DNA of 64,000 bases from Candidatus Pacearchaeota archaeon (GCA_041659445.1 JBAZYG010000001.1:381624-445623), one strand, 5' to 3'. Positions 1-64,000 are shown, counted from the first letter of the stretch. Numbers and translations: made by a program. Notes: generated by a model not told the origin, from the sequence alone.

Positions 1-148
1 AATTTGGAGAAAATTAAATCTCTTTTTGGTTTTTAATAATTTCATTTTGTTTAGTTTTATTGAATTTTTTGATTTTTAGTGAATTGATGTGATTATTTAA
101 TCATAGTAACAAATAAAAAGATTTAGCATAGGTAATAAAAGGTTTGAA

Positions 149-1135
149 ATGCCAGAAAAGACTTTTGACATAAAATTTCTTAGAAAAGATTCTATTAATT
201 CTACAAATAAAAAAGAGATTATTGAAACTTCAAAGTATATAAAAGACTTCTCACAAATAAAAAATATAGTCGCCTCAGAAGATGATAAAAAGATAGACGA
301 TTTTTTTCAAAACAAGAAATGGGCTTCTGAATTTTTTAATACAATAAATTTGACACTCTGTTTTAATCCACTATCTGATAAAAATAACAAAGAAACATTT
401 GATTCATTCTTAGAATATTTGTATAGCCATTCAAATAGTATAGTAACAATTCCAAGTATAACTAACAAAATTATTTCCATAGATGATTACATAAAATTTA
501 TAGACTATTGTTATGATTTCCTTAAACAAAGAAATTCCAAATCACTATTTGTTCCAATATCAATGAGAATGTCTATGGATAGTATAAATAAATTAATAGA
601 ACATTATAGAAAAAAAGAATATTATTATATTTGGTTTGATTTTGAGGGAAAAGCAATAAATAAAAATACTTCTGCAAGAATAAATAGAATAAGAAGACTT
701 CTTGAACCAAAAGATTTTTTTAAAGAGTCAATATTTTATTTTACAAACATAAAAAGAGAAATCTTATCTAATATTAAAAGTCAAAATACATCTTCTTCAG
801 ATATACTCTCAAGTATTGGCGGTGCAAACATCATTGGAATTAATCGTGAGCCACAAAAATTCAATCCAAATGCAAAAACAGAACATATGGACCAACAAGA
901 AATATGGAAACACAAGGCAAGATTCTTTGATTCTGATTCTTATTATTATAAGAAATTTGACGAAGGAAAATTAGAACCAAAAAATATTAACATAACTAAT
1001 AATTCTAATAGGATTATGGATGAATTGAAAAAACAAACGGAAGTGTTTTTAGAAAAATTAAAAATAAAAGATTATATTATAAAAAAACCTATGATTTCAG
1101 AAAATCCATTTATATCAAAACTTCTCCTAAATTAA
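149..1135 (+). CDS. hypothetical protein (328 aa)
   Basis: Complete ORF in track; K/N-rich composition typical of this genome; no catalytic motif recognised; lies upstream of the AbrB-like/DUF262-HNH pair. Confidence 0.45.
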   Translation: MPEKTFDIKFLRKDSINSTNKKEIIETSKYIKDFSQIKNIVASEDDKKIDDFFQNKKWASEFFNTINLTLCFNPLSDKNNKETFDSFLEYLYSHSNSIVTIPSITNKIISIDDYIKFIDYCYDFLKQRNSKSLFVPISMRMSMDSINKLIEHYRKKEYYYIWFDFEGKAINKNTSARINRIRRLLEPKDFFKESIFYFTNIKREILSNIKSQNTSSSDILSSIGGANIIGINREPQKFNPNAKTEHMDQQEIWKHKARFFDSDSYYYKKFDEGKLEPKNINITNNSNRIMDELKKQTEVFLEKLKIKDYIIKKPMISENPFISKLLLN

Positions 1136-1136
1136 T

Positions 1137-1301
1137 TTAATTTTTCTCTTTAACTAAACAAATTTTATTTTTTTCTGCTTCAGCCTTAATTTGTTTTCCT
1201 TCTAACCTTGATTTTTCAACAGCTTCTTTAGGAAGTGTAACAATATACTTATAATAATCTTTTTCTTTCACCTTTTTTGAAAGAACTTTTATAATCTTCA
1301 T
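1137..1301 (-). CDS. small AbrB/MazE-like (SpoVT_AbrB swapped-hairpin) DNA-binding protein, 54 aa; below ORF-track size cutoff
   Basis: Hand translation of the minus strand gives MKIIKVLSKKVKEKDYYKYIVTLPKEAVEKSRLEGKQIKAEAEKNKICLVKEKN*; the pattern K.IKV...VTLPKE..E...L.eG..i........I.L.K matches the AbrB/MazE consensus; a palindrome lies 10-43 nt upstream of its start. Confidence 0.35.
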   Translation of the reverse strand: MKIIKVLSKKVKEKDYYKYIVTLPKEAVEKSRLEGKQIKAEAEKNKICLVKEKN

Positions 1302-1310
1302 AAATTAATG

Positions 1311-1344
1311 AGGTACCGATTATTTATAAATGTATGTGGTACCT
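1311..1344. promoter_or_regulatory. inverted repeat AGGTACC-N20-GGTACCT in the divergent intergenic region; candidate operator or hairpin
   Basis: Read directly: aggtaccgattatttataaatgtatgtggtacct; it sits between the minus-strand AbrB-like gene start (1301) and the plus-strand DUF262-HNH start (1382). Confidence 0.35.
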
Positions 1345-1381
1345 GAAGAAGATATAAATAATGTTCTGATTATGATTTAAT

Positions 1382-2578
1382 ATGGAAATACATCCTCATC
1401 CAAAGATATTATTAAAATTACATAGAAGAAGAGCTGATATAGAATTAAGTCCAGAAGAATATCAAAGAGGAAAGGTTTGGTCAAAAGATAAACAACAACT
1501 TCTTATGGATACAATTCTTAAAAAAATGCACATTCCTCCAATTTATTTTCGAGTTTTAGAAAATGGATATTATGAATGTGTTGATGGGCAACAAAGATGC
1601 ACGGCAGTATTTGATTTTTTTGATGATAAGTTTCCCCTCTCAAAAAAATATTCTCCTGAATTTGCGGGGAAATTTTTTAAAGAATTACCAACAGAAATAC
1701 AAGATAGATTTTATGATTACGAAATAATGGTTTTTGAAATAGTTAATGCTTCAGATGACGAAACAAAAGAGATGTTTAAAAGATTACAAAAAGGAATGCC
1801 CTTAACTGCTGGAGAAAAACTTAAAGCAGAAACAGGAAATATTAGAAGTTTTATTTTAGAACTAACAAAAACAAAGTTTTTCTCTGATGCAATTAATGTA
1901 AGAGACTATAGAGGTGCTTATTATCAAATGTGTTCTCAAATTTTGGCTCTTGAGATGTTAGGAATGAAAGATGTTAAATTCAAGATTTTAGAAGATATGC
2001 ACACAGAAAATAAAAATTTAGATTTAAATGGAAAAGCACCGACACAAGTAAAAAAAGTAATAAACTTTTTATCTCGTGCTTTTGAAACTAAAACTCCCGA
2101 ATTACATACGAGGGCGGGAATAGTTTCATTGTATCTTTTAATTTCTACTTTGATGAAAGAATATTCATTAAAAGATAAGGAAGATTTAATTAAAAATTTT
2201 GTTATTTATTTTCAGGACAAATTAAGAGAAACAGAAGAAAAAGAAAATAATCCAGAATTATTAAAATTTTTGAATGCAATAAGTCATTCATCTGATGGTG
2301 CAAATTCAATAAAAACCAGACACGAAATTTTAATGAATTATTTTTTATTATTTGCTAAAGATTTAGAACCATTAGATACAAATAGAGGTTTTACAGAAAT
2401 TGAGAGGATAGCAATTTATAGAAAAAACGAGGGTATTTGTCAGGAATGCAAACAAAAAGTAGAATATAATAATTTTCACGCAGACCACATAATTCCTCAT
2501 TCAAGAGGTGGAAAAACAACTCTTGAAAATGGGCAAGTTTTATGTAATAAATGTAATTTATCTAAAGGTGCTAATTAA
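1382..2578 (+). CDS. DUF262 (ParB/Srx-like, DGQQR motif) N-terminal domain fused to a C-terminal HNH endonuclease; GmrSD/BrxU-like candidate type IV restriction-type nuclease
   Basis: N-terminal YECVDGQQRCTAVFDFF (DGQQR signature of DUF262); C-terminal HADHIIPHSRGGKTTLENGQVLCNKCNLSKG (HNH His-Me finger with paired Cys/His). Confidence 0.7.
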   Translation: MEIHPHPKILLKLHRRRADIELSPEEYQRGKVWSKDKQQLLMDTILKKMHIPPIYFRVLENGYYECVDGQQRCTAVFDFFDDKFPLSKKYSPEFAGKFFKELPTEIQDRFYDYEIMVFEIVNASDDETKEMFKRLQKGMPLTAGEKLKAETGNIRSFILELTKTKFFSDAINVRDYRGAYYQMCSQILALEMLGMKDVKFKILEDMHTENKNLDLNGKAPTQVKKVINFLSRAFETKTPELHTRAGIVSLYLLISTLMKEYSLKDKEDLIKNFVIYFQDKLRETEEKENNPELLKFLNAISHSSDGANSIKTRHEILMNYFLLFAKDLEPLDTNRGFTEIERIAIYRKNEGICQECKQKVEYNNFHADHIIPHSRGGKTTLENGQVLCNKCNLSKGAN

Positions 2579-2843
2579 CTTTTTTAACATACATTACTTA
2601 TTTAACAAAGCCAAAATAGGGAAAACCTTTAAAAAGCTGTTTTCATTATATTTGATATTAGAAAGATATCACTATCACATTATAACATCATCATCACGCT
2701 CATTTTTTTAGCGAGTGATTACTTGTAAGAAATATAGGTATTTTTCTAAAGGGACTCTCAGTCCTTAACAAATTAAACACGGAGAAACAAAACATGGCTA
2801 AACTGAAATTAAAAATTTCGTTTAATCCATTTAGAAAATCAAA

Positions 2844-3998
2844 ATGGCAAAAGTAAGTCCAGTTTCAATAAAATATATGATACATGCGACTTTAGTTGCA
2901 GAAGGTGCTTTAGAAAAACCTGATGTAATCGGAGCTTTATTTGGACAAACAGAAGGATTGCTTGGAGCTGATTTAGAAATGAGAGACCTTCAAAAAGAAG
3001 GAAAAATCGGCAGAATTGAAGTAGAGTTAGAGAGAAAAGAAAAGCAAACTATTGGAAAAATAAAAATCCCAACTGCATTAGACCAATCTGAAACAACATT
3101 GATAGCTGCTGCTATTGAAACTATTGAAAGAGTTGGACCAAGCGATGCTCAAATTGAAATTGATCGAATTGAAGATGTAAGAGGTAGTAAAAGAGACTAC
3201 ATTATTGATAGAGCAAAAAAATTAATGTCTCAAATTGAAGGCTCTGCAAATTCAAGGGAAATTTCAAATGAAATCAAAGATTCTGCTAAAATTGCAGACA
3301 TCAAAGAATATGGGCTAAGCAAACTTGCTTCAGGTGATCTTTCAGGTGAAGACATAATTGTAGTTGAAGGAAGAGCAGACGTTGTAAATCTCTTAAAAGC
3401 AGGGATAAAAAACGTTGTTGGTATGAACGGAACAAAACTTCCTGAAGAAGTAAGAGAACTAAGCAAGGAAAAAGAAATAACTCTTTTTGTCGACGGAGAT
3501 AGAGGAGGCAAATTGATTATTCAAAATGCAATGGAAAACGCAAGAATTTCATATATTGTAATCGCACCAGATGGAAAAGAAGTTGAAGAACTAACTGGTA
3601 AAGAAATTTTAATGGCTTTAAGAAAAAAAATTCCTGCAAATGAATTTTTCTCAGATAACAAAAGAAACTTCAGAGATAATAAAAGAGAAAATTCTAGGCA
3701 GGAATTTAATTTTATTTTAGATTCTGATTCAAAACAAAAATTAAAAGAAATTTCAAAAGACAATGAAGGCTCTAAAAAAGTAATAATGCTAAATTCTGAA
3801 TTAAAAGAAATCAAATCAACAGGTTTGAAAATGCTTGAAAACACCTTGAGAAGAATGCATGAAAAACCAGCAATAATAATTCTTGATGGAAGTGCTACAA
3901 AAAATATAATTTATTCTTGTGAAGAAGAAGGAATTCAATTGATTGTTGCCAAAAACTTTTCAACAACAGATACGAAAATAAAATTGTTAAGTTTTTAA
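2844..3998 (+). CDS. dnaG: archaeal-type DNA primase DnaG (Toprim)
   Basis: N-terminus KYMIHATLVAEGALEKPDVIGALFGQTEGLLGADLEMRDLQKEGKIGRI is the conserved archaeal DnaG start; Toprim-like IVVEGRADVVNL and FVDGDRGG (DxD) motifs. Confidence 0.85.
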   Translation: MAKVSPVSIKYMIHATLVAEGALEKPDVIGALFGQTEGLLGADLEMRDLQKEGKIGRIEVELERKEKQTIGKIKIPTALDQSETTLIAAAIETIERVGPSDAQIEIDRIEDVRGSKRDYIIDRAKKLMSQIEGSANSREISNEIKDSAKIADIKEYGLSKLASGDLSGEDIIVVEGRADVVNLLKAGIKNVVGMNGTKLPEEVRELSKEKEITLFVDGDRGGKLIIQNAMENARISYIVIAPDGKEVEELTGKEILMALRKKIPANEFFSDNKRNFRDNKRENSRQEFNFILDSDSKQKLKEISKDNEGSKKVIMLNSELKEIKSTGLKMLENTLRRMHEKPAIIILDGSATKNIIYSCEEEGIQLIVAKNFSTTDTKIKLLSF

Positions 3999-4040
3999 AA
4001 CTTACATTAAATTTAAATAACAATTTTTCTTGTTTTTATT

Positions 4041-4964
4041 ATGATTGAGTATTTTAAGAAAATAAAAGACGAAGAAAGAATTAAAAAAATTGAAAGTTTT
4101 GAAGAAGGATGCTGGGTTAATGTTACAAACCCTTCTGACGAAGAAATTGAATTTTTAGTTAAAGAATTTAGTTTAAGTAAATCAAATTTAATTGATGGAT
4201 TAGATATTCATGAAAACCCTAGATTTGAAATAGATAACAAAAAAACATATATTTATTTGACAACTCCTACTGAAAATATATCTCAAGAATATGATTCTTC
4301 ATTTTTAATTATTTATGGAAAAAATCATTTCATTACTTTTTCAAAAACTTCTTTAGAAATATTTGAAAGAATTTTAAACGAAAAATCAAGATTCATGAGC
4401 TTCTTGATTTCAAAAAACCTTGTTAAGGTTTTGAATTTAGTTTCAAAACTATTTGAAGAATCTATACAAAAAATAAGAAAAGAAATAAGAAAAAATAGAA
4501 ACAAATTAAGTCAACTTAAAACAAAAGACATTGAAGACTTGATAAATTATGAAGATAAATTAAATGAATATATTTCTGTTTTTGAAGCAAACATAAGCAC
4601 ATATAAAAGAATTTTACGAGATAAGTCATTGCATTTCTTGAAAAAAGATGAACAAAATCTAGAAGATGCAATTATTGATTTAAATCAAACCCTTAATTTA
4701 TGTAAACAAACTCTTAAATCTATTTCAAACGCAAGAACATATTATTCTACAAAATTATCAAATGATTTGAACAAAACTGTTACTGCTTTGACAATTGTGA
4801 CTATTTTTATTTCAATACCGACGCTGATTGCAAGTATTTATGGTATGAATATATCTCTACCTTTTCAAGATGGAAAATATACTTTTGTTGGACTAATGTT
4901 ATTAATTCTTGCAATTGTTGGAACTTTGTTTTTGGTTTTGAAAAAAGCTAGATTAATAAAATAA
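4041..4964 (+). CDS. corA: CorA-family Mg2+/Co2+ transporter
   Basis: C-terminal two-TM region with the YGMN signature (IASIYGMNISLPF) and the basic tail after TM2 typical of CorA. Confidence 0.8.
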   Translation: MIEYFKKIKDEERIKKIESFEEGCWVNVTNPSDEEIEFLVKEFSLSKSNLIDGLDIHENPRFEIDNKKTYIYLTTPTENISQEYDSSFLIIYGKNHFITFSKTSLEIFERILNEKSRFMSFLISKNLVKVLNLVSKLFEESIQKIRKEIRKNRNKLSQLKTKDIEDLINYEDKLNEYISVFEANISTYKRILRDKSLHFLKKDEQNLEDAIIDLNQTLNLCKQTLKSISNARTYYSTKLSNDLNKTVTALTIVTIFISIPTLIASIYGMNISLPFQDGKYTFVGLMLLILAIVGTLFLVLKKARLIK

Positions 4965-5053
4965 AAATTAGGGTTTGCTTATTAACTATAAAGTAGTAAA
5001 CTAACGAAAAGTTTATAAAAGAATATGCTATTCTGATATCCAAGATAAATAAA

Positions 5054-5638
5054 ATGGCAAACAAAAAAACTTTAGAAAAGAAAATTTGGAGAGTGATTCC
5101 TGTAGAAGCACATAAACTTCCTTATATAAATAGGATGAGGATTCTTGCAAATAATGTTAGTTTTAAAGATGGAAATTCAAGATACAGAATGCCTCTTCCT
5201 GAGACTGACTTTGAAAAAGAAATATATGAACAATTTCAAGAACTCGTAGGTTCTCATGATATTGCAAGAATAGAATATGTTGTTCCTTTAATTAAAGAGT
5301 TTGTTATAGATAATAAACAAAATGAAGCAGCCATATTATTTAGATATCAAATGGACTTTGCTATCGGAAAAGGTTTTCAAATGAAAGAAATGGTTTTCTA
5401 TGGAAAGAAAGGAGAAAAACTAAAAGAAATTTATGAAGATCATGCTTGGACTGAACCAAGTTCTCTTGATTATCCTCTCTCACAAATGGCAAAAATCCAT
5501 ATGGATCCAATGTTGTATTTGTTAAGAGGAAATATATTAAGACCCATGTTTCCTGACTATCATGGACTAGAAATGGATGACAAAACAATTTCAATCACAC
5601 CAGAATATGGCGATAAAATAACTCTTGACAAAAGATAA
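5054..5638 (+). CDS. hypothetical protein (194 aa)
   Basis: Complete ORF; no motif recognised. Confidence 0.4.
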   Translation: MANKKTLEKKIWRVIPVEAHKLPYINRMRILANNVSFKDGNSRYRMPLPETDFEKEIYEQFQELVGSHDIARIEYVVPLIKEFVIDNKQNEAAILFRYQMDFAIGKGFQMKEMVFYGKKGEKLKEIYEDHAWTEPSSLDYPLSQMAKIHMDPMLYLLRGNILRPMFPDYHGLEMDDKTISITPEYGDKITLDKR

Positions 5639-5718
5639 ATTGAGTCTGAAAGTAAAAGTGTAAACCTAAATTCTTTCAACCCAAAACTTCTATAAAACTT
5701 TTTTTCCTTATCTTAATC

Positions 5719-6510
5719 ATGACAATCTACAAAATAAAATTTGGGCCAGCAGGATTGGGTTCTGTAAAAGATGCAGAAAAAACTTTGTTATTTTTAAAAG
5801 AAAATGGGCTTGAAGCATGTGAAATTGCATTTACTTATGGTGTTTATATAAATAAAGAAGAGGCTGAAAAAATTAGCAAGATTGCAAAAGATTTAGGAAT
5901 TTCATTATCAATTCATGCGCCTTATTGGATTAATTTAAATTCAGAAGAACCTGAAAAAATTGAAAAAAGCAAACAAAGAATTGTTAAATGTTTGGAAATT
6001 GGAACTTATTTGAATGCAAAATGTGTTGTTTTTCACGCAGGTTTTTATGGAAAAAAATCCAAAAAAGAAACTTATGAAAATATAAAAAATGAAATTTTGA
6101 AATTGCAAGAAATTAAAAAGAAAAATAAATACACGCCTGAACTTGCTCCTGAAACAATGGGAAAAATAAATGTTTTTGGAAGCATTGAAGAAATAGCATT
6201 GCTTGTTAAGGACACAAAATGCTTTGCATGTATTGATTTTGCACATATTCTGGCACGTTCCAATGGAGATTATAAATTTAAAGAAACATTAAGATTATTT
6301 GAAAATTTAAAAGAATTACATATTCATTTTTCTGGAATAGATTACGGAATTAAAGGAGAAAAAAATCATAAAAAAACTTCAGATGAAGAATTACATAAAT
6401 TAATTTCAAATCTTCCAAAAAACAAAAATACCGTCGTGATAAATGAATCTCCAGACATGATTAATGATTCTATAAATGCTTTAAAAATTTTTAAAAAATT
6501 AAATCAATGA
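5719..6510 (+). CDS. nfo: endonuclease IV-like AP endonuclease (xylose-isomerase-like TIM barrel, AP_endonuc_2 family)
   Basis: SIHAPYWINLNS resembles the Nfo HAPYLINL signature; VVFHAG and ETMGK metal-ligand-like segments; length 263 aa fits the family. Confidence 0.6.
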   Translation: MTIYKIKFGPAGLGSVKDAEKTLLFLKENGLEACEIAFTYGVYINKEEAEKISKIAKDLGISLSIHAPYWINLNSEEPEKIEKSKQRIVKCLEIGTYLNAKCVVFHAGFYGKKSKKETYENIKNEILKLQEIKKKNKYTPELAPETMGKINVFGSIEEIALLVKDTKCFACIDFAHILARSNGDYKFKETLRLFENLKELHIHFSGIDYGIKGEKNHKKTSDEELHKLISNLPKNKNTVVINESPDMINDSINALKIFKKLNQ

Positions 6511-6626
6511 AAATGTCCCTCTTTGTAAGGACACTTAGTTAAACTATGTTCACTTTAAAATGACAAACTTTATAAAGCATTCTTCCAATACTAAGATTAC
6601 AGAAAACAAAGTTTTCTGACAAATAA

Positions 6627-7853
6627 ATGAAAAACAAAAAGCAAATGAAAACTAGAAATGTAATGTTTTCTTTAGCTACTCTTGCTATTGCCTTATTTTT
6701 AGTAGCAACTGTTAGTGCTGGTGAAATCACAAACGATTACACTGTTGAAATTGAAAACATCAATGCTTATAACAACGTAGTTAGTGTTGTTGCTGGTGAA
6801 ACAATAAAAATTGAAGTTTACTTCAATTCACTAGTTGATGATTCTGACGTAACTGTTGAAGCAGAAATCGAAGGCGAAAAAGTTAAAGTTGATACAATGA
6901 CAAGTTCTTTCGATGTTGAAGCAGGTTTTGCATACAGAAAAGTTTTGACTTTAAAAGTTCCTTATGAACTTAAAGACCAACTTTCTGATATGGTTTACCT
7001 TAACATTGAAATAGATGGTAAAGACCACAAAACAGAACTTGAACAAGTTAAACTTTTAGTTCAAAGACCTTCATACAACGCAGTAGTGAAATCTCTTTCA
7101 GTTCCTAGTTCAATTGAAGCTGGTGACAAACTTTCAGTTGAATTCGTTCTTAAGAACATGGGATACAATGATTTAGATGATGTTTATGTGAAAGCTAGCA
7201 TTACAGAATTAGGATTAAGTCAAGGACCTGTTTGGGTTGGAGACTTAGTTACTATGGAAGAATGTAACGACGATGATTGTGATAAAGACACTGTTGCTGG
7301 AAAATTATATTTAGATGTTCCATTCAGTGCCAAAGAAGGTGTTTATGACCTTGAATTCACAGTTTACAACGACGACACAGAAACTACTGAAGTTAAGCAA
7401 ATAGTAATCAAGAATGACTTTTCAAACGAAGTTATTGCTACAAACACTGAAAAAACTGTTGCTGTAGGAGAAAAAGCTGATTTTACTTTATTATTAGTTA
7501 ACCCTAGTGATAATGTTAAGGTCTACACAATTTTAATTGAATCTGACGGAATAACAACTGAACTTGAAGAAAGTGTAGTTGCTGTCGGTGCTGGTTCAAG
7601 TAAGACTGTACAATTTTCTGCTTTAGCAAAAAGTGAAGGCTCAAATGACTTCACAGTAAGTGTTCTTTCAAACGGAAAGGTTGTTCAAGTTGTTGACTAC
7701 AATTTAACTGCAGAAGGTAAGAAAGTTAACTCTACAGTTATTTTATCAATAATCTTGGCAATAATCTTTGTAGTATTATTAGTTGTTCTTATTGTTCTAT
7801 TAGCTAAGAAACCAGAAAAAAACACAGAAGACTTTGGTGAAAGTTATTACTAA
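6627..7853 (+). CDS. secreted acidic cell-surface protein with a C-terminal TM anchor (S-layer/CARDB-like)
   Basis: N-terminal signal peptide MKTRNVMFSLATLAIALFLVATVSA; D/E/T/V-rich beta-type repeats; C-terminal hydrophobic helix VILSIILAIIFVVLLVVLIVLLAKK followed by a basic stretch (archaeal surface-protein anchor). Confidence 0.55.
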   Translation: MKNKKQMKTRNVMFSLATLAIALFLVATVSAGEITNDYTVEIENINAYNNVVSVVAGETIKIEVYFNSLVDDSDVTVEAEIEGEKVKVDTMTSSFDVEAGFAYRKVLTLKVPYELKDQLSDMVYLNIEIDGKDHKTELEQVKLLVQRPSYNAVVKSLSVPSSIEAGDKLSVEFVLKNMGYNDLDDVYVKASITELGLSQGPVWVGDLVTMEECNDDDCDKDTVAGKLYLDVPFSAKEGVYDLEFTVYNDDTETTEVKQIVIKNDFSNEVIATNTEKTVAVGEKADFTLLLVNPSDNVKVYTILIESDGITTELEESVVAVGAGSSKTVQFSALAKSEGSNDFTVSVLSNGKVVQVVDYNLTAEGKKVNSTVILSIILAIIFVVLLVVLIVLLAKKPEKNTEDFGESYY

Positions 7854-7900
7854 TTTTTCTTTTTTATTTTTTTATTTTTTTTATACTTTCACCCTTTCTT
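7854..7900 (+). terminator. T-tract (archaeal oligo-T terminator-like) after the surface-protein gene
   Basis: taatttttcttttttatttttttattttttttatac directly after the stop at 7853. Confidence 0.3.
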
Positions 7901-7974
7901 TTTTAAGATTTAATTCAACAAAATATATCATCAAGGATAATTATATTTAAAAACAAAAACAAACAAGAAATAAA

Positions 7975-8307
7975 ATGGAAATAATTAAGCAAGTGGAAAT
8001 TTGTGATTGGAAGGGATTAAACTATGAAATTGCACTTAGAGCTCAAGGCGGTGGAAGAAGTTTTGTTTTTGCAAACATACTTGATGGTTTCTTTTTATTA
8101 AATAAAAGATTTCATATGGGCCAAGTAGAAGCATTTGGAATAGCAAAAGACATTGAAGAAGCAGATAAAAGATTATATAACAAAGCAAAAGAAATTGCAC
8201 AAATCCATAGGAAAGAATATGAAACTGCAAAAAATGAAGAAAATTATATTATTGAAATTGTTGATTTAACAAAAAGAGGAAAATTAGAAAAAGAATTAGA
8301 AGAATAA
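7975..8307 (+). CDS. hypothetical small protein (110 aa), paralog of the next gene
   Basis: Complete ORF; C-terminal segment ...DKRLYNKAKEIAQIH...IVDLTKRGKLEKELEE parallels ...DKKAYENAKGEMFEKL...LIDLTERGKQSKLE in 8315..8677. Confidence 0.4.
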   Translation: MEIIKQVEICDWKGLNYEIALRAQGGGRSFVFANILDGFFLLNKRFHMGQVEAFGIAKDIEEADKRLYNKAKEIAQIHRKEYETAKNEENYIIEIVDLTKRGKLEKELEE

Positions 8308-8314
8308 AAATAAA

Positions 8315-8677
8315 ATGCCAAAAACAAAACCTTTAATTTACAAATGCAAATTATTCAAAGACCCTGAAAAAGAACTTCCTGTTTACATTTTGAATATTGA
8401 TTTTACAGAATTTTCTGATTATAATAAAGTTTCTATATTTTATGATACAAGACCTATTATAAGAAATTCGAATGAAACTTTTGTAGATGTTGGAGATAAT
8501 TTAGATGACATAGATAAAAAAGCATATGAAAATGCAAAAGGAGAAATGTTTGAAAAATTAAAAGAAAAATTTATGAAATCTAAGTATAATAAACCAAAAG
8601 GAAAAGTAAAACTTGTTTTAATTGATCTCACTGAAAGAGGAAAACAAAGTAAATTAGAAATTGGAGTTAAAGATTAA
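8315..8677 (+). CDS. hypothetical small protein (120 aa), paralog of the previous gene
   Basis: See previous; tandem duplicate. Confidence 0.4.
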   Translation: MPKTKPLIYKCKLFKDPEKELPVYILNIDFTEFSDYNKVSIFYDTRPIIRNSNETFVDVGDNLDDIDKKAYENAKGEMFEKLKEKFMKSKYNKPKGKVKLVLIDLTERGKQSKLEIGVKD

Positions 8678-9155
8678 AATGAAAAAATTATCAGATAGAA
8701 CAAAAAAAATAATAGGAAATGTTTCATTGGCTGTGCCTTTTGGATATTTAGGATATGCTTCTATATATAACGACCATTTATCAAAAAAAGAAAACAAAGA
8801 TTCTGGAAAAGTTTATTCATCAAAAATAATAGGAAATTTGATATATACTACGATTTTAAGTGTCTGGGTTCTTTGGGGAGTTATGACTAATGATTGGACA
8901 CCAAAACAAATTATAAATGGACATAAACAAAGAATTGAGAAAGAAAAAGAAAATTCAAGACAAAAGTTAATAAAAGAAATTAAAAAGAAATCCTTAATAG
9001 AAGAAATAGACAAAGATAAAAACGGATTAAGTTATGACGAACAATTTCAAATTTATAAATTAATGGGAATATCCGATAGTTCAAAAATTTATCAACCTAC
9101 ATTAGATGACTGGGAAAGAGCTTATGACAAATATATTTCAAATCAAATCGAATAA
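8661..9155 (+). CDS. hypothetical membrane protein (164 aa)
   Basis: Two predicted TM helices (VSLAVPFGYLGYASI; LIYTTILSVWVLWGVM) followed by a coiled-coil-like K/E-rich region. Confidence 0.4.
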   Translation: MELKIKMKKLSDRTKKIIGNVSLAVPFGYLGYASIYNDHLSKKENKDSGKVYSSKIIGNLIYTTILSVWVLWGVMTNDWTPKQIINGHKQRIEKEKENSRQKLIKEIKKKSLIEEIDKDKNGLSYDEQFQIYKLMGISDSSKIYQPTLDDWERAYDKYISNQIE

Positions 9156-9160
9156 TTAAA

Positions 9161-9418
9161 ATGCCTAAAAATTTAGAAGCAATAAAAGATTTTGGAAAAA
9201 TAGGATTAAAAACATTAAGAAATGGATTGGTTGTTTTTGGAGCAACTTATTTTATTAAAGAAGGATTTGACTATAACTCAAATTTGGATTCTTTAAAAGA
9301 AAGCATTAATTATGCACAAGACACAGGGATAGTAACTTCTATTTTAACAGTAAGTTATTATTTTGTAAAAGGCACTATAAAAGCAATTGATAATTTTTCA
9401 TCAATATCAGAACATTAA
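9161..9418 (+). CDS. hypothetical small protein (85 aa)
   Basis: Complete ORF, co-directional and tightly spaced with the previous gene. Confidence 0.35.
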   Translation: MPKNLEAIKDFGKIGLKTLRNGLVVFGATYFIKEGFDYNSNLDSLKESINYAQDTGIVTSILTVSYYFVKGTIKAIDNFSSISEH

Positions 9419-12276
9419 TCCAATTTCAAACTGATAATTTTACTGACTCCGTCGTGCATTGAAACTCCGAAGATGTTTGTTGCATTTGAAATAATTTCAT
9501 CGTTGTGACTTATAACAATGTATTGTCCTTTTTGCATGTATTTCTTAAGTAAATTTCCAAGTCTTTCTGAATTTCTTTTATCAAGAGCAGCATCAATTTC
9601 ATCCAAAATGTAAAAACAATATGGTTTTAATTCTTGAATTGCAAAAATTAAAGACAGAGCAACTAAAGTTTGTTCTCCTCCTGAAAGAGATTTGACATCG
9701 AAATATTTTCCGTGTCCTGTCTTGACTGTGATATTTACACCTCCTTCAAAAGGATCTTTTTTGTTTTCCAAATCCAACCAAACTTCACCTTTTGTACTTA
9801 ATTCTGCAAAATTCCTAGAGAAAATTGAATTTAATTCTTCTAAAGTTTTAAGAAATGTTTTTTTCTTCTTGACATCAATTTCATGAATTATCTTAAGAAT
9901 TTTTTCTTTTTCATTAACAATAATTTCTGATTTTTCATTTATTTTATCATATTCTTCTTTTACAGAATCATAAACTTCCAAAGACCTTAAATTTACAGAA
10001 CCAATTCTCATCAAAGTATCTTGAATATTTTTTAATTTTGATGAAAGATTCTCTTTATTTCCATGAACAATTTCAACTTCTTTAAATTCAGAAAGTTCTT
10101 CTTGGATGTTCTCTAATTCTGCTGTGACTTTTGCTCTTTCAATTTTGAAATTATTGCAATCCTGTTCTAATCCATAAATTTCATTTTTTTTATTAGAAAT
10201 TTCTGACTCAATTTCTCGAATCTTATTTTGAGATTCATCTCTTTGAGAAATTAATTTTTGGAATTTTTTTGTTAATTCTTCTTCTGAATCTCTTTTTTGC
10301 TTAAGAGTTTTTTCTTTTTCTGAAATTGATTTTTGAATTGATGATAATTCTTCATTTACTTCTTTTTCATCACGAACAACTTGTTTCAAAGAAACTTCAA
10401 TTCTCTCAATTTCCCTTTGCTTAAAAGATATCTCTGAATCTACATTTTCTTTATTTCTCAAGGATATTTCTTCTATTTCAATTCTTAAATTTTCATATTT
10501 TTGATCAACATTTGAATTTTGATCAAAATCATTTTCTAAATTCTTTCTTTTTTTAATCAAATTCTCAACTTCTTGCTTTAATGGATTTATTTTTTCCTCT
10601 AAGATTTTTATTTGATTTTTTTTATCCTCTATTGAAATTAATTTAGTCAAATCAGATTTTCTTTTACTTAATTCAGAATTAATTAATTCAATATCTTTTT
10701 TTAGTAAATCTATTTTCTTATAAATTTCAGAAATTTCTTTTTCTGAATTTTTTATTTCAGATTCTAGTTGAGATATTTTTGGATTTATGTCTGATTTTAT
10801 TGAAGAAACATGTTCATGTGTAATTTTACTTCTGCAAAGAGGACAAACTTCTAATTTAGAAACTTTTTCCAAAACTTTTTTTTGCTTGTCAATTTCATAT
10901 TCGTTTGTATGAATTATTAATTCTAATTCCTGTTCTCTTATTTTTAATGATTCAATTGCCTGACTTTTTTCTTGAAATGAAACTTGAAGAGATTCTAAAT
11001 TTTCTGGTTTTGATTTTTTATCAAATAATTCTAAAGAAAGTCCATTTATTTGTTTGAGCAAAAAGTTAGATTCATTTTCATAATTTAAAAGCATATTTTT
11101 TTTATCTTCAATACGTTCAGAAACTGATTTTAATTCAGATTTTAACATATAGAATTTTTTTCTTTTTTCTTCTAATTCTTCAAGCTCTTTCTTTTTTTGT
11201 TTTAATTCTTTTTCTTTTTTATCTAATGCAGGAGATTCTATTTTTAACTCTCCCACAAGTTCTTCTAATTCTGTCAAGGAATGTTCAAATTCTCTTTTTT
11301 GGTTTGATAGATTACTTATTTTTCTTTCAGAATTCTCTAATTTAACCCTTAAACCTGTTAGTTCTGCTCTTAAATTTGCTATTTCATTGTTTAATTTTTC
11401 TTGTTCTATTCCAGTAGATTCTTTTATTGTAATATTTATTTCATTGATTTTAGAATTTAAACTATCTACATTTGTCTTTAATGTCAAATTTAATTTTTTT
11501 ATTTTTTCAATTTCTTTGTTTTTCTTTTCTATTTCTGAATTTATTCTTTCTTTTTCTTTATTTTTTTCAATAAGATTTTCATTAAGAATGCTTGCTTTCA
11601 AGACTTCGACTTCTTTCTCGAGTTTTTTGAATTTGAGTGCTTCTTGCCTTTCTTTTTCCAGATTATTTAAATAAGCAGTTCTTTCTCTTAATATTGCAGA
11701 AATTTCTTTTAATTTCTCTTCTGTTTTTTCCAATTCTTTTATTGATTTTTCTTTTCGAGATTCATAAATAGAAATTCCAGCGACTTCTTCAATTATCTTT
11801 CTCCTTTCTTCTGATTGCATTCTCACAAAATTTTGAATTTCGCCCTGTAAAATAATATTAAATCCATATGGATCAATTCCTGCTTGAGCAAGCAAAGACA
11901 AAACTTCTTGTCGGGTTTTTGTTTTGTCATTTATTTTATAAATACTTTGTCCGTTTCTTCTTACAATTCTTTTTATTAAAATTTCCTGTTCTTCCATTCC
12001 AAAAGAATTATCTGAATTATCTATTATTACTTCGACTGAAGCTTCTTTAGATGGAGATGCAATTTTTGTTCCTAAAAAAATTAAATTTTTTGCTTTTGCT
12101 GCTCTCATGGATTTTATACTTAATCTTCCGAGGACAAAACATAAAGCATCAGAAATATTTGATTTTCCAGAACCATTTGGTCCGAGGATAACATTTATCC
12201 CTGGAGTAAAAGGGAGTTCTGTTTTTTTTGGGAAACTTTTAAACCCATACATCACCAATTTTTTTATGTAAGGCAT
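9415..12276 (-). CDS. SMC-superfamily chromosome-associated ATPase (SMC-type head domains, long coiled coil, CxxC hook-like motif at the midpoint instead of an obvious hinge)
   Basis: N-terminal FKSF...ILGPNGSGKSNISDALCFVLG (Walker A); QGEI...RRKIIEEVAGI; C-terminal LSGGEQTLVALSLIFAIQELKPYCFYILDEIDAALD (SMC signature plus Walker B) and ISHN (H-loop); about 650 aa of heptad-rich K/E/L sequence; CPLC at about residue 477 of 953. Confidence 0.8.
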   Translation of the reverse strand: MPYIKKLVMYGFKSFPKKTELPFTPGINVILGPNGSGKSNISDALCFVLGRLSIKSMRAAKAKNLIFLGTKIASPSKEASVEVIIDNSDNSFGMEEQEILIKRIVRRNGQSIYKINDKTKTRQEVLSLLAQAGIDPYGFNIILQGEIQNFVRMQSEERRKIIEEVAGISIYESRKEKSIKELEKTEEKLKEISAILRERTAYLNNLEKERQEALKFKKLEKEVEVLKASILNENLIEKNKEKERINSEIEKKNKEIEKIKKLNLTLKTNVDSLNSKINEINITIKESTGIEQEKLNNEIANLRAELTGLRVKLENSERKISNLSNQKREFEHSLTELEELVGELKIESPALDKKEKELKQKKKELEELEEKRKKFYMLKSELKSVSERIEDKKNMLLNYENESNFLLKQINGLSLELFDKKSKPENLESLQVSFQEKSQAIESLKIREQELELIIHTNEYEIDKQKKVLEKVSKLEVCPLCRSKITHEHVSSIKSDINPKISQLESEIKNSEKEISEIYKKIDLLKKDIELINSELSKRKSDLTKLISIEDKKNQIKILEEKINPLKQEVENLIKKRKNLENDFDQNSNVDQKYENLRIEIEEISLRNKENVDSEISFKQREIERIEVSLKQVVRDEKEVNEELSSIQKSISEKEKTLKQKRDSEEELTKKFQKLISQRDESQNKIREIESEISNKKNEIYGLEQDCNNFKIERAKVTAELENIQEELSEFKEVEIVHGNKENLSSKLKNIQDTLMRIGSVNLRSLEVYDSVKEEYDKINEKSEIIVNEKEKILKIIHEIDVKKKKTFLKTLEELNSIFSRNFAELSTKGEVWLDLENKKDPFEGGVNITVKTGHGKYFDVKSLSGGEQTLVALSLIFAIQELKPYCFYILDEIDAALDKRNSERLGNLLKKYMQKGQYIVISHNDEIISNATNIFGVSMHDGVSKIISLKLD

Positions 12277-12326
12277 ACATACAAAAGAATAGAAGGATTT
12301 TTAAAGATTGCCAGAATAAAAAAACT

Positions 12327-12740
12327 ATGAAAAAAAACACTAGAGCGATAAGATATAATTTAAAGAATAGTGCAAACTCTGATGATTTAAAAACAGAGTG
12401 GACATTTTTCATTGTCAACGACGCAGATTACATTCCTGAAATAATAAAAAACATTAAATATTATTTTGAAGAATCTGGAATCAATAAAATAGATGGAATG
12501 AATGACTTAATTAGAAACAAATTTAACGGAAATGGATTAGAATATTTATTATTAAAATTCAAAAGCGATAGAAATGCTCTTTTATCTAAACAAGAAAGAG
12601 ATAAAATATGGCTTAGTCCAGGAAGATTCAAAAAAGATTGTGAAATGAACATAGAAGGAATTTATGATTTAAAATCTTGGGCAGATGAATATTTAAACAA
12701 AATTTTTGCTGAATCTGATGACGAAGAAACTGTTAAATAA
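12327..12740 (+). CDS. hypothetical protein (137 aa)
   Basis: Complete ORF; no motif recognised. Confidence 0.4.
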   Translation: MKKNTRAIRYNLKNSANSDDLKTEWTFFIVNDADYIPEIIKNIKYYFEESGINKIDGMNDLIRNKFNGNGLEYLLLKFKSDRNALLSKQERDKIWLSPGRFKKDCEMNIEGIYDLKSWADEYLNKIFAESDDEETVK

Positions 12741-12747
12741 GGGTAAT

Positions 12748-13416
12748 TTAAAATAACTTTTCTTGGTTTGCGTTGTTTTCTGCATTTTTCCAAGTTTCCC
12801 AAGTCTTTCTAAATATTCCTTTATCTTTTAATTTTTTAACATTTTTTTCAAGAAACCTGCATGTAAGAGGATCTGCAGGATAACCTGTTCCTATTTCTTC
12901 TCCATAAATTTTTCTTAATTTTTCCATTTCTCTTTCTCTCTCGCACTTTGCCAAAATCGAAGCTGCTGAAACAACTGGATAATTTTTATCTGCTTTATGC
13001 TCACAAACAACTTCTAAGTTTGAAAGGTCTGAGATTTTGGTTTTCAAAAAATCTTTCCATTTTGAAATCGTTGTTGATGGACAATCGACGATTAATTTTA
13101 TTTTAGATGAACTATTTACATTTAATTTGTTTACAACTTTTGCCATATGAACTGCTTCTAATTCATTTAATTTTAATCCTCGAGCATTAGATTCATCAAT
13201 TTCTGACGGAGAGATTATAGAAATTTCAAAAGATATTACTTTTTCTTTTATTTTTTCTTCTAAAAATTCTCTTCGCTTTTGCGTTAATTCTTTACTATCT
13301 CGAACTCCCAATTCTTTTAGAAATTTTTCATCTTTATCGTCAATTAAACATCCTGCAATAATCATTGGACCAATTACAGGACCTCTTCCTGCGTCATCAA
13401 TACCTATTTTTAACAT
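12748..13416 (-). CDS. rnhB: ribonuclease HII
   Basis: N-terminal MLKIGIDDAGRGPVIGPMIIAGCLIDD matches the RNase HII catalytic core (DEAGRGP-type motif); length 222 aa. Confidence 0.85.
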   Translation of the reverse strand: MLKIGIDDAGRGPVIGPMIIAGCLIDDKDEKFLKELGVRDSKELTQKRREFLEEKIKEKVISFEISIISPSEIDESNARGLKLNELEAVHMAKVVNKLNVNSSSKIKLIVDCPSTTISKWKDFLKTKISDLSNLEVVCEHKADKNYPVVSAASILAKCEREREMEKLRKIYGEEIGTGYPADPLTCRFLEKNVKKLKDKGIFRKTWETWKNAENNANQEKLF

Positions 13417-13417
13417 C

Positions 13418-14227
13418 TTATAAAAAAAAGAACTTTGTTTTTAAGATTTTGTGAGAAAGAAAATTATGTTTATCTTTTGGGAAATTAAGATTGCATCTTT
13501 TTTGTTTAGTTGACAAAATATAAAGAAAGAAAGAAGAAAAAAAAAGGATAATACTAATTATCGAATTATTACCTATTTGTGAATTTCCTATAATATTACC
13601 TGTTAAAGTTGAAGATAAAAAAAAGATTCCTCCAAAAAAAGCAATTATCGATGATATCTTTAAAATTTTTTCCAATGTTTTAGGATTATTTTCTATTTCC
13701 AAATTGTTTGTATTATTACCATTTTTAATTGTCTTTTGGATAGAATTATAAAAAAAACTTTTTTCCTCTTTGCTTAAATCATCAGGATAACAAGGTTTCC
13801 CATATTTTTCCATAAACTCTTTTAATACTCCTTTATACTCTCTTCCTGTTGGAGTTCTTTCACTATTTTCTTCATCAACTTCTGCAACAATATACCTATA
13901 TCTTAAAGCCTTACCTGATGCTCTTTCCCTCTTAGGTATTTTTACAAGAATATCTTTTATTTTTTTTAATCTCAAATTTTTTCCTATCCAAATTCCTTCT
14001 TGTCCTAATTCTGTACTATCATTTCTATAATCTCTAAAAAAATTAGGATTAGAATAGTGTATTTCAAATAAAGTATTAATTTCTTCTCCTGACCTATTAG
14101 GAGCATGTATTCCTAAATATGCACCATTAGATTTTGGTGCAACATACAATGCGTCTTTTATAATAAAATAATCTTTTTCTAAGTCTTTTTTCTTCCAAAC
14201 CCCACCATGAAATACAATTTTACCCAT
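13418..14227 (-). CDS. hypothetical protein with a C-terminal membrane anchor (269 aa)
   Basis: Soluble N-terminal domain; two C-terminal hydrophobic helices (ISSIIAFFGGIFFLSSTLTG; SIISIILFFSSFFLYILS). Confidence 0.4.
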   Translation of the reverse strand: MGKIVFHGGVWKKKDLEKDYFIIKDALYVAPKSNGAYLGIHAPNRSGEEINTLFEIHYSNPNFFRDYRNDSTELGQEGIWIGKNLRLKKIKDILVKIPKRERASGKALRYRYIVAEVDEENSERTPTGREYKGVLKEFMEKYGKPCYPDDLSKEEKSFFYNSIQKTIKNGNNTNNLEIENNPKTLEKILKISSIIAFFGGIFFLSSTLTGNIIGNSQIGNNSIISIILFFSSFFLYILSTKQKRCNLNFPKDKHNFLSHKILKTKFFFL

Positions 14228-14265
14228 ACTTCAAACAAGAAAATACATATTTTTAAGATTTTGTA

Positions 14266-15261
14266 TTAAAATGGAACATCTTCTTTTGGTATTGGCTGAA
14301 ATTCTTCTTCTAAATCTTCAACAGGTTCGGTTCTTAAAATTAATTTATTATTTGAATTTAAAAAAGAATTTAAATGTATATTAAACTCTCTAGGAAAAAT
14401 ATATTCATTCTTAATTAATTCATTAAACTTTTCACTCCATTTTTCAGAATTAACATTTTTTATTATTAATATTGGAAATGGGGAAATTTCAAAATTATTT
14501 AATTTCATACCTTCTGGCAATTTAGATTTTATTATTTTTAATCCTTCTAATTCCACATTGAAATAATTTAATGTTTCTTCTGGATACGCTAAAAGAGCAT
14601 TAATTGGAGATGAATCAATTCGTGTATAAGAATCATGCTTTTCATTTCCCTTTTGCCTAGAACATTTTCCAGAAATATAAATGTCAAAAATAACTCTAAA
14701 GGGTAAAGAAATCATAAATTTTGTAGAATCTGCAAGTTTTTTAAAAAGAATTTCAATATCTTTTTCTATATAATCTGATTGAAGTTTTTTTATACCATGT
14801 CTAAATATCTCAAATTTAATCTCTTTTTTTAAATCTATTTTATATCTTTCTAATAAAAAATTTTTTGCCATTTGTTCATCTTTTAGTTGTAAACAACGTC
14901 CTGGACTAATAGATTTAGTTTCCCTAAAAAAATCCTTACAAGAAACATCTGGTTCTACTAATAAATAATTTTCAAGGGGACTTAATTTTATTCCATATTG
15001 TTCTTTTAATTCTCCCCCATAAATCCCTTTAGTAAGAATTTCATAAAAACGACTCAATTTTACTCTTAATCCATATTCTGATTGAAACAAATCTAATTGC
15101 TGATTTAAAGAATAAATAATATCTTTATTATAAATCTTAATTGAATCTGATTCAAAATAATCTTTTAATCCTTGAAAGGATTTTCCTCGAATAAACTTCA
15201 TTCTTTTTTGATAATTTTGAATTTTAAGTTCATTTTTTATAAAATAAGTTTGATGATTCAT
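14266..15261 (-). CDS. hypothetical protein; start trimmed to M44 of the track ORF
   Basis: Track ORF 14266..15390 runs 29 nt into tRNA-Ser(GGA); its first 43 codons are the reverse complement of the tRNA and the leader, so I place the start at MNHQTYFIK (15261); no motif recognised. Confidence 0.4.
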   Translation of the reverse strand: MNHQTYFIKNELKIQNYQKRMKFIRGKSFQGLKDYFESDSIKIYNKDIIYSLNQQLDLFQSEYGLRVKLSRFYEILTKGIYGGELKEQYGIKLSPLENYLLVEPDVSCKDFFRETKSISPGRCLQLKDEQMAKNFLLERYKIDLKKEIKFEIFRHGIKKLQSDYIEKDIEILFKKLADSTKFMISLPFRVIFDIYISGKCSRQKGNEKHDSYTRIDSSPINALLAYPEETLNYFNVELEGLKIIKSKLPEGMKLNNFEISPFPILIIKNVNSEKWSEKFNELIKNEYIFPREFNIHLNSFLNSNNKLILRTEPVEDLEEEFQPIPKEDVPF

Positions 15262-15361
15262 TTTTAAATTTTTGTTTGAAAGATCATTCAACAAATTTTT
15301 TTCTCCATTAATTATCTTTGAAAAAACCTTTAAAAAGATTATGTGTTCTGTAGAATATATT

Positions 15362-15442
15362 GCCCAGATGGCGGAGTGGTTAACGCACACGATTGGAAAT
15401 CGTGGTCCTCTGGACTCCTAGGTTCGAATCCTAGTCTGGGCG
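15362..15442 (+). tRNA. tRNA-Ser (anticodon GGA), type II with a long variable arm
   Basis: Manual fold: acceptor GCCCAGA/TCTGGGC, anticodon stem CACGA/TCGTG, loop TTGGAAA (U33, GGA, A37), variable arm GTCCTCTGGACTC, T-arm CTAGG-TTCGAAT-CCTAG, discriminator G. Confidence 0.8.
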
Positions 15443-15500
15443 TTTTAAATTTGAGAAAGATTAAAACAAAATTTATATACCTTATTTTCTAAGTAAAGTT

Positions 15501-15677
15501 ATGAATAAAAAAATAAAAAAGATTAAAGATGAAGAAATTGAATTAGCAGAACAACATATTGAACTTGCAGAACAATTAGTTTCTGAAAAAGATAAAAAAG
15601 CAAAAGAACAAAATAACAAACTTCTCAAAGATGCAGCATTTTGCCTTGAAGCAGATTTAGAAGAATATTCTGAATAA
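15501..15677 (+). CDS. small hypothetical coiled-coil protein (58 aa), below ORF-track cutoff
   Basis: Hand translation MNKKIKKIKDEEIELAEQHIELAEQLVSEKDKKAKEQNNKLLKDAAFCLEADLEEYSE*; it sits between two tRNA genes; weak support. Confidence 0.2.
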   Translation: MNKKIKKIKDEEIELAEQHIELAEQLVSEKDKKAKEQNNKLLKDAAFCLEADLEEYSE

Positions 15678-15740
15678 TTCTTTCAAAAACAAAAACTTCA
15701 ATAAAGAAACCTTTAAAAGTTAGATAATACATTCAATTTC

Positions 15741-15816
15741 AGCGAGGTGGAGCAGCCTGGAGTGCTCGTCGGGCCCATAACCCGGAGGTCGTGTGGTTCA
15801 AATCCCACCCTCGCTA
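15741..15816 (+). tRNA. tRNA-Met (anticodon CAT), initiator-like (A1:U72, three G:C pairs at the base of the anticodon stem); T-arm irregular
   Basis: Acceptor AGCGAGG/CCTCGCT, D-arm GAGC-AGCCTGGAGT-GCTC, anticodon stem TCGGG/CCCGG with loop CCCATAA; the T-arm folds only as a 4-bp GTGG/CCAC stem with an 8-nt loop TTCAAATC. Confidence 0.6.
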
Positions 15817-15906
15817 TAATTTTTTAAAAAATTTCAAAAACAAAAACAACGAATTCAAAAGGATTATAATCTAAAGGAGATTAATTAAATTTACAAAACA
15901 TTAATA

Positions 15907-17412
15907 ATGAAAGATAAAAGAGGCCTTTCAGACGTTATAACAACTATTTTGTTAATTTTATTAGTTGTTATAGCTTTGGGAATTGTTTCTGTTATTCTTT
16001 TTTCCTTTGCAAAAAATAATTCAGAAAAAGCAGAATTAAAAGTTTCTTTGCTAAGTGAAAATTTTAAAATAAAAAAAGTATTAATTGATTCACAGGACCC
16101 TTCAAAAATTAATATTACTTTTTGTTGTGCTACAGGTTCATATCAAATTAAAAAACAAACAGAAGAAAATAATACAGAATTAGATATTGGACTAGTCATA
16201 GATCGTTCTGGAAGTATGAGACAAAGTGGATGGACAATTAATTTAGACTCAAGTCTTATTTCTTCGTATAATTTTTATAATTTAAATGTCCCAAGAAATT
16301 CTTATAGTTCTTCACAAACTTTTAATGTAAATTCTAGCAACACACGAATTGCAATTTTGTTGATGTGGGATAAAAAACAAGGATATAATGGTTCTGAAGG
16401 TTCAGAATTTTCACTTAATTTAAGAAGACCTTCAGGAGAATGGATTTTTGGTTCAGGTCAACCAAACACTGGGGGAAAAGTTGATCCCCCAGATTCTCTG
16501 GGAAACAGCAACGAATATTTTAATGGAATTTCTTCAAAACCCCAAATAATTTATATTGAAAACCCACAAGTAGGAAATTGGGAAGTTAAAGTATGGGGTT
16601 GGAATTTAAGACCGTCGACAAATCCTCCAAATTCCCAAAATGTAAATATTTCAGTTTTCAAGGGAAATGCTCAACAAATTTCTAAAAACCCAACAATTAT
16701 TTCAATCGACGCTGCTAAAAATTCTTCAAAAAGTTTTGTTAATTCTAAAAAAGATGATGAACAAATAAATTATGTTGTTTTTGGAAATTATGGAGAATTA
16801 AAACAAACTTTAACATCAAATCTTACAAAATTAATAAATGCTATTGACAACACTGGAATGGAAGGAGGCACAGCAATACAAACAGGAATTGAAACTGCTG
16901 AAGAAGATTTACTAAATAATGGTAGAGAAAATTCTGAAAAAATAATGGTAATCTTAACAGATGGACAAAATGACGCAGGCTCTGAAATTGTTATTCAAAC
17001 AGCACAAGAAGTCAAAGACAATGGAATTATTATTTTTACAATTGGTTTAACAGGATTTGTAGACGAGAACATGCTTAAACAAGTTGCAACTAAACCAGAA
17101 TATTACAATTATGCACCTGATGCTTCGAATTTAAATTTTATATTTGAAGAAGTAAGAAGAGATATCACAAATTTATTTGAAAAAAATGAAAAATTATCAG
17201 ATTATTTTCTTTTAATTTTTTATAACAATACAAACAGCTATGAATACAAACTTGACGACCCTTCTTTAAAACCACTTCAAACAAAAGAATATTTTTTTGA
17301 TTTAACTGGAAAATTGACAAATGTCACAAGAATAGAAATTTATCCTGTTATTTTAGCAAAAAATGGAAAAGAAGTAATTGGACAACTTCTTCAAACATTT
17401 GAGATTGCATAA
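15907..17412 (+). CDS. pilin-like protein with an archaeal class III signal peptide and a von Willebrand factor A (vWA) domain
   Basis: MKDKRGLSDVITTILLILLVVIALGIVSVILF (KRG plus hydrophobic segment); MIDAS-like DIGLVIDRSGSM (DxSxS), later TDG and GIIIFTIGL segments typical of a vWA fold. Confidence 0.6.
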   Translation: MKDKRGLSDVITTILLILLVVIALGIVSVILFSFAKNNSEKAELKVSLLSENFKIKKVLIDSQDPSKINITFCCATGSYQIKKQTEENNTELDIGLVIDRSGSMRQSGWTINLDSSLISSYNFYNLNVPRNSYSSSQTFNVNSSNTRIAILLMWDKKQGYNGSEGSEFSLNLRRPSGEWIFGSGQPNTGGKVDPPDSLGNSNEYFNGISSKPQIIYIENPQVGNWEVKVWGWNLRPSTNPPNSQNVNISVFKGNAQQISKNPTIISIDAAKNSSKSFVNSKKDDEQINYVVFGNYGELKQTLTSNLTKLINAIDNTGMEGGTAIQTGIETAEEDLLNNGRENSEKIMVILTDGQNDAGSEIVIQTAQEVKDNGIIIFTIGLTGFVDENMLKQVATKPEYYNYAPDASNLNFIFEEVRRDITNLFEKNEKLSDYFLLIFYNNTNSYEYKLDDPSLKPLQTKEYFFDLTGKLTNVTRIEIYPVILAKNGKEVIGQLLQTFEIA

Positions 17413-17486
17413 TTTTAAAAACAAAATCTTTAAAATAGGTCAGATTATTCTATTTTAAGAAGAATTAAACAAAATTGCTTAATACT

Positions 17487-17567
17487 GCCCTCGTCGCATA
17501 GTGGTTATTGCACCGGTTTGCTAAACCGGGCCCTTTGGGCGCGCAGGTTCAATTCCTGCCGAGGGCG
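17487..17567 (+). tRNA. tRNA-Ser (anticodon GCT), type II
   Basis: Acceptor GCCCTCG/CGAGGGC, anticodon stem CCGGT/ACCGG with loop TTGCTAA, long variable arm GCCCTTTGGGCGC, T-arm GCAGG-TTCAATT-CCTGC. Confidence 0.8.
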
Positions 17568-17948
17568 TTTTCTTGTTTAGTTTACATTATAATAATACTT
17601 ATAAATAAAAAATTTGTTTTAAAATCATGGAACACAAAGTAAAATTAAACTTTTATAAAGGTATAGGAGATGTTAATCTTGTTCAACTAGAAAAAGATAT
17701 CCTAAAAAATCTCAGTGGAAATCATTTAAGAGGATTCCTGTTTTTGCGATACTCCAAATGAGAGTATATTTAGAAAGATCATAAACTATTTTGAGGATTA
17801 TTCTTCATTTAGAATATCTTTTTCACCTATGAAGGAAAAGAGAAATCAAATATTTTATAGGATTGAATTCTCGATAAATTTTTTCTGGTAAACTTAAATT
17901 AGAGTATTTTCGCTCCAATTATTCAAGACAAAGAAGTCTCGAGAGATT

Positions 17949-18749
17949 CTAAATCCCGCTTCCACTGCCAAAAATACTCCACATTAATAAAACAACACCT
18001 AAAACCAAAAATAAAATTCCTGCAGCTGATTTTAATTGTTTTTCAGATAATAAATTTGCAAAAACAGAAGAATATCTAGAACCGATAATTCCTCCAATGC
18101 ATCCTACTCCCAACAAAATTAATGAAAAAGGTTTATAATAAAAATGTGAGAGCCCGCCGAAAAATGCAATAAATATCATCATCAAAAGTGAAGTTCCAAT
18201 TGCTTTATGAATTGTATAATCTAAAATAAAAACTAAAACAACAAACATCATCAATCCTCCCCCTGCTCCAAATGCTCCAGAAATAAATCCAATAAAAATT
18301 CCAAGAAAAATTAAAAAAGAAATTTTCCTTTTTTTGGTTTTGTTGAACCATGCAATGATTTTTGGAGGTGTTCTTTTTTTCTTGTCTTTTCTAAGTAAAA
18401 TTGAAATTCCTACAATAATAATTCCAATTCCAAGTAACAAAGAAAAATTATAAGATGGGATATAAAAAGAAATATAACTACCAATTGCCACTCCAAAAAA
18501 AGAAGCAAGCAAAATTGGAAGAGCAGACATTAAAGCAATATTTTTATTTTTGTAATAAACTTTAACAGCGACTAAAGAAATTGCAACATCTACTAATAAA
18601 GTTAAACCAACGACAATATAAGGATCCATTTTTAAAAAAATCATTAAAATAGGAACCATAACCATAACTGCACTTGCTCCAGCTAAACCTGCGACCACCC
18701 CTGCAATTATTGAGGACGTAAGCACGATAATGATTGAAAACCAATCCAT
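17949..18749 (-). CDS. TauE/SafE (DUF81) family membrane transporter
   Basis: About 8 TM helices in two repeats with glycine-rich AGGGLMMF and FFGGLSHF motifs typical of sulfite-exporter TauE/SafE proteins. Confidence 0.55.
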   Translation of the reverse strand: MDWFSIIIVLTSSIIAGVVAGLAGASAVMVMVPILMIFLKMDPYIVVGLTLLVDVAISLVAVKVYYKNKNIALMSALPILLASFFGVAIGSYISFYIPSYNFSLLLGIGIIIVGISILLRKDKKKRTPPKIIAWFNKTKKRKISFLIFLGIFIGFISGAFGAGGGLMMFVVLVFILDYTIHKAIGTSLLMMIFIAFFGGLSHFYYKPFSLILLGVGCIGGIIGSRYSSVFANLLSEKQLKSAAGILFLVLGVVLLMWSIFGSGSGI

Positions 18750-18800
18750 TAACTTTTTAAAACAAAAAGACTTTAAGAATTTATCTAAAAGAGGATAAAA

Positions 18801-19202
18801 ATGAATAAAATTCCTAAAGAATTAAAAACAATTTATCAAGTTGGATATGTTTTTTCAATTATTGGTGTGATTATTTTTGTTATAAATTTTATAATTTCTT
18901 CTTTTTTGTATTTACTGTCTTATAGAGAAGCAAATAAATTCACCATTATAATTTATCTTTTAGTTTTATTATTAATTCCAATATTAATGTTTTTAATTTC
19001 ACTAGGATTGCATAAAGGAAAAAAATGGGGAAGAAAAATGGGAATTTTCTCTGGGGTTTTAAGTATTATCTCTATTATTCTTGTTTTAATATTTGATTGG
19101 AAAACAATAATTTTTTTAATAATTCCTTTTTCATTCTTTATTATAATTGGAATATTCTTGCAATATAACAAAAATATTAAAAAATACTTTTCAAAAAAAT
19201 AA
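18801..19202 (+). CDS. hypothetical polytopic membrane protein (133 aa)
   Basis: Four hydrophobic helices; no motif recognised. Confidence 0.4.
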   Translation: MNKIPKELKTIYQVGYVFSIIGVIIFVINFIISSFLYLLSYREANKFTIIIYLLVLLLIPILMFLISLGLHKGKKWGRKMGIFSGVLSIISIILVLIFDWKTIIFLIIPFSFFIIIGIFLQYNKNIKKYFSKK

Positions 19203-19260
19203 TCTTAAAACATAAATTTATAAATTTAAATTATTAAATAGATAATGAAAGGAGGTAAAA

Positions 19261-19719
19261 ATGACTGGAGAATTTTTAACAAATTTGAATAATACCGCAA
19301 GTACTGCTCCTATTTGGGGTTTTATAAGCGGATTAGTTTTGGGACTTTTAATCGTGATGATATTAGTATTCATTGGAATATATATTTATCATGCAATAGC
19401 TTGGTCAAGAATAGGTAGAAATCAAAAATACAAACGTCATTGGCTTGCATGGATTCCATTTGCAAATCTTTCAATGATTTTAGAAATGGGAGGATTTCAT
19501 TGGGCATGGGTATTCTTGGTTTTAATCCCAATTGCAGGTTGGATTGCAATTCTTGTTTTATTGACAATATCTATGTGGAGGGTTTTTGAAAAAGCTAAAT
19601 ATCCTGGATGGTTGTCTTTAAGTTATGTCTTGGTTTTAATCCCAATAATTTCTATACTTTTCTGGATTGCATACTTAATAATAATAGGATTTGTAGCCTG
19701 GAAAAAAAAGAAGAGATAA
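19261..19719 (+). CDS. hypothetical polytopic membrane protein (152 aa)
   Basis: Multiple TM helices; W-rich. Confidence 0.4.
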   Translation: MTGEFLTNLNNTASTAPIWGFISGLVLGLLIVMILVFIGIYIYHAIAWSRIGRNQKYKRHWLAWIPFANLSMILEMGGFHWAWVFLVLIPIAGWIAILVLLTISMWRVFEKAKYPGWLSLSYVLVLIPIISILFWIAYLIIIGFVAWKKKKR

Positions 19720-19760
19720 ATTTATTTTTTATTTTTTTATTTAATGTTTTTTATATACTT
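19720..19760 (+). terminator. T-tract terminator-like sequence between convergent genes
   Basis: taaatttattttttatttttttatttaatgttttttat after the stop at 19719. Confidence 0.25.
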
Positions 19761-19771
19761 TATTATTTAAT

Positions 19772-20098
19772 TTATCTAACATCTTTTAATTCTTTTTTAT
19801 CCCACCAAGAATAATCTGGATAATAATAATGGCATAAAACTTGAAACCCAATGAAATCAAAAGTAGGATTATCAAATTTTTCATTATAATAATCTTCCCA
19901 AATATTATTAATAACCCTATCTAAAAGATTATTGAAAATTAATTTATCTGATAAAGTTGGTTTAAAAGGAGTTGGTTTAAAAGATGTAACTTTTTTAATT
20001 TCTTGAATACCCTTCATACTCCTAAAATTCTCAGCACTTCTACACATTCCATCAAAAACTTTTTTTCGAAATTCTTGCTTTGTTAATTCTTTACTCAT
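19772..20098 (-). CDS. hypothetical protein (108 aa)
   Basis: Complete ORF; W/Y-rich; no motif recognised. Confidence 0.35.
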   Translation of the reverse strand: MSKELTKQEFRKKVFDGMCRSAENFRSMKGIQEIKKVTSFKPTPFKPTLSDKLIFNNLLDRVINNIWEDYYNEKFDNPTFDFIGFQVLCHYYYPDYSWWDKKELKDVR

Positions 20099-20138
20099 AA
20101 AAAAGTCATAAATAAAATGTTTTTAAAGATTTATATTA

Positions 20139-21806
20139 TTAATTTTCGTCACAATTTGTTTCATACATTATTCCATCTGAAAAAGCCATCCAACAATTTC
20201 CAACTGAATAATTTCCTGTCAAACCAATATTATTTTGAGAAATTAAATTTCCTGAGAAAGAAATATCTCCGTTAACATCTAATTCACTTTGAGGAGTTGT
20301 TGTTCCAATTCCAACTTTTCCACCCATAATTGCCATTGTGTTTGCTTGACTTACAATAGTTCCTGATTGATCATTTAACCCTATTCCTACTGAATTACTT
20401 CCTGAAACTTCTATTCCTTTACCCATTGCGACAGAGTAAGGTCCTGATGCAATTGTATTTCTTCCAAAAGATGTTGAAGCTTCTCCAGATGAAACAGTCA
20501 CCAAACCCATTGCTGTTGAACCATAACCTGAAGAAATAGTTCCAGAGCCCATTGCTGTTGAAGCAGTTTCAGATGCAGTTGTAGAATATCCCATTGCTGT
20601 TGAATAATCTCCTAAAGCTTTTGTGTAACCCCCAGTTGACATTGAACTATAACCTGAAGATTCAGTGTATTCTCCCATTGCTGTTGAATAATATTGCGAA
20701 GATTCTGAACCATAACCTGTTGCTGTTGAATAATATCCTGATGAAATTGTTGCACCACCCATTGCAATTGCACCAATTTCAGAGGCTAATGTGCTTGGTC
20801 CTATTGCTGTTGAATATAAATTTGAAGCATTTGCATAATAACCCATAGACATTGAATGCTTATTTGGATTAATTAAAAGAGTATTTTCACCAACATAAAA
20901 ATTTCCTGTAAATTTCCCATCACCGATGACAGTCAATGCATTTTGGGGATTGTTTGTTTTTATTCCAACATTTCCATTATTATTTACAACAAATGCCTTT
21001 GAAGAATTTGCTCCTGGACTAAAATACAAACTTTCATCTCCTGCAGATGTAAAATCTATTTTAAAGATTTCTTTATTTCCAGAACGAATATTAAAACTAT
21101 CTGCTAAAATAAATGCAAGATATCCACCATTGTAATCACCCAAAATAAAATCATTTGTAGAATGAATACTTCCATTAACATCTAAATTATATTGTGGGTT
21201 GCTTGTTCCAATACCAACATTTCCCCCCATAATTGCCATTGTATTTGCTTGAGAAACATTCAAATTATTTTGATCATTCAATGCGATAGCAAAACTATAA
21301 TCTCCTCCTGCAATAATTTCTCTACCCATTGCTGTTGACAAAAACCCAGAAGCTGTTGTTGCAAAACCAGTCGCTGTTGAAGAAGCTCCTGAAGATTTTG
21401 TTAAATCACCTAATGCTATTGAAGAATCTCCTGAAGCATTTGCATAATGTCCTAATGCTATTGAAGAATCTCCTGAAGAGAATGCATGATTCCCAACAGC
21501 TACTGAAGAAGGCCCTAAAGCTGTTGATGAATATCCTAAAGCAACAGAATATAATCCCGAAGCTGTTGAGGTTCCTGATGAAATTGAATAGGTATTTGTA
21601 TTAACAAAAAAATCAGTTCCTCCAACACTGAAATTGTAATCTCCTAAAACAACATTATGATTTGAGCCAACGTAAGGAACATAACTTGAATTATAATTTG
21701 ATGAAATTAATTTATTATTTGTCTTTGCTAAAGAAAAAGAAGATAAACATAAAATCAAGATTAAAACAAAAACCATTCCAAAAAAATATTTATTTTTACA
21801 TTTCAT
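20139..21806 (-). CDS. secreted adhesin-like protein with Hep_Hag/YadA-head-type repeats and tail-fibre-like NVGIGT motifs
   Basis: Signal peptide MKCKNKYFFGMVFVLILILCLSSFSLA; repeated SSIALGHYANASGDSSIALG / SVALGYSSTALGPSSVAVG units (N/S-S-[IV]-A-[LV]-G periodicity); twice-repeated MAIMGG[NK]VGIGT..PQ..LDVNG motif. Confidence 0.6.
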   Translation of the reverse strand: MKCKNKYFFGMVFVLILILCLSSFSLAKTNNKLISSNYNSSYVPYVGSNHNVVLGDYNFSVGGTDFFVNTNTYSISSGTSTASGLYSVALGYSSTALGPSSVAVGNHAFSSGDSSIALGHYANASGDSSIALGDLTKSSGASSTATGFATTASGFLSTAMGREIIAGGDYSFAIALNDQNNLNVSQANTMAIMGGNVGIGTSNPQYNLDVNGSIHSTNDFILGDYNGGYLAFILADSFNIRSGNKEIFKIDFTSAGDESLYFSPGANSSKAFVVNNNGNVGIKTNNPQNALTVIGDGKFTGNFYVGENTLLINPNKHSMSMGYYANASNLYSTAIGPSTLASEIGAIAMGGATISSGYYSTATGYGSESSQYYSTAMGEYTESSGYSSMSTGGYTKALGDYSTAMGYSTTASETASTAMGSGTISSGYGSTAMGLVTVSSGEASTSFGRNTIASGPYSVAMGKGIEVSGSNSVGIGLNDQSGTIVSQANTMAIMGGKVGIGTTTPQSELDVNGDISFSGNLISQNNIGLTGNYSVGNCWMAFSDGIMYETNCDEN

Positions 21807-21861
21807 CTTGTTTAACTTTATGAAAGCCCTTATTTAAACATTTTTATACTGTAATATATTT

Positions 21862-22674
21862 TCAGTTTATCTCGCTTGCTCTTTTCCACTGAATATAATT
21901 TTTATTCAAAATTTCAACTACTTTGTCTCTTTGTTCAGAATTACCCAAACCTTTCCAATCTAAAATCACAAAATCAATTTCTTCTAAAGTTTTTTCAATT
22001 GCTTCTTCTATAAATTCCTCGGTGATTGGAGAAACATACCCTGGAATTATGTGAGAAATCGCGACATTTGAATTTGATTGAATTTTATTAAATGAGGGAC
22101 AATAATGCGGACCTCCAATTGCAACAGCAATTTCTCGATATTTATTTTCTTCAAAAGTATCAATTGCTTTTTTTAAGGCATTTGCAATCACAAAACCTGC
22201 TCGTTTATCTTTCCAATCTATTTCAGTGCTTCCAATTTCCAAAAATAAACAAGGCTTATTTATTAACGGGCCGTGATGAGTTACTTCAAGAGTTAGTTTA
22301 TATCCTCGTAAATCTAAATCTTGAATTTGTTGTTCTAAATTTTCAAATAAATGCTTATTAAATAAAGCAGAAGAAATTCCAAGTTTACCTTGTTTCCCTC
22401 CACCCCAAACTTCTCGGAAATTTCCAGGAGCATGAATTGAAATTGTTTTTTGCTTTTCAGTCGAAGATGTGGAATGCTTTGAAGCAAAAACTACAAAATC
22501 AAAATTATTTATTTTTTCTAAATCAAGATTTCCTTCATCTAAAATTGAACCATCGACAGTTTCAAATTTTACATTCTTATTCTGAAATTCATCAATATAC
22601 TGAAAAAACTGCGTTAAGATATTCATCCCAGCTAAATCTTGTTTACTCGCAATAATTAAATATTTTTTAAACAT
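21862..22674 (-). CDS. dtdA: D-aminoacyl-tRNA deacylase, archaeal type
   Basis: Shares multiple blocks with archaeal DtdA as I recall it: ASKQDLAGMNI, FASKHSTSS, THHGP, FLEIGSTEIDW, KRAGFVIA, AIGGPHYCP, ISHIIPGY, LDWKG. Confidence 0.8.
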   Translation of the reverse strand: MFKKYLIIASKQDLAGMNILTQFFQYIDEFQNKNVKFETVDGSILDEGNLDLEKINNFDFVVFASKHSTSSTEKQKTISIHAPGNFREVWGGGKQGKLGISSALFNKHLFENLEQQIQDLDLRGYKLTLEVTHHGPLINKPCLFLEIGSTEIDWKDKRAGFVIANALKKAIDTFEENKYREIAVAIGGPHYCPSFNKIQSNSNVAISHIIPGYVSPITEEFIEEAIEKTLEEIDFVILDWKGLGNSEQRDKVVEILNKNYIQWKRASEIN

Positions 22675-22756
22675 ATTTTTTTGAAGATACTTACAGTTTT
22701 AAAATTTGTTGTGGTGAAAAACCAAGTTATAAAAACCCCATTTGTATTAATTTGTT

Positions 22757-23071
22757 ATGGAAGAATGGCTTGAATTAGTGATTGGAATTGTTGTATTAAT
22801 ATTAGGAATTCCAATTGGACATTTTTTGGCAAAAGCTACAAAAGAAGAATTGAACTCAAGAAAAAATCTTTTCAAAATAATTATAATTTTTAGTTTAATT
22901 TTATCAATTATTTGTTTGATATTTCAACAAGATTTTTTGCTTTTTGGTTTTCTCTTTGTTGCAATTGTTACAAGTCAAAATTTGAACTATGCTTTGAAAA
23001 AAGAAAATATTAAAAATACAAAAACTTTTATAAAAAAGAAGAAAAATGAAAAACTTAAAAGAAAAAATTAA
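22757..23071 (+). CDS. hypothetical small membrane protein (104 aa)
   Basis: Two TM helices then a lysine-rich tail; overlaps the mscL start by 26 nt. Confidence 0.3.
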   Translation: MEEWLELVIGIVVLILGIPIGHFLAKATKEELNSRKNLFKIIIIFSLILSIICLIFQQDFLLFGFLFVAIVTSQNLNYALKKENIKNTKTFIKKKKNEKLKRKN

Positions 23072-23387
23072 AGTTCCAAAAGTAAAATTAGCTCACGAAT
23101 TTAAAGAATTCTTAAAAGAATATAAAGTAATGAGTTTGGCTATTGCATTTATAATGGCTTTAGCAGCAAACACTCTTGTTAAGGCACTTGTTGACGATAT
23201 TGTAATGCCTATAATTACTCCTTTTATTCCGAGTGGGGGATGGGAAACAGCCACATTCACTGTTTGGAAATTTATTATTGCTTGGGGTCCTTTCTTATCT
23301 GCATTAATTTATTTTATAATAATTGCATTAGTAATTTTCTTTGTTGCTAAATTTTTAATGCGAGAAGAAAAGGTAACTAAAAAATAA
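23046..23387 (+). CDS. mscL: large-conductance mechanosensitive channel MscL
   Basis: HEFKEFLKEYKVMSLAIAFIMALAANTLVKALVDDIVMPII parallels E. coli MscL [39 protein letters not shown]; second TM and charged C-terminus. Confidence 0.7.
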   Translation: MKNLKEKIKVPKVKLAHEFKEFLKEYKVMSLAIAFIMALAANTLVKALVDDIVMPIITPFIPSGGWETATFTVWKFIIAWGPFLSALIYFIIIALVIFFVAKFLMREEKVTKK

Positions 23388-23450
23388 GAAGTTAAAAAGT
23401 TACATTAAAGGAATATCAACATTTTTAAATCAGTTATATCTTTTACTTTT

Positions 23451-24170
23451 ATGTTATATCTAATGGGTCTGGGACTAAATGAAAGAAGTTTGACAAGAGA
23501 GTCATTTGAAATTTTATCTAGATGTAAAAGAATTTATCTTGAAAATTACACTGTTGATTTTCCTTATACTACTTATCAACTTGAAGAAATTGTTGGGAAA
23601 AAAATAATTGAAGCTAATCGAGAAAAGGTTGAAAGTTTGGAAATTGTCGACGAAGCAAAAAAAATGGATGTTGCTTTATTGATTTACGGAAGTCCATTAA
23701 TGGCTACAACGCATATTTCTTTAATACAAGAAGCAAAATACCTTGGAATAAAATGTAAAGTTCTTTACAATGCTTCGATTTTTGATGCAATCGGAGAAAC
23801 AGGATTGCAATTATATAAATTTGGAAAAGTTACTTCAATGCCTGCTTGGAAAAAAAGTTTTCGTCCGACTAGTTTTATGGAAATAATTAAAGAAAACTTT
23901 TCAATTAATGCACACAGTTTAATTTTAGCAGACATTGGATTGGAATTTTCAGATGCATTAAAACAATTAAAAGAAGCTTCTGAAGAACACAATTTCAAAA
24001 TTAAAAAATTAATTGTCTGTCAAACACTTGGAACAAAAAATTCAAAAATATTTTATAGAAGCATAAAAGAATTTGAGGAATTTACTGGAGTTAGAAAACC
24101 TTATTGCATAATAATCCCTTCTGAAAAACTTCACGAAGTTGAAAGGGAATTCTTGAAATTGTTTGAATGA
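23451..24170 (+). CDS. dph5: diphthine synthase (Dph5), tetrapyrrole-methylase fold
   Basis: MLYLMGLGLNERSLTRESFEILSRCKRIYLENYT is the conserved Dph5 N-terminus; LLIYGSPLMATTH; length 239 aa. Confidence 0.8.
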   Translation: MLYLMGLGLNERSLTRESFEILSRCKRIYLENYTVDFPYTTYQLEEIVGKKIIEANREKVESLEIVDEAKKMDVALLIYGSPLMATTHISLIQEAKYLGIKCKVLYNASIFDAIGETGLQLYKFGKVTSMPAWKKSFRPTSFMEIIKENFSINAHSLILADIGLEFSDALKQLKEASEEHNFKIKKLIVCQTLGTKNSKIFYRSIKEFEEFTGVRKPYCIIIPSEKLHEVEREFLKLFE

Positions 24171-24234
24171 AAATTTCAGATAATTTTATAAATCTACTGA
24201 ATTAATTAAAACGTAAAAAAATAATTTAAATAAA

Positions 24235-24900
24235 ATGCTCGAAAAAAAGTTTTTGAATTTTGCAAAAAAGATTTTCTTATTTGGAATTATAAATTATTTT
24301 AATTTGAGTTGTCAAACACAAATTTTCCATGAAGAAAATAATTCAAAAGAAAATGAAAAAGAAACCTTTCAAATAAATAGTCCTTGGTACTCAAATGAAA
24401 GAATCTTTGAAAGAGTTTACTTTTTTGATGATTTTTTTGATAAAAAAGAAAAAGATTATGGGATTCCAAAAGGATTGTTAAAAGGACTTGCAATGCAAGA
24501 AAGTCTTGGAAATCCTTTAAGTGTAAGCTATGATGGAGGGGTTGGAGAATTTATGCTCCAGCCAGGAACTGCAAGAAAATACGGATTAAAAGTTTACGGA
24601 AATTCAAATAAAACTGGGGCAGATACAACTCATGCAAAAGAAATGAAAAAATTATTAAAAAAATACAATTATGATTATTCAAAATTAATAAAAATCGACG
24701 AGAGATTTGATATTAAAAAAAGTTCAGATGTTGCTGCAAGATGTTTAATTGATTTGCATAAAGGCAAAGGTCATAATTCTTGGAATAAAGCTTTATCTGC
24801 ATATAATCAAGGAACACCTGCATTTTATGCTTCAAGAACAAAACATGTAAAAAAAATAAGAGAATATCAAGAGTATTATAATGAAAGAGATGGAGATTAA
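24235..24900 (+). CDS. secreted protein with an SLT (soluble lytic transglycosylase, lysozyme-like) domain
   Basis: Hydrophobic N-terminus; LAMQESLGNPLSVSYDGGVGEFMLQPGTARKYG matches the SLT catalytic region (E-S catalytic Glu, then A/G-x-G-L-M-Q-x-x-P-x-T-A). Confidence 0.55.
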   Translation: MLEKKFLNFAKKIFLFGIINYFNLSCQTQIFHEENNSKENEKETFQINSPWYSNERIFERVYFFDDFFDKKEKDYGIPKGLLKGLAMQESLGNPLSVSYDGGVGEFMLQPGTARKYGLKVYGNSNKTGADTTHAKEMKKLLKKYNYDYSKLIKIDERFDIKKSSDVAARCLIDLHKGKGHNSWNKALSAYNQGTPAFYASRTKHVKKIREYQEYYNERDGD

Positions 24901-24981
24901 TATTTCATTAGTCCAAGATGTATTAACTTTATAAAAGTAACAAGTAGTAAAGTTTATAAATAGTTAATATTTAAAAAAACA

Positions 24982-25467
24982 ATGGAATACAAACCTCAAG
25001 AAGAACCAATTGATTCATTGCCTTCAAAATATATTCGAGAATCTTTTATTCCTAAAACTATATATTTTGATTTCAAAAAAAAAGGCTTAAGTGAAACATT
25101 TTCTTTTGATAGCCCAATATGTTTGCAAGAGAGTATTATGTTTGATGTTACTAATAATTTAGGATATACTAAAATAAAGAAATCTGGAAGACCAATAACA
25201 ACAATTGACGGACTTCAAAAGCATCTTGAAAAAATGAATAAAAAAGTTTTTGAAAATATAGATGGTCTAAAAAGACAAAAAGAATATCTCTTATTAGATT
25301 CATTAAATGAGGCATACAAGGGGTTAGTGGAAGTAATGAAACATCTGGAAAAACAAAATAGGCATTTTGATAGATTAATTAATGAAATAGAGATACATTC
25401 ACAAGGCACTCCAAAAAAAGAACAAAAGAGTTTAGTTAATAGAATAATTGATTGGTTAATAGAATAA
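24982..25467 (+). CDS. hypothetical protein (161 aa)
   Basis: Complete ORF; no motif recognised. Confidence 0.4.
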   Translation: MEYKPQEEPIDSLPSKYIRESFIPKTIYFDFKKKGLSETFSFDSPICLQESIMFDVTNNLGYTKIKKSGRPITTIDGLQKHLEKMNKKVFENIDGLKRQKEYLLLDSLNEAYKGLVEVMKHLEKQNRHFDRLINEIEIHSQGTPKKEQKSLVNRIIDWLIE

Positions 25468-25543
25468 TTGATGGGTTAACATTTGATTAATTCTATCTTT
25501 GATTATATAAATCTTTAAAAATGAATTAAAAGATTATTAGAAT

Positions 25544-25918
25544 ATGAAAAAAATTACTTTAGGATTATTTGGGTTACTTGCAATAGTTTTTTCTTTAGAG
25601 ATAAAGGATGAAATAAAATTTGGTAAAAAACAAAATAAAGCAGATTTAATAATTGAATATTCTGAAAACAATGGAAAAAAATGTACTGTAGCAGGATTTT
25701 ATAGTCGTGATAGCTTGGATAGTGTTATGGTTAAAGAACATACAAAATATCTTGACCCTTATTTCGAAATTAACAAAAATAAAATTTTGTATCCTGAAAA
25801 TAAATCATTTGATTTTTACAAAGAAAAATTATCTAAAAATTTAGCTGGAACAATGAGCTCAGAAGAAATAAAAAAAACTAAGAATAATTTAGAATTAACA
25901 CCTTTTCAAGAAAATTAA
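25544..25918 (+). CDS. hypothetical secreted protein (124 aa)
   Basis: N-terminal signal-like MKKITLGLFGLLAIVFS. Confidence 0.4.
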   Translation: MKKITLGLFGLLAIVFSLEIKDEIKFGKKQNKADLIIEYSENNGKKCTVAGFYSRDSLDSVMVKEHTKYLDPYFEINKNKILYPENKSFDFYKEKLSKNLAGTMSSEEIKKTKNNLELTPFQEN

Positions 25919-25919
25919 A

Positions 25920-26225
25920 ATGCATGAAGAAAAGTTATCTGATTTAGAAATTAAATTAATTAATACGACTCTAAAATTTTTAAAAAACACAAATCATTCT
26001 ATGGAGTTTTATAAGGACAATAAAACTAATTCTTCTTCTATTACATTAAGAGCAGACGATGGACAAAGTATGGATTATGCTTGTATTACTTATTCAGGAA
26101 ATGCTGAAAAAGACGAAATAAAATTTGAGGGACCCAAACATTATTCTAAAGAAATAAAAAAGAAATACAAAATCTTCTTAATTAAAGAAATTCCAGAAAT
26201 AAAAAATAGAATTAAAGAAGTTTAG
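25920..26225 (+). CDS. hypothetical protein (101 aa)
   Basis: Complete ORF immediately after the previous gene. Confidence 0.35.
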   Translation: MHEEKLSDLEIKLINTTLKFLKNTNHSMEFYKDNKTNSSSITLRADDGQSMDYACITYSGNAEKDEIKFEGPKHYSKEIKKKYKIFLIKEIPEIKNRIKEV

Positions 26226-26269
26226 TTTCTTTTCAAAAATCTTAAAAACACACATTATCTAATTCTATC

Positions 26270-29095
26270 ATGTATGATTTTAAAGAAATTCAAAATAAAG
26301 CAAGAGAAATCTGGAAAATTCACGATAAAGAAATAAAAAAAGCTCTTCAAGATGATTCAAAAAAACCTTTGTTTAGTTTTTTAGAAGGCCCTCCGACAGC
26401 AAATGCTGCTCCAGGATTGCATCATTTAGAAGTCAGAACTTTTAAAGATGTTATTTGCAAATTCAAATTTATGAACGGTTTTTCTGTTCCAAGAAAAGGA
26501 GGGTGGGATTGCCATGGATTACCTGTTGAAGTTCAAGTTGAAAAAAAATTAGGATTAAATTCAAAAAAAGATATTTTAAATTATGGTGAAACTAAATTTA
26601 TACAAAATTGCAAAACAGATGTTTTCTCAAATATTAAAGAATGGAATAAATCAACAGAAGAATTAGGATATTGGATTGATTTAGAAAATCCGTACAAAAC
26701 TTTAGATAATAATTATATTGAAAGTGTTTGGTGGGCTTTGAGTGAATTGTATAAAAAAAATTTATTGTATGAAGGTTTTAAAGTCGTGCACTTTTGCCCG
26801 AGATGCCAAACTCCTTTGTCAAGTCATGAAGTTGCTCAAGGATATAAAGATGTTAAAGAAGAATCTGTTTATATTGCGTTCAAATTAAAAAATGAAAAAA
26901 ATTCCTATATTCTTGCATGGACAACAACACCTTGGACACTTCCAGGAAATGTTGCTTTAGCAATAGGTAATAAAATAGATTATGTAAAAGTTAAACTTTC
27001 AGACGGAGATGAACTGATTTTAGGAAAAGAGAAAGTAGATTTAATTAAAGGAAATTATAAAATTATTAAAGAATTCAAAAGAAAAGATTTAATTGGATTA
27101 GAATATGAACCTTTGTTTGATATTCCAGAATTGAAAAATAATAATTCTTATAAAATTATCAGTGCAGATTTTGTAACAACAGAAGATGGAACAGGAGTTG
27201 TTCATACTGCAGGAATGTATGGTGAAGATGATTACAATGTTTGCAAAGAAAATGATTTGCCTTTAATTCACACAGTTAATGAAGACGGGACGTTTAATGA
27301 ACTTGTTCCAAAATGGAAAGGTAAATTTGTAAAATCTGTTGAAAAAGAAATTATTGAAGATTTGAAAAAAAGACATTTACTTTTCAAAACTGAAAAATTC
27401 GAACACTCTTATCCTTTTTGCTGGAGATGTGACTCGCCTTTGTTATATTATGCTATTAAATCTTGGTTTATTGCAGTAACAAATGTTAAAGATAAATTAG
27501 TTCAATTAAATTCAAAAATAAATTGGTATCCAAACCATATTCAAGACGGGAGATTTGGAGTTTGGCTTGAAAATATTAAAGATTGGAACTTATCTAGATT
27601 TAAATTTTGGGGAACTCCCTTACCTGTTTGGCGATGCACTAATGAAGAATGTAATGAAGAAAAAATAATTGGAAGTGTTGAAGAACTAAAAAAATATTCA
27701 ACAAAACATTTTAATGAATATGATTTACATAGGCCTTGGATTGATGAAATAAAAATAAAATGCAAATGCGGAAAAGAAATGATTAGAGTTCCGGATGTTA
27801 TTGATTGCTGGTTTGATTCTGGAAGTGCTACTTTTGCACAATTCCATTACCCTTTCGAGAATAAAAAAGAATTTGAAAAAAGATTTCCATATGATTTTAT
27901 TTCAGAGGCTATTGATCAAACAAGAGGGTGGTTTTATACAATGCATGCAATTTCAACAATGTTATTTCAAGACATTTCTTATAAAAATGTAATTTGTGCT
28001 GGGCACATTGTCGATGAAAACGGAGAAAAAATGTCAAAATCAAAAGGAAATATTATAAAACCTGAAGAAATTTTTAATCAGGCAGGAATCGATGCTGTTA
28101 GGTTGCAATTTTGCACTACAGACCCAGGTAATTTCAAAAGATTTTCTTTGAACATGGTTAAAGAAAGTGTTCTTCCGTTTTTAACAATTTTAACAAATTC
28201 TCAAAAGTATTACTTGCAATTAGAAGATAAAAAGAACAACCTAAAAATTGAGGATAAATGGATTTTGAGCAAACTTAATTCTTTAATAAAAAGTACAACA
28301 GAAAATTTAGAAAATTATTCTTTAGACAAAGCTCTTCTTGAAATTATAGATTTTGTAACAAATGATTTATCTAGAGGATATATTCGATTAACTAGAGAAA
28401 GAAATGATACTAAGGAAATTATTAAAGAAATACTAGAAAAAGTTTCACTTCTTTTAGCACCTTATGCTCCTTATGTCAGCGAATATATTTATTCTGAATT
28501 TGAAAACAAACAATCTGTTCACTTATCAAACTGGCCAAAAATTGAAATAAAAGAAATTGACAAAGAACTTGAAAAAGAATTTGAAAATATTTTAAAAATA
28601 ATTGAAATGGGATTATCTGAAAGAGATAAATCCGGAATTGGATTGAAATGGCCATTAAATTTAGTTACAATTTATTGCAATAAAAAAGTTCCAGAAAAAT
28701 ATAATGAAATAATTCAAAATCAATTAAACGTAAAAAATATTGAATATGTTTTTAATAAAGAAGAAAACATCCAAGTAAAATTAGACACTCAAATAACTCC
28801 TGAACTTGAAGAAGAAGGTTATTGTCGTGAAATGTCTAGAAAAGTTCAAGCATTCAGAAAAGAAATTGGACTTGAAAAAACAGAGAAAATTGATTTAATT
28901 ATTTATTGCAGTAAAAAATTGAAGAAAATATTTGAAAAACAAAAGAATTTTATTTTGGATAGAACAAATTCAAAAAAAATTGAAATTACCGAAGGGGAAT
29001 CAAAAGAAAAAACAAATTTAATAACAGAATTTAAAATAAAACAAGAAATTGGAAACATCCAAATTGTTAGAGTAACTAGGAGTAACAAAGAATAG
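26270..29095 (+). CDS. ileS: isoleucyl-tRNA synthetase (class I)
   Basis: PPTANAAPGLHHLEVRT (HIGH-type motif), GGWDCHGLPVEVQVEKKLG (IleRS-type WDCHGLP block), KMSKSKGN (KMSKS), CP1 editing-region WTTTPWTLPGN, zinc-knuckle CPRC/CWRC pairs. Confidence 0.75.
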   Translation: MYDFKEIQNKAREIWKIHDKEIKKALQDDSKKPLFSFLEGPPTANAAPGLHHLEVRTFKDVICKFKFMNGFSVPRKGGWDCHGLPVEVQVEKKLGLNSKKDILNYGETKFIQNCKTDVFSNIKEWNKSTEELGYWIDLENPYKTLDNNYIESVWWALSELYKKNLLYEGFKVVHFCPRCQTPLSSHEVAQGYKDVKEESVYIAFKLKNEKNSYILAWTTTPWTLPGNVALAIGNKIDYVKVKLSDGDELILGKEKVDLIKGNYKIIKEFKRKDLIGLEYEPLFDIPELKNNNSYKIISADFVTTEDGTGVVHTAGMYGEDDYNVCKENDLPLIHTVNEDGTFNELVPKWKGKFVKSVEKEIIEDLKKRHLLFKTEKFEHSYPFCWRCDSPLLYYAIKSWFIAVTNVKDKLVQLNSKINWYPNHIQDGRFGVWLENIKDWNLSRFKFWGTPLPVWRCTNEECNEEKIIGSVEELKKYSTKHFNEYDLHRPWIDEIKIKCKCGKEMIRVPDVIDCWFDSGSATFAQFHYPFENKKEFEKRFPYDFISEAIDQTRGWFYTMHAISTMLFQDISYKNVICAGHIVDENGEKMSKSKGNIIKPEEIFNQAGIDAVRLQFCTTDPGNFKRFSLNMVKESVLPFLTILTNSQKYYLQLEDKKNNLKIEDKWILSKLNSLIKSTTENLENYSLDKALLEIIDFVTNDLSRGYIRLTRERNDTKEIIKEILEKVSLLLAPYAPYVSEYIYSEFENKQSVHLSNWPKIEIKEIDKELEKEFENILKIIEMGLSERDKSGIGLKWPLNLVTIYCNKKVPEKYNEIIQNQLNVKNIEYVFNKEENIQVKLDTQITPELEEEGYCREMSRKVQAFRKEIGLEKTEKIDLIIYCSKKLKKIFEKQKNFILDRTNSKKIEITEGESKEKTNLITEFKIKQEIGNIQIVRVTRSNKE

Positions 29096-29147
29096 TTACT
29101 TTTAGACAATAGCAATCTTTAAAAAGGAAAAAGAACATTATAATAAC

Positions 29148-29954
29148 ATGATTGTGAAAGAAGAATTTTTAAGCAGACTGAGAAAAATCTTTGATTTAAA
29201 TTTATACGAAGTAAAAGTTTGGGCAGCTTTGCTTTCAAGAGGAACTTCTACAGCTGGAGAACTAAGTAATATTTCTGATGTTCCAAGATCAAGAACTTAT
29301 GATATTTTAGAGAGTTTAGAAAAAAAAGGATTTATTGTAATGAAAGTTGGAAAACCAATTAAGTTTGTTGCATTAAAACCAGCAGAAGTTGTTGAAAGAG
29401 TTAAAAAAAATTTATTGGTTCAAGCTAAAGAAAGAACTCAAAGACTTGAAAAATTGAAGAACGATGAAGTTTTAGAAGAATTAAATTCTTTATTCACAAA
29501 AGGAGTTAAATTTGTTGAGCCTTCTGATTTATCTGGAAGTTTGAAAGGAAGACAAAATTTATACAATCATATGGATATGATGGTAAGAGATGCTGAAAAA
29601 ACAATTACACTTATTACAACTGCAGAAGGTTTGAATAGAAAACTTGAAGCTTTAATGCCAAGTTTAGATAAAGCTAAAAAAAGAGGAGTTAGAATAAGAA
29701 TTGCTGCTCCTATTGATAATAATAATTTAAAAGTTGCAAAAGAATTAAAAAAAGTTGCAGAAGTTAGAAATATGCAAAATATCAAAGCAAGATTTATGAT
29801 TATTGATAGTAATCAAGTTATGTTTATGCTTCTTGATGATGAAAAATTCCATCCAAATTATGATGTTGGAGTTTGGATTAATACTGATTTCTTTGCTCAA
29901 GCTTTAGAAAAAATGTTTGAACTTGCTTGGAAAGACATGAAACAAGTTAAGTAA
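29148..29954 (+). CDS. TrmB-family transcriptional regulator
   Basis: N-terminal winged HTH LYEVKVWAALLSRGTSTAGELSNISDVPRSRTYDILESLEKKGFI typical of archaeal TrmB; C-terminal effector-like domain. Confidence 0.7.
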   Translation: MIVKEEFLSRLRKIFDLNLYEVKVWAALLSRGTSTAGELSNISDVPRSRTYDILESLEKKGFIVMKVGKPIKFVALKPAEVVERVKKNLLVQAKERTQRLEKLKNDEVLEELNSLFTKGVKFVEPSDLSGSLKGRQNLYNHMDMMVRDAEKTITLITTAEGLNRKLEALMPSLDKAKKRGVRIRIAAPIDNNNLKVAKELKKVAEVRNMQNIKARFMIIDSNQVMFMLLDDEKFHPNYDVGVWINTDFFAQALEKMFELAWKDMKQVK

Positions 29955-29981
29955 TTTTAAATATTAATAAAAGGAGGTAAG

Positions 29982-30383
29982 ATGAAAAATAAATATATTC
30001 CAGTAGGTGTTAAAGTAATTTCTATTTTGTACTATATTGGAGTTGTGGGATTGGTTGCATTAGCAATTCTCTCATTTATTGGAACTAAAGCAATAGGATT
30101 AATTATGCCAGTACCAGAGCTTTTAACTTCAAGCATATTAATTGTAATGGGCATCATTTTCCTTGCATTTGCTGTTTTGAGTTTTTTTATAGGATATGGG
30201 TTATGGAAATCTCAAAAATGGGCTAGAATAGTTGCAATAATTTTTGCAATAATCGGAGTGATAATGTATATTATCTCACTTGTTGGACAATTTACTGTAT
30301 CACCTTTAATCATGCTAATAATTGATTCTGCAATTGCAGGATACCTTTTATTTGCTAAAGAAGTAAAAAAAGCATTTGCTTAA
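29982..30383 (+). CDS. hypothetical membrane protein (133 aa)
   Basis: Four TM helices. Confidence 0.4.
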   Translation: MKNKYIPVGVKVISILYYIGVVGLVALAILSFIGTKAIGLIMPVPELLTSSILIVMGIIFLAFAVLSFFIGYGLWKSQKWARIVAIIFAIIGVIMYIISLVGQFTVSPLIMLIIDSAIAGYLLFAKEVKKAFA

Positions 30384-30453
30384 ACTTCTTTTTAATTTTT
30401 TCTTATTTTTTCATTATAATAATTTTTATAAACTAACTAAATTATGAAAAGTT

Positions 30454-30777
30454 ATGAAAGACAAAAATTTTAAAGAAAATAATTTAATAGAAAAACTACC
30501 TATAAGAAATTTTATACTTCTTTTAGCTTCAATATCTTTTTATGGGTTGGCAATATTTTCTCAAAAAAAAGAATGCAAAGAAAATGAATTACAACAAATT
30601 AGTTCTAATCTTAATCATGTAAATTATGAAATGGATAGTTTAAAAAATTTAAAATTAAATTATCAAACAAATATAAACTCAGCAAATGTTTTTGGTGAAG
30701 AAATTGAAGCATGGAATTTAGAATTAAAAAAACTTCAAAATAAAAAAGATTCTTTAGAAAATTTAACTAGAAATTAA
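30454..30777 (+). CDS. hypothetical protein with an N-terminal TM and coiled coil (107 aa)
   Basis: Complete ORF; no motif recognised. Confidence 0.35.
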   Translation: MKDKNFKENNLIEKLPIRNFILLLASISFYGLAIFSQKKECKENELQQISSNLNHVNYEMDSLKNLKLNYQTNINSANVFGEEIEAWNLELKKLQNKKDSLENLTRN

Positions 30778-30825
30778 TTCTCTTAAATATAAATTCTTAT
30801 AAACTATAATTACTAAAATTATTTA

Positions 30826-31107
30826 ATGAAGGAAATAAGTCTTAAAGAAGCTCAAGAAAAAGAATTTAAATTATTGTGCACAGATTCTTTTAACGCGGAT
30901 TATTTGGAAGAAAATGGGGAAGAAAAAGCTTTAACTTTAGAACATCCGAATGCAACACATTACACTTTTTCAGGACAGGAGATTTTTGAAGATAAAAAAA
31001 TCATAGGAAGAAGAATGGAAAAAATAGGTAGAACTACTGTATTTGTTCCAAAATGGGAATACGAATTAAAAGAAAGAAATTATTATTTAATTTGGTCTGA
31101 ACATTAA
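30826..31107 (+). CDS. hypothetical protein (93 aa)
   Basis: Complete ORF; no motif recognised. Confidence 0.35.
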   Translation: MKEISLKEAQEKEFKLLCTDSFNADYLEENGEEKALTLEHPNATHYTFSGQEIFEDKKIIGRRMEKIGRTTVFVPKWEYELKERNYYLIWSEH

Positions 31108-31168
31108 TTCTTTTATCTAGTTGATTTATGTGATTAAAATATAGGTAATTAATCATCTTGAAAAATAA

Positions 31169-31753
31169 CTAAAGAATTTGCCCATTAAAATTAGAATTAA
31201 AATCTTTAACAATTTGATTATCTTCATCAAAAAAATCAACTATAATAATTGCTTTTTCATAAGCACGATAATACCTTTTATCAGTAACTTTCACATAATT
31301 TACTTTGGATGCAACAAACCTCACTTGCCGATCATTATCGTCTTCAAAAAGTCCGCCTTCTTTTAGGGAATCAATTATGTTCTTTGTATAGTTATCTACA
31401 TCCCTATCTTTGTGGGTATTAACTAAAAGATATTTTATTAAAATTTGTATTGGTTTGTTTTTTATTTCTTCGCAGATTGATTTTGTATTTTTTGATTTTT
31501 TTAATTTATCAACAATTATTTTTCTCATTCTCTTTCCTGCTTTTGTTTGAAAACTTGCAGGATATGCATCTGGCATTAACCACCAAAGGTGTTTCCCCTT
31601 TGGACAAGAATCAAAAGAATCTTTATGTATTATTGAAATTCCTCTTGAAGAAACTCCTTTTTTGAGGATATTCATCTTAACTTTTTCACTTCTTCTTTTT
31701 GGAATTTTTACATTGGGAAAATTACTCATAACTAATTCTCTCATAGTTACCAT
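31169..31753 (-). CDS. RusA-like Holliday-junction resolvase (phage-type endodeoxyribonuclease)
   Basis: THKDRDVDNYTKNIIDSLKEGGLFEDDNDRQV parallels the RusA core [31 protein letters not shown] (D-x-D-N...K...D...DD.QV); start is 1 nt after the upstream HNH gene stop. Confidence 0.55.
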   Translation of the reverse strand: MVTMRELVMSNFPNVKIPKRRSEKVKMNILKKGVSSRGISIIHKDSFDSCPKGKHLWWLMPDAYPASFQTKAGKRMRKIIVDKLKKSKNTKSICEEIKNKPIQILIKYLLVNTHKDRDVDNYTKNIIDSLKEGGLFEDDNDRQVRFVASKVNYVKVTDKRYYRAYEKAIIIVDFFDEDNQIVKDFNSNFNGQIL

Positions 31754-31754
31754 T

Positions 31755-32441
31755 TTATCTAATTTTCATGTGTGTTTTTTTGTGACAAACCCCACAGAGA
31801 ACGACTAAATTATTCACTTGATTATTTGAAGAATCTTCATCTTTATGATGAATGTGAAGACCTTCTGTTTTCCCACAAACAGCACATTCATTATTAAATT
31901 TGCCAAAGACCATTTCCTTTTCATCATTTGTTAAAAATTTTCTTTTAGCCTTAACTTTCCCATAAATCTTTTTCTCAGCTTCTTCTCTTATTTTTCTTTT
32001 TTCTTGTCTTTCCAAAATTTTATTTGATTCTATTTTTATAAGTTCATCACTTACAAGTTCATTTATTGCTTTTTCAATATTATAATCTTTATTTATTACC
32101 TTCTTTATCACATTTTCTTTATTAAAATAGGAAATTCTTTGCTTAGATCTTTTTAGCTTCAAATATTCTTTTGCCTTAACAACTAATTGTTCTGGAGCAA
32201 ATTTATCTTCTTGATGCCAATCTAAATGAGGCTCTTTTGATTCATTAGAAAGTTTGATGTAATTAATTATCTCTTTAATTGCTTTCATTTCTTTTTTACT
32301 TCTTTGGTTTCTTTCTTTTATTTCTATTTCTTTTAAATAACAAGATTTGCATTTACCAGAAAACATATAACTATACTCTTCAAACTTTGTATAACATACT
32401 GAACAATTATAAAACCCCATTAAATAAAAAAGAAAGAACAA
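31755..32441 (-). CDS. zinc-ribbon plus HNH endonuclease protein
   Basis: N-terminal CSVCYTKF...CKSCY (Cys4 ribbon); C-terminal CAVCGKTEGLHIHHKDEDSSNNQVNNLVVLCGVCHKKTH (HNH with a Cys4 zinc site); K/E-rich middle. Confidence 0.6.
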   Translation of the reverse strand: MFFLFYLMGFYNCSVCYTKFEEYSYMFSGKCKSCYLKEIEIKERNQRSKKEMKAIKEIINYIKLSNESKEPHLDWHQEDKFAPEQLVVKAKEYLKLKRSKQRISYFNKENVIKKVINKDYNIEKAINELVSDELIKIESNKILERQEKRKIREEAEKKIYGKVKAKRKFLTNDEKEMVFGKFNNECAVCGKTEGLHIHHKDEDSSNNQVNNLVVLCGVCHKKTHMKIR

Positions 32442-32483
32442 TATTTAATATTTTCTAATTTGTAAAAAATCCAATAATTAGAA

Positions 32484-34196
32484 TCACATTTCTTCTAAAA
32501 CATCAATTCCAATTAAATAAAGTCCAGATTTTATTACATCCCTAAAAGTTTTAACAATATTCAATCTGAAAAACTCTTTATCTGAACCAATAACAGGACA
32601 AGCATGATAAAATTCATTAAACAATTGAGATAATTCATAAACATAATTTGAGATTAAACTTGGATTTAAATCATTTGCAGATTTTGAGATTATCAACGGA
32701 AATTCAGACATTTTTTTTATGACAAGAAATTCATTTGGTTCAATTTTATCAATTTCTTTTTTTGCATTTTGTTCGATTTTTGCTTTTTTCAAAATTGAAC
32801 TTGCACGAGCATAAGAATACTGAATGTATGGTCCTGTATCTCCTTCAAAATTTATTGAATTTTTTGGGTCAAAAACCATATTTTTTCGAATATCTGTTTT
32901 AAGCAGAATATATTTTATTGCTGCTAAAGAAATTATTAAACTTCTTTTTTCAAGTTGAACATTTGAAAGTTTTGCCCTTTCAATTAATTCTTTTTTAACA
33001 AGATTCTGAACTTTTTCAATTAAATCATCTGCGTCAACAACTGTTCCTTCACGAGATTTCATTTTTCCTTCTGGCAAAAAAACCATTCCATAAGAAAGGT
33101 GATTTAATTTATCTTTTGATGTAATTCCTAATTTTTCAAGTAATTCAAAAAGAACATTAAAATGATAATCTTGTTCGTTTCCAACAACATAAATTAATTC
33201 GTCTAGTTTATATTTTTCAAAACGAGATTTTGCTAAATACAAATCCTGAGTAATATAAATTGAAGTTCCGTCTGCTCTTAACAAAACTTTTTCTCCTAAA
33301 TTCTTTTTTCGCAAATCATAAATAATTGCTCCTGATTTGTCTTTTTTAAATATTCCTTTGTTCAACCCATCAAAAACAATTTCTTTACCTTTTTTGTAAA
33401 TTTTACTTTCATAATCTTCAACTTGATGTTTAATTCCAAATTTAGAATAAGTTTTTTCAAAACCTTTTAATGCCCAGTTATTCATTTTTTTCCAAAGAGC
33501 CAATGTTTTTTTATCTCCTTCTTCATATTTTTGTAAAAGTCGATGAGATAAAATTTCTAAATCATTATCTGTTTTTGATTTTTCATTGAACTTAACATAA
33601 AACTCTCCAACAAAATGATCTCCTTTTATTTTTCCTGGGACCTTATTTTTTCCAAACTTAGAATATGCAGCCATTGATTTACAAATGTGAATTCCTCTAT
33701 CATTGTTTAAATTTGCCCTTATTACTTTATATCCTGAAAATTCTAAAATTCTTGAAACACTTTCTCCAATTGCCATATTTCTTAAATGTCCCAAATGTAA
33801 CGGCTTGTTTGTATTTGGAGAAGGAAATTCAACCATTATTGTTTTTTTGTCTTTTTCAGTATTCAAAATCTTTCCAAATTTTTCTTTTTTTTGTAAAATT
33901 CCTTGAAGAAAATTGAAAGAAAAATTTAATTTATTCACGAAAAAATTAATATATGGTCCAACTGCTTGGATATCTTCAAAAATATTTTTATCAAATTCAA
34001 TTTTTTGTCTTACATTAACTGCAATTTCATGAGGAGCAGTTTTCAGAATTTTTGCAAGAAAAAAACAAGGAAATGCATAATCACCTAATTCATAATTTTT
34101 TGGAATTTCAATAATTTCTTCAATTTCAGAATCTTTTAATTTTAAATCTAATTCCTTAAATGCATTTTGAAGAATTTTTACAACCTCTGATTTCAT
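32484..34196 (-). CDS. argS: arginyl-tRNA synthetase
   Basis: EFPSPNTNKPLHLGHLRNMAIGESVSRILEFSGYKV (ArgRS HIGH region), N-terminal Add-1-type domain, C-terminal anticodon-binding DALR-like region; 570 aa. Confidence 0.85.
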   Translation of the reverse strand: MKSEVVKILQNAFKELDLKLKDSEIEEIIEIPKNYELGDYAFPCFFLAKILKTAPHEIAVNVRQKIEFDKNIFEDIQAVGPYINFFVNKLNFSFNFLQGILQKKEKFGKILNTEKDKKTIMVEFPSPNTNKPLHLGHLRNMAIGESVSRILEFSGYKVIRANLNNDRGIHICKSMAAYSKFGKNKVPGKIKGDHFVGEFYVKFNEKSKTDNDLEILSHRLLQKYEEGDKKTLALWKKMNNWALKGFEKTYSKFGIKHQVEDYESKIYKKGKEIVFDGLNKGIFKKDKSGAIIYDLRKKNLGEKVLLRADGTSIYITQDLYLAKSRFEKYKLDELIYVVGNEQDYHFNVLFELLEKLGITSKDKLNHLSYGMVFLPEGKMKSREGTVVDADDLIEKVQNLVKKELIERAKLSNVQLEKRSLIISLAAIKYILLKTDIRKNMVFDPKNSINFEGDTGPYIQYSYARASSILKKAKIEQNAKKEIDKIEPNEFLVIKKMSEFPLIISKSANDLNPSLISNYVYELSQLFNEFYHACPVIGSDKEFFRLNIVKTFRDVIKSGLYLIGIDVLEEM

Positions 34197-34292
34197 GTCT
34201 TTATTAAGAAAATTGCATTAATAAAATTTGGGGTTTGAATATATCCTTTGAAGTGCACTTAATTTTAAAAAGAATTAAATTTTAAAAAAAAG

Positions 34293-34589
34293 ATGACATA
34301 TAGCTATAAAACATTAGCAGAAAGATTATTGCAAGGAAAAATAATAACATTAAGCTACGAGAAATACAATGATGGAACAAAAGAAAATCCAGATATTTTA
34401 ATTAACAGACTTTGTGCAAGTATAGAAGAAACCAAAGATAAAAAAAATAAAGATTTGGTTGTTTTTTTAAATAAAGAAGATGAAGAAGAGATAAATGAAA
34501 CTTATGAAATTTACCGAATGCCTTTCATAAAAGACTTAGAAAAATTAGTTTATATTTTAAAAGAAACCAGAAAACAATCACATCTTTAA
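34293..34589 (+). CDS. hypothetical protein (98 aa)
   Basis: Complete ORF; no motif recognised. Confidence 0.35.
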   Translation: MTYSYKTLAERLLQGKIITLSYEKYNDGTKENPDILINRLCASIEETKDKKNKDLVVFLNKEDEEEINETYEIYRMPFIKDLEKLVYILKETRKQSHL

Positions 34590-34600
34590 TAATTAATTAA

Positions 34601-35338
34601 TTAATTTTTTGCTTTTACATATGAAATTCTATGTTGAGAGTTGTTAGCGGGATTTTTATGATAAATTCCTTTAACTAAAAAATGAATTCCTGTTTCACTT
34701 AATTCAACATTTAATGAATCTCTTGACAATGGAAAGTAACTAAATAATTGTTCTTTAACTTCATCAACAGTCAAAGAGGCTCTCAAAGAATTATAAAGAT
34801 CTTCTTTTAAATTATAACTTGCATTTCCAACAAGTTCATGAATAATTTTTTTTGCTTTTTCTTCTGTTTCTGGCCTTATCCAATCCATATGATAAAGAAC
34901 TGTTCCATCTTTTGCAGAGTTTTGAATGAATCTCCAAAGTTTAGTTGGATCTTTTAAATCATGAATAAACTCTTTTGAAATTACTGCATCGAATTTTTCT
35001 CCATCAAAAGGAAAATCTTGCATTTTAGACTCATAAAAAGAAAGTTTTTTTGAAAGATCTATTCCTTCTCCTCTATAAAAATCAATCATCTTTCGTTTTG
35101 CAAGATTTATCATTTCTGGTGAGCTATCTAAAGCCTGAATAACAAAATTAGGATTTTTAGAGATTAAATTAATATCAGTTTCTCCTGAACCACAACCGAT
35201 GTCTAATAAATTTTTAACTTTTGAAAATTCTTTGACAAACCCAGATTCAAAAATATTATTAAAAGATAATTTATAAGAATTGTATTCTTCAATTATCTCT
35301 GGTTTTTTTATTAATTCTTTTCCAAATATTCTTTGCAT
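34601..35338 (-). CDS. SAM-dependent methyltransferase (class I Rossmann fold)
   Basis: Motif I LLDIGCGSGETD, acidic motif II ALDSS, motif IV-like FDAVISKEFIHD. Confidence 0.65.
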   Translation of the reverse strand: MQRIFGKELIKKPEIIEEYNSYKLSFNNIFESGFVKEFSKVKNLLDIGCGSGETDINLISKNPNFVIQALDSSPEMINLAKRKMIDFYRGEGIDLSKKLSFYESKMQDFPFDGEKFDAVISKEFIHDLKDPTKLWRFIQNSAKDGTVLYHMDWIRPETEEKAKKIIHELVGNASYNLKEDLYNSLRASLTVDEVKEQLFSYFPLSRDSLNVELSETGIHFLVKGIYHKNPANNSQHRISYVKAKN

Positions 35339-35454
35339 TTTTTAACAAGAAATAAAGGGTTTATAAAAATTATTGTGATGAAATTACTGCAATAAAACTT
35401 CTTTATTTTTCAATTCTAAAGAACATTTATAAAAAACAAGTTCCTCTATAAAAT

Positions 35455-36369
35455 ATGACAAAAAAATACGATGTAATAATTGTTGGAGCAGGACCTGGAG
35501 GAATTACTGCTGCAGTTTATTGTTTTAGATATAATCTCAAAACACTTGTTATCGGAGAATTACCTGGAGGATATGTTGGATTAACTCACAAAATTTGCAA
35601 TGTTCCAGGAGACCAAGGAGTTTCAGGGCCAGAATTAGCTAAGAAAATGATAAATCATCTTCAAAATATCGACGTTGATTTCAAACAAGAAACTGTTCAA
35701 AGCATTTCTGGAAAAAATGGAAATTTCAAAGTAAAAACAAACAAAACAGAATATCTTGGAAAAAAAATAATTATTGCAACAGGAACAGAACATAGAAAAC
35801 TGGGTTTAAAAGAAGAAGAAAAATTCTTTGGAAAAGGAATAAGTTATTGTGCAACTTGCGACGCTGGATTTTATAAAGACAAAATTGCAGGTGTTGTTGG
35901 TGGAGGAAATTCTGCTTTAACTGCAGCAATATTGTTAAGTAAATATGCTAAAGAAATATTTTTGATTTATCGAGGAAATTCATTTTCAAAAGGAGAACCA
36001 AGATGGGTTAAAGAAGTTGAAGAAAATCCCAAAATAAAAATATTATTCAATAGCGAAGTAAAAGAAATAAAAGGAAAAGAAAAATTTGAAGGAGTTGAAA
36101 TAATCACTAAAGGAAAGAAAAAAGAATTAAAATTAGACGGAGTATTCATTGAAATTGGTTCTGTACCAAATATAAAACTTGCTGAAGAATTAAATTTAAA
36201 ATTAGAAAATTTGAGCATAAAAGTTGACAAAGAAAAAAGAACAAATGTCAAGGGAGTTTATGCTATTGGAGATGTAACTGACACTCCATTCAAACAAATT
36301 TTAACTGCTCAAGCTGATGGTGCTATTGCTGCAAATTCTGCATACATAGATTTAGGGATGGAAAAATAA
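35455..36369 (+). CDS. trxB: thioredoxin reductase (FAD/NAD(P)-binding)
   Basis: YDVIIVGAGPGGITAA (FAD GxGxxG), redox-active CATCDA, second Rossmann VVGGGNSALTAA, C-terminal GDVTD flavin motif. Confidence 0.8.
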   Translation: MTKKYDVIIVGAGPGGITAAVYCFRYNLKTLVIGELPGGYVGLTHKICNVPGDQGVSGPELAKKMINHLQNIDVDFKQETVQSISGKNGNFKVKTNKTEYLGKKIIIATGTEHRKLGLKEEEKFFGKGISYCATCDAGFYKDKIAGVVGGGNSALTAAILLSKYAKEIFLIYRGNSFSKGEPRWVKEVEENPKIKILFNSEVKEIKGKEKFEGVEIITKGKKKELKLDGVFIEIGSVPNIKLAEELNLKLENLSIKVDKEKRTNVKGVYAIGDVTDTPFKQILTAQADGAIAANSAYIDLGMEK

Positions 36370-36422
36370 ATTATATTTTCAAGAATATATATCTTTAAAA
36401 ATTCATTAAATTCTTTAAATGG

Positions 36423-36731
36423 ATGAACAACATTGATGAATTTTTGGAAGATGGTTTTAAAATAAGAGAATATGAAAACAATTTATCAAAAATTATATCT
36501 GAAATAAAAAGAGAATGTGAAGTTCAAAAAGAAGAAGATTTTGATTACAAAGAGCATATAGAAATATCTGTTAACGTCTTAAAAACATTTCTAGAAGGAT
36601 ATAAAAAATTAATAGAAAAATATCCTGATTCAAAATTTATTAAAAATAGAAAAAAATATTTATATTTTTTTGCAAAGAAAAACTTACCTAAAGAAGTATA
36701 TAAAGAGGTTTATGAAAATGAACAACATTGA
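36423..36731 (+). CDS. small protein, copy 1 of a tandemly triplicated family (starts MNNIDE, ends YENEQH)
   Basis: 102 aa; paralogous to the next two genes along its length. Confidence 0.5.
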   Translation: MNNIDEFLEDGFKIREYENNLSKIISEIKRECEVQKEEDFDYKEHIEISVNVLKTFLEGYKKLIEKYPDSKFIKNRKKYLYFFAKKNLPKEVYKEVYENEQH

Positions 36732-37014
36732 TGAAATCTTAGAGGATGGTAGAAAAATTTATTTATTGATGGAAAATTCATTATATTTTGCTGAATTAAT
36801 AATGAATGAAAGGAAATATATTGAAATTCTTCCTAAGGAAAAAGAAGGTTATAGAATGACCTTAAAAAATAACTGGAAAAGATTTCAGGAATTTTCAGAA
36901 AAATACCCTAATTCTGAATTTGTTAAGGAAACAGTTGAAAGAATTCTTAATTCAGCGAAAGAAGATTTACCAGAAGAAGTATACAAGGAGATTTATGAAA
37001 ATGAACAACATTGA
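36718..37014 (+). CDS. small protein, copy 2 of the triplicated family; start trimmed to MNNIDE
   Basis: Track ORF 36670..37014 begins in the upstream copy; the nucleotide string tatgaaaatgaacaacattgatgaa encodes both YENEQH* of copy 1 and (MK)MNNIDE of copy 2 in shifted frames. Confidence 0.5.
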   Translation: MNNIDEILEDGRKIYLLMENSLYFAELIMNERKYIEILPKEKEGYRMTLKNNWKRFQEFSEKYPNSEFVKETVERILNSAKEDLPEEVYKEIYENEQH

Positions 37015-37291
37015 TGAAATCTTGAAAGATGGAATTAGTGCTCATTATATTGGAAGGGATTCTTTAGAAGATATTTCAAAAATAAGAGAATACTCAAAAT
37101 TTCCAGATAAATTATGGAAAATCGGAGATTACAAAAAAAGATTAGTTAGTTATTGGAAAGGTTTGCAAGATTTAGCTAAAAAATACCCAGATTCTGAAGT
37201 TATTAAAGAACAAACTGAAATAATTCTTAACTCGGCAAAAGAATATCTACCCGAAAATATATATAAAGAAATTTATGAATCAGAAAAATAA
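37001..37291 (+). CDS. small protein, copy 3 of the triplicated family; start trimmed to MNNIDE
   Basis: Same overlap architecture with copy 2; C-terminus diverged (YESEK). Confidence 0.5.
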   Translation: MNNIDEILKDGISAHYIGRDSLEDISKIREYSKFPDKLWKIGDYKKRLVSYWKGLQDLAKKYPDSEVIKEQTEIILNSAKEYLPENIYKEIYESEK

Positions 37292-37330
37292 ATTCAAAAC
37301 ATTTATTAATAGACATTTTCTAAAAACATC

Positions 37331-37555
37331 ATGGCAAAAATAAACGACGATAAGTTAGAGAATGCGTTGAATAAAGAAAAAACAGAACAACCAAGAATGT
37401 CAAAAGAAATGGAAATTGGCTTTCATCAAGGAGCTGTAACAACTCTTGTAAATGAAAGAAATGAATTTATAAAAATAGTTGGAAATGTAGACGCTATTAT
37501 TTCAGCACATTTGAAAAGACTTGAAGAACTTGGTGTTAAAATTAACAAGCAATAA
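37331..37555 (+). CDS. hypothetical small protein (74 aa)
   Basis: Complete ORF; no motif recognised. Confidence 0.35.
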   Translation: MAKINDDKLENALNKEKTEQPRMSKEMEIGFHQGAVTTLVNERNEFIKIVGNVDAIISAHLKRLEELGVKINKQ

Positions 37556-37599
37556 TTCACCACAATAATTTTTATAAATAGAATTTTTCTTATTTTTAA

Positions 37600-37920
37600 A
37601 TGAGTTTAGAAAACATTCAAAAAGATGTAGACGAATGGTGTTCTCAATTTGACCCGCCTTATTTCAATGCCTTGAAACAATTAGACAAACTAAGAGAAGA
37701 AACAGAAGAAGTTGGTGAAATTTTAGAAAAAGTATGTGGAACAAATAAAGAAGAATATGAAAATTATAAAAAAGATTTAGGTGGAGAACTAGCAGATGTC
37801 CTTTTTGTTGTAGCTTGTATTGCGAACAGAGAAAAGATAAATCTTCAAAAAGAATGGAAGATAATGATGAAAGAAAGAAGATATGGAAGAGATAATAATC
37901 GGTTTAAAAGAAAACAATAA
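37600..37920 (+). CDS. MazG-like nucleoside triphosphate pyrophosphohydrolase (all-alpha NTP-PPase)
   Basis: LREETEEVGEILEK ... LGGELADVLFVVACIA matches the MazG/HisE-type EExxE...ELxDxL pattern; 106 aa. Confidence 0.55.
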   Translation: MSLENIQKDVDEWCSQFDPPYFNALKQLDKLREETEEVGEILEKVCGTNKEEYENYKKDLGGELADVLFVVACIANREKINLQKEWKIMMKERRYGRDNNRFKRKQ

Positions 37921-37960
37921 TTCTTATAATTTTTATTTTAGATAAGTTTTTAAGTTCATA

Positions 37961-37980
37961 TTTATTTGAAAATTTATAAT
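37961..37980 (+). promoter_or_regulatory. putative archaeal TATA/BRE-like element upstream of tRNA-Leu
   Basis: tttatttgaaaatttataat lies about 12-30 nt upstream of the tRNA 5' end; weak because AT-rich sequence is everywhere. Confidence 0.25.
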
Positions 37981-37991
37981 TTGCAATTTAT

Positions 37992-38075
37992 GCGGGGGTG
38001 CCGGAGTGGTCAAACGGGCTGGACTTAAGATCCAGTAGCTTAGTGCTTGCGCAGGTCCGAATCCTGTCCCTCGCA
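37992..38075 (+). tRNA. tRNA-Leu (anticodon TAA), type II
   Basis: Acceptor GCGGGGG/CCCTCGC, anticodon stem CTGGA/TCCAG with loop CTTAAGA, long variable arm TAGCTTAGTGCTTGC, T-arm GCAGG-TCCGAAT-CCTGT, discriminator A. Confidence 0.8.
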
Positions 38076-38123
38076 TTTTGATAGGATGAGAACCAAGCCT
38101 AAAAAAATATTTAGATTTTTGCC

Positions 38124-38150
38124 CGCAGGTCCGAATCCTGTCCCTCGCAT
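38124..38150 (+). repeat. 27-nt perfect direct repeat of the tRNA-Leu 3' end (T-arm plus acceptor 3' strand)
   Basis: cgcaggtccgaatcctgtccctcgcat occurs at 38050..38076 (inside the tRNA) and again at 38124..38150, 47 bp downstream. Confidence 0.75.
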
Positions 38151-38151
38151 A

Positions 38152-38223
38152 GCCATTACGCATAGGCTTCGCGAGACACTGAATGAAAAAGCCATTACCC
38201 ATAGGCTTCGCGAGACACTGAAT
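38152..38223 (+). repeat. tandem repeat, 2 x 33 nt separated by gaaaaa (one mismatch)
   Basis: gccattacGcataggcttcgcgagacactgaat / gccattacCcataggcttcgcgagacactgaat; contains the palindromic core tcgcga; followed by two copies of aattgcctctg at about 38237 and 38295. Confidence 0.7.
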
Positions 38224-38362
38224 AACGATTTCTTTAAATTGCCTCTGATTGAAATCGCAAATAATACTTAAACTCTTAAACAAAGTTGTTCAATTGCCTC
38301 TGGCAACAACAAAAAAAATTAATCACATAAATATTTTTAAATCCAAATGCAACTAAATTTTT

Positions 38363-38680
38363 ATGGAAAATATAAATGATTTAATTTTTTATAAAATAAA
38401 AAGTAAAATAATTCCAAACAGAAATCCAAAAAAACATTTTTTTATTTTAGAAAATCCCGAAGCTAAAACAGAATTAGAAGATTTTGTGCTTTCTGGACAA
38501 TTCTGCTCTCAATTTGATTTTGAAACAGATAGCTCAAACAATTTATACGGAGTTTATCTTCCAAAAGGCTCAGAATCAGGATTAATTTATTTAAAAGAAT
38601 TTAAATCAGAAATAGGTGATTTTGTTTTTATTCAGACTCCTTTAAATTATTTAGATAACTCTCTTGATTTGAAAAATTAA
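38363..38680 (+). CDS. hypothetical protein (105 aa)
   Basis: Complete ORF; no motif recognised. Confidence 0.35.
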   Translation: MENINDLIFYKIKSKIIPNRNPKKHFFILENPEAKTELEDFVLSGQFCSQFDFETDSSNNLYGVYLPKGSESGLIYLKEFKSEIGDFVFIQTPLNYLDNSLDLKN

Positions 38681-38725
38681 ATCCAAAATATTTTTATTTA
38701 CTAGATTCTTGAATAATTAATAAAA

Positions 38726-39484
38726 ATGAAAAAAATTTATTTATACGGGATTTTAATTCTTGTTTTAGTTGTAATTGCTTTGAATTATGGAAAGTTAGAT
38801 AATTTTGTAATTAAACAACTTTCTGAAAATGAAAATTATGAAACAGGAGTTGTTGAAAGAATTGTTGATGGAGACACAATAAAAATAAACAATGAAAGTG
38901 TTCGATTACTTGGAATAAATTGTCCTGAAAAAGGTGAGAAATATTATTCAGAGGCAAAAGAGTTTTTAGGAAAAGAAATCTTAAACGAATCCGTTGAAAT
39001 TCATTTTGGAGAAGATAAATATGATTTATACGGCAGAAAATTAGGTTATATATTTTACAAAAACCAAAACATAAATTCTTTAGTTGTCAAAAACGGGTTT
39101 GCAAATCCTTATTTTCCTTCAGGAAAAAATTCTTATTATCCTGAATTTTTTTCTTCTTGGAATGAATGTTTAGAGAATGAATTGAACTTGTGTGAAAAAT
39201 CACAAGACAAATGTTCAGAATGTATTATTTTAAAAGAATGGGGTACAAAAAACCAATTGGTGATTTTAAAAAATACTTGTGATTTTTCGTGTGACTTAAC
39301 AGGTTGGACAATAAAAGATGAAGGAAGGAAGAAATTCGTTTTTGAAAAAACAATTTTGGAAAAAAACTCAATTATTGAAATTTCTGCACAAGATTTTAAT
39401 GAAACTTATGTTTGGACTAGTTCTGGTGATACTATTTATATAAGAGACAACCAAGGCAAGCTTGTTTTATGGGAAAACTACTAA
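38726..39484 (+). CDS. secreted staphylococcal-nuclease (SNase/thermonuclease)-like protein with a C-terminal lamin-tail (LTD) domain
   Basis: N-terminal TM/signal; GVVERIVDGDTIKINNESVRLLGINCPEKGE...DKYDLYGRKLGYIF...NSLVVKNGFA follows the SNase pattern (DGDT, R-L-x-G-I-D-x-P-E, Y-G-R); C-terminal DLTGWTIKDEGRKKFVFEKTILEKNSIIEIS is LTD-like. Confidence 0.65.
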   Translation: MKKIYLYGILILVLVVIALNYGKLDNFVIKQLSENENYETGVVERIVDGDTIKINNESVRLLGINCPEKGEKYYSEAKEFLGKEILNESVEIHFGEDKYDLYGRKLGYIFYKNQNINSLVVKNGFANPYFPSGKNSYYPEFFSSWNECLENELNLCEKSQDKCSECIILKEWGTKNQLVILKNTCDFSCDLTGWTIKDEGRKKFVFEKTILEKNSIIEISAQDFNETYVWTSSGDTIYIRDNQGKLVLWENY

Positions 39485-39546
39485 AATGTTTTTATTCTTG
39501 CAGAGACAAAGATTTATAAAGAAAATCTCCTATAAAAAAGTATAAA

Positions 39547-41310
39547 ATGGAAGCAAAAAAATACCTTTTTCCAGTAATGATTTTATTAAGTTTATTTTTG
39601 ATTTGCTTTGTTAGTTCTGCCACAGAATTAACAATGTTTCATGTAAATTCTGTAGAAGATAATTCTAGTTTTATAGATGACTCTTATGCAATGGATATGC
39701 AAAATGATTTCTTATATATTGGGGGCAATGTTCAAGGCTTTCAAATTGTTGATGTTTCTGATTCTGCAAATCCAGTTGTAACAGGATACTTGAATACTTT
39801 AAACGGAATAATTGATTTAAAAGTCCAAGGAAATTATGTTTATGCTGTTTCTCTTACTAGTCCTAGTGACTTGAATATAATTGACATTTCTGATTCTGCA
39901 AATCCTGTAATTACAAACACAGTTACTTTAAACGGACAAGCTTCTGGAATAGATGTTGATTCTTTAGAAAGTTATGCTTATGTAGTTTATTCTGATAATT
40001 CAAATTTGGAAATAGTAAATCTTAGTGATAATTCAATAATAACTCCTTCATATGATTTAACAACAACTGCAAATGATATTTTAGTTGATGGAAATTATGC
40101 TTATGTTGTTTCAAGTGCTTCTGAATTAAAAATTTTAGATATTACTGATTTATCAAGCATTACTCAAGTTTCAATTTTAACAGATGACGGCACAACAGCA
40201 TTGAATGGGGCTTGGTCAATTTTCAAAGAAGGAAATTACTTATATATTTTATCTTCAGAGGGTTTTGAAATAATTAACGTCTCTGACCCTTTAACTCCAA
40301 CTTTAATGAAAGCAGTTTACAAAACAGATGCAATTTTAAACAACCACGATGTTAACGGAATTTTTGTAAAAAATAATATGGTCTATCTTTCATTAACCTC
40401 TCCAACACAAGGAATTGTAGAAGAAATTTCTCTTTTAGGAATCCTTACTGTTGTTCCCCCATCACAAATTTTTTTAATAATTGATTCAAGCACATCAAAT
40501 AACATTTTATTAGATACTCCTCGTGAAATAATTGTAAATGGAAATTACGCTTTTGTAACATCCTCAGATTTAATATTAACAAAAACTGGATTGGAAGTTA
40601 TAGGTATTGATGATTATACTCCTGTAATTGAAATTATTGCTCCAACTAATGCTACAACAATTTACCATAATGTTACAGCAGGTGCATTGAGTTTTGAATT
40701 TAAAGCAAAAATAACAGATGATTTTTCTGGAATAAAAAATGTAATATTTTCATTAAAAACACCAAATGGAGTGATTACAAATTATCCTTTAACTTCTCTT
40801 GGAAATGATGAATATTCTGCAATTGTTTCATTGACTGCTTATGGAACTTATGAAGCAAGTTTTGAAGCAAATGATTTTGCAACAAGAGGAAAAACAGAAT
40901 ATACTACATTTACTATATCTGAACCTGTTGTATCTTCAGGTGGTGGTGGCGGTGGTGGAGGTTCTTGTTCATATAATATAAATTATGATTGGAAATGTTC
41001 TAGTTGGGGTGAATGTGTTGATGGAACTCAAACAAGAACTTGTAATAATTTAAATAATTGTGGAAGCACTTATGGAAGACCAGACACAGAACAAACATGT
41101 ATTATTGAAATAATTCCTGAAACTGTGAACAACGCAACTGAAACAAATACTGCCGAGGGTGGAAGAGGATTAACAGGTGCAGTTATTGGTGGAACTTCAA
41201 GAGTATTTAGTTCTCCTTGGTTATACATACCGTTATTAGTTTTTGCAATTCTAATCGCTGGGTGGTTGTTGTTAGGATTATTCAGAAAGAAAGACAAAAA
41301 GAAAAAATAA
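39547..41310 (+). CDS. secreted cell-surface protein with LVIVD-like beta-propeller repeats, a Gly8 linker and a C-terminal TM anchor
   Basis: Signal peptide; recurring GNY[AVL]Y[VI][VL]S and I[IV]D[IV]SD..NP repeat units; GGGGGGGGS linker; C-terminal PWLYIPLLVFAILIAGWLLLGLF plus RKKDKKKK. Confidence 0.5.
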   Translation: MEAKKYLFPVMILLSLFLICFVSSATELTMFHVNSVEDNSSFIDDSYAMDMQNDFLYIGGNVQGFQIVDVSDSANPVVTGYLNTLNGIIDLKVQGNYVYAVSLTSPSDLNIIDISDSANPVITNTVTLNGQASGIDVDSLESYAYVVYSDNSNLEIVNLSDNSIITPSYDLTTTANDILVDGNYAYVVSSASELKILDITDLSSITQVSILTDDGTTALNGAWSIFKEGNYLYILSSEGFEIINVSDPLTPTLMKAVYKTDAILNNHDVNGIFVKNNMVYLSLTSPTQGIVEEISLLGILTVVPPSQIFLIIDSSTSNNILLDTPREIIVNGNYAFVTSSDLILTKTGLEVIGIDDYTPVIEIIAPTNATTIYHNVTAGALSFEFKAKITDDFSGIKNVIFSLKTPNGVITNYPLTSLGNDEYSAIVSLTAYGTYEASFEANDFATRGKTEYTTFTISEPVVSSGGGGGGGGSCSYNINYDWKCSSWGECVDGTQTRTCNNLNNCGSTYGRPDTEQTCIIEIIPETVNNATETNTAEGGRGLTGAVIGGTSRVFSSPWLYIPLLVFAILIAGWLLLGLFRKKDKKKK

Positions 41311-41369
41311 AAATAAATTTTCTTGATGATTATTATACTAGAACATATATATTGGAGTATATAGATTAA

Positions 41370-42131
41370 TTATTTATTTTTCAGAATTTCTTGAATCTTG
41401 TTTTTAAAATCTTCAATATTCATTTTTTTAATGTCGCTCTCCCATAACCTAATAACTTTAAATCCTTTTTCTTGTAATTCATTTGTCCTCACATTATCTA
41501 TTTCTCTACCTAAAGGATATTTGTGCCAATAATTTCCATCAACTTCTATTATTAAATTTAAATTTGAAATTAAAATATCACATTGATAACCATGCTCAAT
41601 TTCTTTTATATATTTATGAGTAATAAATTCTATATTTAATTGCTTTAAAAAATTTTGAATTTTAATTTCTGGTTTAGAATCTTTTAAAGGAAAAATTTGT
41701 TTAATCCTTTGATTTTTAATTTTTAAGATTGTCTCTTTTGAATGATGTTTTCCAAACATAGGATGTTTTTCTCCAGAAATTTCAGGAATTTTCTTTCCTT
41801 TATTCCATACATTTTCTCCTTCAAATCTTTTCTTTTGAGAAATACTCATTTTTTTTCTTACTTCTGAACTTAATAAAGTTTTCATTAAAGATATTTTTTG
41901 TTTTTCTATTGTTTCCTTAGAAGGATGCTTTCCAGTCATCCAAGAAGGTTTACCTGTTTTTTTACCTTTATTGCTGGGAACACTACCTTTCTTAAAAATA
42001 CCTTTAAATCCACTCGGAAAATATTTTTTATATTCTTCCCCTTTTAATCCTTTATTCCAAGGTATACTGCCTTTTTTGAATTCTGTTTTTGAAGAAGAAC
42101 GTTCTCCTTTCTTGAATTTAGTATCTATCAT
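41370..42131 (-). CDS. homing-endonuclease-like protein with N-terminal NUMOD3-type DNA-binding repeats and a C-terminal Vsr/DUF559-like PD-(D/E)xK nuclease domain
   Basis: Repeats FKKGSIPWNKGLKG, FKKGSVPSNKGKK, GKHPSKETIEKQKIS, GKHHSKETILKIKNQ (the G-K-H-x-S-x-E-T-x-x-K-I motif of NUMOD3); C-terminal YQCDILISNLNLIIEVDGNYWHKYP...VIRLWESDI resembles the DUF559/Vsr endonuclease core. Confidence 0.6.
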   Translation of the reverse strand: MIDTKFKKGERSSSKTEFKKGSIPWNKGLKGEEYKKYFPSGFKGIFKKGSVPSNKGKKTGKPSWMTGKHPSKETIEKQKISLMKTLLSSEVRKKMSISQKKRFEGENVWNKGKKIPEISGEKHPMFGKHHSKETILKIKNQRIKQIFPLKDSKPEIKIQNFLKQLNIEFITHKYIKEIEHGYQCDILISNLNLIIEVDGNYWHKYPLGREIDNVRTNELQEKGFKVIRLWESDIKKMNIEDFKNKIQEILKNK

Positions 42132-42241
42132 AAAGAATCAAAGAACCTTGAATTTATAATTTTTCTTAAATTTAAAATAAAACTAAACTACATCCCAACA
42201 ATCTTAATAAATAAGAAAATCTAATTTTAAATAGAATAAAA

Positions 42242-42655
42242 ATGGAACCTCAAAAAACTGAAATTTCAGGAGATAGATTGGGAGATATTGAAACTTTTGT
42301 AAGAATAAAAAGTATTCTTATTGATTTTCTGAGAGGGTATCCTGCATGGAAATATTATGGAATTTTTGAATCTTATTTTAACCCCGAAATAGCAAAGGAA
42401 ATTATTGAACAATTAAAGCAGGATGAAATCATAAAACTTTGGGAATTAGATGTAAAGGGCAAAAAAGTTATTGGTTATTCACTTACTGGTAAAGGTGCTC
42501 AACTTGCTTCTTCTTTGAGAACACATTTTGGGATAGTTAAATTAAATAAGGTCATAATTAGATTAACAAAAATATTGGGTATCCTTGCAGGAATGACAAT
42601 CCTCGTTGGTTTAGCTCAATATATTTTATTTTATACACAATTTCCTTTGTTTTAA
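42242..42655 (+). CDS. hypothetical protein with a C-terminal TM helix (137 aa)
   Basis: Complete ORF; C-terminal ILGILAGMTILVGLAQYILF. Confidence 0.4.
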   Translation: MEPQKTEISGDRLGDIETFVRIKSILIDFLRGYPAWKYYGIFESYFNPEIAKEIIEQLKQDEIIKLWELDVKGKKVIGYSLTGKGAQLASSLRTHFGIVKLNKVIIRLTKILGILAGMTILVGLAQYILFYTQFPLF

Positions 42656-42710
42656 CTTCCCCTTCTCCCAACATCGCAAAACTTAAATACTCAAAACATA
42701 TTGGTTTTTT

Positions 42711-42974
42711 GTAGACTAGATCGGCAGGTTAGCCCCCTGCTCATGTGCAAACGGGCTTTATGGCAGACTACGAGTGGAGTGTGATTGAGAAGTCAGGAAG
42801 TCTTTAATCTAACGTTGACGTTTTGTCCGCTTTGATCTTGTAGATGCAAAACGGGTCAGGCCTTGATCGGAGCAGCCCTAAACATGTATTAAGGTGCTTA
42901 GCGGGTCACAAAATCGAGAAGGATTAAGGGTAAGCTTTTTGGTTTTTCTTGAGCTGTCCACTTTGTCTACACTT
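42711..42974 (+). ncRNA. candidate signal recognition particle (7S/SRP) RNA
   Basis: About 260-nt island visibly GC-enriched relative to the AT-rich flanks and free of ORFs; contains GGGU-CAGG-CC-(uugauc)-GG-AGCA-GCCC, which reproduces the SRP helix-8 architecture (symmetric CAGG/AGCA loop, the SRP54 M-domain site, flanked by paired GGGU/GCCC and CC/GG); 5' GUAGAC and 3' GUCUAC ends are complementary. Confidence 0.55.
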
Positions 42975-42990
42975 ATTTTTTATAAGAAAA

Positions 42991-43206
42991 TTAATAGTTA
43001 TAAAAATTATTACATTGATATGGTGGAGAATAAACTCTTTTTTCTATTGGTTTAATGGGATATTGTTTGATTAATTTCATTGATTCCTCTAATTTTTTAA
43101 GTTCTTTTTCTGCTTTTTTCCATCTTTCACAATTTCCTAATTGTTTATCAAGATTTGTCATTTTATTTTCCAAAATAATCTCTTGCACAAACAAGACCAT
43201 AAACAA
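42991..43206 (-). CDS. hypothetical small ORF; possibly the 3' part of a frameshifted gene
   Basis: Overlaps the upstream ORF 43163..43372 by 44 nt in another frame. Confidence 0.2.
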   Translation of the reverse strand: MFMVLFVQEIILENKMTNLDKQLGNCERWKKAEKELKKLEESMKLIKQYPIKPIEKRVYSPPYQCNNFYNY

Positions 43207-43372
43207 TTTTGTTTTTCCAGGTTTCTGGTTTTAAATTGAACTCTAATTTTTCTCTAAAAGTCATATTTGAAGTATCTAAAGCAACTTCCAAAGAAGTTTT
43301 GTCCAAAGCTGAATTAATTGTTTTTTCGTCTTTTAATCTTCCAAGATAAAGGTATTGGTTTTTGTCTGTCAT
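43163..43372 (-). CDS. hypothetical small ORF; possibly the 5' part of a frameshifted gene
   Basis: See previous. Confidence 0.2.
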   Translation of the reverse strand: MTDKNQYLYLGRLKDEKTINSALDKTSLEVALDTSNMTFREKLEFNLKPETWKNKIVYGLVCARDYFGK

Positions 43373-43373
43373 T

Positions 43374-43838
43374 TTAACTTATTTTAATTTTTTCCAAAAA
43401 AATATTATAAAAAGAAACCAATGCATTTGATTCTTCTGTGAAAGGAAAAATTACACAAGTTCCTGCATCACACCGTCTATTTTCCCAAGTTCCTTCATAA
43501 AATTTAGTATCTTCCACTCCAAACTTCCAAATTAGATTGTAATTTAAGATAACTTCAGAGCCACCATTTTTTATTGCTTGCTTATTATATTTTTTTCTAA
43601 AATTAAAGCTTTTTTTATCATTTAATGCTCCAAAAAATTCTGCTTCTCCAAATTTATCGATTAATGTTCCTTTTAATTTTTTTCCATTTTGCTCTATAAT
43701 TTTCCCAAAGAAAATGCTACTATCTCTTCCAAGTTCATAATTCCAAAATCCATAAAAGTCGGGTTTTTCATTATTCATATTTTGAAAAACAAAATACAAT
43801 TTAAAAATATAATTATACTTCAAAATATACTTCTTCAC
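43374..43838 (-). CDS. hypothetical protein (154 aa)
   Basis: Complete ORF; no motif recognised. Confidence 0.35.
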   Translation of the reverse strand: MKKYILKYNYIFKLYFVFQNMNNEKPDFYGFWNYELGRDSSIFFGKIIEQNGKKLKGTLIDKFGEAEFFGALNDKKSFNFRKKYNKQAIKNGGSEVILNYNLIWKFGVEDTKFYEGTWENRRCDAGTCVIFPFTEESNALVSFYNIFLEKIKIS

Positions 43839-43871
43839 AATATTAATAAACTTATTTTTTGTATTTATTAT

Positions 43872-44408
43872 ATGAAAAAAAGAGGAAAGGGCGGTCAGTT
43901 TTATCTTGTTGCTGCAATGATTGTTATTGCAGTTATTATTGGAATTTCTTCAATTTCAAATTACTCAAACAAATCAAAAGCAGACAAAGAAATGAAAAAT
44001 TTTGAACAAGAATTAAACACTGAAGTTGAAAAAAATTTAGAATACATAAGTTTGAATTCTTTATCAGACAGTTCAACAAAAAATCTTTGGATAAATCTTA
44101 CAGATAACTATATTACAAAATTAGGAAAAAACAAAGAATCAATTTTTATTTTTGGAACAAAATCACAAATAACTGTCAAAGGATACAAACTGAATAATTC
44201 AAATGATTTGCAAATTAACGTCGGAAGTGGTGTTGAAAGTTTAGCAAGTTCAGAAGGAGAATTTGAAAGGGATTTTAATCCGAGTGTTGAAAACGTGACA
44301 ATTATAAAAGAAAATATTGAATATGTTTTTGATTTAAAGCAAGGACAAAATTTTTATTATCTGATTTCCAAAGAATATAATTCAGAGAGAATAATTATAA
44401 GAAACTAA
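43872..44408 (+). CDS. pilin-like protein with an archaeal class III signal peptide (start trimmed to MKKRGKGGQ)
   Basis: The track ORF starts upstream, but MKKRGKGGQFYLVAAMIVIAVIIGISS is a textbook prepilin-type N-terminus (basic residues, G, then a hydrophobic helix). Confidence 0.55.
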   Translation: MKKRGKGGQFYLVAAMIVIAVIIGISSISNYSNKSKADKEMKNFEQELNTEVEKNLEYISLNSLSDSSTKNLWINLTDNYITKLGKNKESIFIFGTKSQITVKGYKLNNSNDLQINVGSGVESLASSEGEFERDFNPSVENVTIIKENIEYVFDLKQGQNFYYLISKEYNSERIIIRN

Positions 44409-44409
44409 C

Positions 44410-44928
44410 ATGAAAAATAAAAAAGGTGTGAGCGTGATGATTGGTTATGTTTTGCTAGTTGCATTAGTAGTAGTCATGGCTGGAATAGTTTATGTTTATT
44501 TGAGAACTTATATTCCAAAAGACTTGCCTGCATGCCCTGAAGAAACTTCATTATTCATAAAAGAAAAATCTTGCTCAAACGGAATTTTAAATATAACTAT
44601 AAAAAATAATGGCAAATTCAGCGTCGGAGGTTATTATATTTATGCTTCAAATGTTTCAAGTGCAGAAATTGCAACAATAGATTTGTCAAAGCAATTAAAT
44701 TCTGGAATTGATAATCAATATACTTATTTCAATTCTGTAATTTTTAATATAAGCACTAACAATACTCTTGATCCTGGAAATGAAATTATAAATAGTTTTG
44801 ATTTAAATCAATCAATAAATTTCATTGAAATAATTCCTGCGAGGTTTGAATCACAAGGAAAAAATGTCAAATTAGTTAGTTGTGGAAATTCAAGAATAAA
44901 AGAAATTGTAACTTGCTTGATTGTATAA
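44410..44928 (+). CDS. pilin-like protein (class III signal peptide)
   Basis: MKNKKGVSVMIGYVLLVALVVVMAGIVYVYL. Confidence 0.55.
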   Translation: MKNKKGVSVMIGYVLLVALVVVMAGIVYVYLRTYIPKDLPACPEETSLFIKEKSCSNGILNITIKNNGKFSVGGYYIYASNVSSAEIATIDLSKQLNSGIDNQYTYFNSVIFNISTNNTLDPGNEIINSFDLNQSINFIEIIPARFESQGKNVKLVSCGNSRIKEIVTCLIV

Positions 44929-44959
44929 TATTTAAAAATATAGAAGATTTAGAATAAAA

Positions 44960-45418
44960 ATGAACAAAAGAGGTTTGTCATCAGTTATTGCAACAATGCT
45001 TTTAATTACAATAACAATTGTCATTGCATTAATTGTATTTTTATGGTTTAGAGGAATTCAAGAAGAAGCAATTACAAAATTCGACGGAGTTAATGTAAAA
45101 GTAATCTGCGATGAAGTTCAATTTGATGCAGATTATTCTAATGGAGCAATGTATATTGTTAATACAGGAGATGTTCCAATTTATAAAATGGAAATAAAAG
45201 AAGTTGGTGAAGGATATTATGAAACACAAACTCTTGAAAATAATTGGCCAGAATTAGGATTGACACAAGGTGGAGCTTTTCAAGGAAATTATGCTCCTTT
45301 AGGTGAATCTTATTCTATAGAAAGAATTGTTTTAATTCCTGTTTTAATTGGCCACACTGAACAAGGAGATACAATCTATACATGCGATGAAAAAAATGGT
45401 TATGAAATAATTTTATAA
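44960..45418 (+). CDS. pilin-like protein (class III signal peptide)
   Basis: MNKRGLSSVIATMLLITITIVIALIVFLWF. Confidence 0.6.
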   Translation: MNKRGLSSVIATMLLITITIVIALIVFLWFRGIQEEAITKFDGVNVKVICDEVQFDADYSNGAMYIVNTGDVPIYKMEIKEVGEGYYETQTLENNWPELGLTQGGAFQGNYAPLGESYSIERIVLIPVLIGHTEQGDTIYTCDEKNGYEIIL

Positions 45419-45419
45419 A

Positions 45420-45914
45420 ATGAAAAATAAAAAGGCATTATCTCAAGTTGTTTCAATAATGATCATTCTTCTTTTAGTTTTTGCTGTTGGTGGAATTGTT
45501 TTTGTTTTTGTAAAAAATTTTGCAAATAAAAACCTCAATAAAACAAGTTCTTGTTACAACATTTACGAAAAAATTACATTAAATAATGATTTTACTTGTT
45601 ATAATTCAACTGGGCAATATGTTCAATTTTCAATTTCTAGAAAAGAAATAGAATTAGACTCTTTAATAATTTCAATCACATTCGAGGAAAATTCAAAAAC
45701 TTATTCTTTGACAAATCTTTCACAAAATGTTAGTGGATTAAGTTCTTCTCTAAATGGTGAATTTGCTGTCAATCTTCCTGGAGAAAATAGTGGAAAACCA
45801 TATTATGCAACAAACATTACTGAGCAACCTTTAACAATTGAAATTGCTCCAATAATTAACAATCATAATTGCAACAAGATTGACGAAATTTTAGATATTC
45901 CTATTTGTTTTTGA
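45420..45914 (+). CDS. pilin-like protein (class III signal peptide)
   Basis: MKNKKALSQVVSIMIILLLVFAVGGIVFVFV. Confidence 0.55.
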   Translation: MKNKKALSQVVSIMIILLLVFAVGGIVFVFVKNFANKNLNKTSSCYNIYEKITLNNDFTCYNSTGQYVQFSISRKEIELDSLIISITFEENSKTYSLTNLSQNVSGLSSSLNGEFAVNLPGENSGKPYYATNITEQPLTIEIAPIINNHNCNKIDEILDIPICF

Positions 45915-45961
45915 ATATTAAACATTAACTATTTAAATAAAAAATAATTCTTTATTAGGAG

Positions 45962-46486
45962 ATGGTGATAACAAAAAAAGCACAAGTTTGGATTGAAACA
46001 GTAACTTATATTTTAATTGCATTTGCATTAATTGGTTTAATTTTAGCATTTGCAAGACCAAAAATTCAGGAATACCAAGACAAATCAATTCTAGAGCAGT
46101 CATCAAAAATGATGAAAGTCTTAGACGAAACAATAAGAGAAGTTGGTAATGAAGCTGTTGGAAATAAAAGAAATATTGATTTAAGAGTTCGAAAAGGAAC
46201 TTTGGAAATTAATCCGCAAAATAATACTCTGACTTTTATTATGGATAGTAAATATATTTATAGCGAATTGGGAAAAACAATATCTGAAGAAAATTTATTT
46301 GTTACAACAACTGCTAAAGGAAAGTTTAATGAAGTTAAAATGTATTTAAATTACACTGGAGAATATGACTTACTTCAAAATAATTTAACAGAAACAAAAA
46401 TACTTACAACATCGTCAACAGATTATGATTTATATATTTCAAACAAAGGAGGTTCACCAATACAAATAGATATTGAAATAGATTAA
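45962..46486 (+). CDS. pilus/archaellum accessory protein with an N-terminal TM anchor (FlaF/FlaG-like position)
   Basis: VWIETVTYILIAFALIGLILAFA then a soluble beta-rich domain; sits immediately upstream of the ATPase. Confidence 0.4.
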   Translation: MVITKKAQVWIETVTYILIAFALIGLILAFARPKIQEYQDKSILEQSSKMMKVLDETIREVGNEAVGNKRNIDLRVRKGTLEINPQNNTLTFIMDSKYIYSELGKTISEENLFVTTTAKGKFNEVKMYLNYTGEYDLLQNNLTETKILTTSSTDYDLYISNKGGSPIQIDIEID

Positions 46487-46487
46487 A

Positions 46488-48047
46488 ATGCCAACAAAAA
46501 GAATAGGAATTCAAGATTATCCTCAAGTTGCTATTGATTTTTCACCAAGAATTCCAAAATTAAAAAAACAACGAGACAAATCTAAAATAAATGTAAGATA
46601 TTGTTTAATTTCTCCTTTCACATATGTCCATATTTATTGGAATCCAGAAGATTATGAAGTTGCATATGATATAGAAGAACCAATTTTAGATAAAAATGAA
46701 ACAAGATACCTTGAGCAAATTATTTCTGCAATGAAAGATATGATTGATTTTAATGAAATTATTCGAAAAAGCAAAGATTCATTGTTTGAATATATTGATA
46801 AAAGATTTAAAATATTGGCAATTGAATTAGGTTTAGATATTTCTTATGAAAGTTATAAAAAATTATTTTATTATTTATGCAGAGATTTTGTTGGATTTAA
46901 TGAAGTAGAACCTTTATTGAGAGATTATTTTGTCGAGGATATAGAATGTAATGGAGCAAACACTCCTATTTATATTGTTCACAGAGTTTTTAGAAATTTA
47001 AGAACAAACATTAAATTTGAAAGTAATTCAAGATTGGAAAGTTTTGTAGAAAAACTTGCACAAAGATGTGGAAAGTATATTTCATATGCAAAACCAATTT
47101 TAGATGCAAGTTTGCCAGATGGTTCAAGAGTTAATGCAACTTATACAAAAGATATTACAAGTAAAGGACCAACTTTTACAATTAGAAAATTCACTAAAAA
47201 ACCATGGACACCTCCTCAATTAGTTGCATTTAATACTTTAAGTCCTGAAATGCTTGCTTATTTATGGTTACTTGTCGAATATAAAATGAACGTTCTTATT
47301 ATTGGGGGAACGGCCTCAGGTAAAACCACTTTGTTAAATGCTATTGCGTTTTTTATTCCACCAGAAGCAAGAGTTGTAAGTATTGAAGATACTCGTGAAT
47401 TAAATTTACCTAGGGAAAACTGGTTGCCAAGTGTTTCGCGTTCTGCTATTGGAATTGGAAACATGGGTGAAATTGATTTGTATGATTTACTTAAAAGTTC
47501 ATTCAGACAAAATCCAGATTATGTAATTGTTGGTGAAGTTAGAGGTAAAGAAGCAAGTGTTTTATTTCAGGGAATGGCTTCAGGACACTCATCTATTAGT
47601 ACAATCCACGCTGATTCTGTTGAAACAGTTATAAAAAGATTAGAAACTCCTCCTATTGAACTTTCTCCAACTCTGTTAAATGTTCTAGACAGTGTTTGTA
47701 TTATGACTCATGCAATTGTAAATAAACAAGAAACAAGAAAATTAAGGGAAATTGTTGAAATTGTAAATGTAACTCCAGACGGAATAGCGTTAACAAATAC
47801 CCCGTTTAAATGGAATTCAAGAGAAGATGTATTTTATTTTAAAAAAGAAAGTAAATTATTTGAAAAAATTTCCAAAAGGTATGGTATAACAACAGAAGAA
47901 TTAGTTAAAGAATTTCAATTAAGAACAATTTTATTATATAAAATGTATGAAAATAAAATATTTGATTTTGACGATGTTCAAACAATCATAAATGAATATT
48001 ATAAAAGACCTGACGAAGTTTTAAAAAAATTTCAAGTAATTAAATAA
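46488..48047 (+). CDS. type IV pilus/archaellum-family secretion ATPase (FlaI/PilB/TadA/VirB11 superfamily)
   Basis: Walker A VLIIGGTASGKTTLLNAIAFFIP, SIEDTRELNL (Asp box), Walker B DYVIVGEVRGKEA, His box SSISTIHADS. Confidence 0.8.
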   Translation: MPTKRIGIQDYPQVAIDFSPRIPKLKKQRDKSKINVRYCLISPFTYVHIYWNPEDYEVAYDIEEPILDKNETRYLEQIISAMKDMIDFNEIIRKSKDSLFEYIDKRFKILAIELGLDISYESYKKLFYYLCRDFVGFNEVEPLLRDYFVEDIECNGANTPIYIVHRVFRNLRTNIKFESNSRLESFVEKLAQRCGKYISYAKPILDASLPDGSRVNATYTKDITSKGPTFTIRKFTKKPWTPPQLVAFNTLSPEMLAYLWLLVEYKMNVLIIGGTASGKTTLLNAIAFFIPPEARVVSIEDTRELNLPRENWLPSVSRSAIGIGNMGEIDLYDLLKSSFRQNPDYVIVGEVRGKEASVLFQGMASGHSSISTIHADSVETVIKRLETPPIELSPTLLNVLDSVCIMTHAIVNKQETRKLREIVEIVNVTPDGIALTNTPFKWNSREDVFYFKKESKLFEKISKRYGITTEELVKEFQLRTILLYKMYENKIFDFDDVQTIINEYYKRPDEVLKKFQVIK

Positions 48048-48103
48048 AATGAAAAAACTAAAAATAAATTTGGGTAAACTTCATTTTTCAAAAAACCAAT
48101 AAA

Positions 48104-48268
48104 ATGAGAAAAGAGGAAATACTTTACTTAGGACAATTATTTGAAATTCTTGAGGATAAAATAAAAAGATTAAAAGAATCATACGAAAATAAAGAAGTTC
48201 TAAAATTTAATTCTTTAAAAAAGGAAATAATTCAAATCCATGAAAAAATATCTGAAACAATAAAATGA
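48104..48268 (+). CDS. small coiled-coil protein (54 aa), below ORF-track cutoff
   Basis: Hand translation MRKEEILYLGQLFEILEDKIKRLKESYENKEVLKFNSLKKEIIQIHEKISETIK*; its stop overlaps the ATG of the next gene (atgA). Confidence 0.25.
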   Translation: MRKEEILYLGQLFEILEDKIKRLKESYENKEVLKFNSLKKEIIQIHEKISETIK

Positions 48269-49623
48269 TTAAAAAAAAAGAATATCCCTTTGAAAAAATA
48301 CAGAATTTGATTGAAAAACAAAATAAATTATTAGAAGAACTAAAAAAATTTTCTTTTGAAATGTATCGAAACAAATATGGTGAATCTGAAAAAACAATGA
48401 TTTCTCAAAGGATGGACAAAATAAAAGATACAATAAAACTTCAGAACAATCAATTAATAGAAGAAATAAAAGGAATAAACCTTGCAAAAGAACTTGGCCT
48501 ACCTGAAGAAGTAATAAAAACCACTCCTAAGAACTTTTTAAACTCAAAGCCTAAAGAAAGTGCATACGAGGATAGAGAAGATGAATCTTTGAAATTTAAA
48601 GGAGGAAAAATTTACAATACTAAAGAATTGTCTGTGAAAGGCCTTGAAAAAGAAACAATAGTAAGATTGAGAGAAGCAAAGAAAAAAGTTGAAAAAATTA
48701 AACACGAAAAAATAAAAACAAAATCAAAATATTCAGAACTCTCAAGTAAATTATTCTCAAAGGTTTCAAAAAAACTTTTAGGAAATGAATCTTTTAAAAA
48801 ATTACAGGAAAATTTGATTAAAGCAAATTTAGATTATTCTCCTACAGGATATATTTCTTTTATTTTATTTACTACTTTGATTTCAGTTTTTGTATCTATT
48901 TTTGTTATGCTTTTTTTCTTGTTTTTTAATATCGAGGCAATTTCACCATTTATAACAAGAACTAGCGAAGAAGTTTTAATTCGTCTTGGAAAAGTAATTT
49001 GGATTGTTATAGTTGCTCCAGTCGGAACTTTTTTCACATTATATTTTTATCCTAGTCTTGAAAAAAAATCAGCAGAATATAAGATAGACACAGAATTACC
49101 TTTTGCAACAATTCATATGGCTGCTATCGCAGGTTCGATGATAAACCCTGTAAAAATATTTGAAATTTTAATAACAACCAAAGAATATAAAGCTCTTGAA
49201 AAAGAATTTACAAAATTATTAAATGAAATAAATATTTATGGTTCAGATTTGGTTAATGCTTTAAAAAATACTGCAAAAAATACTTCTAGTAAAAGACTTT
49301 CAGAATTATTAAACGGATTATCTACAAATATAAGTTCTGGTGGAGACTTGCCGAGTTTTTTTGAAAAGAGATCTGAAACTTTATTATTTGAATACAGAAT
49401 TCAGAGGGAAAAAGCAACAAGAGGTGCAGAAAGTTTTATGAATATTTATATAAGCATGGCAATCGCATCTCCAATGATTTTAATGCTCTTATTAATGATG
49501 TTGAAGTTAAGTGGTCTTGGATTAAGTACTCCTGCATCAACACTAACTTTAATTATGGTACTTGGAGTTGTTGTGCTTAATGCTGTTTTAATAACTTTTT
49601 TGCACTTAAAAAAACAAAAATAA
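48265..49623 (+). CDS. pilus assembly platform membrane protein, FlaJ/TadC/PilC-like (first half)
   Basis: Cytoplasmic coiled-coil N-terminal domain, then a TM block with a T2SS-F-like organisation; adjacent to the ATPase as in archaeal pilus/archaellum operons. Confidence 0.5.
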   Translation: MIKKKEYPFEKIQNLIEKQNKLLEELKKFSFEMYRNKYGESEKTMISQRMDKIKDTIKLQNNQLIEEIKGINLAKELGLPEEVIKTTPKNFLNSKPKESAYEDREDESLKFKGGKIYNTKELSVKGLEKETIVRLREAKKKVEKIKHEKIKTKSKYSELSSKLFSKVSKKLLGNESFKKLQENLIKANLDYSPTGYISFILFTTLISVFVSIFVMLFFLFFNIEAISPFITRTSEEVLIRLGKVIWIVIVAPVGTFFTLYFYPSLEKKSAEYKIDTELPFATIHMAAIAGSMINPVKIFEILITTKEYKALEKEFTKLLNEINIYGSDLVNALKNTAKNTSSKRLSELLNGLSTNISSGGDLPSFFEKRSETLLFEYRIQREKATRGAESFMNIYISMAIASPMILMLLLMMLKLSGLGLSTPASTLTLIMVLGVVVLNAVLITFLHLKKQK

Positions 49624-49624
49624 A

Positions 49625-50482
49625 ATGGAACTAAAAAAAATACATTTAATCTCTGCATTAGTAGCGTTTGCATTAATTGCAATTGGATATTTTTTAGCAA
49701 GTAAAAAACTTTTTCCTTTAATTGCTGGAATTGGTGCATTAATTGGATTTGCTCCGTTTTTAATTACATTAATGAAAGAAATTAAAACTGCTTCTGAAAA
49801 AGAAGAAATGTTTTTGGAATTTGCTAGAAATCTCGTCGAGAGTGTTAAAACAGGAACTCCAATAAGTAAAAGTATTGTAAACATGAGCAATAAAAATTAT
49901 GGTGCCTTAACAGAGCATATTCAAAAACTAGCAAATCAAATTTCGTTAGGTATTCCCTTAAATAAAGCCTTGGATGTTTTTTCAAAAGATGTAAAAAATA
50001 AATCTATTTCACGTTCATTAACTTTAATTGGACAAGCAGAAAGAGCTGGAGGAGAAATTGGAGAAATACTTGAATCTGTTGCAGGAGCTGTTAGCATTTC
50101 AGATAAATTAAAAAAAGAAAGAAAAGCTTCAATCTCTACATTAGTTTCTCAAGGATATATTATTTTCTTGGTTTTTATTGTAATAATTTTAGTTATGCAA
50201 TATCAAATAATTCCAATGGTTTCTGGAATAGCAAATGTCCAAGATTTGGGGTTAGCGGGTTTTGGAGTTTCAAAAGTTAGTAATTATCAACAAGTTGAGC
50301 AAAGACAAATTTCAAATTCATTTTTGTATTTAATTTTAACACAAGGCTTTTGCGCAGGACTTGTTATTGGTAAAATTTCAGAAGGAAGCATTAAAGCAGG
50401 AATTAAACATTCTTTTTCCTTAATGTTTTTGTCTTTCTTAATATCTGCAATAGCAAATGCTTTGTTATCTAAAGGAGGATAA
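49625..50482 (+). CDS. pilus assembly platform membrane protein, FlaJ/TadC-like (second half)
   Basis: N-terminal TM pair, cytoplasmic helical domain (LANQISLGIPLNKALD... resembles the T2SS-F domain), C-terminal TM block; 1 nt after the previous stop. Confidence 0.5.
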   Translation: MELKKIHLISALVAFALIAIGYFLASKKLFPLIAGIGALIGFAPFLITLMKEIKTASEKEEMFLEFARNLVESVKTGTPISKSIVNMSNKNYGALTEHIQKLANQISLGIPLNKALDVFSKDVKNKSISRSLTLIGQAERAGGEIGEILESVAGAVSISDKLKKERKASISTLVSQGYIIFLVFIVIILVMQYQIIPMVSGIANVQDLGLAGFGVSKVSNYQQVEQRQISNSFLYLILTQGFCAGLVIGKISEGSIKAGIKHSFSLMFLSFLISAIANALLSKGG

Positions 50483-50506
50483 TTTATTTTTAAATAAAAA
50501 AATAAA

Positions 50507-51205
50507 ATGAAAAATAAAAGGGCCAGTCATGTAGATGTTACGATTTCATTTATTATTTTTGTTTTGTTTTTGACATTTTTATTTATATTTACAAAATTCC
50601 CAGAAAAATCAGAATCTGATCAAGATTTATCTCTAGGATTAGTAAAAAATAGTATGGTGAATTATTTATCTTCAGATGTTACAATTTATTATATTAAAAA
50701 TTCTTCTATAAAAACTTCTGAAAATTGCATAATGATTAATGAATTAAGTCTAGATCCAAATTTAAAAAATATTGTTAAAGATATAAATGAAAACAATATA
50801 TACTCAAAAAGAGAATCTGGAAATTTATATATTAGTTGGATTTCTGGACAAAGTTTATTTAAAAGCTATTATTCTGAAGAAAACTTTAGCAATTTCAATT
50901 TAACTGGTTCTTTGAATTGTCAAACCGGAGAAATAAATTCTATTCAAGAACAAAACAAAATCATGGAAACAAAAATATTAAAAATGATTCAAGAATATTC
51001 TTCAAATTATTCTTATCTAAAATCAAACATTGGAATACCTCAAAACGAAGATTTTAACGTGCAATTCGAATATGCTAATAAAACAATAATCGGGCAAAAC
51101 ATGACTGAAATTAAGGCTAGTGTTTTTGTAAAGAATTTTCAAATAGATTATTTAGACGTTAATGGTAATGAAAAAATAGGAAATTTAATAATATATTTAT
51201 GGTAA
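50507..51205 (+). CDS. pilin-like/pilus-associated protein with an N-terminal class III-like signal
   Basis: MKNKRASHVDVTISFIIFVLFLTFLFIF. Confidence 0.45.
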   Translation: MKNKRASHVDVTISFIIFVLFLTFLFIFTKFPEKSESDQDLSLGLVKNSMVNYLSSDVTIYYIKNSSIKTSENCIMINELSLDPNLKNIVKDINENNIYSKRESGNLYISWISGQSLFKSYYSEENFSNFNLTGSLNCQTGEINSIQEQNKIMETKILKMIQEYSSNYSYLKSNIGIPQNEDFNVQFEYANKTIIGQNMTEIKASVFVKNFQIDYLDVNGNEKIGNLIIYLW

Positions 51206-51657
51206 AAGAAAAAAAAATTATAAATAAGAAGAAAAAAGCTTGGATAAAAATATTTGAAGCTTTTATTTCGTTAGTGTTTATAGTTAGTATTATGTTTACT
51301 GTATCTTATACTGAAAAAGTAAATAAATATGATTTACCAAACAGAGTTCAAGAAAAACAAATAGAAATATTACATTTAATTCAAGTAAATGATTCATTAA
51401 GAAAAGAAATCTTGAATGTTACACAAATCCCTATAGAATCTAACGAAACAGGATTTCCAGAAGATTTAATTAATTTAGCAAACGATTCCATTCCTGAAAG
51501 TTTAGAATGTATTTTAAAAATTTGCCATCCTGAAAGCAATTGCGAATTAAATTATTATCCTGAAGAAAGAGAAATATATACACAAAATGTTATAATTAGT
51601 TCATCAATAAATCAATTCAATCCAAGAAAATTATCTATTTTTTGCTGGGAAAAATGA
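51199..51657 (+). CDS. pilus-associated protein with an N-terminal TM anchor
   Basis: KKKAWIKIFEAFISLVFIVSIMFTV then a soluble domain with CxxxC...C. Confidence 0.4.
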   Translation: MVKEKKIINKKKKAWIKIFEAFISLVFIVSIMFTVSYTEKVNKYDLPNRVQEKQIEILHLIQVNDSLRKEILNVTQIPIESNETGFPEDLINLANDSIPESLECILKICHPESNCELNYYPEEREIYTQNVIISSSINQFNPRKLSIFCWEK

Positions 51658-51705
51658 TTTTCTCTAAACTTAAAAATATAAAAAGTCATTTAGACAAATT
51701 AAATT

Positions 51706-52119
51706 ATGAAAACATTTGAATTTCTTGAGCATACTGCAGACATAAAAATAAAAGCTTATGGTAAAGATATAAATGAGGTTTTTAAAAATTCAGCATATGC
51801 TTTTTTAAATTTCTTAACAAATAAAAAAATTTCTGAAAAAAAATTAAAAAAAATAAAAGTTCAAGGAAAAGATTTTGAAAGTCTGCTTTACAATTTTATA
51901 GAAGAATTGATTTTTCTCCTTGATTCAGAGAACTTATTAATATCCAAAATTAAAAAATTAAAAATTGATAAAAATAAATTTAAATTGGAATCAGAAATTT
52001 ATTTTGACAAGTGTGAAAAATATTTAATAAGAAAATCAATAAAAGCAATAACTTACAATGAAATGTATATTAAAAAACAAAAAGACAAATGGATTGCACA
52101 ATTTGTTTTAGATATTTAA
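51706..52119 (+). CDS. archease (RtcB activator)
   Basis: MKTFEFLEHTADIKIKAYGKDINEVFKNSAYAF is the conserved archease N-terminus (F-x-x-L-x-H-T-A-D). Confidence 0.8.
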   Translation: MKTFEFLEHTADIKIKAYGKDINEVFKNSAYAFLNFLTNKKISEKKLKKIKVQGKDFESLLYNFIEELIFLLDSENLLISKIKKLKIDKNKFKLESEIYFDKCEKYLIRKSIKAITYNEMYIKKQKDKWIAQFVLDI

Positions 52120-52120
52120 A

Positions 52121-52954
52121 ATGAAAAAGAAATACACTAGAAGAGAAGCAATAAAATATGGTGCTAAGATTAGTGCAGGAGCATTAATATATGGGGCAAT
52201 TGGAAATGTTCTTGGAAGAGGATATAGATTTTTTAGAGATATTTATAGAGATGCCGATGAAAAAGTTGAAAACTTAAAAGAAGATGTTGCAAGAAAAAAA
52301 AGAGACATGGACGAATTTTATGAAGAAAATGTAAAACCTGAAAAAGATAATTTAAAAGAGAAATTTAAAAAAACTAAAATTGGTAAAAAATTGTATAACA
52401 CTAAAGAAGAACTTGAAGAAACTCCATTTGGAGAAAAAATTCATTCGAAAAAAGACAAACTTAAAGAAAACTATAAAAATTGGGATGAAAAAATTTTAGA
52501 CGAAAATGAAGAACCGGATAAAATATCAAGAAGAACATTTTTAGGAAGACTATTTCATGCATATAATGAACATCCTGTAGGAGTTGCAACAAGTGCAGGT
52601 ATTGTTTATGGTGGCTCAAAACATGCAATAAAAAACTTAAATAAATATAGAAGAAATAGAAGAGAAGCAATTCAAAGGGAAAAAATAAAAAATCTTGAAG
52701 AAGAATTAGAAAATTTTAAAGAAGATTATAAAAACAGTTCAAAAGATCTTGAAAACAGCGTCGATTCAGAATATTCAAATATTCTAATAATAGTTGGATT
52801 GGCTGGTTTTTTAATTTCTTTAATAATTGGTTCTTTGAAACTCACAGGAAATGTAATTTCAAATTCAAGCTTTCATTTTGATTCTTATCTTTCAATATTT
52901 CTATTAGTACTTTCATTAATTCTCATAATGATTGGATTAAAGAAAAAAAGGTAG
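52121..52954 (+). CDS. hypothetical protein with two RR-motif plus hydrophobic segments, a coiled-coil middle and C-terminal TM helices
   Basis: TRREAIKYGAKISAGALIYGA at the N-terminus and an internal ISRRTFLGRLF...VGVATSAGIVYGG (Tat-signal-like RRxFLG); sandwiched between archease and rtcB. Confidence 0.4.
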   Translation: MKKKYTRREAIKYGAKISAGALIYGAIGNVLGRGYRFFRDIYRDADEKVENLKEDVARKKRDMDEFYEENVKPEKDNLKEKFKKTKIGKKLYNTKEELEETPFGEKIHSKKDKLKENYKNWDEKILDENEEPDKISRRTFLGRLFHAYNEHPVGVATSAGIVYGGSKHAIKNLNKYRRNRREAIQREKIKNLEEELENFKEDYKNSSKDLENSVDSEYSNILIIVGLAGFLISLIIGSLKLTGNVISNSSFHFDSYLSIFLLVLSLILIMIGLKKKR

Positions 52955-52984
52955 TTTTTTATATTTTCAAAATAGCATAATTGC

Positions 52985-54361
52985 ATGCAAATAAAAAAAA
53001 TTTCAAAAAACAAATATGAAATTCCTAAATCTGAAGATATGAATGTTCCAGGATTAATTTATGCCTCGGAAAAATTGATTAAAGATATTGAAAAAGATAA
53101 AACACTGAATCAAGTAAAAAATGTTGCGCAATTGCCTGGAATTGTAAAATATTCTCTTGCTCTACCAGACGCACATCAAGGTTATGGTTTTTGCATTGGT
53201 GGCGTAGCTGCTTTTGATTTAGAAAAAGGAATAATTTCTCCAGGCGGTGTTGGATATGATATTAATTGTGGGGTAAGATTGCTCAAAACAAATTTAACAA
53301 AAAAAGATATTTCAGGAAAAGAAAAAATTCTTGCTGAATTTTTGTTCAAAAAAATTCCCTCTGGGGTTGGAAGAGGAAGTAAATTTCAATTAACTTACAA
53401 ACAATTAGATGAAGTTTTGGAAAAAGGTGTAGAATATTTAATTGAAAAAAATTATGCTTCAAAAGATGATTTAAAAAATATCGAAGAAAATGGAAGAATA
53501 AAAAATGCAGATTCATCTAAAGTTTCTGAAAGAGCAAAAAAAAGAGGAATTGGTCAACTTGGGACACTTGGTGCTGGAAATCACTTTTTGGAAATCCAAA
53601 TTGTAGATAATATCTTTGATGATAAAATTGCAAAGAAATTTGGATTGTTCAAGAATCAAATTGTTATAATGTTGCATTGTGGTTCTCGAGGATTAGGACA
53701 TCAAGTTGCCTCAGATTATATTAAATTAATGGAAGAAAAATATGATTTTGAAAATTTACCAGATAGAGAATTGATAAATGCTCCAATAAAAAGTAAACTT
53801 GGACAAGATTATCTTCAAGCAATGAATTGCGCTGCGAATTTTGCTTTTGCAAATAGACAAATAATTTCTCATTGGACAAAAGAAGTTTTTTCAGAAATTT
53901 TTCCAAATTCAAAAGTTGAAACTCTTTATGATGTTTGCCATAATATTGCAAAAATTGAAGAGTATAATTTAAACGGAAAAAAACAAAAGTTATGTGTTCA
54001 TAGAAAAGGAGCTACTCGAAGTTTTGAAAATCAGCCTGTTTTAATTCCAGGAACAATGGGAACTTCAAGTTATGTTCTGATTGGAAATAAAAAATCCCAA
54101 GATTTAACTTTTTCAAGTGTTGCACATGGTGCAGGAAGATTAAAAAGTAGAATTAGTGCAATGAAAATGGTAAAAGGAAAATTATTAAAAGAAAAATTAC
54201 AAAATAAAAAAATAATTATTCAAACAGATAACATTTCATCTCTTGCAGAAGAAGCTCCTGAAGCTTACAAAAATGTCGACGATGTTGTAGAAATAATTTC
54301 TGAAGAAGGCCTAGCAAAAAAAGTTGCACAATTAAGACCTTTAATCGTAATTAAAGGCTAG
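52985..54361 (+). CDS. rtcB: RNA-splicing ligase RtcB (3'-phosphate/5'-hydroxyl tRNA ligase)
   Basis: LPDAHQGYGFCIGGVAAFD, GGVGYDINCGVRLL, GAGNHFLEIQ, HCGSRGLGHQVA, PGTMGT, HGAGR: the conserved metal-binding and GTP-site blocks of RtcB. Confidence 0.85.
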   Translation: MQIKKISKNKYEIPKSEDMNVPGLIYASEKLIKDIEKDKTLNQVKNVAQLPGIVKYSLALPDAHQGYGFCIGGVAAFDLEKGIISPGGVGYDINCGVRLLKTNLTKKDISGKEKILAEFLFKKIPSGVGRGSKFQLTYKQLDEVLEKGVEYLIEKNYASKDDLKNIEENGRIKNADSSKVSERAKKRGIGQLGTLGAGNHFLEIQIVDNIFDDKIAKKFGLFKNQIVIMLHCGSRGLGHQVASDYIKLMEEKYDFENLPDRELINAPIKSKLGQDYLQAMNCAANFAFANRQIISHWTKEVFSEIFPNSKVETLYDVCHNIAKIEEYNLNGKKQKLCVHRKGATRSFENQPVLIPGTMGTSSYVLIGNKKSQDLTFSSVAHGAGRLKSRISAMKMVKGKLLKEKLQNKKIIIQTDNISSLAEEAPEAYKNVDDVVEIISEEGLAKKVAQLRPLIVIKG

Positions 54362-54659
54362 ATTTACATCTTAAATAATTTATAAAATCTGTAACTACAA
54401 TTAATTTACGAAAAAATTTATTTGGAATAAACTCTTTTAGACTTGAATAATTATCTAGAATAGAATTTGTATCTTTTTGAGAAAGTTCTTGATTAATCAA
54501 TTCAAATGAAATTGCATTTAAAAAATTAAATTCTTGATTTTTTAAAATTGCTTTTACTGCTTCGGAATCAATGTAATAATCTTCTGAATTTTTCTTAATC
54601 ATATCTATTAAAGAATAATGAATTTCATATTTTTTAAAAATACTTTGACTTTTAGTCAT
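54351..54659 (-). CDS. hypothetical protein (102 aa)
   Basis: Complete ORF convergent with rtcB (11-nt overlap). Confidence 0.35.
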   Translation of the reverse strand: MTKSQSIFKKYEIHYSLIDMIKKNSEDYYIDSEAVKAILKNQEFNFLNAISFELINQELSQKDTNSILDNYSSLKEFIPNKFFRKLIVVTDFINYLRCKSSL

Positions 54660-54712
54660 AACAAAATAAAAAGATTCTAATTTAAAAGAATTATTGTGAT
54701 AAAATAATCAAT

Positions 54713-57244
54713 TTAATTGTTAATTGAATTCACTTTAGATATTTTTTGCTCAAATAATTTTTTCTCAGAAGATGAAACTTCTAATATATACATTCCATTT
54801 GCTAAATTAGACAAATCAAATTCAACATCTTTATTTCCAGGATAAATTTCTTCTTTAAAATAATCTACTAATCTCCCAGACATTTCATAAACTTCTGCAT
54901 AAATTTTTTCTGGTTTTGAAACTTCATAATTAAATTTTATTTTTCCTGAAGCAGATGGATTTGGATAAACTTTAAATTTGTCCTCGAGAGTTTTTGGTTT
55001 TTCAGGAACTCCAATTGAAATATCTTCAGTAATATATTGAGAAGTATCTGGTGCAGGAGTTCCACAAATATCATATGAAGACCAATGTCTTTCCCATAAC
55101 CTATAAACATTTGGAATTTCTTCAATTAATTCATCTGTATAATTAACTTCTGGAACAACATTTGAGATAGTATCGTCTGCAACTGCCCAACCTAAATCCT
55201 CTGGAGCCATACTTTCTCCTGTTTTTATTGTTGTGTCTGCTGGAACAAATGCCCAATAAGGAGGTTCTGTTTCAACGACGCTGACATGTTGATTTTGCTG
55301 AATTGAATTATAACAAATTGTATCATTTGCATTATGAGCCCAATCAAATTCATAATTATAATGTTGACAATCAGTTGAATCTGGATTTTGGGTTGAATTT
55401 ATTTTAGATGGATCTTCTTCGACAATTACTTCAATTCCAGTTGGATTAAATGCAGTAGGTAATCCACCTGTTTGTGAAGTAGTTATATTCGGAGAATAAT
55501 TTATTTGTGCATTTGCTGGAAAAGATGCCCATTGATGAATATCTAAATAAACGTCTCTAGAATAAGTTGTATCTGTAAAATTACCAGTTGGGTCTTGAGC
55601 ATGATCTGTAAATTGTTGAGTGAAATTATAATAATTGCATGAGTCAGGACTTAAACCTTGCGTTGAAGTTTCAGAAATTCTTGTTACAATTTCGTGTCCT
55701 GAATTATCGTCGGCATCTGCTAAAGGAACAGGTATTGCTTGGGTAAATGGAACTGGACCTGAAACATAAATATTAGTTATTTCTGGATTTTCTGTATCTC
55801 TTACTGAAATTAATTGTGCAGGCTTATTTGGGAAATGCACATTATCTATTGTTCCATAAGTTGTATCAATTAAAACATTTTCAAGAGATTTTCCAAACCA
55901 GTCTCGATAAATGTCAAAATTGTAATAAGTTGAATCCCAAACTGTTCCTGATTGATTTGAACTATCTGAATAAATTGTATATGACCAAGGAGCATTTCCT
56001 GTAACTTCTCCTGTATTTTCTGGAGCTGTTAAATTTGAATTTTGAGAATATTCAATGTCGATGTTTGAAGGCATTTGCCCTCCGACATGAACGTGATTGC
56101 ATTCTTCTGGTTTATTAACAATTAAATCAGGATGTTGCCAAATTAATGTTGCATTTCCATTTTGCAAATCAAATTTAGCAATTGTATTTAAAGTATACAC
56201 GTATTGGCCCAAATTTGAATTATAATAATAAGCATATTTTTTTATATGGGCATAACTATCAGGATGCATGCTTGGACTTCCTAGTGTAACTATTTGATCA
56301 TTTTGAGGTTCAACAAAAACCCAATCATTAAAATTTGTCGAACTATTTCCTTTTAAAAATGCATTAATTGAATGTAAAATATTTGGAGAAGTATACATTG
56401 TGCTAACAATATAAAATGGTTCATTAAATCTTGCATTTTGAGTTGTATCATAAATTGAAAAATCTATACCAGAATTTTCAATATTTTCAATTCCAGATTT
56501 ATTTATTTGAGTTTGCATAGAATATTGATTACAATCCCAATTTGGTCCTGGAGCATGAAGATTTGTTAAATCAATTGCTTGAGTTTTTTGGTCCCAAAAT
56601 TCTTTTTCAGAAGATGTTAAAAAATTCCAATGACTAGGCAAATAAGGAATTTCATCTGTTAAGTAATTGTAAATTAATTGAGAATCTAATGTATTTGTAA
56701 CTTGATCTCCATTTATATCTGTTCTATCGTTGGAAGTTCCAGAGATTATTAAATTATAATCTTGCCAATTTAAAACATTATCGTCATTTGCATCACCAGA
56801 ACCATAATAACTTAAATCAAAATTTCCAGCATTTAATAAATTTGGTTGAATAAATGGATTCAAATATTGATCCCCATAAAAAGAATTTACATTGTCTGTT
56901 GAATTTGAATTTTCATATTCTTTGTTGATGATTTCAGAAGCTCTTTCAGAATAATAAACTCCTTCACTAGGAGAATAAGCTAAATTTTTATCAATTGCTT
57001 CAGATAGAGTTATATAATCAATAATTTTTTTTTCAAGATTTAAATTTACCTCTTTTAAATTATCAAAATTAATTTCAGGAACATTAACTGAATTAATTAC
57101 TGGAACTTTAAATTCTTCTGAAACTAAGGATTTTTCTTTATAAGGAATATTTTCATTTTGAGAATATGTAAAACTAGGAAGTACAGAAATTCCTGTTGCA
57201 ACTAATCCAATACCAATATTTTTTAATTTATTTGCTTTTTTCAT
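54713..57244 (-). CDS. large secreted protein with dockerin-like calcium-binding repeats and a C-terminal T9SS-type (Por_Secre_tail-like) sorting domain
   Basis: Signal peptide MKKANKLKNIGIGLVATGISVLPSFTYSQ; GDANDDNVLNWQDYNLII and DINGDQVTNTLDSQLIYNYL (dockerin-type D-x-N-x-D pairs); C-terminal about 85 aa KVYPNPSASGKIKFNYEVSKPEKIYAEVYEMSGRLVDYFKEEIYPGNKDVEFDLSNLANGMYILEVSSSEKKLFEQKISKV matches the T9SS CTD pattern. Confidence 0.55.
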   Translation of the reverse strand: MKKANKLKNIGIGLVATGISVLPSFTYSQNENIPYKEKSLVSEEFKVPVINSVNVPEINFDNLKEVNLNLEKKIIDYITLSEAIDKNLAYSPSEGVYYSERASEIINKEYENSNSTDNVNSFYGDQYLNPFIQPNLLNAGNFDLSYYGSGDANDDNVLNWQDYNLIISGTSNDRTDINGDQVTNTLDSQLIYNYLTDEIPYLPSHWNFLTSSEKEFWDQKTQAIDLTNLHAPGPNWDCNQYSMQTQINKSGIENIENSGIDFSIYDTTQNARFNEPFYIVSTMYTSPNILHSINAFLKGNSSTNFNDWVFVEPQNDQIVTLGSPSMHPDSYAHIKKYAYYYNSNLGQYVYTLNTIAKFDLQNGNATLIWQHPDLIVNKPEECNHVHVGGQMPSNIDIEYSQNSNLTAPENTGEVTGNAPWSYTIYSDSSNQSGTVWDSTYYNFDIYRDWFGKSLENVLIDTTYGTIDNVHFPNKPAQLISVRDTENPEITNIYVSGPVPFTQAIPVPLADADDNSGHEIVTRISETSTQGLSPDSCNYYNFTQQFTDHAQDPTGNFTDTTYSRDVYLDIHQWASFPANAQINYSPNITTSQTGGLPTAFNPTGIEVIVEEDPSKINSTQNPDSTDCQHYNYEFDWAHNANDTICYNSIQQNQHVSVVETEPPYWAFVPADTTIKTGESMAPEDLGWAVADDTISNVVPEVNYTDELIEEIPNVYRLWERHWSSYDICGTPAPDTSQYITEDISIGVPEKPKTLEDKFKVYPNPSASGKIKFNYEVSKPEKIYAEVYEMSGRLVDYFKEEIYPGNKDVEFDLSNLANGMYILEVSSSEKKLFEQKISKVNSINN

Positions 57245-57390
57245 TAATTATTCTTAGATTCCTTGATTTATAAACTTTATTATTTGTCACCATTTAGGGA
57301 TGACTAAATTAAGAAATTTCTAAAAAATATAAGAAAATTAACTCTTTAAAAACAAAAGTTTATAAAAACGATTTAATTAATTATTTTGAC

Positions 57391-59808
57391 ATGATGAAAA
57401 CAAAAAGAGGATGGATATTTGGAATAGGTTTAAGTTTAATTATTATCTCAGCAATAATTATTTCTGCATTTTATCTTGATAATGCAACAGGTTATTGGGC
57501 AAGAGGACAAACAAATATTACTGGAACAACTTTAGTATTAGACGAAACAGAATTAGGAGGATTTCCAGGAATTTTATGGAATGTCAGTAATTGTGGTGAA
57601 GATTATTGCTCTAACGGAGAACCAATAGCAGGAGGAATTCCAGATAGTTATATTAATATGATTGTTAACGGAATTTCAGGACACTCTACTGGAGATAAAA
57701 TTTATTTTGAAGTTTATGAAAAAGATACTCAAGAAGGAGGAGTGGATGATTCAATTCGAGTTGGTGCTTATAAAATAGAAGGAACATATAATGCAAATGC
57801 TCAAGGAATAGGAACATTTGTAATTTCATTAGGAGATATTTTATCTGCTAGTCAAGATGGAGCAGAAACAGATGGAATTTATGAATTTTATTTTAAAGTA
57901 ATCGTCACTGAAAGTAGGGGTGGAGAATCTAAAACTTTTTCAAATGTAATATTATATGTTCAAATAAGTGGTTGGGATGGAAATTTGAATAATGTTGTTG
58001 GTTCTTGGGTTGATAAAAATAAAATATTAGAAATAAATCAAATAACAGTAAATGCTTTGGATCTTTTAGGATCAAATCAAAATTCAGAAGGACTTGGTGG
58101 AAATTCTAATGCATTAGTTCATGCAAAAGTTTCAGGAATTGGTGCGAATACAGGAACACCAACTGTTTTTGAAATTATTGATCAGCACACAAATGTTCCA
58201 ATAAGAACAGGTGCATCTTCTATTTATTCAAATGTTACTTCAAATGTTTCTTATGGTCCGTGGTATATTAATTTAAATGATATTTCTTTGTCAAGACCAA
58301 ATCAAAATGGCGAATATGAATATTATTTTAGAATGCACATTGGACAAACAGGTGTTAGTTTTGCAAATATTTTAAAAGTTATAATTAATTGGACAGATTT
58401 AAATTCTTCAATAATTCCAACTTGGTTAGATTATACAACATTGGAAACAATTGATAATAAAATAATTAATTCTGCAGATTTGGGAAAAACTCCTCAATCA
58501 AGTGTTTATATTAAAGCAGAAGGATTTCCAGAAGAAGCAATAGGTAAAAAAATTTATTTTGAAATTTATGAAAAAGATGACAACGGAATTGATGATCCAA
58601 TAAGAGTAGGAAAAGAAAATTTATCTGGAACTATTGGTGCAGATAGCCTTCCAATTATAAAAATTCCTTGGACAATAACACAAGCAGACATCTTAAAAAG
58701 TGAAGAAGAAGCAAGTTATGATTATTATTTAGTAATGGGTGTTGAAGAATTATCATTTACAAAATCATTCAGAGATTCATCAATATTAAGAGTTACTATT
58801 AACGGAGACATTCAACCAAATCTTAATTTTGCAAATGCGCAAGCAAGTTGGAGAAATGGGGATTTAATTGAACCAATCACAGAATATTTTTGGTCAGAGG
58901 GAATACCAAATATTGTTTCATCATATATTGAAAATATAACTGGAACTGCTGGAACACCAATTTGGATTGAAATTTGGGAACATGATGTTTCAGGAGATAA
59001 TGATAAAATCAGAAGTGTTGAAAATGGAACTGCATTATTAGGTTATTTAACTGCTGATGGAAAAGTTTATGCTCTTTGGACAATTACAGAAGAAGATTTA
59101 ATAGTAGCAGGATATCCTAATGAAACATCTATTACTTTTTATCCAAAAATAATTTCAGGAACATTAGAAAAAGATTTTAGTGAAAATTTATTAACAATAC
59201 TTTTTGAATCCTACTCTTGCATAAACATAAATTATTGTTCAGATTATTTAAATGAAAATTATTGTGTTCAAGATTATTGTCAAAAAGCAGAAAACGACGG
59301 AATTGCACACGAAGTAAATTGTAATTTAGAAGGAACAAACTGCGGATGTTCTTGGGATAATTTATCAGAAACTTGTGAATTTATTTACAGCAATGTTGGA
59401 CCAAATGGTGAAGTTGGAAGTTGTAATTACGACGATAATGCACAAGGAGACACATGCGACGATGGATTTTTAAGTTATATTTGGAATGCAACTTGGAATT
59501 GGGCAAATGGAAATTCTTACAATACTGAAGAAGAATGTGAAGCAGTTTATGGTAATAATACTTGTATTTATAGCACAACTGATTTTTTCTGGCATTATGA
59601 TCCTGAATCAGCTTATTCAAATTGTATTCAAGGTGAAAACACAATTATTTGTCCTTCAAAAGTTCAATTATCTTTTTTAGATTGGAGAAATATTATTTCG
59701 ATTATTGCAGGATTGATTTTAATTTACTTAATAATTTATTTAATAAGAAAAAGAAATTTATCTAAAAAGAAAAATAAAATTTCAAAAAAAACTTCTAAGA
59801 AAAAATAA
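57391..59808 (+). CDS. large secreted cell-surface protein with a C-terminal TM anchor and basic tail (805 aa)
   Basis: N-terminal TM/signal GWIFGIGLSLIIISAIIISAFY; internal repeats built around KIYFE[VI]YEKD...DD.IRVG; Cys-rich segment near the C-terminus; IISIIAGLILIYLIIYLI plus RKRNLSKKKNK. Confidence 0.5.
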   Translation: MMKTKRGWIFGIGLSLIIISAIIISAFYLDNATGYWARGQTNITGTTLVLDETELGGFPGILWNVSNCGEDYCSNGEPIAGGIPDSYINMIVNGISGHSTGDKIYFEVYEKDTQEGGVDDSIRVGAYKIEGTYNANAQGIGTFVISLGDILSASQDGAETDGIYEFYFKVIVTESRGGESKTFSNVILYVQISGWDGNLNNVVGSWVDKNKILEINQITVNALDLLGSNQNSEGLGGNSNALVHAKVSGIGANTGTPTVFEIIDQHTNVPIRTGASSIYSNVTSNVSYGPWYINLNDISLSRPNQNGEYEYYFRMHIGQTGVSFANILKVIINWTDLNSSIIPTWLDYTTLETIDNKIINSADLGKTPQSSVYIKAEGFPEEAIGKKIYFEIYEKDDNGIDDPIRVGKENLSGTIGADSLPIIKIPWTITQADILKSEEEASYDYYLVMGVEELSFTKSFRDSSILRVTINGDIQPNLNFANAQASWRNGDLIEPITEYFWSEGIPNIVSSYIENITGTAGTPIWIEIWEHDVSGDNDKIRSVENGTALLGYLTADGKVYALWTITEEDLIVAGYPNETSITFYPKIISGTLEKDFSENLLTILFESYSCININYCSDYLNENYCVQDYCQKAENDGIAHEVNCNLEGTNCGCSWDNLSETCEFIYSNVGPNGEVGSCNYDDNAQGDTCDDGFLSYIWNATWNWANGNSYNTEEECEAVYGNNTCIYSTTDFFWHYDPESAYSNCIQGENTIICPSKVQLSFLDWRNIISIIAGLILIYLIIYLIRKRNLSKKKNKISKKTSKKK

Positions 59809-59887
59809 AGCTATAAATTTATTTTTTATTTAATATAGTTATTCTTAATAATATTTATAAATGAGGTTTTCTTAATAAATTAATAAA

Positions 59888-62800
59888 ATGAGGAAGAAAT
59901 TTTTAATTGGATTTGTATTTGGATTACTTTTAATTGGATTAGTTTCTGCTAGTTTTAATTTAGGAGATGAAGATTATTATGTTCAAAAAGAATATCCTGC
60001 TGGTTCTTATTTAATTTCTTGGTTAAATATTAGTTTTAATAATCATCCATTAAATTCAAATTTTACAGATTCTGTTTCTCCGATGAATAAAATTCCTTTA
60101 ATTGAAGTTTTTGAAATGTATGGAAATTCAAATTATAATTATTCATGCACTACAGGAAATTGTGGAAATAATTATGGAATTACAAGTCCTTCAGAAATTA
60201 AAACATCTACTCTAAAAAAAAGCCAATACAAACTTTATGCTTTTAATATAACTGATTCAAATATCCAAGAAATTAATTCATTATCTTTAGAGGTAAATAG
60301 CAACGCAGATTCATCTTGCACAAGTCAATTTAAAATTGATATTGGAAATGATGGAAGTTATGAAATTGCAAATACTCTTGTTGACGACGATGTTTGCTCT
60401 GGAATTTATCGACCAACTTGTTATTATAATTTTGGAAATTGGAATTCTGCTACAACAACTTTAACAAATACAACTAAAGGAACTCCAGGAAATGTATTTA
60501 GTTTTGTATTAGGATTGTTTAAGCACACTGGAAAATCAATTACAGGGGATGCAATTTATGGAGGATTACAAAATGTTAGTCAAATTCAAATAACAACAAC
60601 ACCTTTATGTTCTGAAGTAAATCTTCCAGAAGCTCCAGGTTATAAAATTGGTGCATGGATTAATCACACTAATACTGCAAGTTCTACAATAAAAATGGGA
60701 ATTTATTCTCTAGAAGGAAATAAAGAAAGCGAATGCACATTAAATTTAAGTTCAATTCAAAATGCTGGAAATGGAGAAATTTATTGTAATGCTCCTGGAT
60801 TTTCTTTAATTGAAAATTCAAAATATTATATTTGCATTTGGCAAACTTCTGATCAAACTGCAGGAAAATATAACGTGAAAGGAAAAGAATCTTTGACAAA
60901 TGGTTGTGGATTTAAAGGAGAACCTGAAACATTACCAACAAGAGACGCTGTTTATGATTTATCTGTTAAAAAATTAAAATATGGAAAATTAAGTGGACAA
61001 ACTCTTCCAATTTCAAATGATTTACCTAATTCTGAAAAAAATTTAAGTGATGTAATTGAAAAATATATTCTAGATAATTATGGAGAATTAAGTGATTGCT
61101 CTTCGGGTTGTATTGTTCCATTTAAATTAATTTCTTATGTTGACAAAGGAGTTTCTGTAAGTTCAAGTGGAGGAACAAGCGGAAGTACAACTACTGGAAC
61201 TGGAACTGGAAATGTTATTGCTGGGATGGTTACAATGGAAGTAACTGTTTGTTATGAAGATGATGGTGGAGATAAACCTTATGAACCCGGAACTGTAACT
61301 TGTGTAATAGGTACTGAACCTTATCAATTTACAGAATATCATGATGATGTTTGTAATAATAATGTTTTAACAGAATATTACTTAACAGGTACAGACACAT
61401 ATTATTATAAGACATATACTTGCGCAGGAGGATGTTCCGAATATCCTGGAAAATGTAAATCTTATTGTACAGATAGTGACGGATTAAATAATAAATTCGA
61501 AAAAGGAACTGTAACTGTTGTTAATGGAAGTGGAACAACTAGTAAAACAGACTATTGCATGACTACTCCTGGTTGGGTTTGGGAATATCAATGCTTAGGA
61601 AATAATTCAATAACTGGAAATTATTTAACTTGCCCAACAGGATATAATTGTTCTGATGGTGCTTGTGTAAGTGAAAGTAATGAAAACAGTTGTTCTGATA
61701 GTGATGAAGGACAAAACTTTTATGTGAAGGGAAATGTAATAGGATTCTATAATGGAGTATCTTATAACTATTCAGATTATTGTTCATCTGGAAAAATTGA
61801 AGAATATTATTGTAGAACAATAGCAGGACAAGAAACATATGATTGGAATTTGACAAATTGCCCAACAGGATACACTTGTTCAAGTGGTAGATGCATTTCT
61901 ACAGGAACAACTTATGGAGTCCCAGAAATAACTAGTGCAAATGCTGTAAACGTTCAATCAACAAGTGCAATTTTAAATGCACAAACAAATATTGTTGCTA
62001 CATGTAAGTATTCTAAAGTTTATCCAATATTACCTTATTCAAATATGGAAGGAACATTTTCAACTACTAATTCCAAATCACATACAACAACTCTTTTAGG
62101 ATTAACTTCAAATACAGATTACAAATATTATATAAAATGTATAAATGATTCAACTTCAAGTAATGCAAAAGAAGTTACATTCAAAACAACATCCTCGGGA
62201 GGTTCATCTTCATCTTGCTATGATGCTGACGCAAATTTAGGAGTGCAATCTGTTTATACTGCAAGTTATGCAATTTATAATACAAAACAATACGATGATG
62301 TTTGCCAAGGTGGAAAATTAATTGAACAATATTGTACAAATGATATTCTTAAAAATGCTAGTTTATCTTGTCCATATGGATGTTCAAATGGTGCTTGTAT
62401 TAAAAAAACAGCGAATACAACAATCCCAGACCACACAATAACATTAAAAAATGTTCAATTAAAATATAATGTTTTAAGTGGTGAAAATGTTGTATTAAAA
62501 ACAGAAAAAAGAATTTATAATTTTGAATATTTAAATTACTTGATTAATTCAAATTATCAAAAATTGACTTTAGATGGATTGTTTAAATTACCAAATACTC
62601 CGCAAGTATTTAATTATAATTTGAAATTAAATGGAACAACAGTTTATACAGAACAATTAAAAATTTCAAATATATCAATGACTGTTACACCTTCAATTGT
62701 TGAAAAAGGAACTTCAACAACATTTATAACAACTATTTCTCCTGAACAAGAAGTTAAATATTTAATTTGGAATTTTGGAGATGGAAGCAACATAACAAAT

Positions 62801-64000
62801 CAAACAATAGACGATTCAATAGGAACATCTTCTTTAGATAAAACTTACTCTCAAAATGGAAATTATGTTTTAACTTTAACAGCAAGAATTGGTTCAAAAG
62901 ATTATACTGGTGCATATCCTATTAGCGTTGTTGATGAAATTCCTTTTGGAGAAGGAGATGCAACTTGCTCTGAACTTACTGATTCACTTAATGCAGGATT
63001 AAATGATTTAAGAGATAAAATTTCTGAATTTAACCAAGAGTTTGATAGAGAAAGTTTAACTAATGTATTAAAAATAGACGGAATTGAAAATATCATCGAC
63101 GAGTTTTCAATAGAATGCTTAGAATTAGAACAAAATGGGGCAACATCTGACGAAATTTTTGAATTATTAATTACTTATTGGGATGAAAATGAAGATTTAT
63201 TCCATAACTTGGAAATCAATGAAATAATTCAAACAATAAGCGAACCAGAAACATTTAATGTAAAAAGAACACATATTGATTTGGATAAATTATCTGCAAT
63301 TACTGGAGAAGAATTTGACGAAGAATTTGTTTCTTTATATGAAGATGCAATTATCTCTTGGAACCAAGAAGATTTAATTTCAAATGTAATTACAAGAACT
63401 TATGAATTTGAGTTTGACGACGGAACAACAGAATACGGGCTAAATACATTTGAATTTGATTTTGATAAAAAAACTTCAGTTAAGAATTATTATATAAGTA
63501 ACCAAATTACAGATTTAGCTTTCAAAGAAATAAGCTTTTTTGATGATAATTTAAATTACACATATTCAGAAATATCTTCAAATCAGAATAGTTTAACATT
63601 ATCTACAACAGATGATATTGAAAGTTATAACTTACCTGCATTTATTTCTCCATCAATAAACAAACTTTATGTCTTAAGCGGAGGAGACGACGTTAATAAT
63701 GATGAAGAAAATAATATAATTCCAAGTATTAAAGACAATAAACAATTATTTATAATACTTCTAATTGTAGGAATATTAGTTGTTCTAGGAATAATTGCTT
63801 TAGTAATCTTTTTAAAAAAGAAAAAAGGAAAAGAAATAAGGTTGTTTAAGAATAAAACAAATTTGTATAATATCATGCAATATATTAACAATTCAAAAAG
63901 AAAAGGCATGACAAACGAGCAAATTTCAGAAAGTTTAACAAGAGCTGGCTGGAGTAGTGAACAAACAAAATATGCTCTTAAAAAATTTTCACAAAAAAGT
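59888..64000 (+). CDS. very large secreted cell-surface protein, 3' end beyond the window (>1371 aa)
   Basis: Starts MRKKFLIGFVFGLLLIGLVSASFNL (signal peptide); frame checked by hand at both ends; many Cys pairs and N-glycosylation-like N-x-S/T sites; TM helix LFIILLIVGILVVLGIIALVIFL plus KKKKGK near the window end; absent from the ORF track because it runs off the end. Confidence 0.5.
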   Translation, partial: MRKKFLIGFVFGLLLIGLVSASFNLGDEDYYVQKEYPAGSYLISWLNISFNNHPLNSNFTDSVSPMNKIPLIEVFEMYGNSNYNYSCTTGNCGNNYGITSPSEIKTSTLKKSQYKLYAFNITDSNIQEINSLSLEVNSNADSSCTSQFKIDIGNDGSYEIANTLVDDDVCSGIYRPTCYYNFGNWNSATTTLTNTTKGTPGNVFSFVLGLFKHTGKSITGDAIYGGLQNVSQIQITTTPLCSEVNLPEAPGYKIGAWINHTNTASSTIKMGIYSLEGNKESECTLNLSSIQNAGNGEIYCNAPGFSLIENSKYYICIWQTSDQTAGKYNVKGKESLTNGCGFKGEPETLPTRDAVYDLSVKKLKYGKLSGQTLPISNDLPNSEKNLSDVIEKYILDNYGELSDCSSGCIVPFKLISYVDKGVSVSSSGGTSGSTTTGTGTGNVIAGMVTMEVTVCYEDDGGDKPYEPGTVTCVIGTEPYQFTEYHDDVCNNNVLTEYYLTGTDTYYYKTYTCAGGCSEYPGKCKSYCTDSDGLNNKFEKGTVTVVNGSGTTSKTDYCMTTPGWVWEYQCLGNNSITGNYLTCPTGYNCSDGACVSESNENSCSDSDEGQNFYVKGNVIGFYNGVSYNYSDYCSSGKIEEYYCRTIAGQETYDWNLTNCPTGYTCSSGRCISTGTTYGVPEITSANAVNVQSTSAILNAQTNIVATCKYSKVYPILPYSNMEGTFSTTNSKSHTTTLLGLTSNTDYKYYIKCINDSTSSNAKEVTFKTTSSGGSSSSCYDADANLGVQSVYTASYAIYNTKQYDDVCQGGKLIEQYCTNDILKNASLSCPYGCSNGACIKKTANTTIPDHTITLKNVQLKYNVLSGENVVLKTEKRIYNFEYLNYLINSNYQKLTLDGLFKLPNTPQVFNYNLKLNGTTVYTEQLKISNISMTVTPSIVEKGTSTTFITTISPEQEVKYLIWNFGDGSNITNQTIDDSIGTSSLDKTYSQNGNYVLTLTARIGSKDYTGAYPISVVDEIPFGEGDATCSELTDSLNAGLNDLRDKISEFNQEFDRESLTNVLKIDGIENIIDEFSIECLELEQNGATSDEIFELLITYWDENEDLFHNLEINEIIQTISEPETFNVKRTHIDLDKLSAITGEEFDEEFVSLYEDAIISWNQEDLISNVITRTYEFEFDDGTTEYGLNTFEFDFDKKTSVKNYYISNQITDLAFKEISFFDDNLNYTYSEISSNQNSLTLSTTDDIESYNLPAFISPSINKLYVLSGGDDVNNDEENNIIPSIKDNKQLFIILLIVGILVVLGIIALVIFLKKKKGKEIRLFKNKTNLYNIMQYINNSKRKGMTNEQISESLTRAGWSSEQTKYALKKFSQKS

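Follow-up and report, generated by a model that had tools for sequence, protein, structure and literature searches.

A conserved type IV pilus assembly operon with a two-gene membrane platform in a Pacearchaeota-type archaeon

Introduction

A run of co-directional genes at 43872-51657 (+ strand), in a window of 64,000 nucleotides (the whole stretch of DNA that was analysed) from a Pacearchaeota archaeon, raises two linked questions: what kind of surface structure do these genes specify, and is its membrane platform, which appears as two ORFs, truly encoded by two genes? A preliminary description had read the locus as that of an archaeal type IV pilus; all of its ORFs are present at the coordinates it gave, and the ATPase, platform domains and class III signal peptides on which this reading depends were all found.

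The locus is an 11-gene operon coding for seven prepilin-like proteins, a FlaI/GspE2-type ATPase, a 54-aa protein and two platform proteins. The same gene order recurs in dozens of diverged genomes, far above chance, and we conclude that the operon is genuine and strongly conserved, and that it serves type IV pilus assembly in a Pacearchaeota-type (DPANN) archaeon. Three of the components expected of members of the type IV filament superfamily, namely, a T2SSE-family ATPase with four motifs, two T2SSF domains in one or two polypeptides, and subunits with class III signal peptides, are present here. The genes are as follows (an arrow marks the predicted cleavage site).

pil1, 43872..44408, + strand: prepilin-like, 178 aa; site [KR]G↓QFYL(I/V)A, with Q at +1
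pil2, 44410..44928, + strand: prepilin-like, 172 aa; site KK[GA]↓(V/I/L)S.M(I/V)GYVLL
pil3, 44960..45418, + strand: candidate major pilin, 152 aa; site KRG↓LSPVIATVLLI
pil4, 45420..45914, + strand: prepilin-like, 164 aa; site KK[GA]↓LS.VV
pil5, 45962..46486, + strand: prepilin-like, 174 aa; site K[RK][GA]↓QVWIETV.YTLIAF
Assembly ATPase, 46488..48047, + strand: archaeal FlaI/GspE2 type, 519 aa; T2SSE domain (4.4e-34)
s54, 48104..48268, + strand: conserved cytoplasmic protein, 54 aa, two amphipathic helices; translationally coupled to platN
platN, 48265..49623, + strand: N-terminal platform half, 452 aa; one T2SSF domain
platC, 49625..50482, + strand: C-terminal platform half, 285 aa; one T2SSF domain
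dn1, 50507..51205, + strand: prepilin-like, 232 aa; site KK[GA]↓SHVG(V/I)(V/I)LSF
dn2, 51199..51657, + strand: prepilin-like, 152 aa; site KKG↓WIK.(V/I)EAF; four invariant cysteines

Seven prepilin-like proteins

Four pilin-like genes had been described, and these exist; pil5 was absent from that list, and dn1 and dn2, rightly described as two more N-terminally anchored proteins, additionally possess conserved class III-type sites, so that the operon codes for seven prepilin-like proteins in all. The class III motif, with its short basic leader, G/A at -1 and hydrophobic helix, is kept in all seven small proteins across 40 to 65 orthologues each. The listed ORF for pil1 (43689..44408, TTG start) is over-extended upstream, as had been suspected, and the internal ATG at 43872 yields the prepilin start MKKRGKGGQFYLV; Q occupies +1 in 35 of 40 orthologues. 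The pil2 motif is kept in 46 orthologues. Against Pilin_N (PF07790), the scores of pil2 to pil4 lie under the Pfam gathering cutoff (E 7.7e-4 for pil2). The pil3 protein, the most conserved among the pilins, exceeds the TIGR02537 cutoff (23.4 versus 20), and its model, a helix plus a beta-sandwich, matches archaeal pilin and archaellin subunits.

The remaining prepilins are marked by their mature N-termini. Orthologues of pil5 retain Q+1, W+3, E+5 and T+6 (51 of 53), those of dn1 S or T at +1 (62 of 65), and those of dn2 W+1 (57 of 59) and E+6 (58 of 59), along with the invariant cysteines C104, C109, C115 and C149. Profile searches recovered no PDB relative of pil5 or dn2, and no Pfam, NCBIfam or PDB relative of dn1. 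Judging from its conservation and canonical N-terminus, we guess that pil3 is probably the major subunit; the six other prepilins all have an invariant mature N-terminus of their own and probably act as minor or priming pilins.

The assembly ATPase

The secretion ATPase had been recognized by its Walker A, Asp box and His box motifs; these can be read in the translation as GGTASGKTT, RVVSIEDTRELNL and GHSSISTIHADS, together with a Walker B motif, PDYVIVGEVRGKEA, and the T2SSE domain (PF00437) is recovered at 118 bits versus a cutoff of 24.9. The protein is 75 to 82% identical in three other genomes. Its PDB matches are led by 2OAP, the Archaeoglobus fulgidus GspE2 (4e-112; 378 bits), followed by FlaI (2e-86; 293 bits), CpaF (3e-50; 174 bits) and VirB11 (4e-20). 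It thus falls with archaeal GspE2/FlaI rather than VirB11, the latter being the grouping that the preliminary description had named as telling against a pilus. The best NCBIfam match is FlaI (NF058587; 403.6 bits, 1.3e-120), under its cutoff of 550, and the second best is BasE (1.3e-70); the TadA/CpaF-clade model TIGR03819 is not reached (151.7 versus a cutoff of 373), and a weak PilB3_C match (E 8.9e-4) is likewise under cutoff.

A platform encoded by two genes

The two membrane ORFs (452 and 285 aa) are, as described, 1 nt apart, and they lie in different frames. Each has one T2SSF domain (PF00482, cutoff 25.2), at residues 284-409 of PlatN (2.4e-13, 50.6 bits) and 66-191 of PlatC (3.7e-15, 56.4 bits); the two do not both lie in one ORF, an arrangement that had been named as speaking against a split. 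Together they make up a whole FlaJ/PilC-type platform, with PlatN corresponding to positions 38-241 and PlatC to positions 271-550 of the 555 positions in the NCBIfam ArlJ/FlaJ profile. The same colinearity is seen on a fused 701-aa haloarchaeal platform, on which profile matches fall at residues 25-314 for PlatN (8e-24) and 433-694 for PlatC (9e-42), and which adjoins an ATPase 35% identical to that of the operon (2e-103). PlatN is built of a hairpin (residues 8-69) and a disordered linker (~75-125), together with cytoplasmic and transmembrane helices and one T2SSF bundle; in its AF2 model (pLDDT 82.5), the cytoplasmic bundle superposes on OutF, EpsF and PilC with a target TM of 0.68-0.73.

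The split could, in principle, be an artefact or a pseudogene, arising from a frameshift of sequencing or assembly in the A-rich run before the stop, or the two ORFs could be joined into a fusion by programmed frameshifting. Indeed, if the A7 run at 49606-49612 lost a single A, platN and platC would be joined in frame. However, every one of the related, independent genomes (78 of 78) has the two halves as distinct ORFs, with zero fused; they meet at a stop-start motif, either TAAaATG or TAATG, and a TAAnATG junction also links other gene pairs within the operon. The frame offsets vary (36, 27 and 15 loci) and the A-run is not conserved, leaving no conserved recoding site. Furthermore, among the best 120 homologues of each half, the lengths are nearly uniform (mostly 420-462 aa for PlatN, with a few shorter or longer, and 273-293 aa throughout for PlatC), and none of these homologues has more than one T2SSF domain. 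We regard such an origin as having almost no chance of being correct and reject it on these comparative data: the membrane platform is truly encoded by two genes, which decides between the split genes and the frameshift that had both been entertained. The accompanying statement, which placed the two T2SSF domains of archaeal platforms in a single polypeptide, was incomplete; two-gene platforms with one domain each are documented in Epd and Tad pili and in several archaeal T4P clades (PMC4371748, PMC4858521, PMC6668835), and the split is therefore not unusual.

The platform genes are preceded by s54, noticed earlier as an unlisted ORF overlapping the platform gene start by ATGA, and this overlap is indeed present. 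The gene is annotated in other genomes and was detected in 69 of the 78 loci, 50 of which (of the 69) have the same overlap of its stop with the platN start. A search for a Pfam family containing s54 returned none, and it shows no homology to the PlatN hairpin. We propose that s54 and the PlatN N-terminal hairpin probably form a cytoplasmic accessory module.

Genomic neighborhood and proposed prepilin processing

The flanks are chromosomal housekeeping genes, and composition and GC content are uniform. Two further genes of the window deserve mention.

Archease, 51706..52119, + strand: PF01951 (5.5e-38); conserved downstream neighbor, not a pilus component
Pilin-N plus VWA protein, 15907..17412, + strand: 501 aa; site KRG↓LSDVITTILLI; Pilin_N 27.2 bits versus a cutoff of 25.2, VWA 3.3e-18

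Of the 39 loci whose flanks are long enough, 31 have the archease gene after dn2, and its strand is that of the operon in 44 of 45; archease/RtcB synteny is kept in 31 to 33 of 39 genomes. The Pilin-N plus VWA protein, encoded 28 kb away, is a candidate adhesin of the same processing pathway, with a putative tie to the pilus. A secreted SNase-LTD nuclease is encoded 4.4 kb upstream of the operon, and 8 of 32 related loci have one in the 10 kb upstream. No A24-type prepilin peptidase (PibD, FlaK, EppA) is found among the ORFs of the window, whose polytopic ORFs, checked for this enzyme, belong only to TauE and DUF families. Archaeal prepilin peptidases are often encoded apart from pilus operons.

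Taking these features together, the seven prepilins (pil1 to pil5, dn1 and dn2) would be inserted in the membrane, and their short, positively charged leaders would be cut after [KR][GAS] by an A24-type peptidase encoded elsewhere in the genome. A hexameric FlaI/GspE2-type ATPase may then dock with a PlatN-PlatC heterodimer at its cytoplasmic T2SSF bundles; the two halves together would be equivalent to one conventional FlaJ/PilC, and ATP hydrolysis would power the transfer of pilins out of the membrane and into the filament. Translation of the two platform genes and s54 is predicted to proceed by stop-start coupling, which suggests that s54, PlatN and PlatC are made at fixed stoichiometry.

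What kind of filament?

Very probably, the locus is best explained as the operon by which a DPANN archaeon of the Pacearchaeota type assembles a nonmotile type IV pilus. The lack of a prepilin peptidase gene in the window and the sub-cutoff Pilin_N scores of pil2 to pil4 speak against this reading. An archaellum, i.e., a rotary motility filament, has an ATPase and a platform homologous to those of the operon, and its subunits likewise combine class III signal peptides with a helix-plus-beta-sandwich fold; FlaI is the best NCBIfam match of the ATPase, the pil3 model aligns with an archaellin, and the JGI annotation names several homologues “flagellar protein FlaJ” or “flagellin-like.” We nevertheless consider an archaellum very improbable: the FlaI score falls short of its equivalog cutoff, the ArlJ models score only 55-75 versus cutoffs of 400-570, and the ATPase is nearer to the nonarchaellar A. 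fulgidus GspE2 than to FlaI. Pfam and NCBIfam searches of the operon and of window ORFs of at least 110 aa recover no FlaH/KaiC, FlaF/FlaG, FlaC/D/E, FlaX or PF01917 archaellin, in keeping with the earlier remark that FlaH and FlaC/D/E were not seen, and the pil5, dn1 and dn2 profiles find no FlaF or FlaG match in PDB. Further, the archaellar FlaJ is a single two-domain protein, as opposed to the two genes here. Still less credible is a conjugative or other mobile element with a VirB11-type ATPase. The NCBIfam VirB11 and TrbB models do match the ATPase core (1e-38), but at ~130 bits versus cutoffs of 250-305, and the PDB VirB11 matches cover the core only, whereas GspE2 and FlaI align over the full length. 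Moreover, no VirB4, VirD4, relaxase or integrase gene is adjacent, and the archease/RtcB synteny and uniform GC content are those of a chromosomal locus. At the level testable here, we reject this possibility.

A different alternative is that the operon specifies not primarily an adhesive fiber but a short pseudopilus, for T2SS-like or bindosome-like secretion or display, or a competence pilus. Seven different pilin-like proteins resemble a pseudopilin set, the major subunit is only a candidate, BasE is the second-best NCBIfam match of the ATPase, and the SNase-LTD nuclease lies upstream. In addition, a paper on a natural-transformation gene screen in Methanococcus maripaludis mentions Epd platform genes (PMC10133366), and ultra-small archaea and bacteria of groundwater are reported to have pilin-like genes together with competence genes (PMC9938205). 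On the other hand, pil3 resembles an ordinary filament-forming pilin, BasE and BasF score 238 and 28 versus cutoffs of 1000 and 1300, the locus is without substrate-binding proteins bearing class III signal peptides, the nuclease linkage is weak (25%), and a Pfam scan of ORFs of 110 aa or more shows no ComEC- or DprA-like gene. Such a pseudopilus or competence pilus is, in our view, unlikely. For the nonmotile pilus we postulate, from the absent motility genes and by analogy, a role in adhesion or host attachment; it may serve attachment to surfaces or host cells, and possibly DNA uptake.

Comparison with known pilus systems

The ATPase of the operon, being nearest to A. fulgidus GspE2, suggests a likeness to the haloarchaeal PilB/PilC-type and Clade 2 T4P, which also have the ATPase followed by the platform and several distinct pilin families per operon. 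Two tadC-like genes are found in many Clade 2 euryarchaeal T4P loci, and a few Nanoarchaea belong to this clade (Makarova et al. 2016, PMC4858521). The haloarchaeal plasmid T4P used as a comparator has an ATPase that aligns with that of the operon over the full length; it differs in its single fused platform and in the size of this ATPase (833 aa, with extra domains). Conversely, the ~190-aa hairpin-plus-linker on the N-half of the DPANN form and the coupled 54-aa protein have no counterpart there.

Two adjacent single-T2SSF platform genes are shared with the Epd system of M. maripaludis (EpdL, EpdJ, EpdK) and the Tad system (TadA/CpaF, TadB, TadC). In Epd, both platform proteins are essential, and the split has been read as fission of a two-domain ancestor (PMC4371748, PMC6668835). 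The Q at +1 in pil1 and pil5 also recalls the EppA-processed Epd pilins (KGQ sites; Table 1 of PMC4371748), whereas pil2 to pil4 carry (V/L/I)S-type sites, and the ATPase is far nearer to GspE2 and FlaI than to CpaF. The operon encodes no second P-loop protein of the TadZ or FlaH kind, one of which is present in the bacterial Tad comparator. The gene order of ATPase, N-half and C-half is colinear with FlaJ, as against platform genes followed by the ATPase in Epd (Denise et al.). Denise et al. map TadB to the C-terminal half (PMC6668835); for both DPANN platform-half profiles, the highest score is with the first of the Tad platform genes in Pseudarthrobacter pACHL01.

Hamm et al. (2024, PMC11291902) have described type IV pilus-like loci that are conserved in Pacearchaeota and Woesearchaeota of the Cluster 2 DPANN and include coiled-coil proteins. 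The present operon resembles these in taxonomic range and in its coiled-coil elements (s54 and the PlatN N-terminus); the neighbors of their locus 1 (Mpg, GroEL, GatE) differ from the archease and RtcB genes found here. As both two-gene platforms and DPANN pilus loci have been described previously, the operon is an ordinary, well-characterized case rather than a system of a new kind, with the PlatN N-terminal extension, the coupled s54 and the tight archease/RtcB linkage as its clade-specific features.

Operon layout and conservation

The locus proves to be a real type IV pilus operon of DPANN archaea, highly conserved and with its platform encoded by two genes:

43872-51657, + strand, pilus operon of eleven co-directional, tightly packed genes

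These encode five prepilin-like proteins (pil1 to pil5), a secretion ATPase, a 54-aa protein (s54), the two platform proteins platN (N-half, 452 aa, 48265..49623) and platC (C-half, 285 aa, 49625..50482) and two further prepilin-like proteins, dn1 and dn2, in a window with a GC content of about 27% throughout. A stop codon and the next start are separated by one base at 44408/44410, 45418/45420, 46486/46488 and 49623/49625, and neighboring genes overlap at 48265-48268 (ATGA) and at 51199-51205. The details given in the preliminary description of the locus were all found: the first pilin ORF is indeed over-extended upstream of its ATG at 43872, Walker A, Asp-box, Walker B and His-box motifs are present in the ATPase, the two membrane proteins are spaced by 1 nt, and the ORF of 54 aa shares ATGA with the start of the next gene. 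Its identification of a type IV pilus locus likewise holds, but its count of four pilin-like genes does not, as conserved sites mark seven prepilin-like proteins. A 17-codon mini-ORF (48049-48102, +) occupies the 56-nt gap between the ATPase and 54-aa genes; it is not conserved, since this gap measures only 36-41 nt in most related loci.

Scanning one genome per species with a query alignment of 13 sequences recovered a relative in 511 genomes. The best 80 loci are labeled Pacearchaeota, Woesearchaeota, Nanoarchaeota or plain archaeon, with the exception of one Iainarchaeum and two labeled “bacterium.” The same gene order, including the split platform, is found in three diverged genomes, and the complete 12-gene order in twenty-three loci, contig ends truncating most of the others. 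Diverged members share 75-82% identity in the ATPase and 48-69% in the platform halves. This breadth across species-representative genomes, together with the high identity, indicates that the pilus operon serves a core function. Pacearchaeota, Woesearchaeota and similar DPANN archaea have not been cultured, and their tiny genomes go with a presumed dependence on contact with other cells; the operon product is probably their main attachment or uptake organelle.

The ATPase contains a T2SSE domain (Pfam, 4.4e-34), and its top NCBIfam model is FlaI (1.3e-120), with a score under the equivalog cutoff. Among PDB sequences, it matches Archaeoglobus fulgidus GspE2 (2OAP; 4e-112) and FlaI (2e-86), both over the full length, followed by CpaF (3e-50) and by VirB11 at just 4e-20 and in the core only. 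Hence, the VirB11-type affinity that the preliminary description had weighed as a sign of a conjugative element did not emerge, GspE2 and FlaI being far closer. Further, Pfam scans of window ORFs of at least 110 aa returned no FlaH/KaiC, MinD/FleN, FlaF/G, archaellin or VirB4/VirD4, in keeping with the earlier remark that no FlaH or FlaC/D/E was seen.

Prepilin-like proteins

In all seven prepilin-like proteins, a hydrophobic helix comes after a conserved [KR][GAS] site, and each protein bears its own signature after that site.

Mature N-termini of the seven prepilin-like proteins and their conservation
pil1: QFYLIAA; Q+1 in 35/40
pil2: (V/I/L)S.MIGYVLL; motif anchored in 46/54 sequences
pil3: LSPVIATVLLIAIVIV; canonical archaeal form
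pil4: LS.VV; L+1 in 39/47
pil5: QVWvETVIYTLIAF; Q+1, W+3, E+5, T+6 in 51/53
dn1: SHVG..LSF; S/T+1 in 62/65
dn2: WIKIVEAF; W+1 in 57/59, E+6 in 58/59

In having Q at +1, pil1 and pil5 are similar to the Epd pilins processed by EppA, whose sites read KGQ, and the sites of pil2, pil3 and pil4 resemble those of the PibD type (PMC4371748, Table 1). No A24 prepilin peptidase was found by Pfam among window ORFs of at least 110 aa. Four cysteines are invariant in dn2, and profile searches of PDB sequences with pil5, dn1 and dn2 gave no relative, with nothing below an E value of 0.1. In five related loci (L058, L059, L062, L070 and L073), pil2 is duplicated, and dn1 and dn2 were undetected after the C-half despite enough flanking sequence; this suggests a sub-group with a variant pilin complement.

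The platform is encoded by two genes

Each of the two membrane ORFs contains exactly one T2SSF domain above the Pfam cutoff, rather than one ORF holding both, as the preliminary description had also considered. On the ArlJ profile of 555 positions, the 452-aa protein corresponds to positions 38-241 and the 285-aa protein to 271-550. In this window, deletion of a single A from an A7 run would join the two ORFs, and comparison with other genomes was therefore needed. Homologues of the C-half make up 3,723 clusters at 90%, the best 120 of which are all 273-293 aa long with one T2SSF domain; the best 120 homologues of the N-half are mostly 420-462 aa long, with a few shorter and one of 490 aa, and none has more than one T2SSF domain. 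When plus-strand ORFs of the related loci were scored with HMMs built from four genomes, the halves were separate ORFs in 78 of the 78 loci with both and fused in none.

The frame offset between the halves also varies, being 1 in 36 loci, 2 in 27 and 0 in 15. Taken with the invariably separate ORFs, this rules out a frameshift artefact; of the alternatives proposed earlier, separate genes stands and a frameshift falls. Most often the halves lie 1 nt apart (27 loci), overlap by 1 nt (13) or abut directly (7). Conservation does not extend to the A-run; what recurs at the junction is TAAaATGGAA or TAATGGAA. The variable offset, the unconserved A-run and this recurring motif argue for the halves being made as two proteins by what would be termination-reinitiation coupling and not by programmed recoding.

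The 54-aa protein and the platN extension

Other genomes have the 54-aa protein annotated as a gene, and it was found in 69 of the 78 loci; in 50 of these 69, its gene shares ATGA with the start of the N-half. It consists of two amphipathic helices, the second opening with a conserved FN, and matches no Pfam family. The model of the N-half (pLDDT 82.5) shows a confident hairpin at residues 8-69 and a disordered linker at about 75-125, followed in order by cytoplasmic helices, transmembrane helices and the T2SSF bundle, the last of which superposes on the cytoplasmic domains of EpsF, OutF and PilC with target TM scores of 0.68-0.73. We considered s54 as a paralogue of the N-terminal hairpin of platN and rejected this, the hhalign probability of 3.6% equaling that of the reversed-sequence control. 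Of all the parts, just the 54-aa protein and the N-terminal extension have no counterpart described.

Genomic context

The operon is flanked by chromosomal housekeeping genes, namely those for SMC, RNase HII, IleRS, ArgRS, D-aminoacyl-tRNA deacylase, a Toprim protein and four tRNAs. These tRNAs are the only Rfam matches in the window, none inside the pilus locus. A promoter and terminator scan stayed at background level, as expected for bacterial-type patterns in an archaeal host. The following features lie in the window:

1382-2578, +, protein with a GmrSD N-terminal domain and an HNH endonuclease, a type IV restriction-like defence gene
15907-17412, +, 501-aa VWA-domain protein (3.3e-18) that begins with a class III signal peptide (KRG|LSDVITTILLI site; Pilin_N above cutoff)
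20139-21806, -, 555-aa protein with a signal peptide and YadA-head repeats (9e-33)
24235-24900, +, 221-aa SLT lytic transglycosylase-domain protein (5.4e-15)
36670-37291, +, two overlapping ORFs (114 and 123 aa) with a common N-terminal motif ..RFMKMNNIDEIL..
38726-39484, +, secreted staphylococcal-nuclease (SNase) and lamin-tail-domain (LTD) protein, upstream of the operon
39547-41310, +, 587-aa LVIVD-repeat protein with a signal peptide, beta-propeller repeats (1.7e-22), a Cys-rich region and a C-terminal membrane anchor
41370-43838, NUMOD3 and DUF559 (Vsr-like) endonuclease gene (minus strand) and two small ORFs, between the nuclease/LVIVD genes and the operon
51706-52119, +, archease
52985-54361, +, RtcB
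54713-57244, -, 843-aa protein with a C-terminal Por_Secre_tail (2.4e-11)
59888-64000, +, ORF of more than 1,370 codons with signal peptide MRKKFLIGFVFGLLLIGLVSASF, continuing past the window end

In 31 of 39 related loci, the gene directly after dn2, on the same strand, is that for archease, and in 33 of 39 RtcB is no more than about 3 kb away; this linkage of the pilus operon to a tRNA-splicing ligase pair is unexpectedly stable, without an obvious functional reason. The SNase-LTD gene is just upstream of the operon in two related loci (L001 and L003), and 8 of 32 have it no more than 10 kb upstream; a functional link with the nuclease was dropped because it is present in so few. Homologues of the LVIVD protein occur near the operon in 7 related loci. 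The segment at 41370-43838 looks like a local insertion, as its genes have a counterpart in none of 80 related loci.

The VWA gene sits among tRNA genes (15362-15442, 15741-15816 and 17487-17567), and its product could be a pilus-carried adhesin or be processed by the same peptidase. YadA-head repeats are a bacterial trimeric-autotransporter adhesin motif, here occurring in an archaeon. Lytic transglycosylases cleave peptidoglycan, which this archaeon does not itself possess, and the SLT protein hints at an interaction with bacteria. Por_Secre_tail is a C-terminal sorting domain of type IX secretion, and a similar domain is found near the operon of one related locus (L004). The ORF running off the window probably encodes a giant surface protein, and the paired ORFs at 36670-37291 suggest a small tandem duplication or a frameshifted gene.

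Comparison with known systems

An exhaustive search with the C-half among 1.84 billion representatives returned 2,198 relatives. Those of 512-876 aa were examined as candidate fusions and rejected: they combine one T2SSF domain with unrelated polytopic N-terminal extensions in which platN has no match. A truly fused relative was found only on a haloarchaeal plasmid, a Salinibaculum megaplasmid, where an 833-aa ATPase that is 35% identical to the operon ATPase (2e-103) precedes one 701-aa T2SS-F protein. The N-half profile aligns to residues 25-314 (8e-24) of this protein and the C-half profile to 433-694 (9e-42), and nothing in it corresponds to the initial ~140 positions of the N-half profile. 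This colinear mapping implies that the two DPANN genes together correspond to one conventional platform plus a clade-specific N-terminal extension. A tblastn search with platC against plasmids gave no match.

The premise of the preliminary description that archaeal platforms are single two-domain polypeptides was incomplete, split platforms being already known (PMC4371748, PMC4858521, PMC6668835). EpdJ and EpdK, both essential for the pili of Methanococcus maripaludis, have been likened to TadB and TadC (PMC4371748). According to Makarova et al., Clade 1 has two TadC components, many loci of Clade 2 contain a pair of tadC-like genes, and clade 4B of Thermoproteales likewise has two that are TadC-like (PMC4858521); Denise et al. 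reported one PF00482 domain per Epd/Tad platform gene, arguing for gene fission (PMC6668835). In a comparison of the DPANN halves with bacterial TadB and TadC, both profiles scored best on the first Tad platform gene of Pseudarthrobacter pACHL01. T4P-like loci with coiled-coil proteins are conserved across Cluster 2 DPANN, including Pacearchaeota and Woesearchaeota (Hamm et al., PMC11291902).

It is conceivable, though we consider it unlikely, that the DPANN split arose independently of Epd/Tad or retains an unfused state, and that it co-evolved with a lineage-specific cytoplasmic module of the platN hairpin-linker and the ATGA-coupled s54, which could take the scaffold or regulator role of FlaH, FlaX or TadZ. 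In that case, the heterodimeric platform and its adaptor would make this archaeal pilus motor an architectural variant in its own right, one devoted to an episymbiotic way of life. Cryo-ET, proteomics and heterologous reconstitution can build on the parts list, which comprises seven prepilins whose mature N-termini are family-specific, the platform in two genes and a small coupled protein.

Split platforms being a known arrangement, the operon reveals no new kind of machine; it offers a well-sampled case for how often the platform of type IV filaments has been split or fused. In contrast to Epd/Tad systems, its ATPase is nearer to GspE2 and FlaI than to CpaF and it has no TadZ-like gene, and its gene order is colinear with FlaI-FlaJ; on these grounds, we do not place the locus in the Epd/Tad clade.
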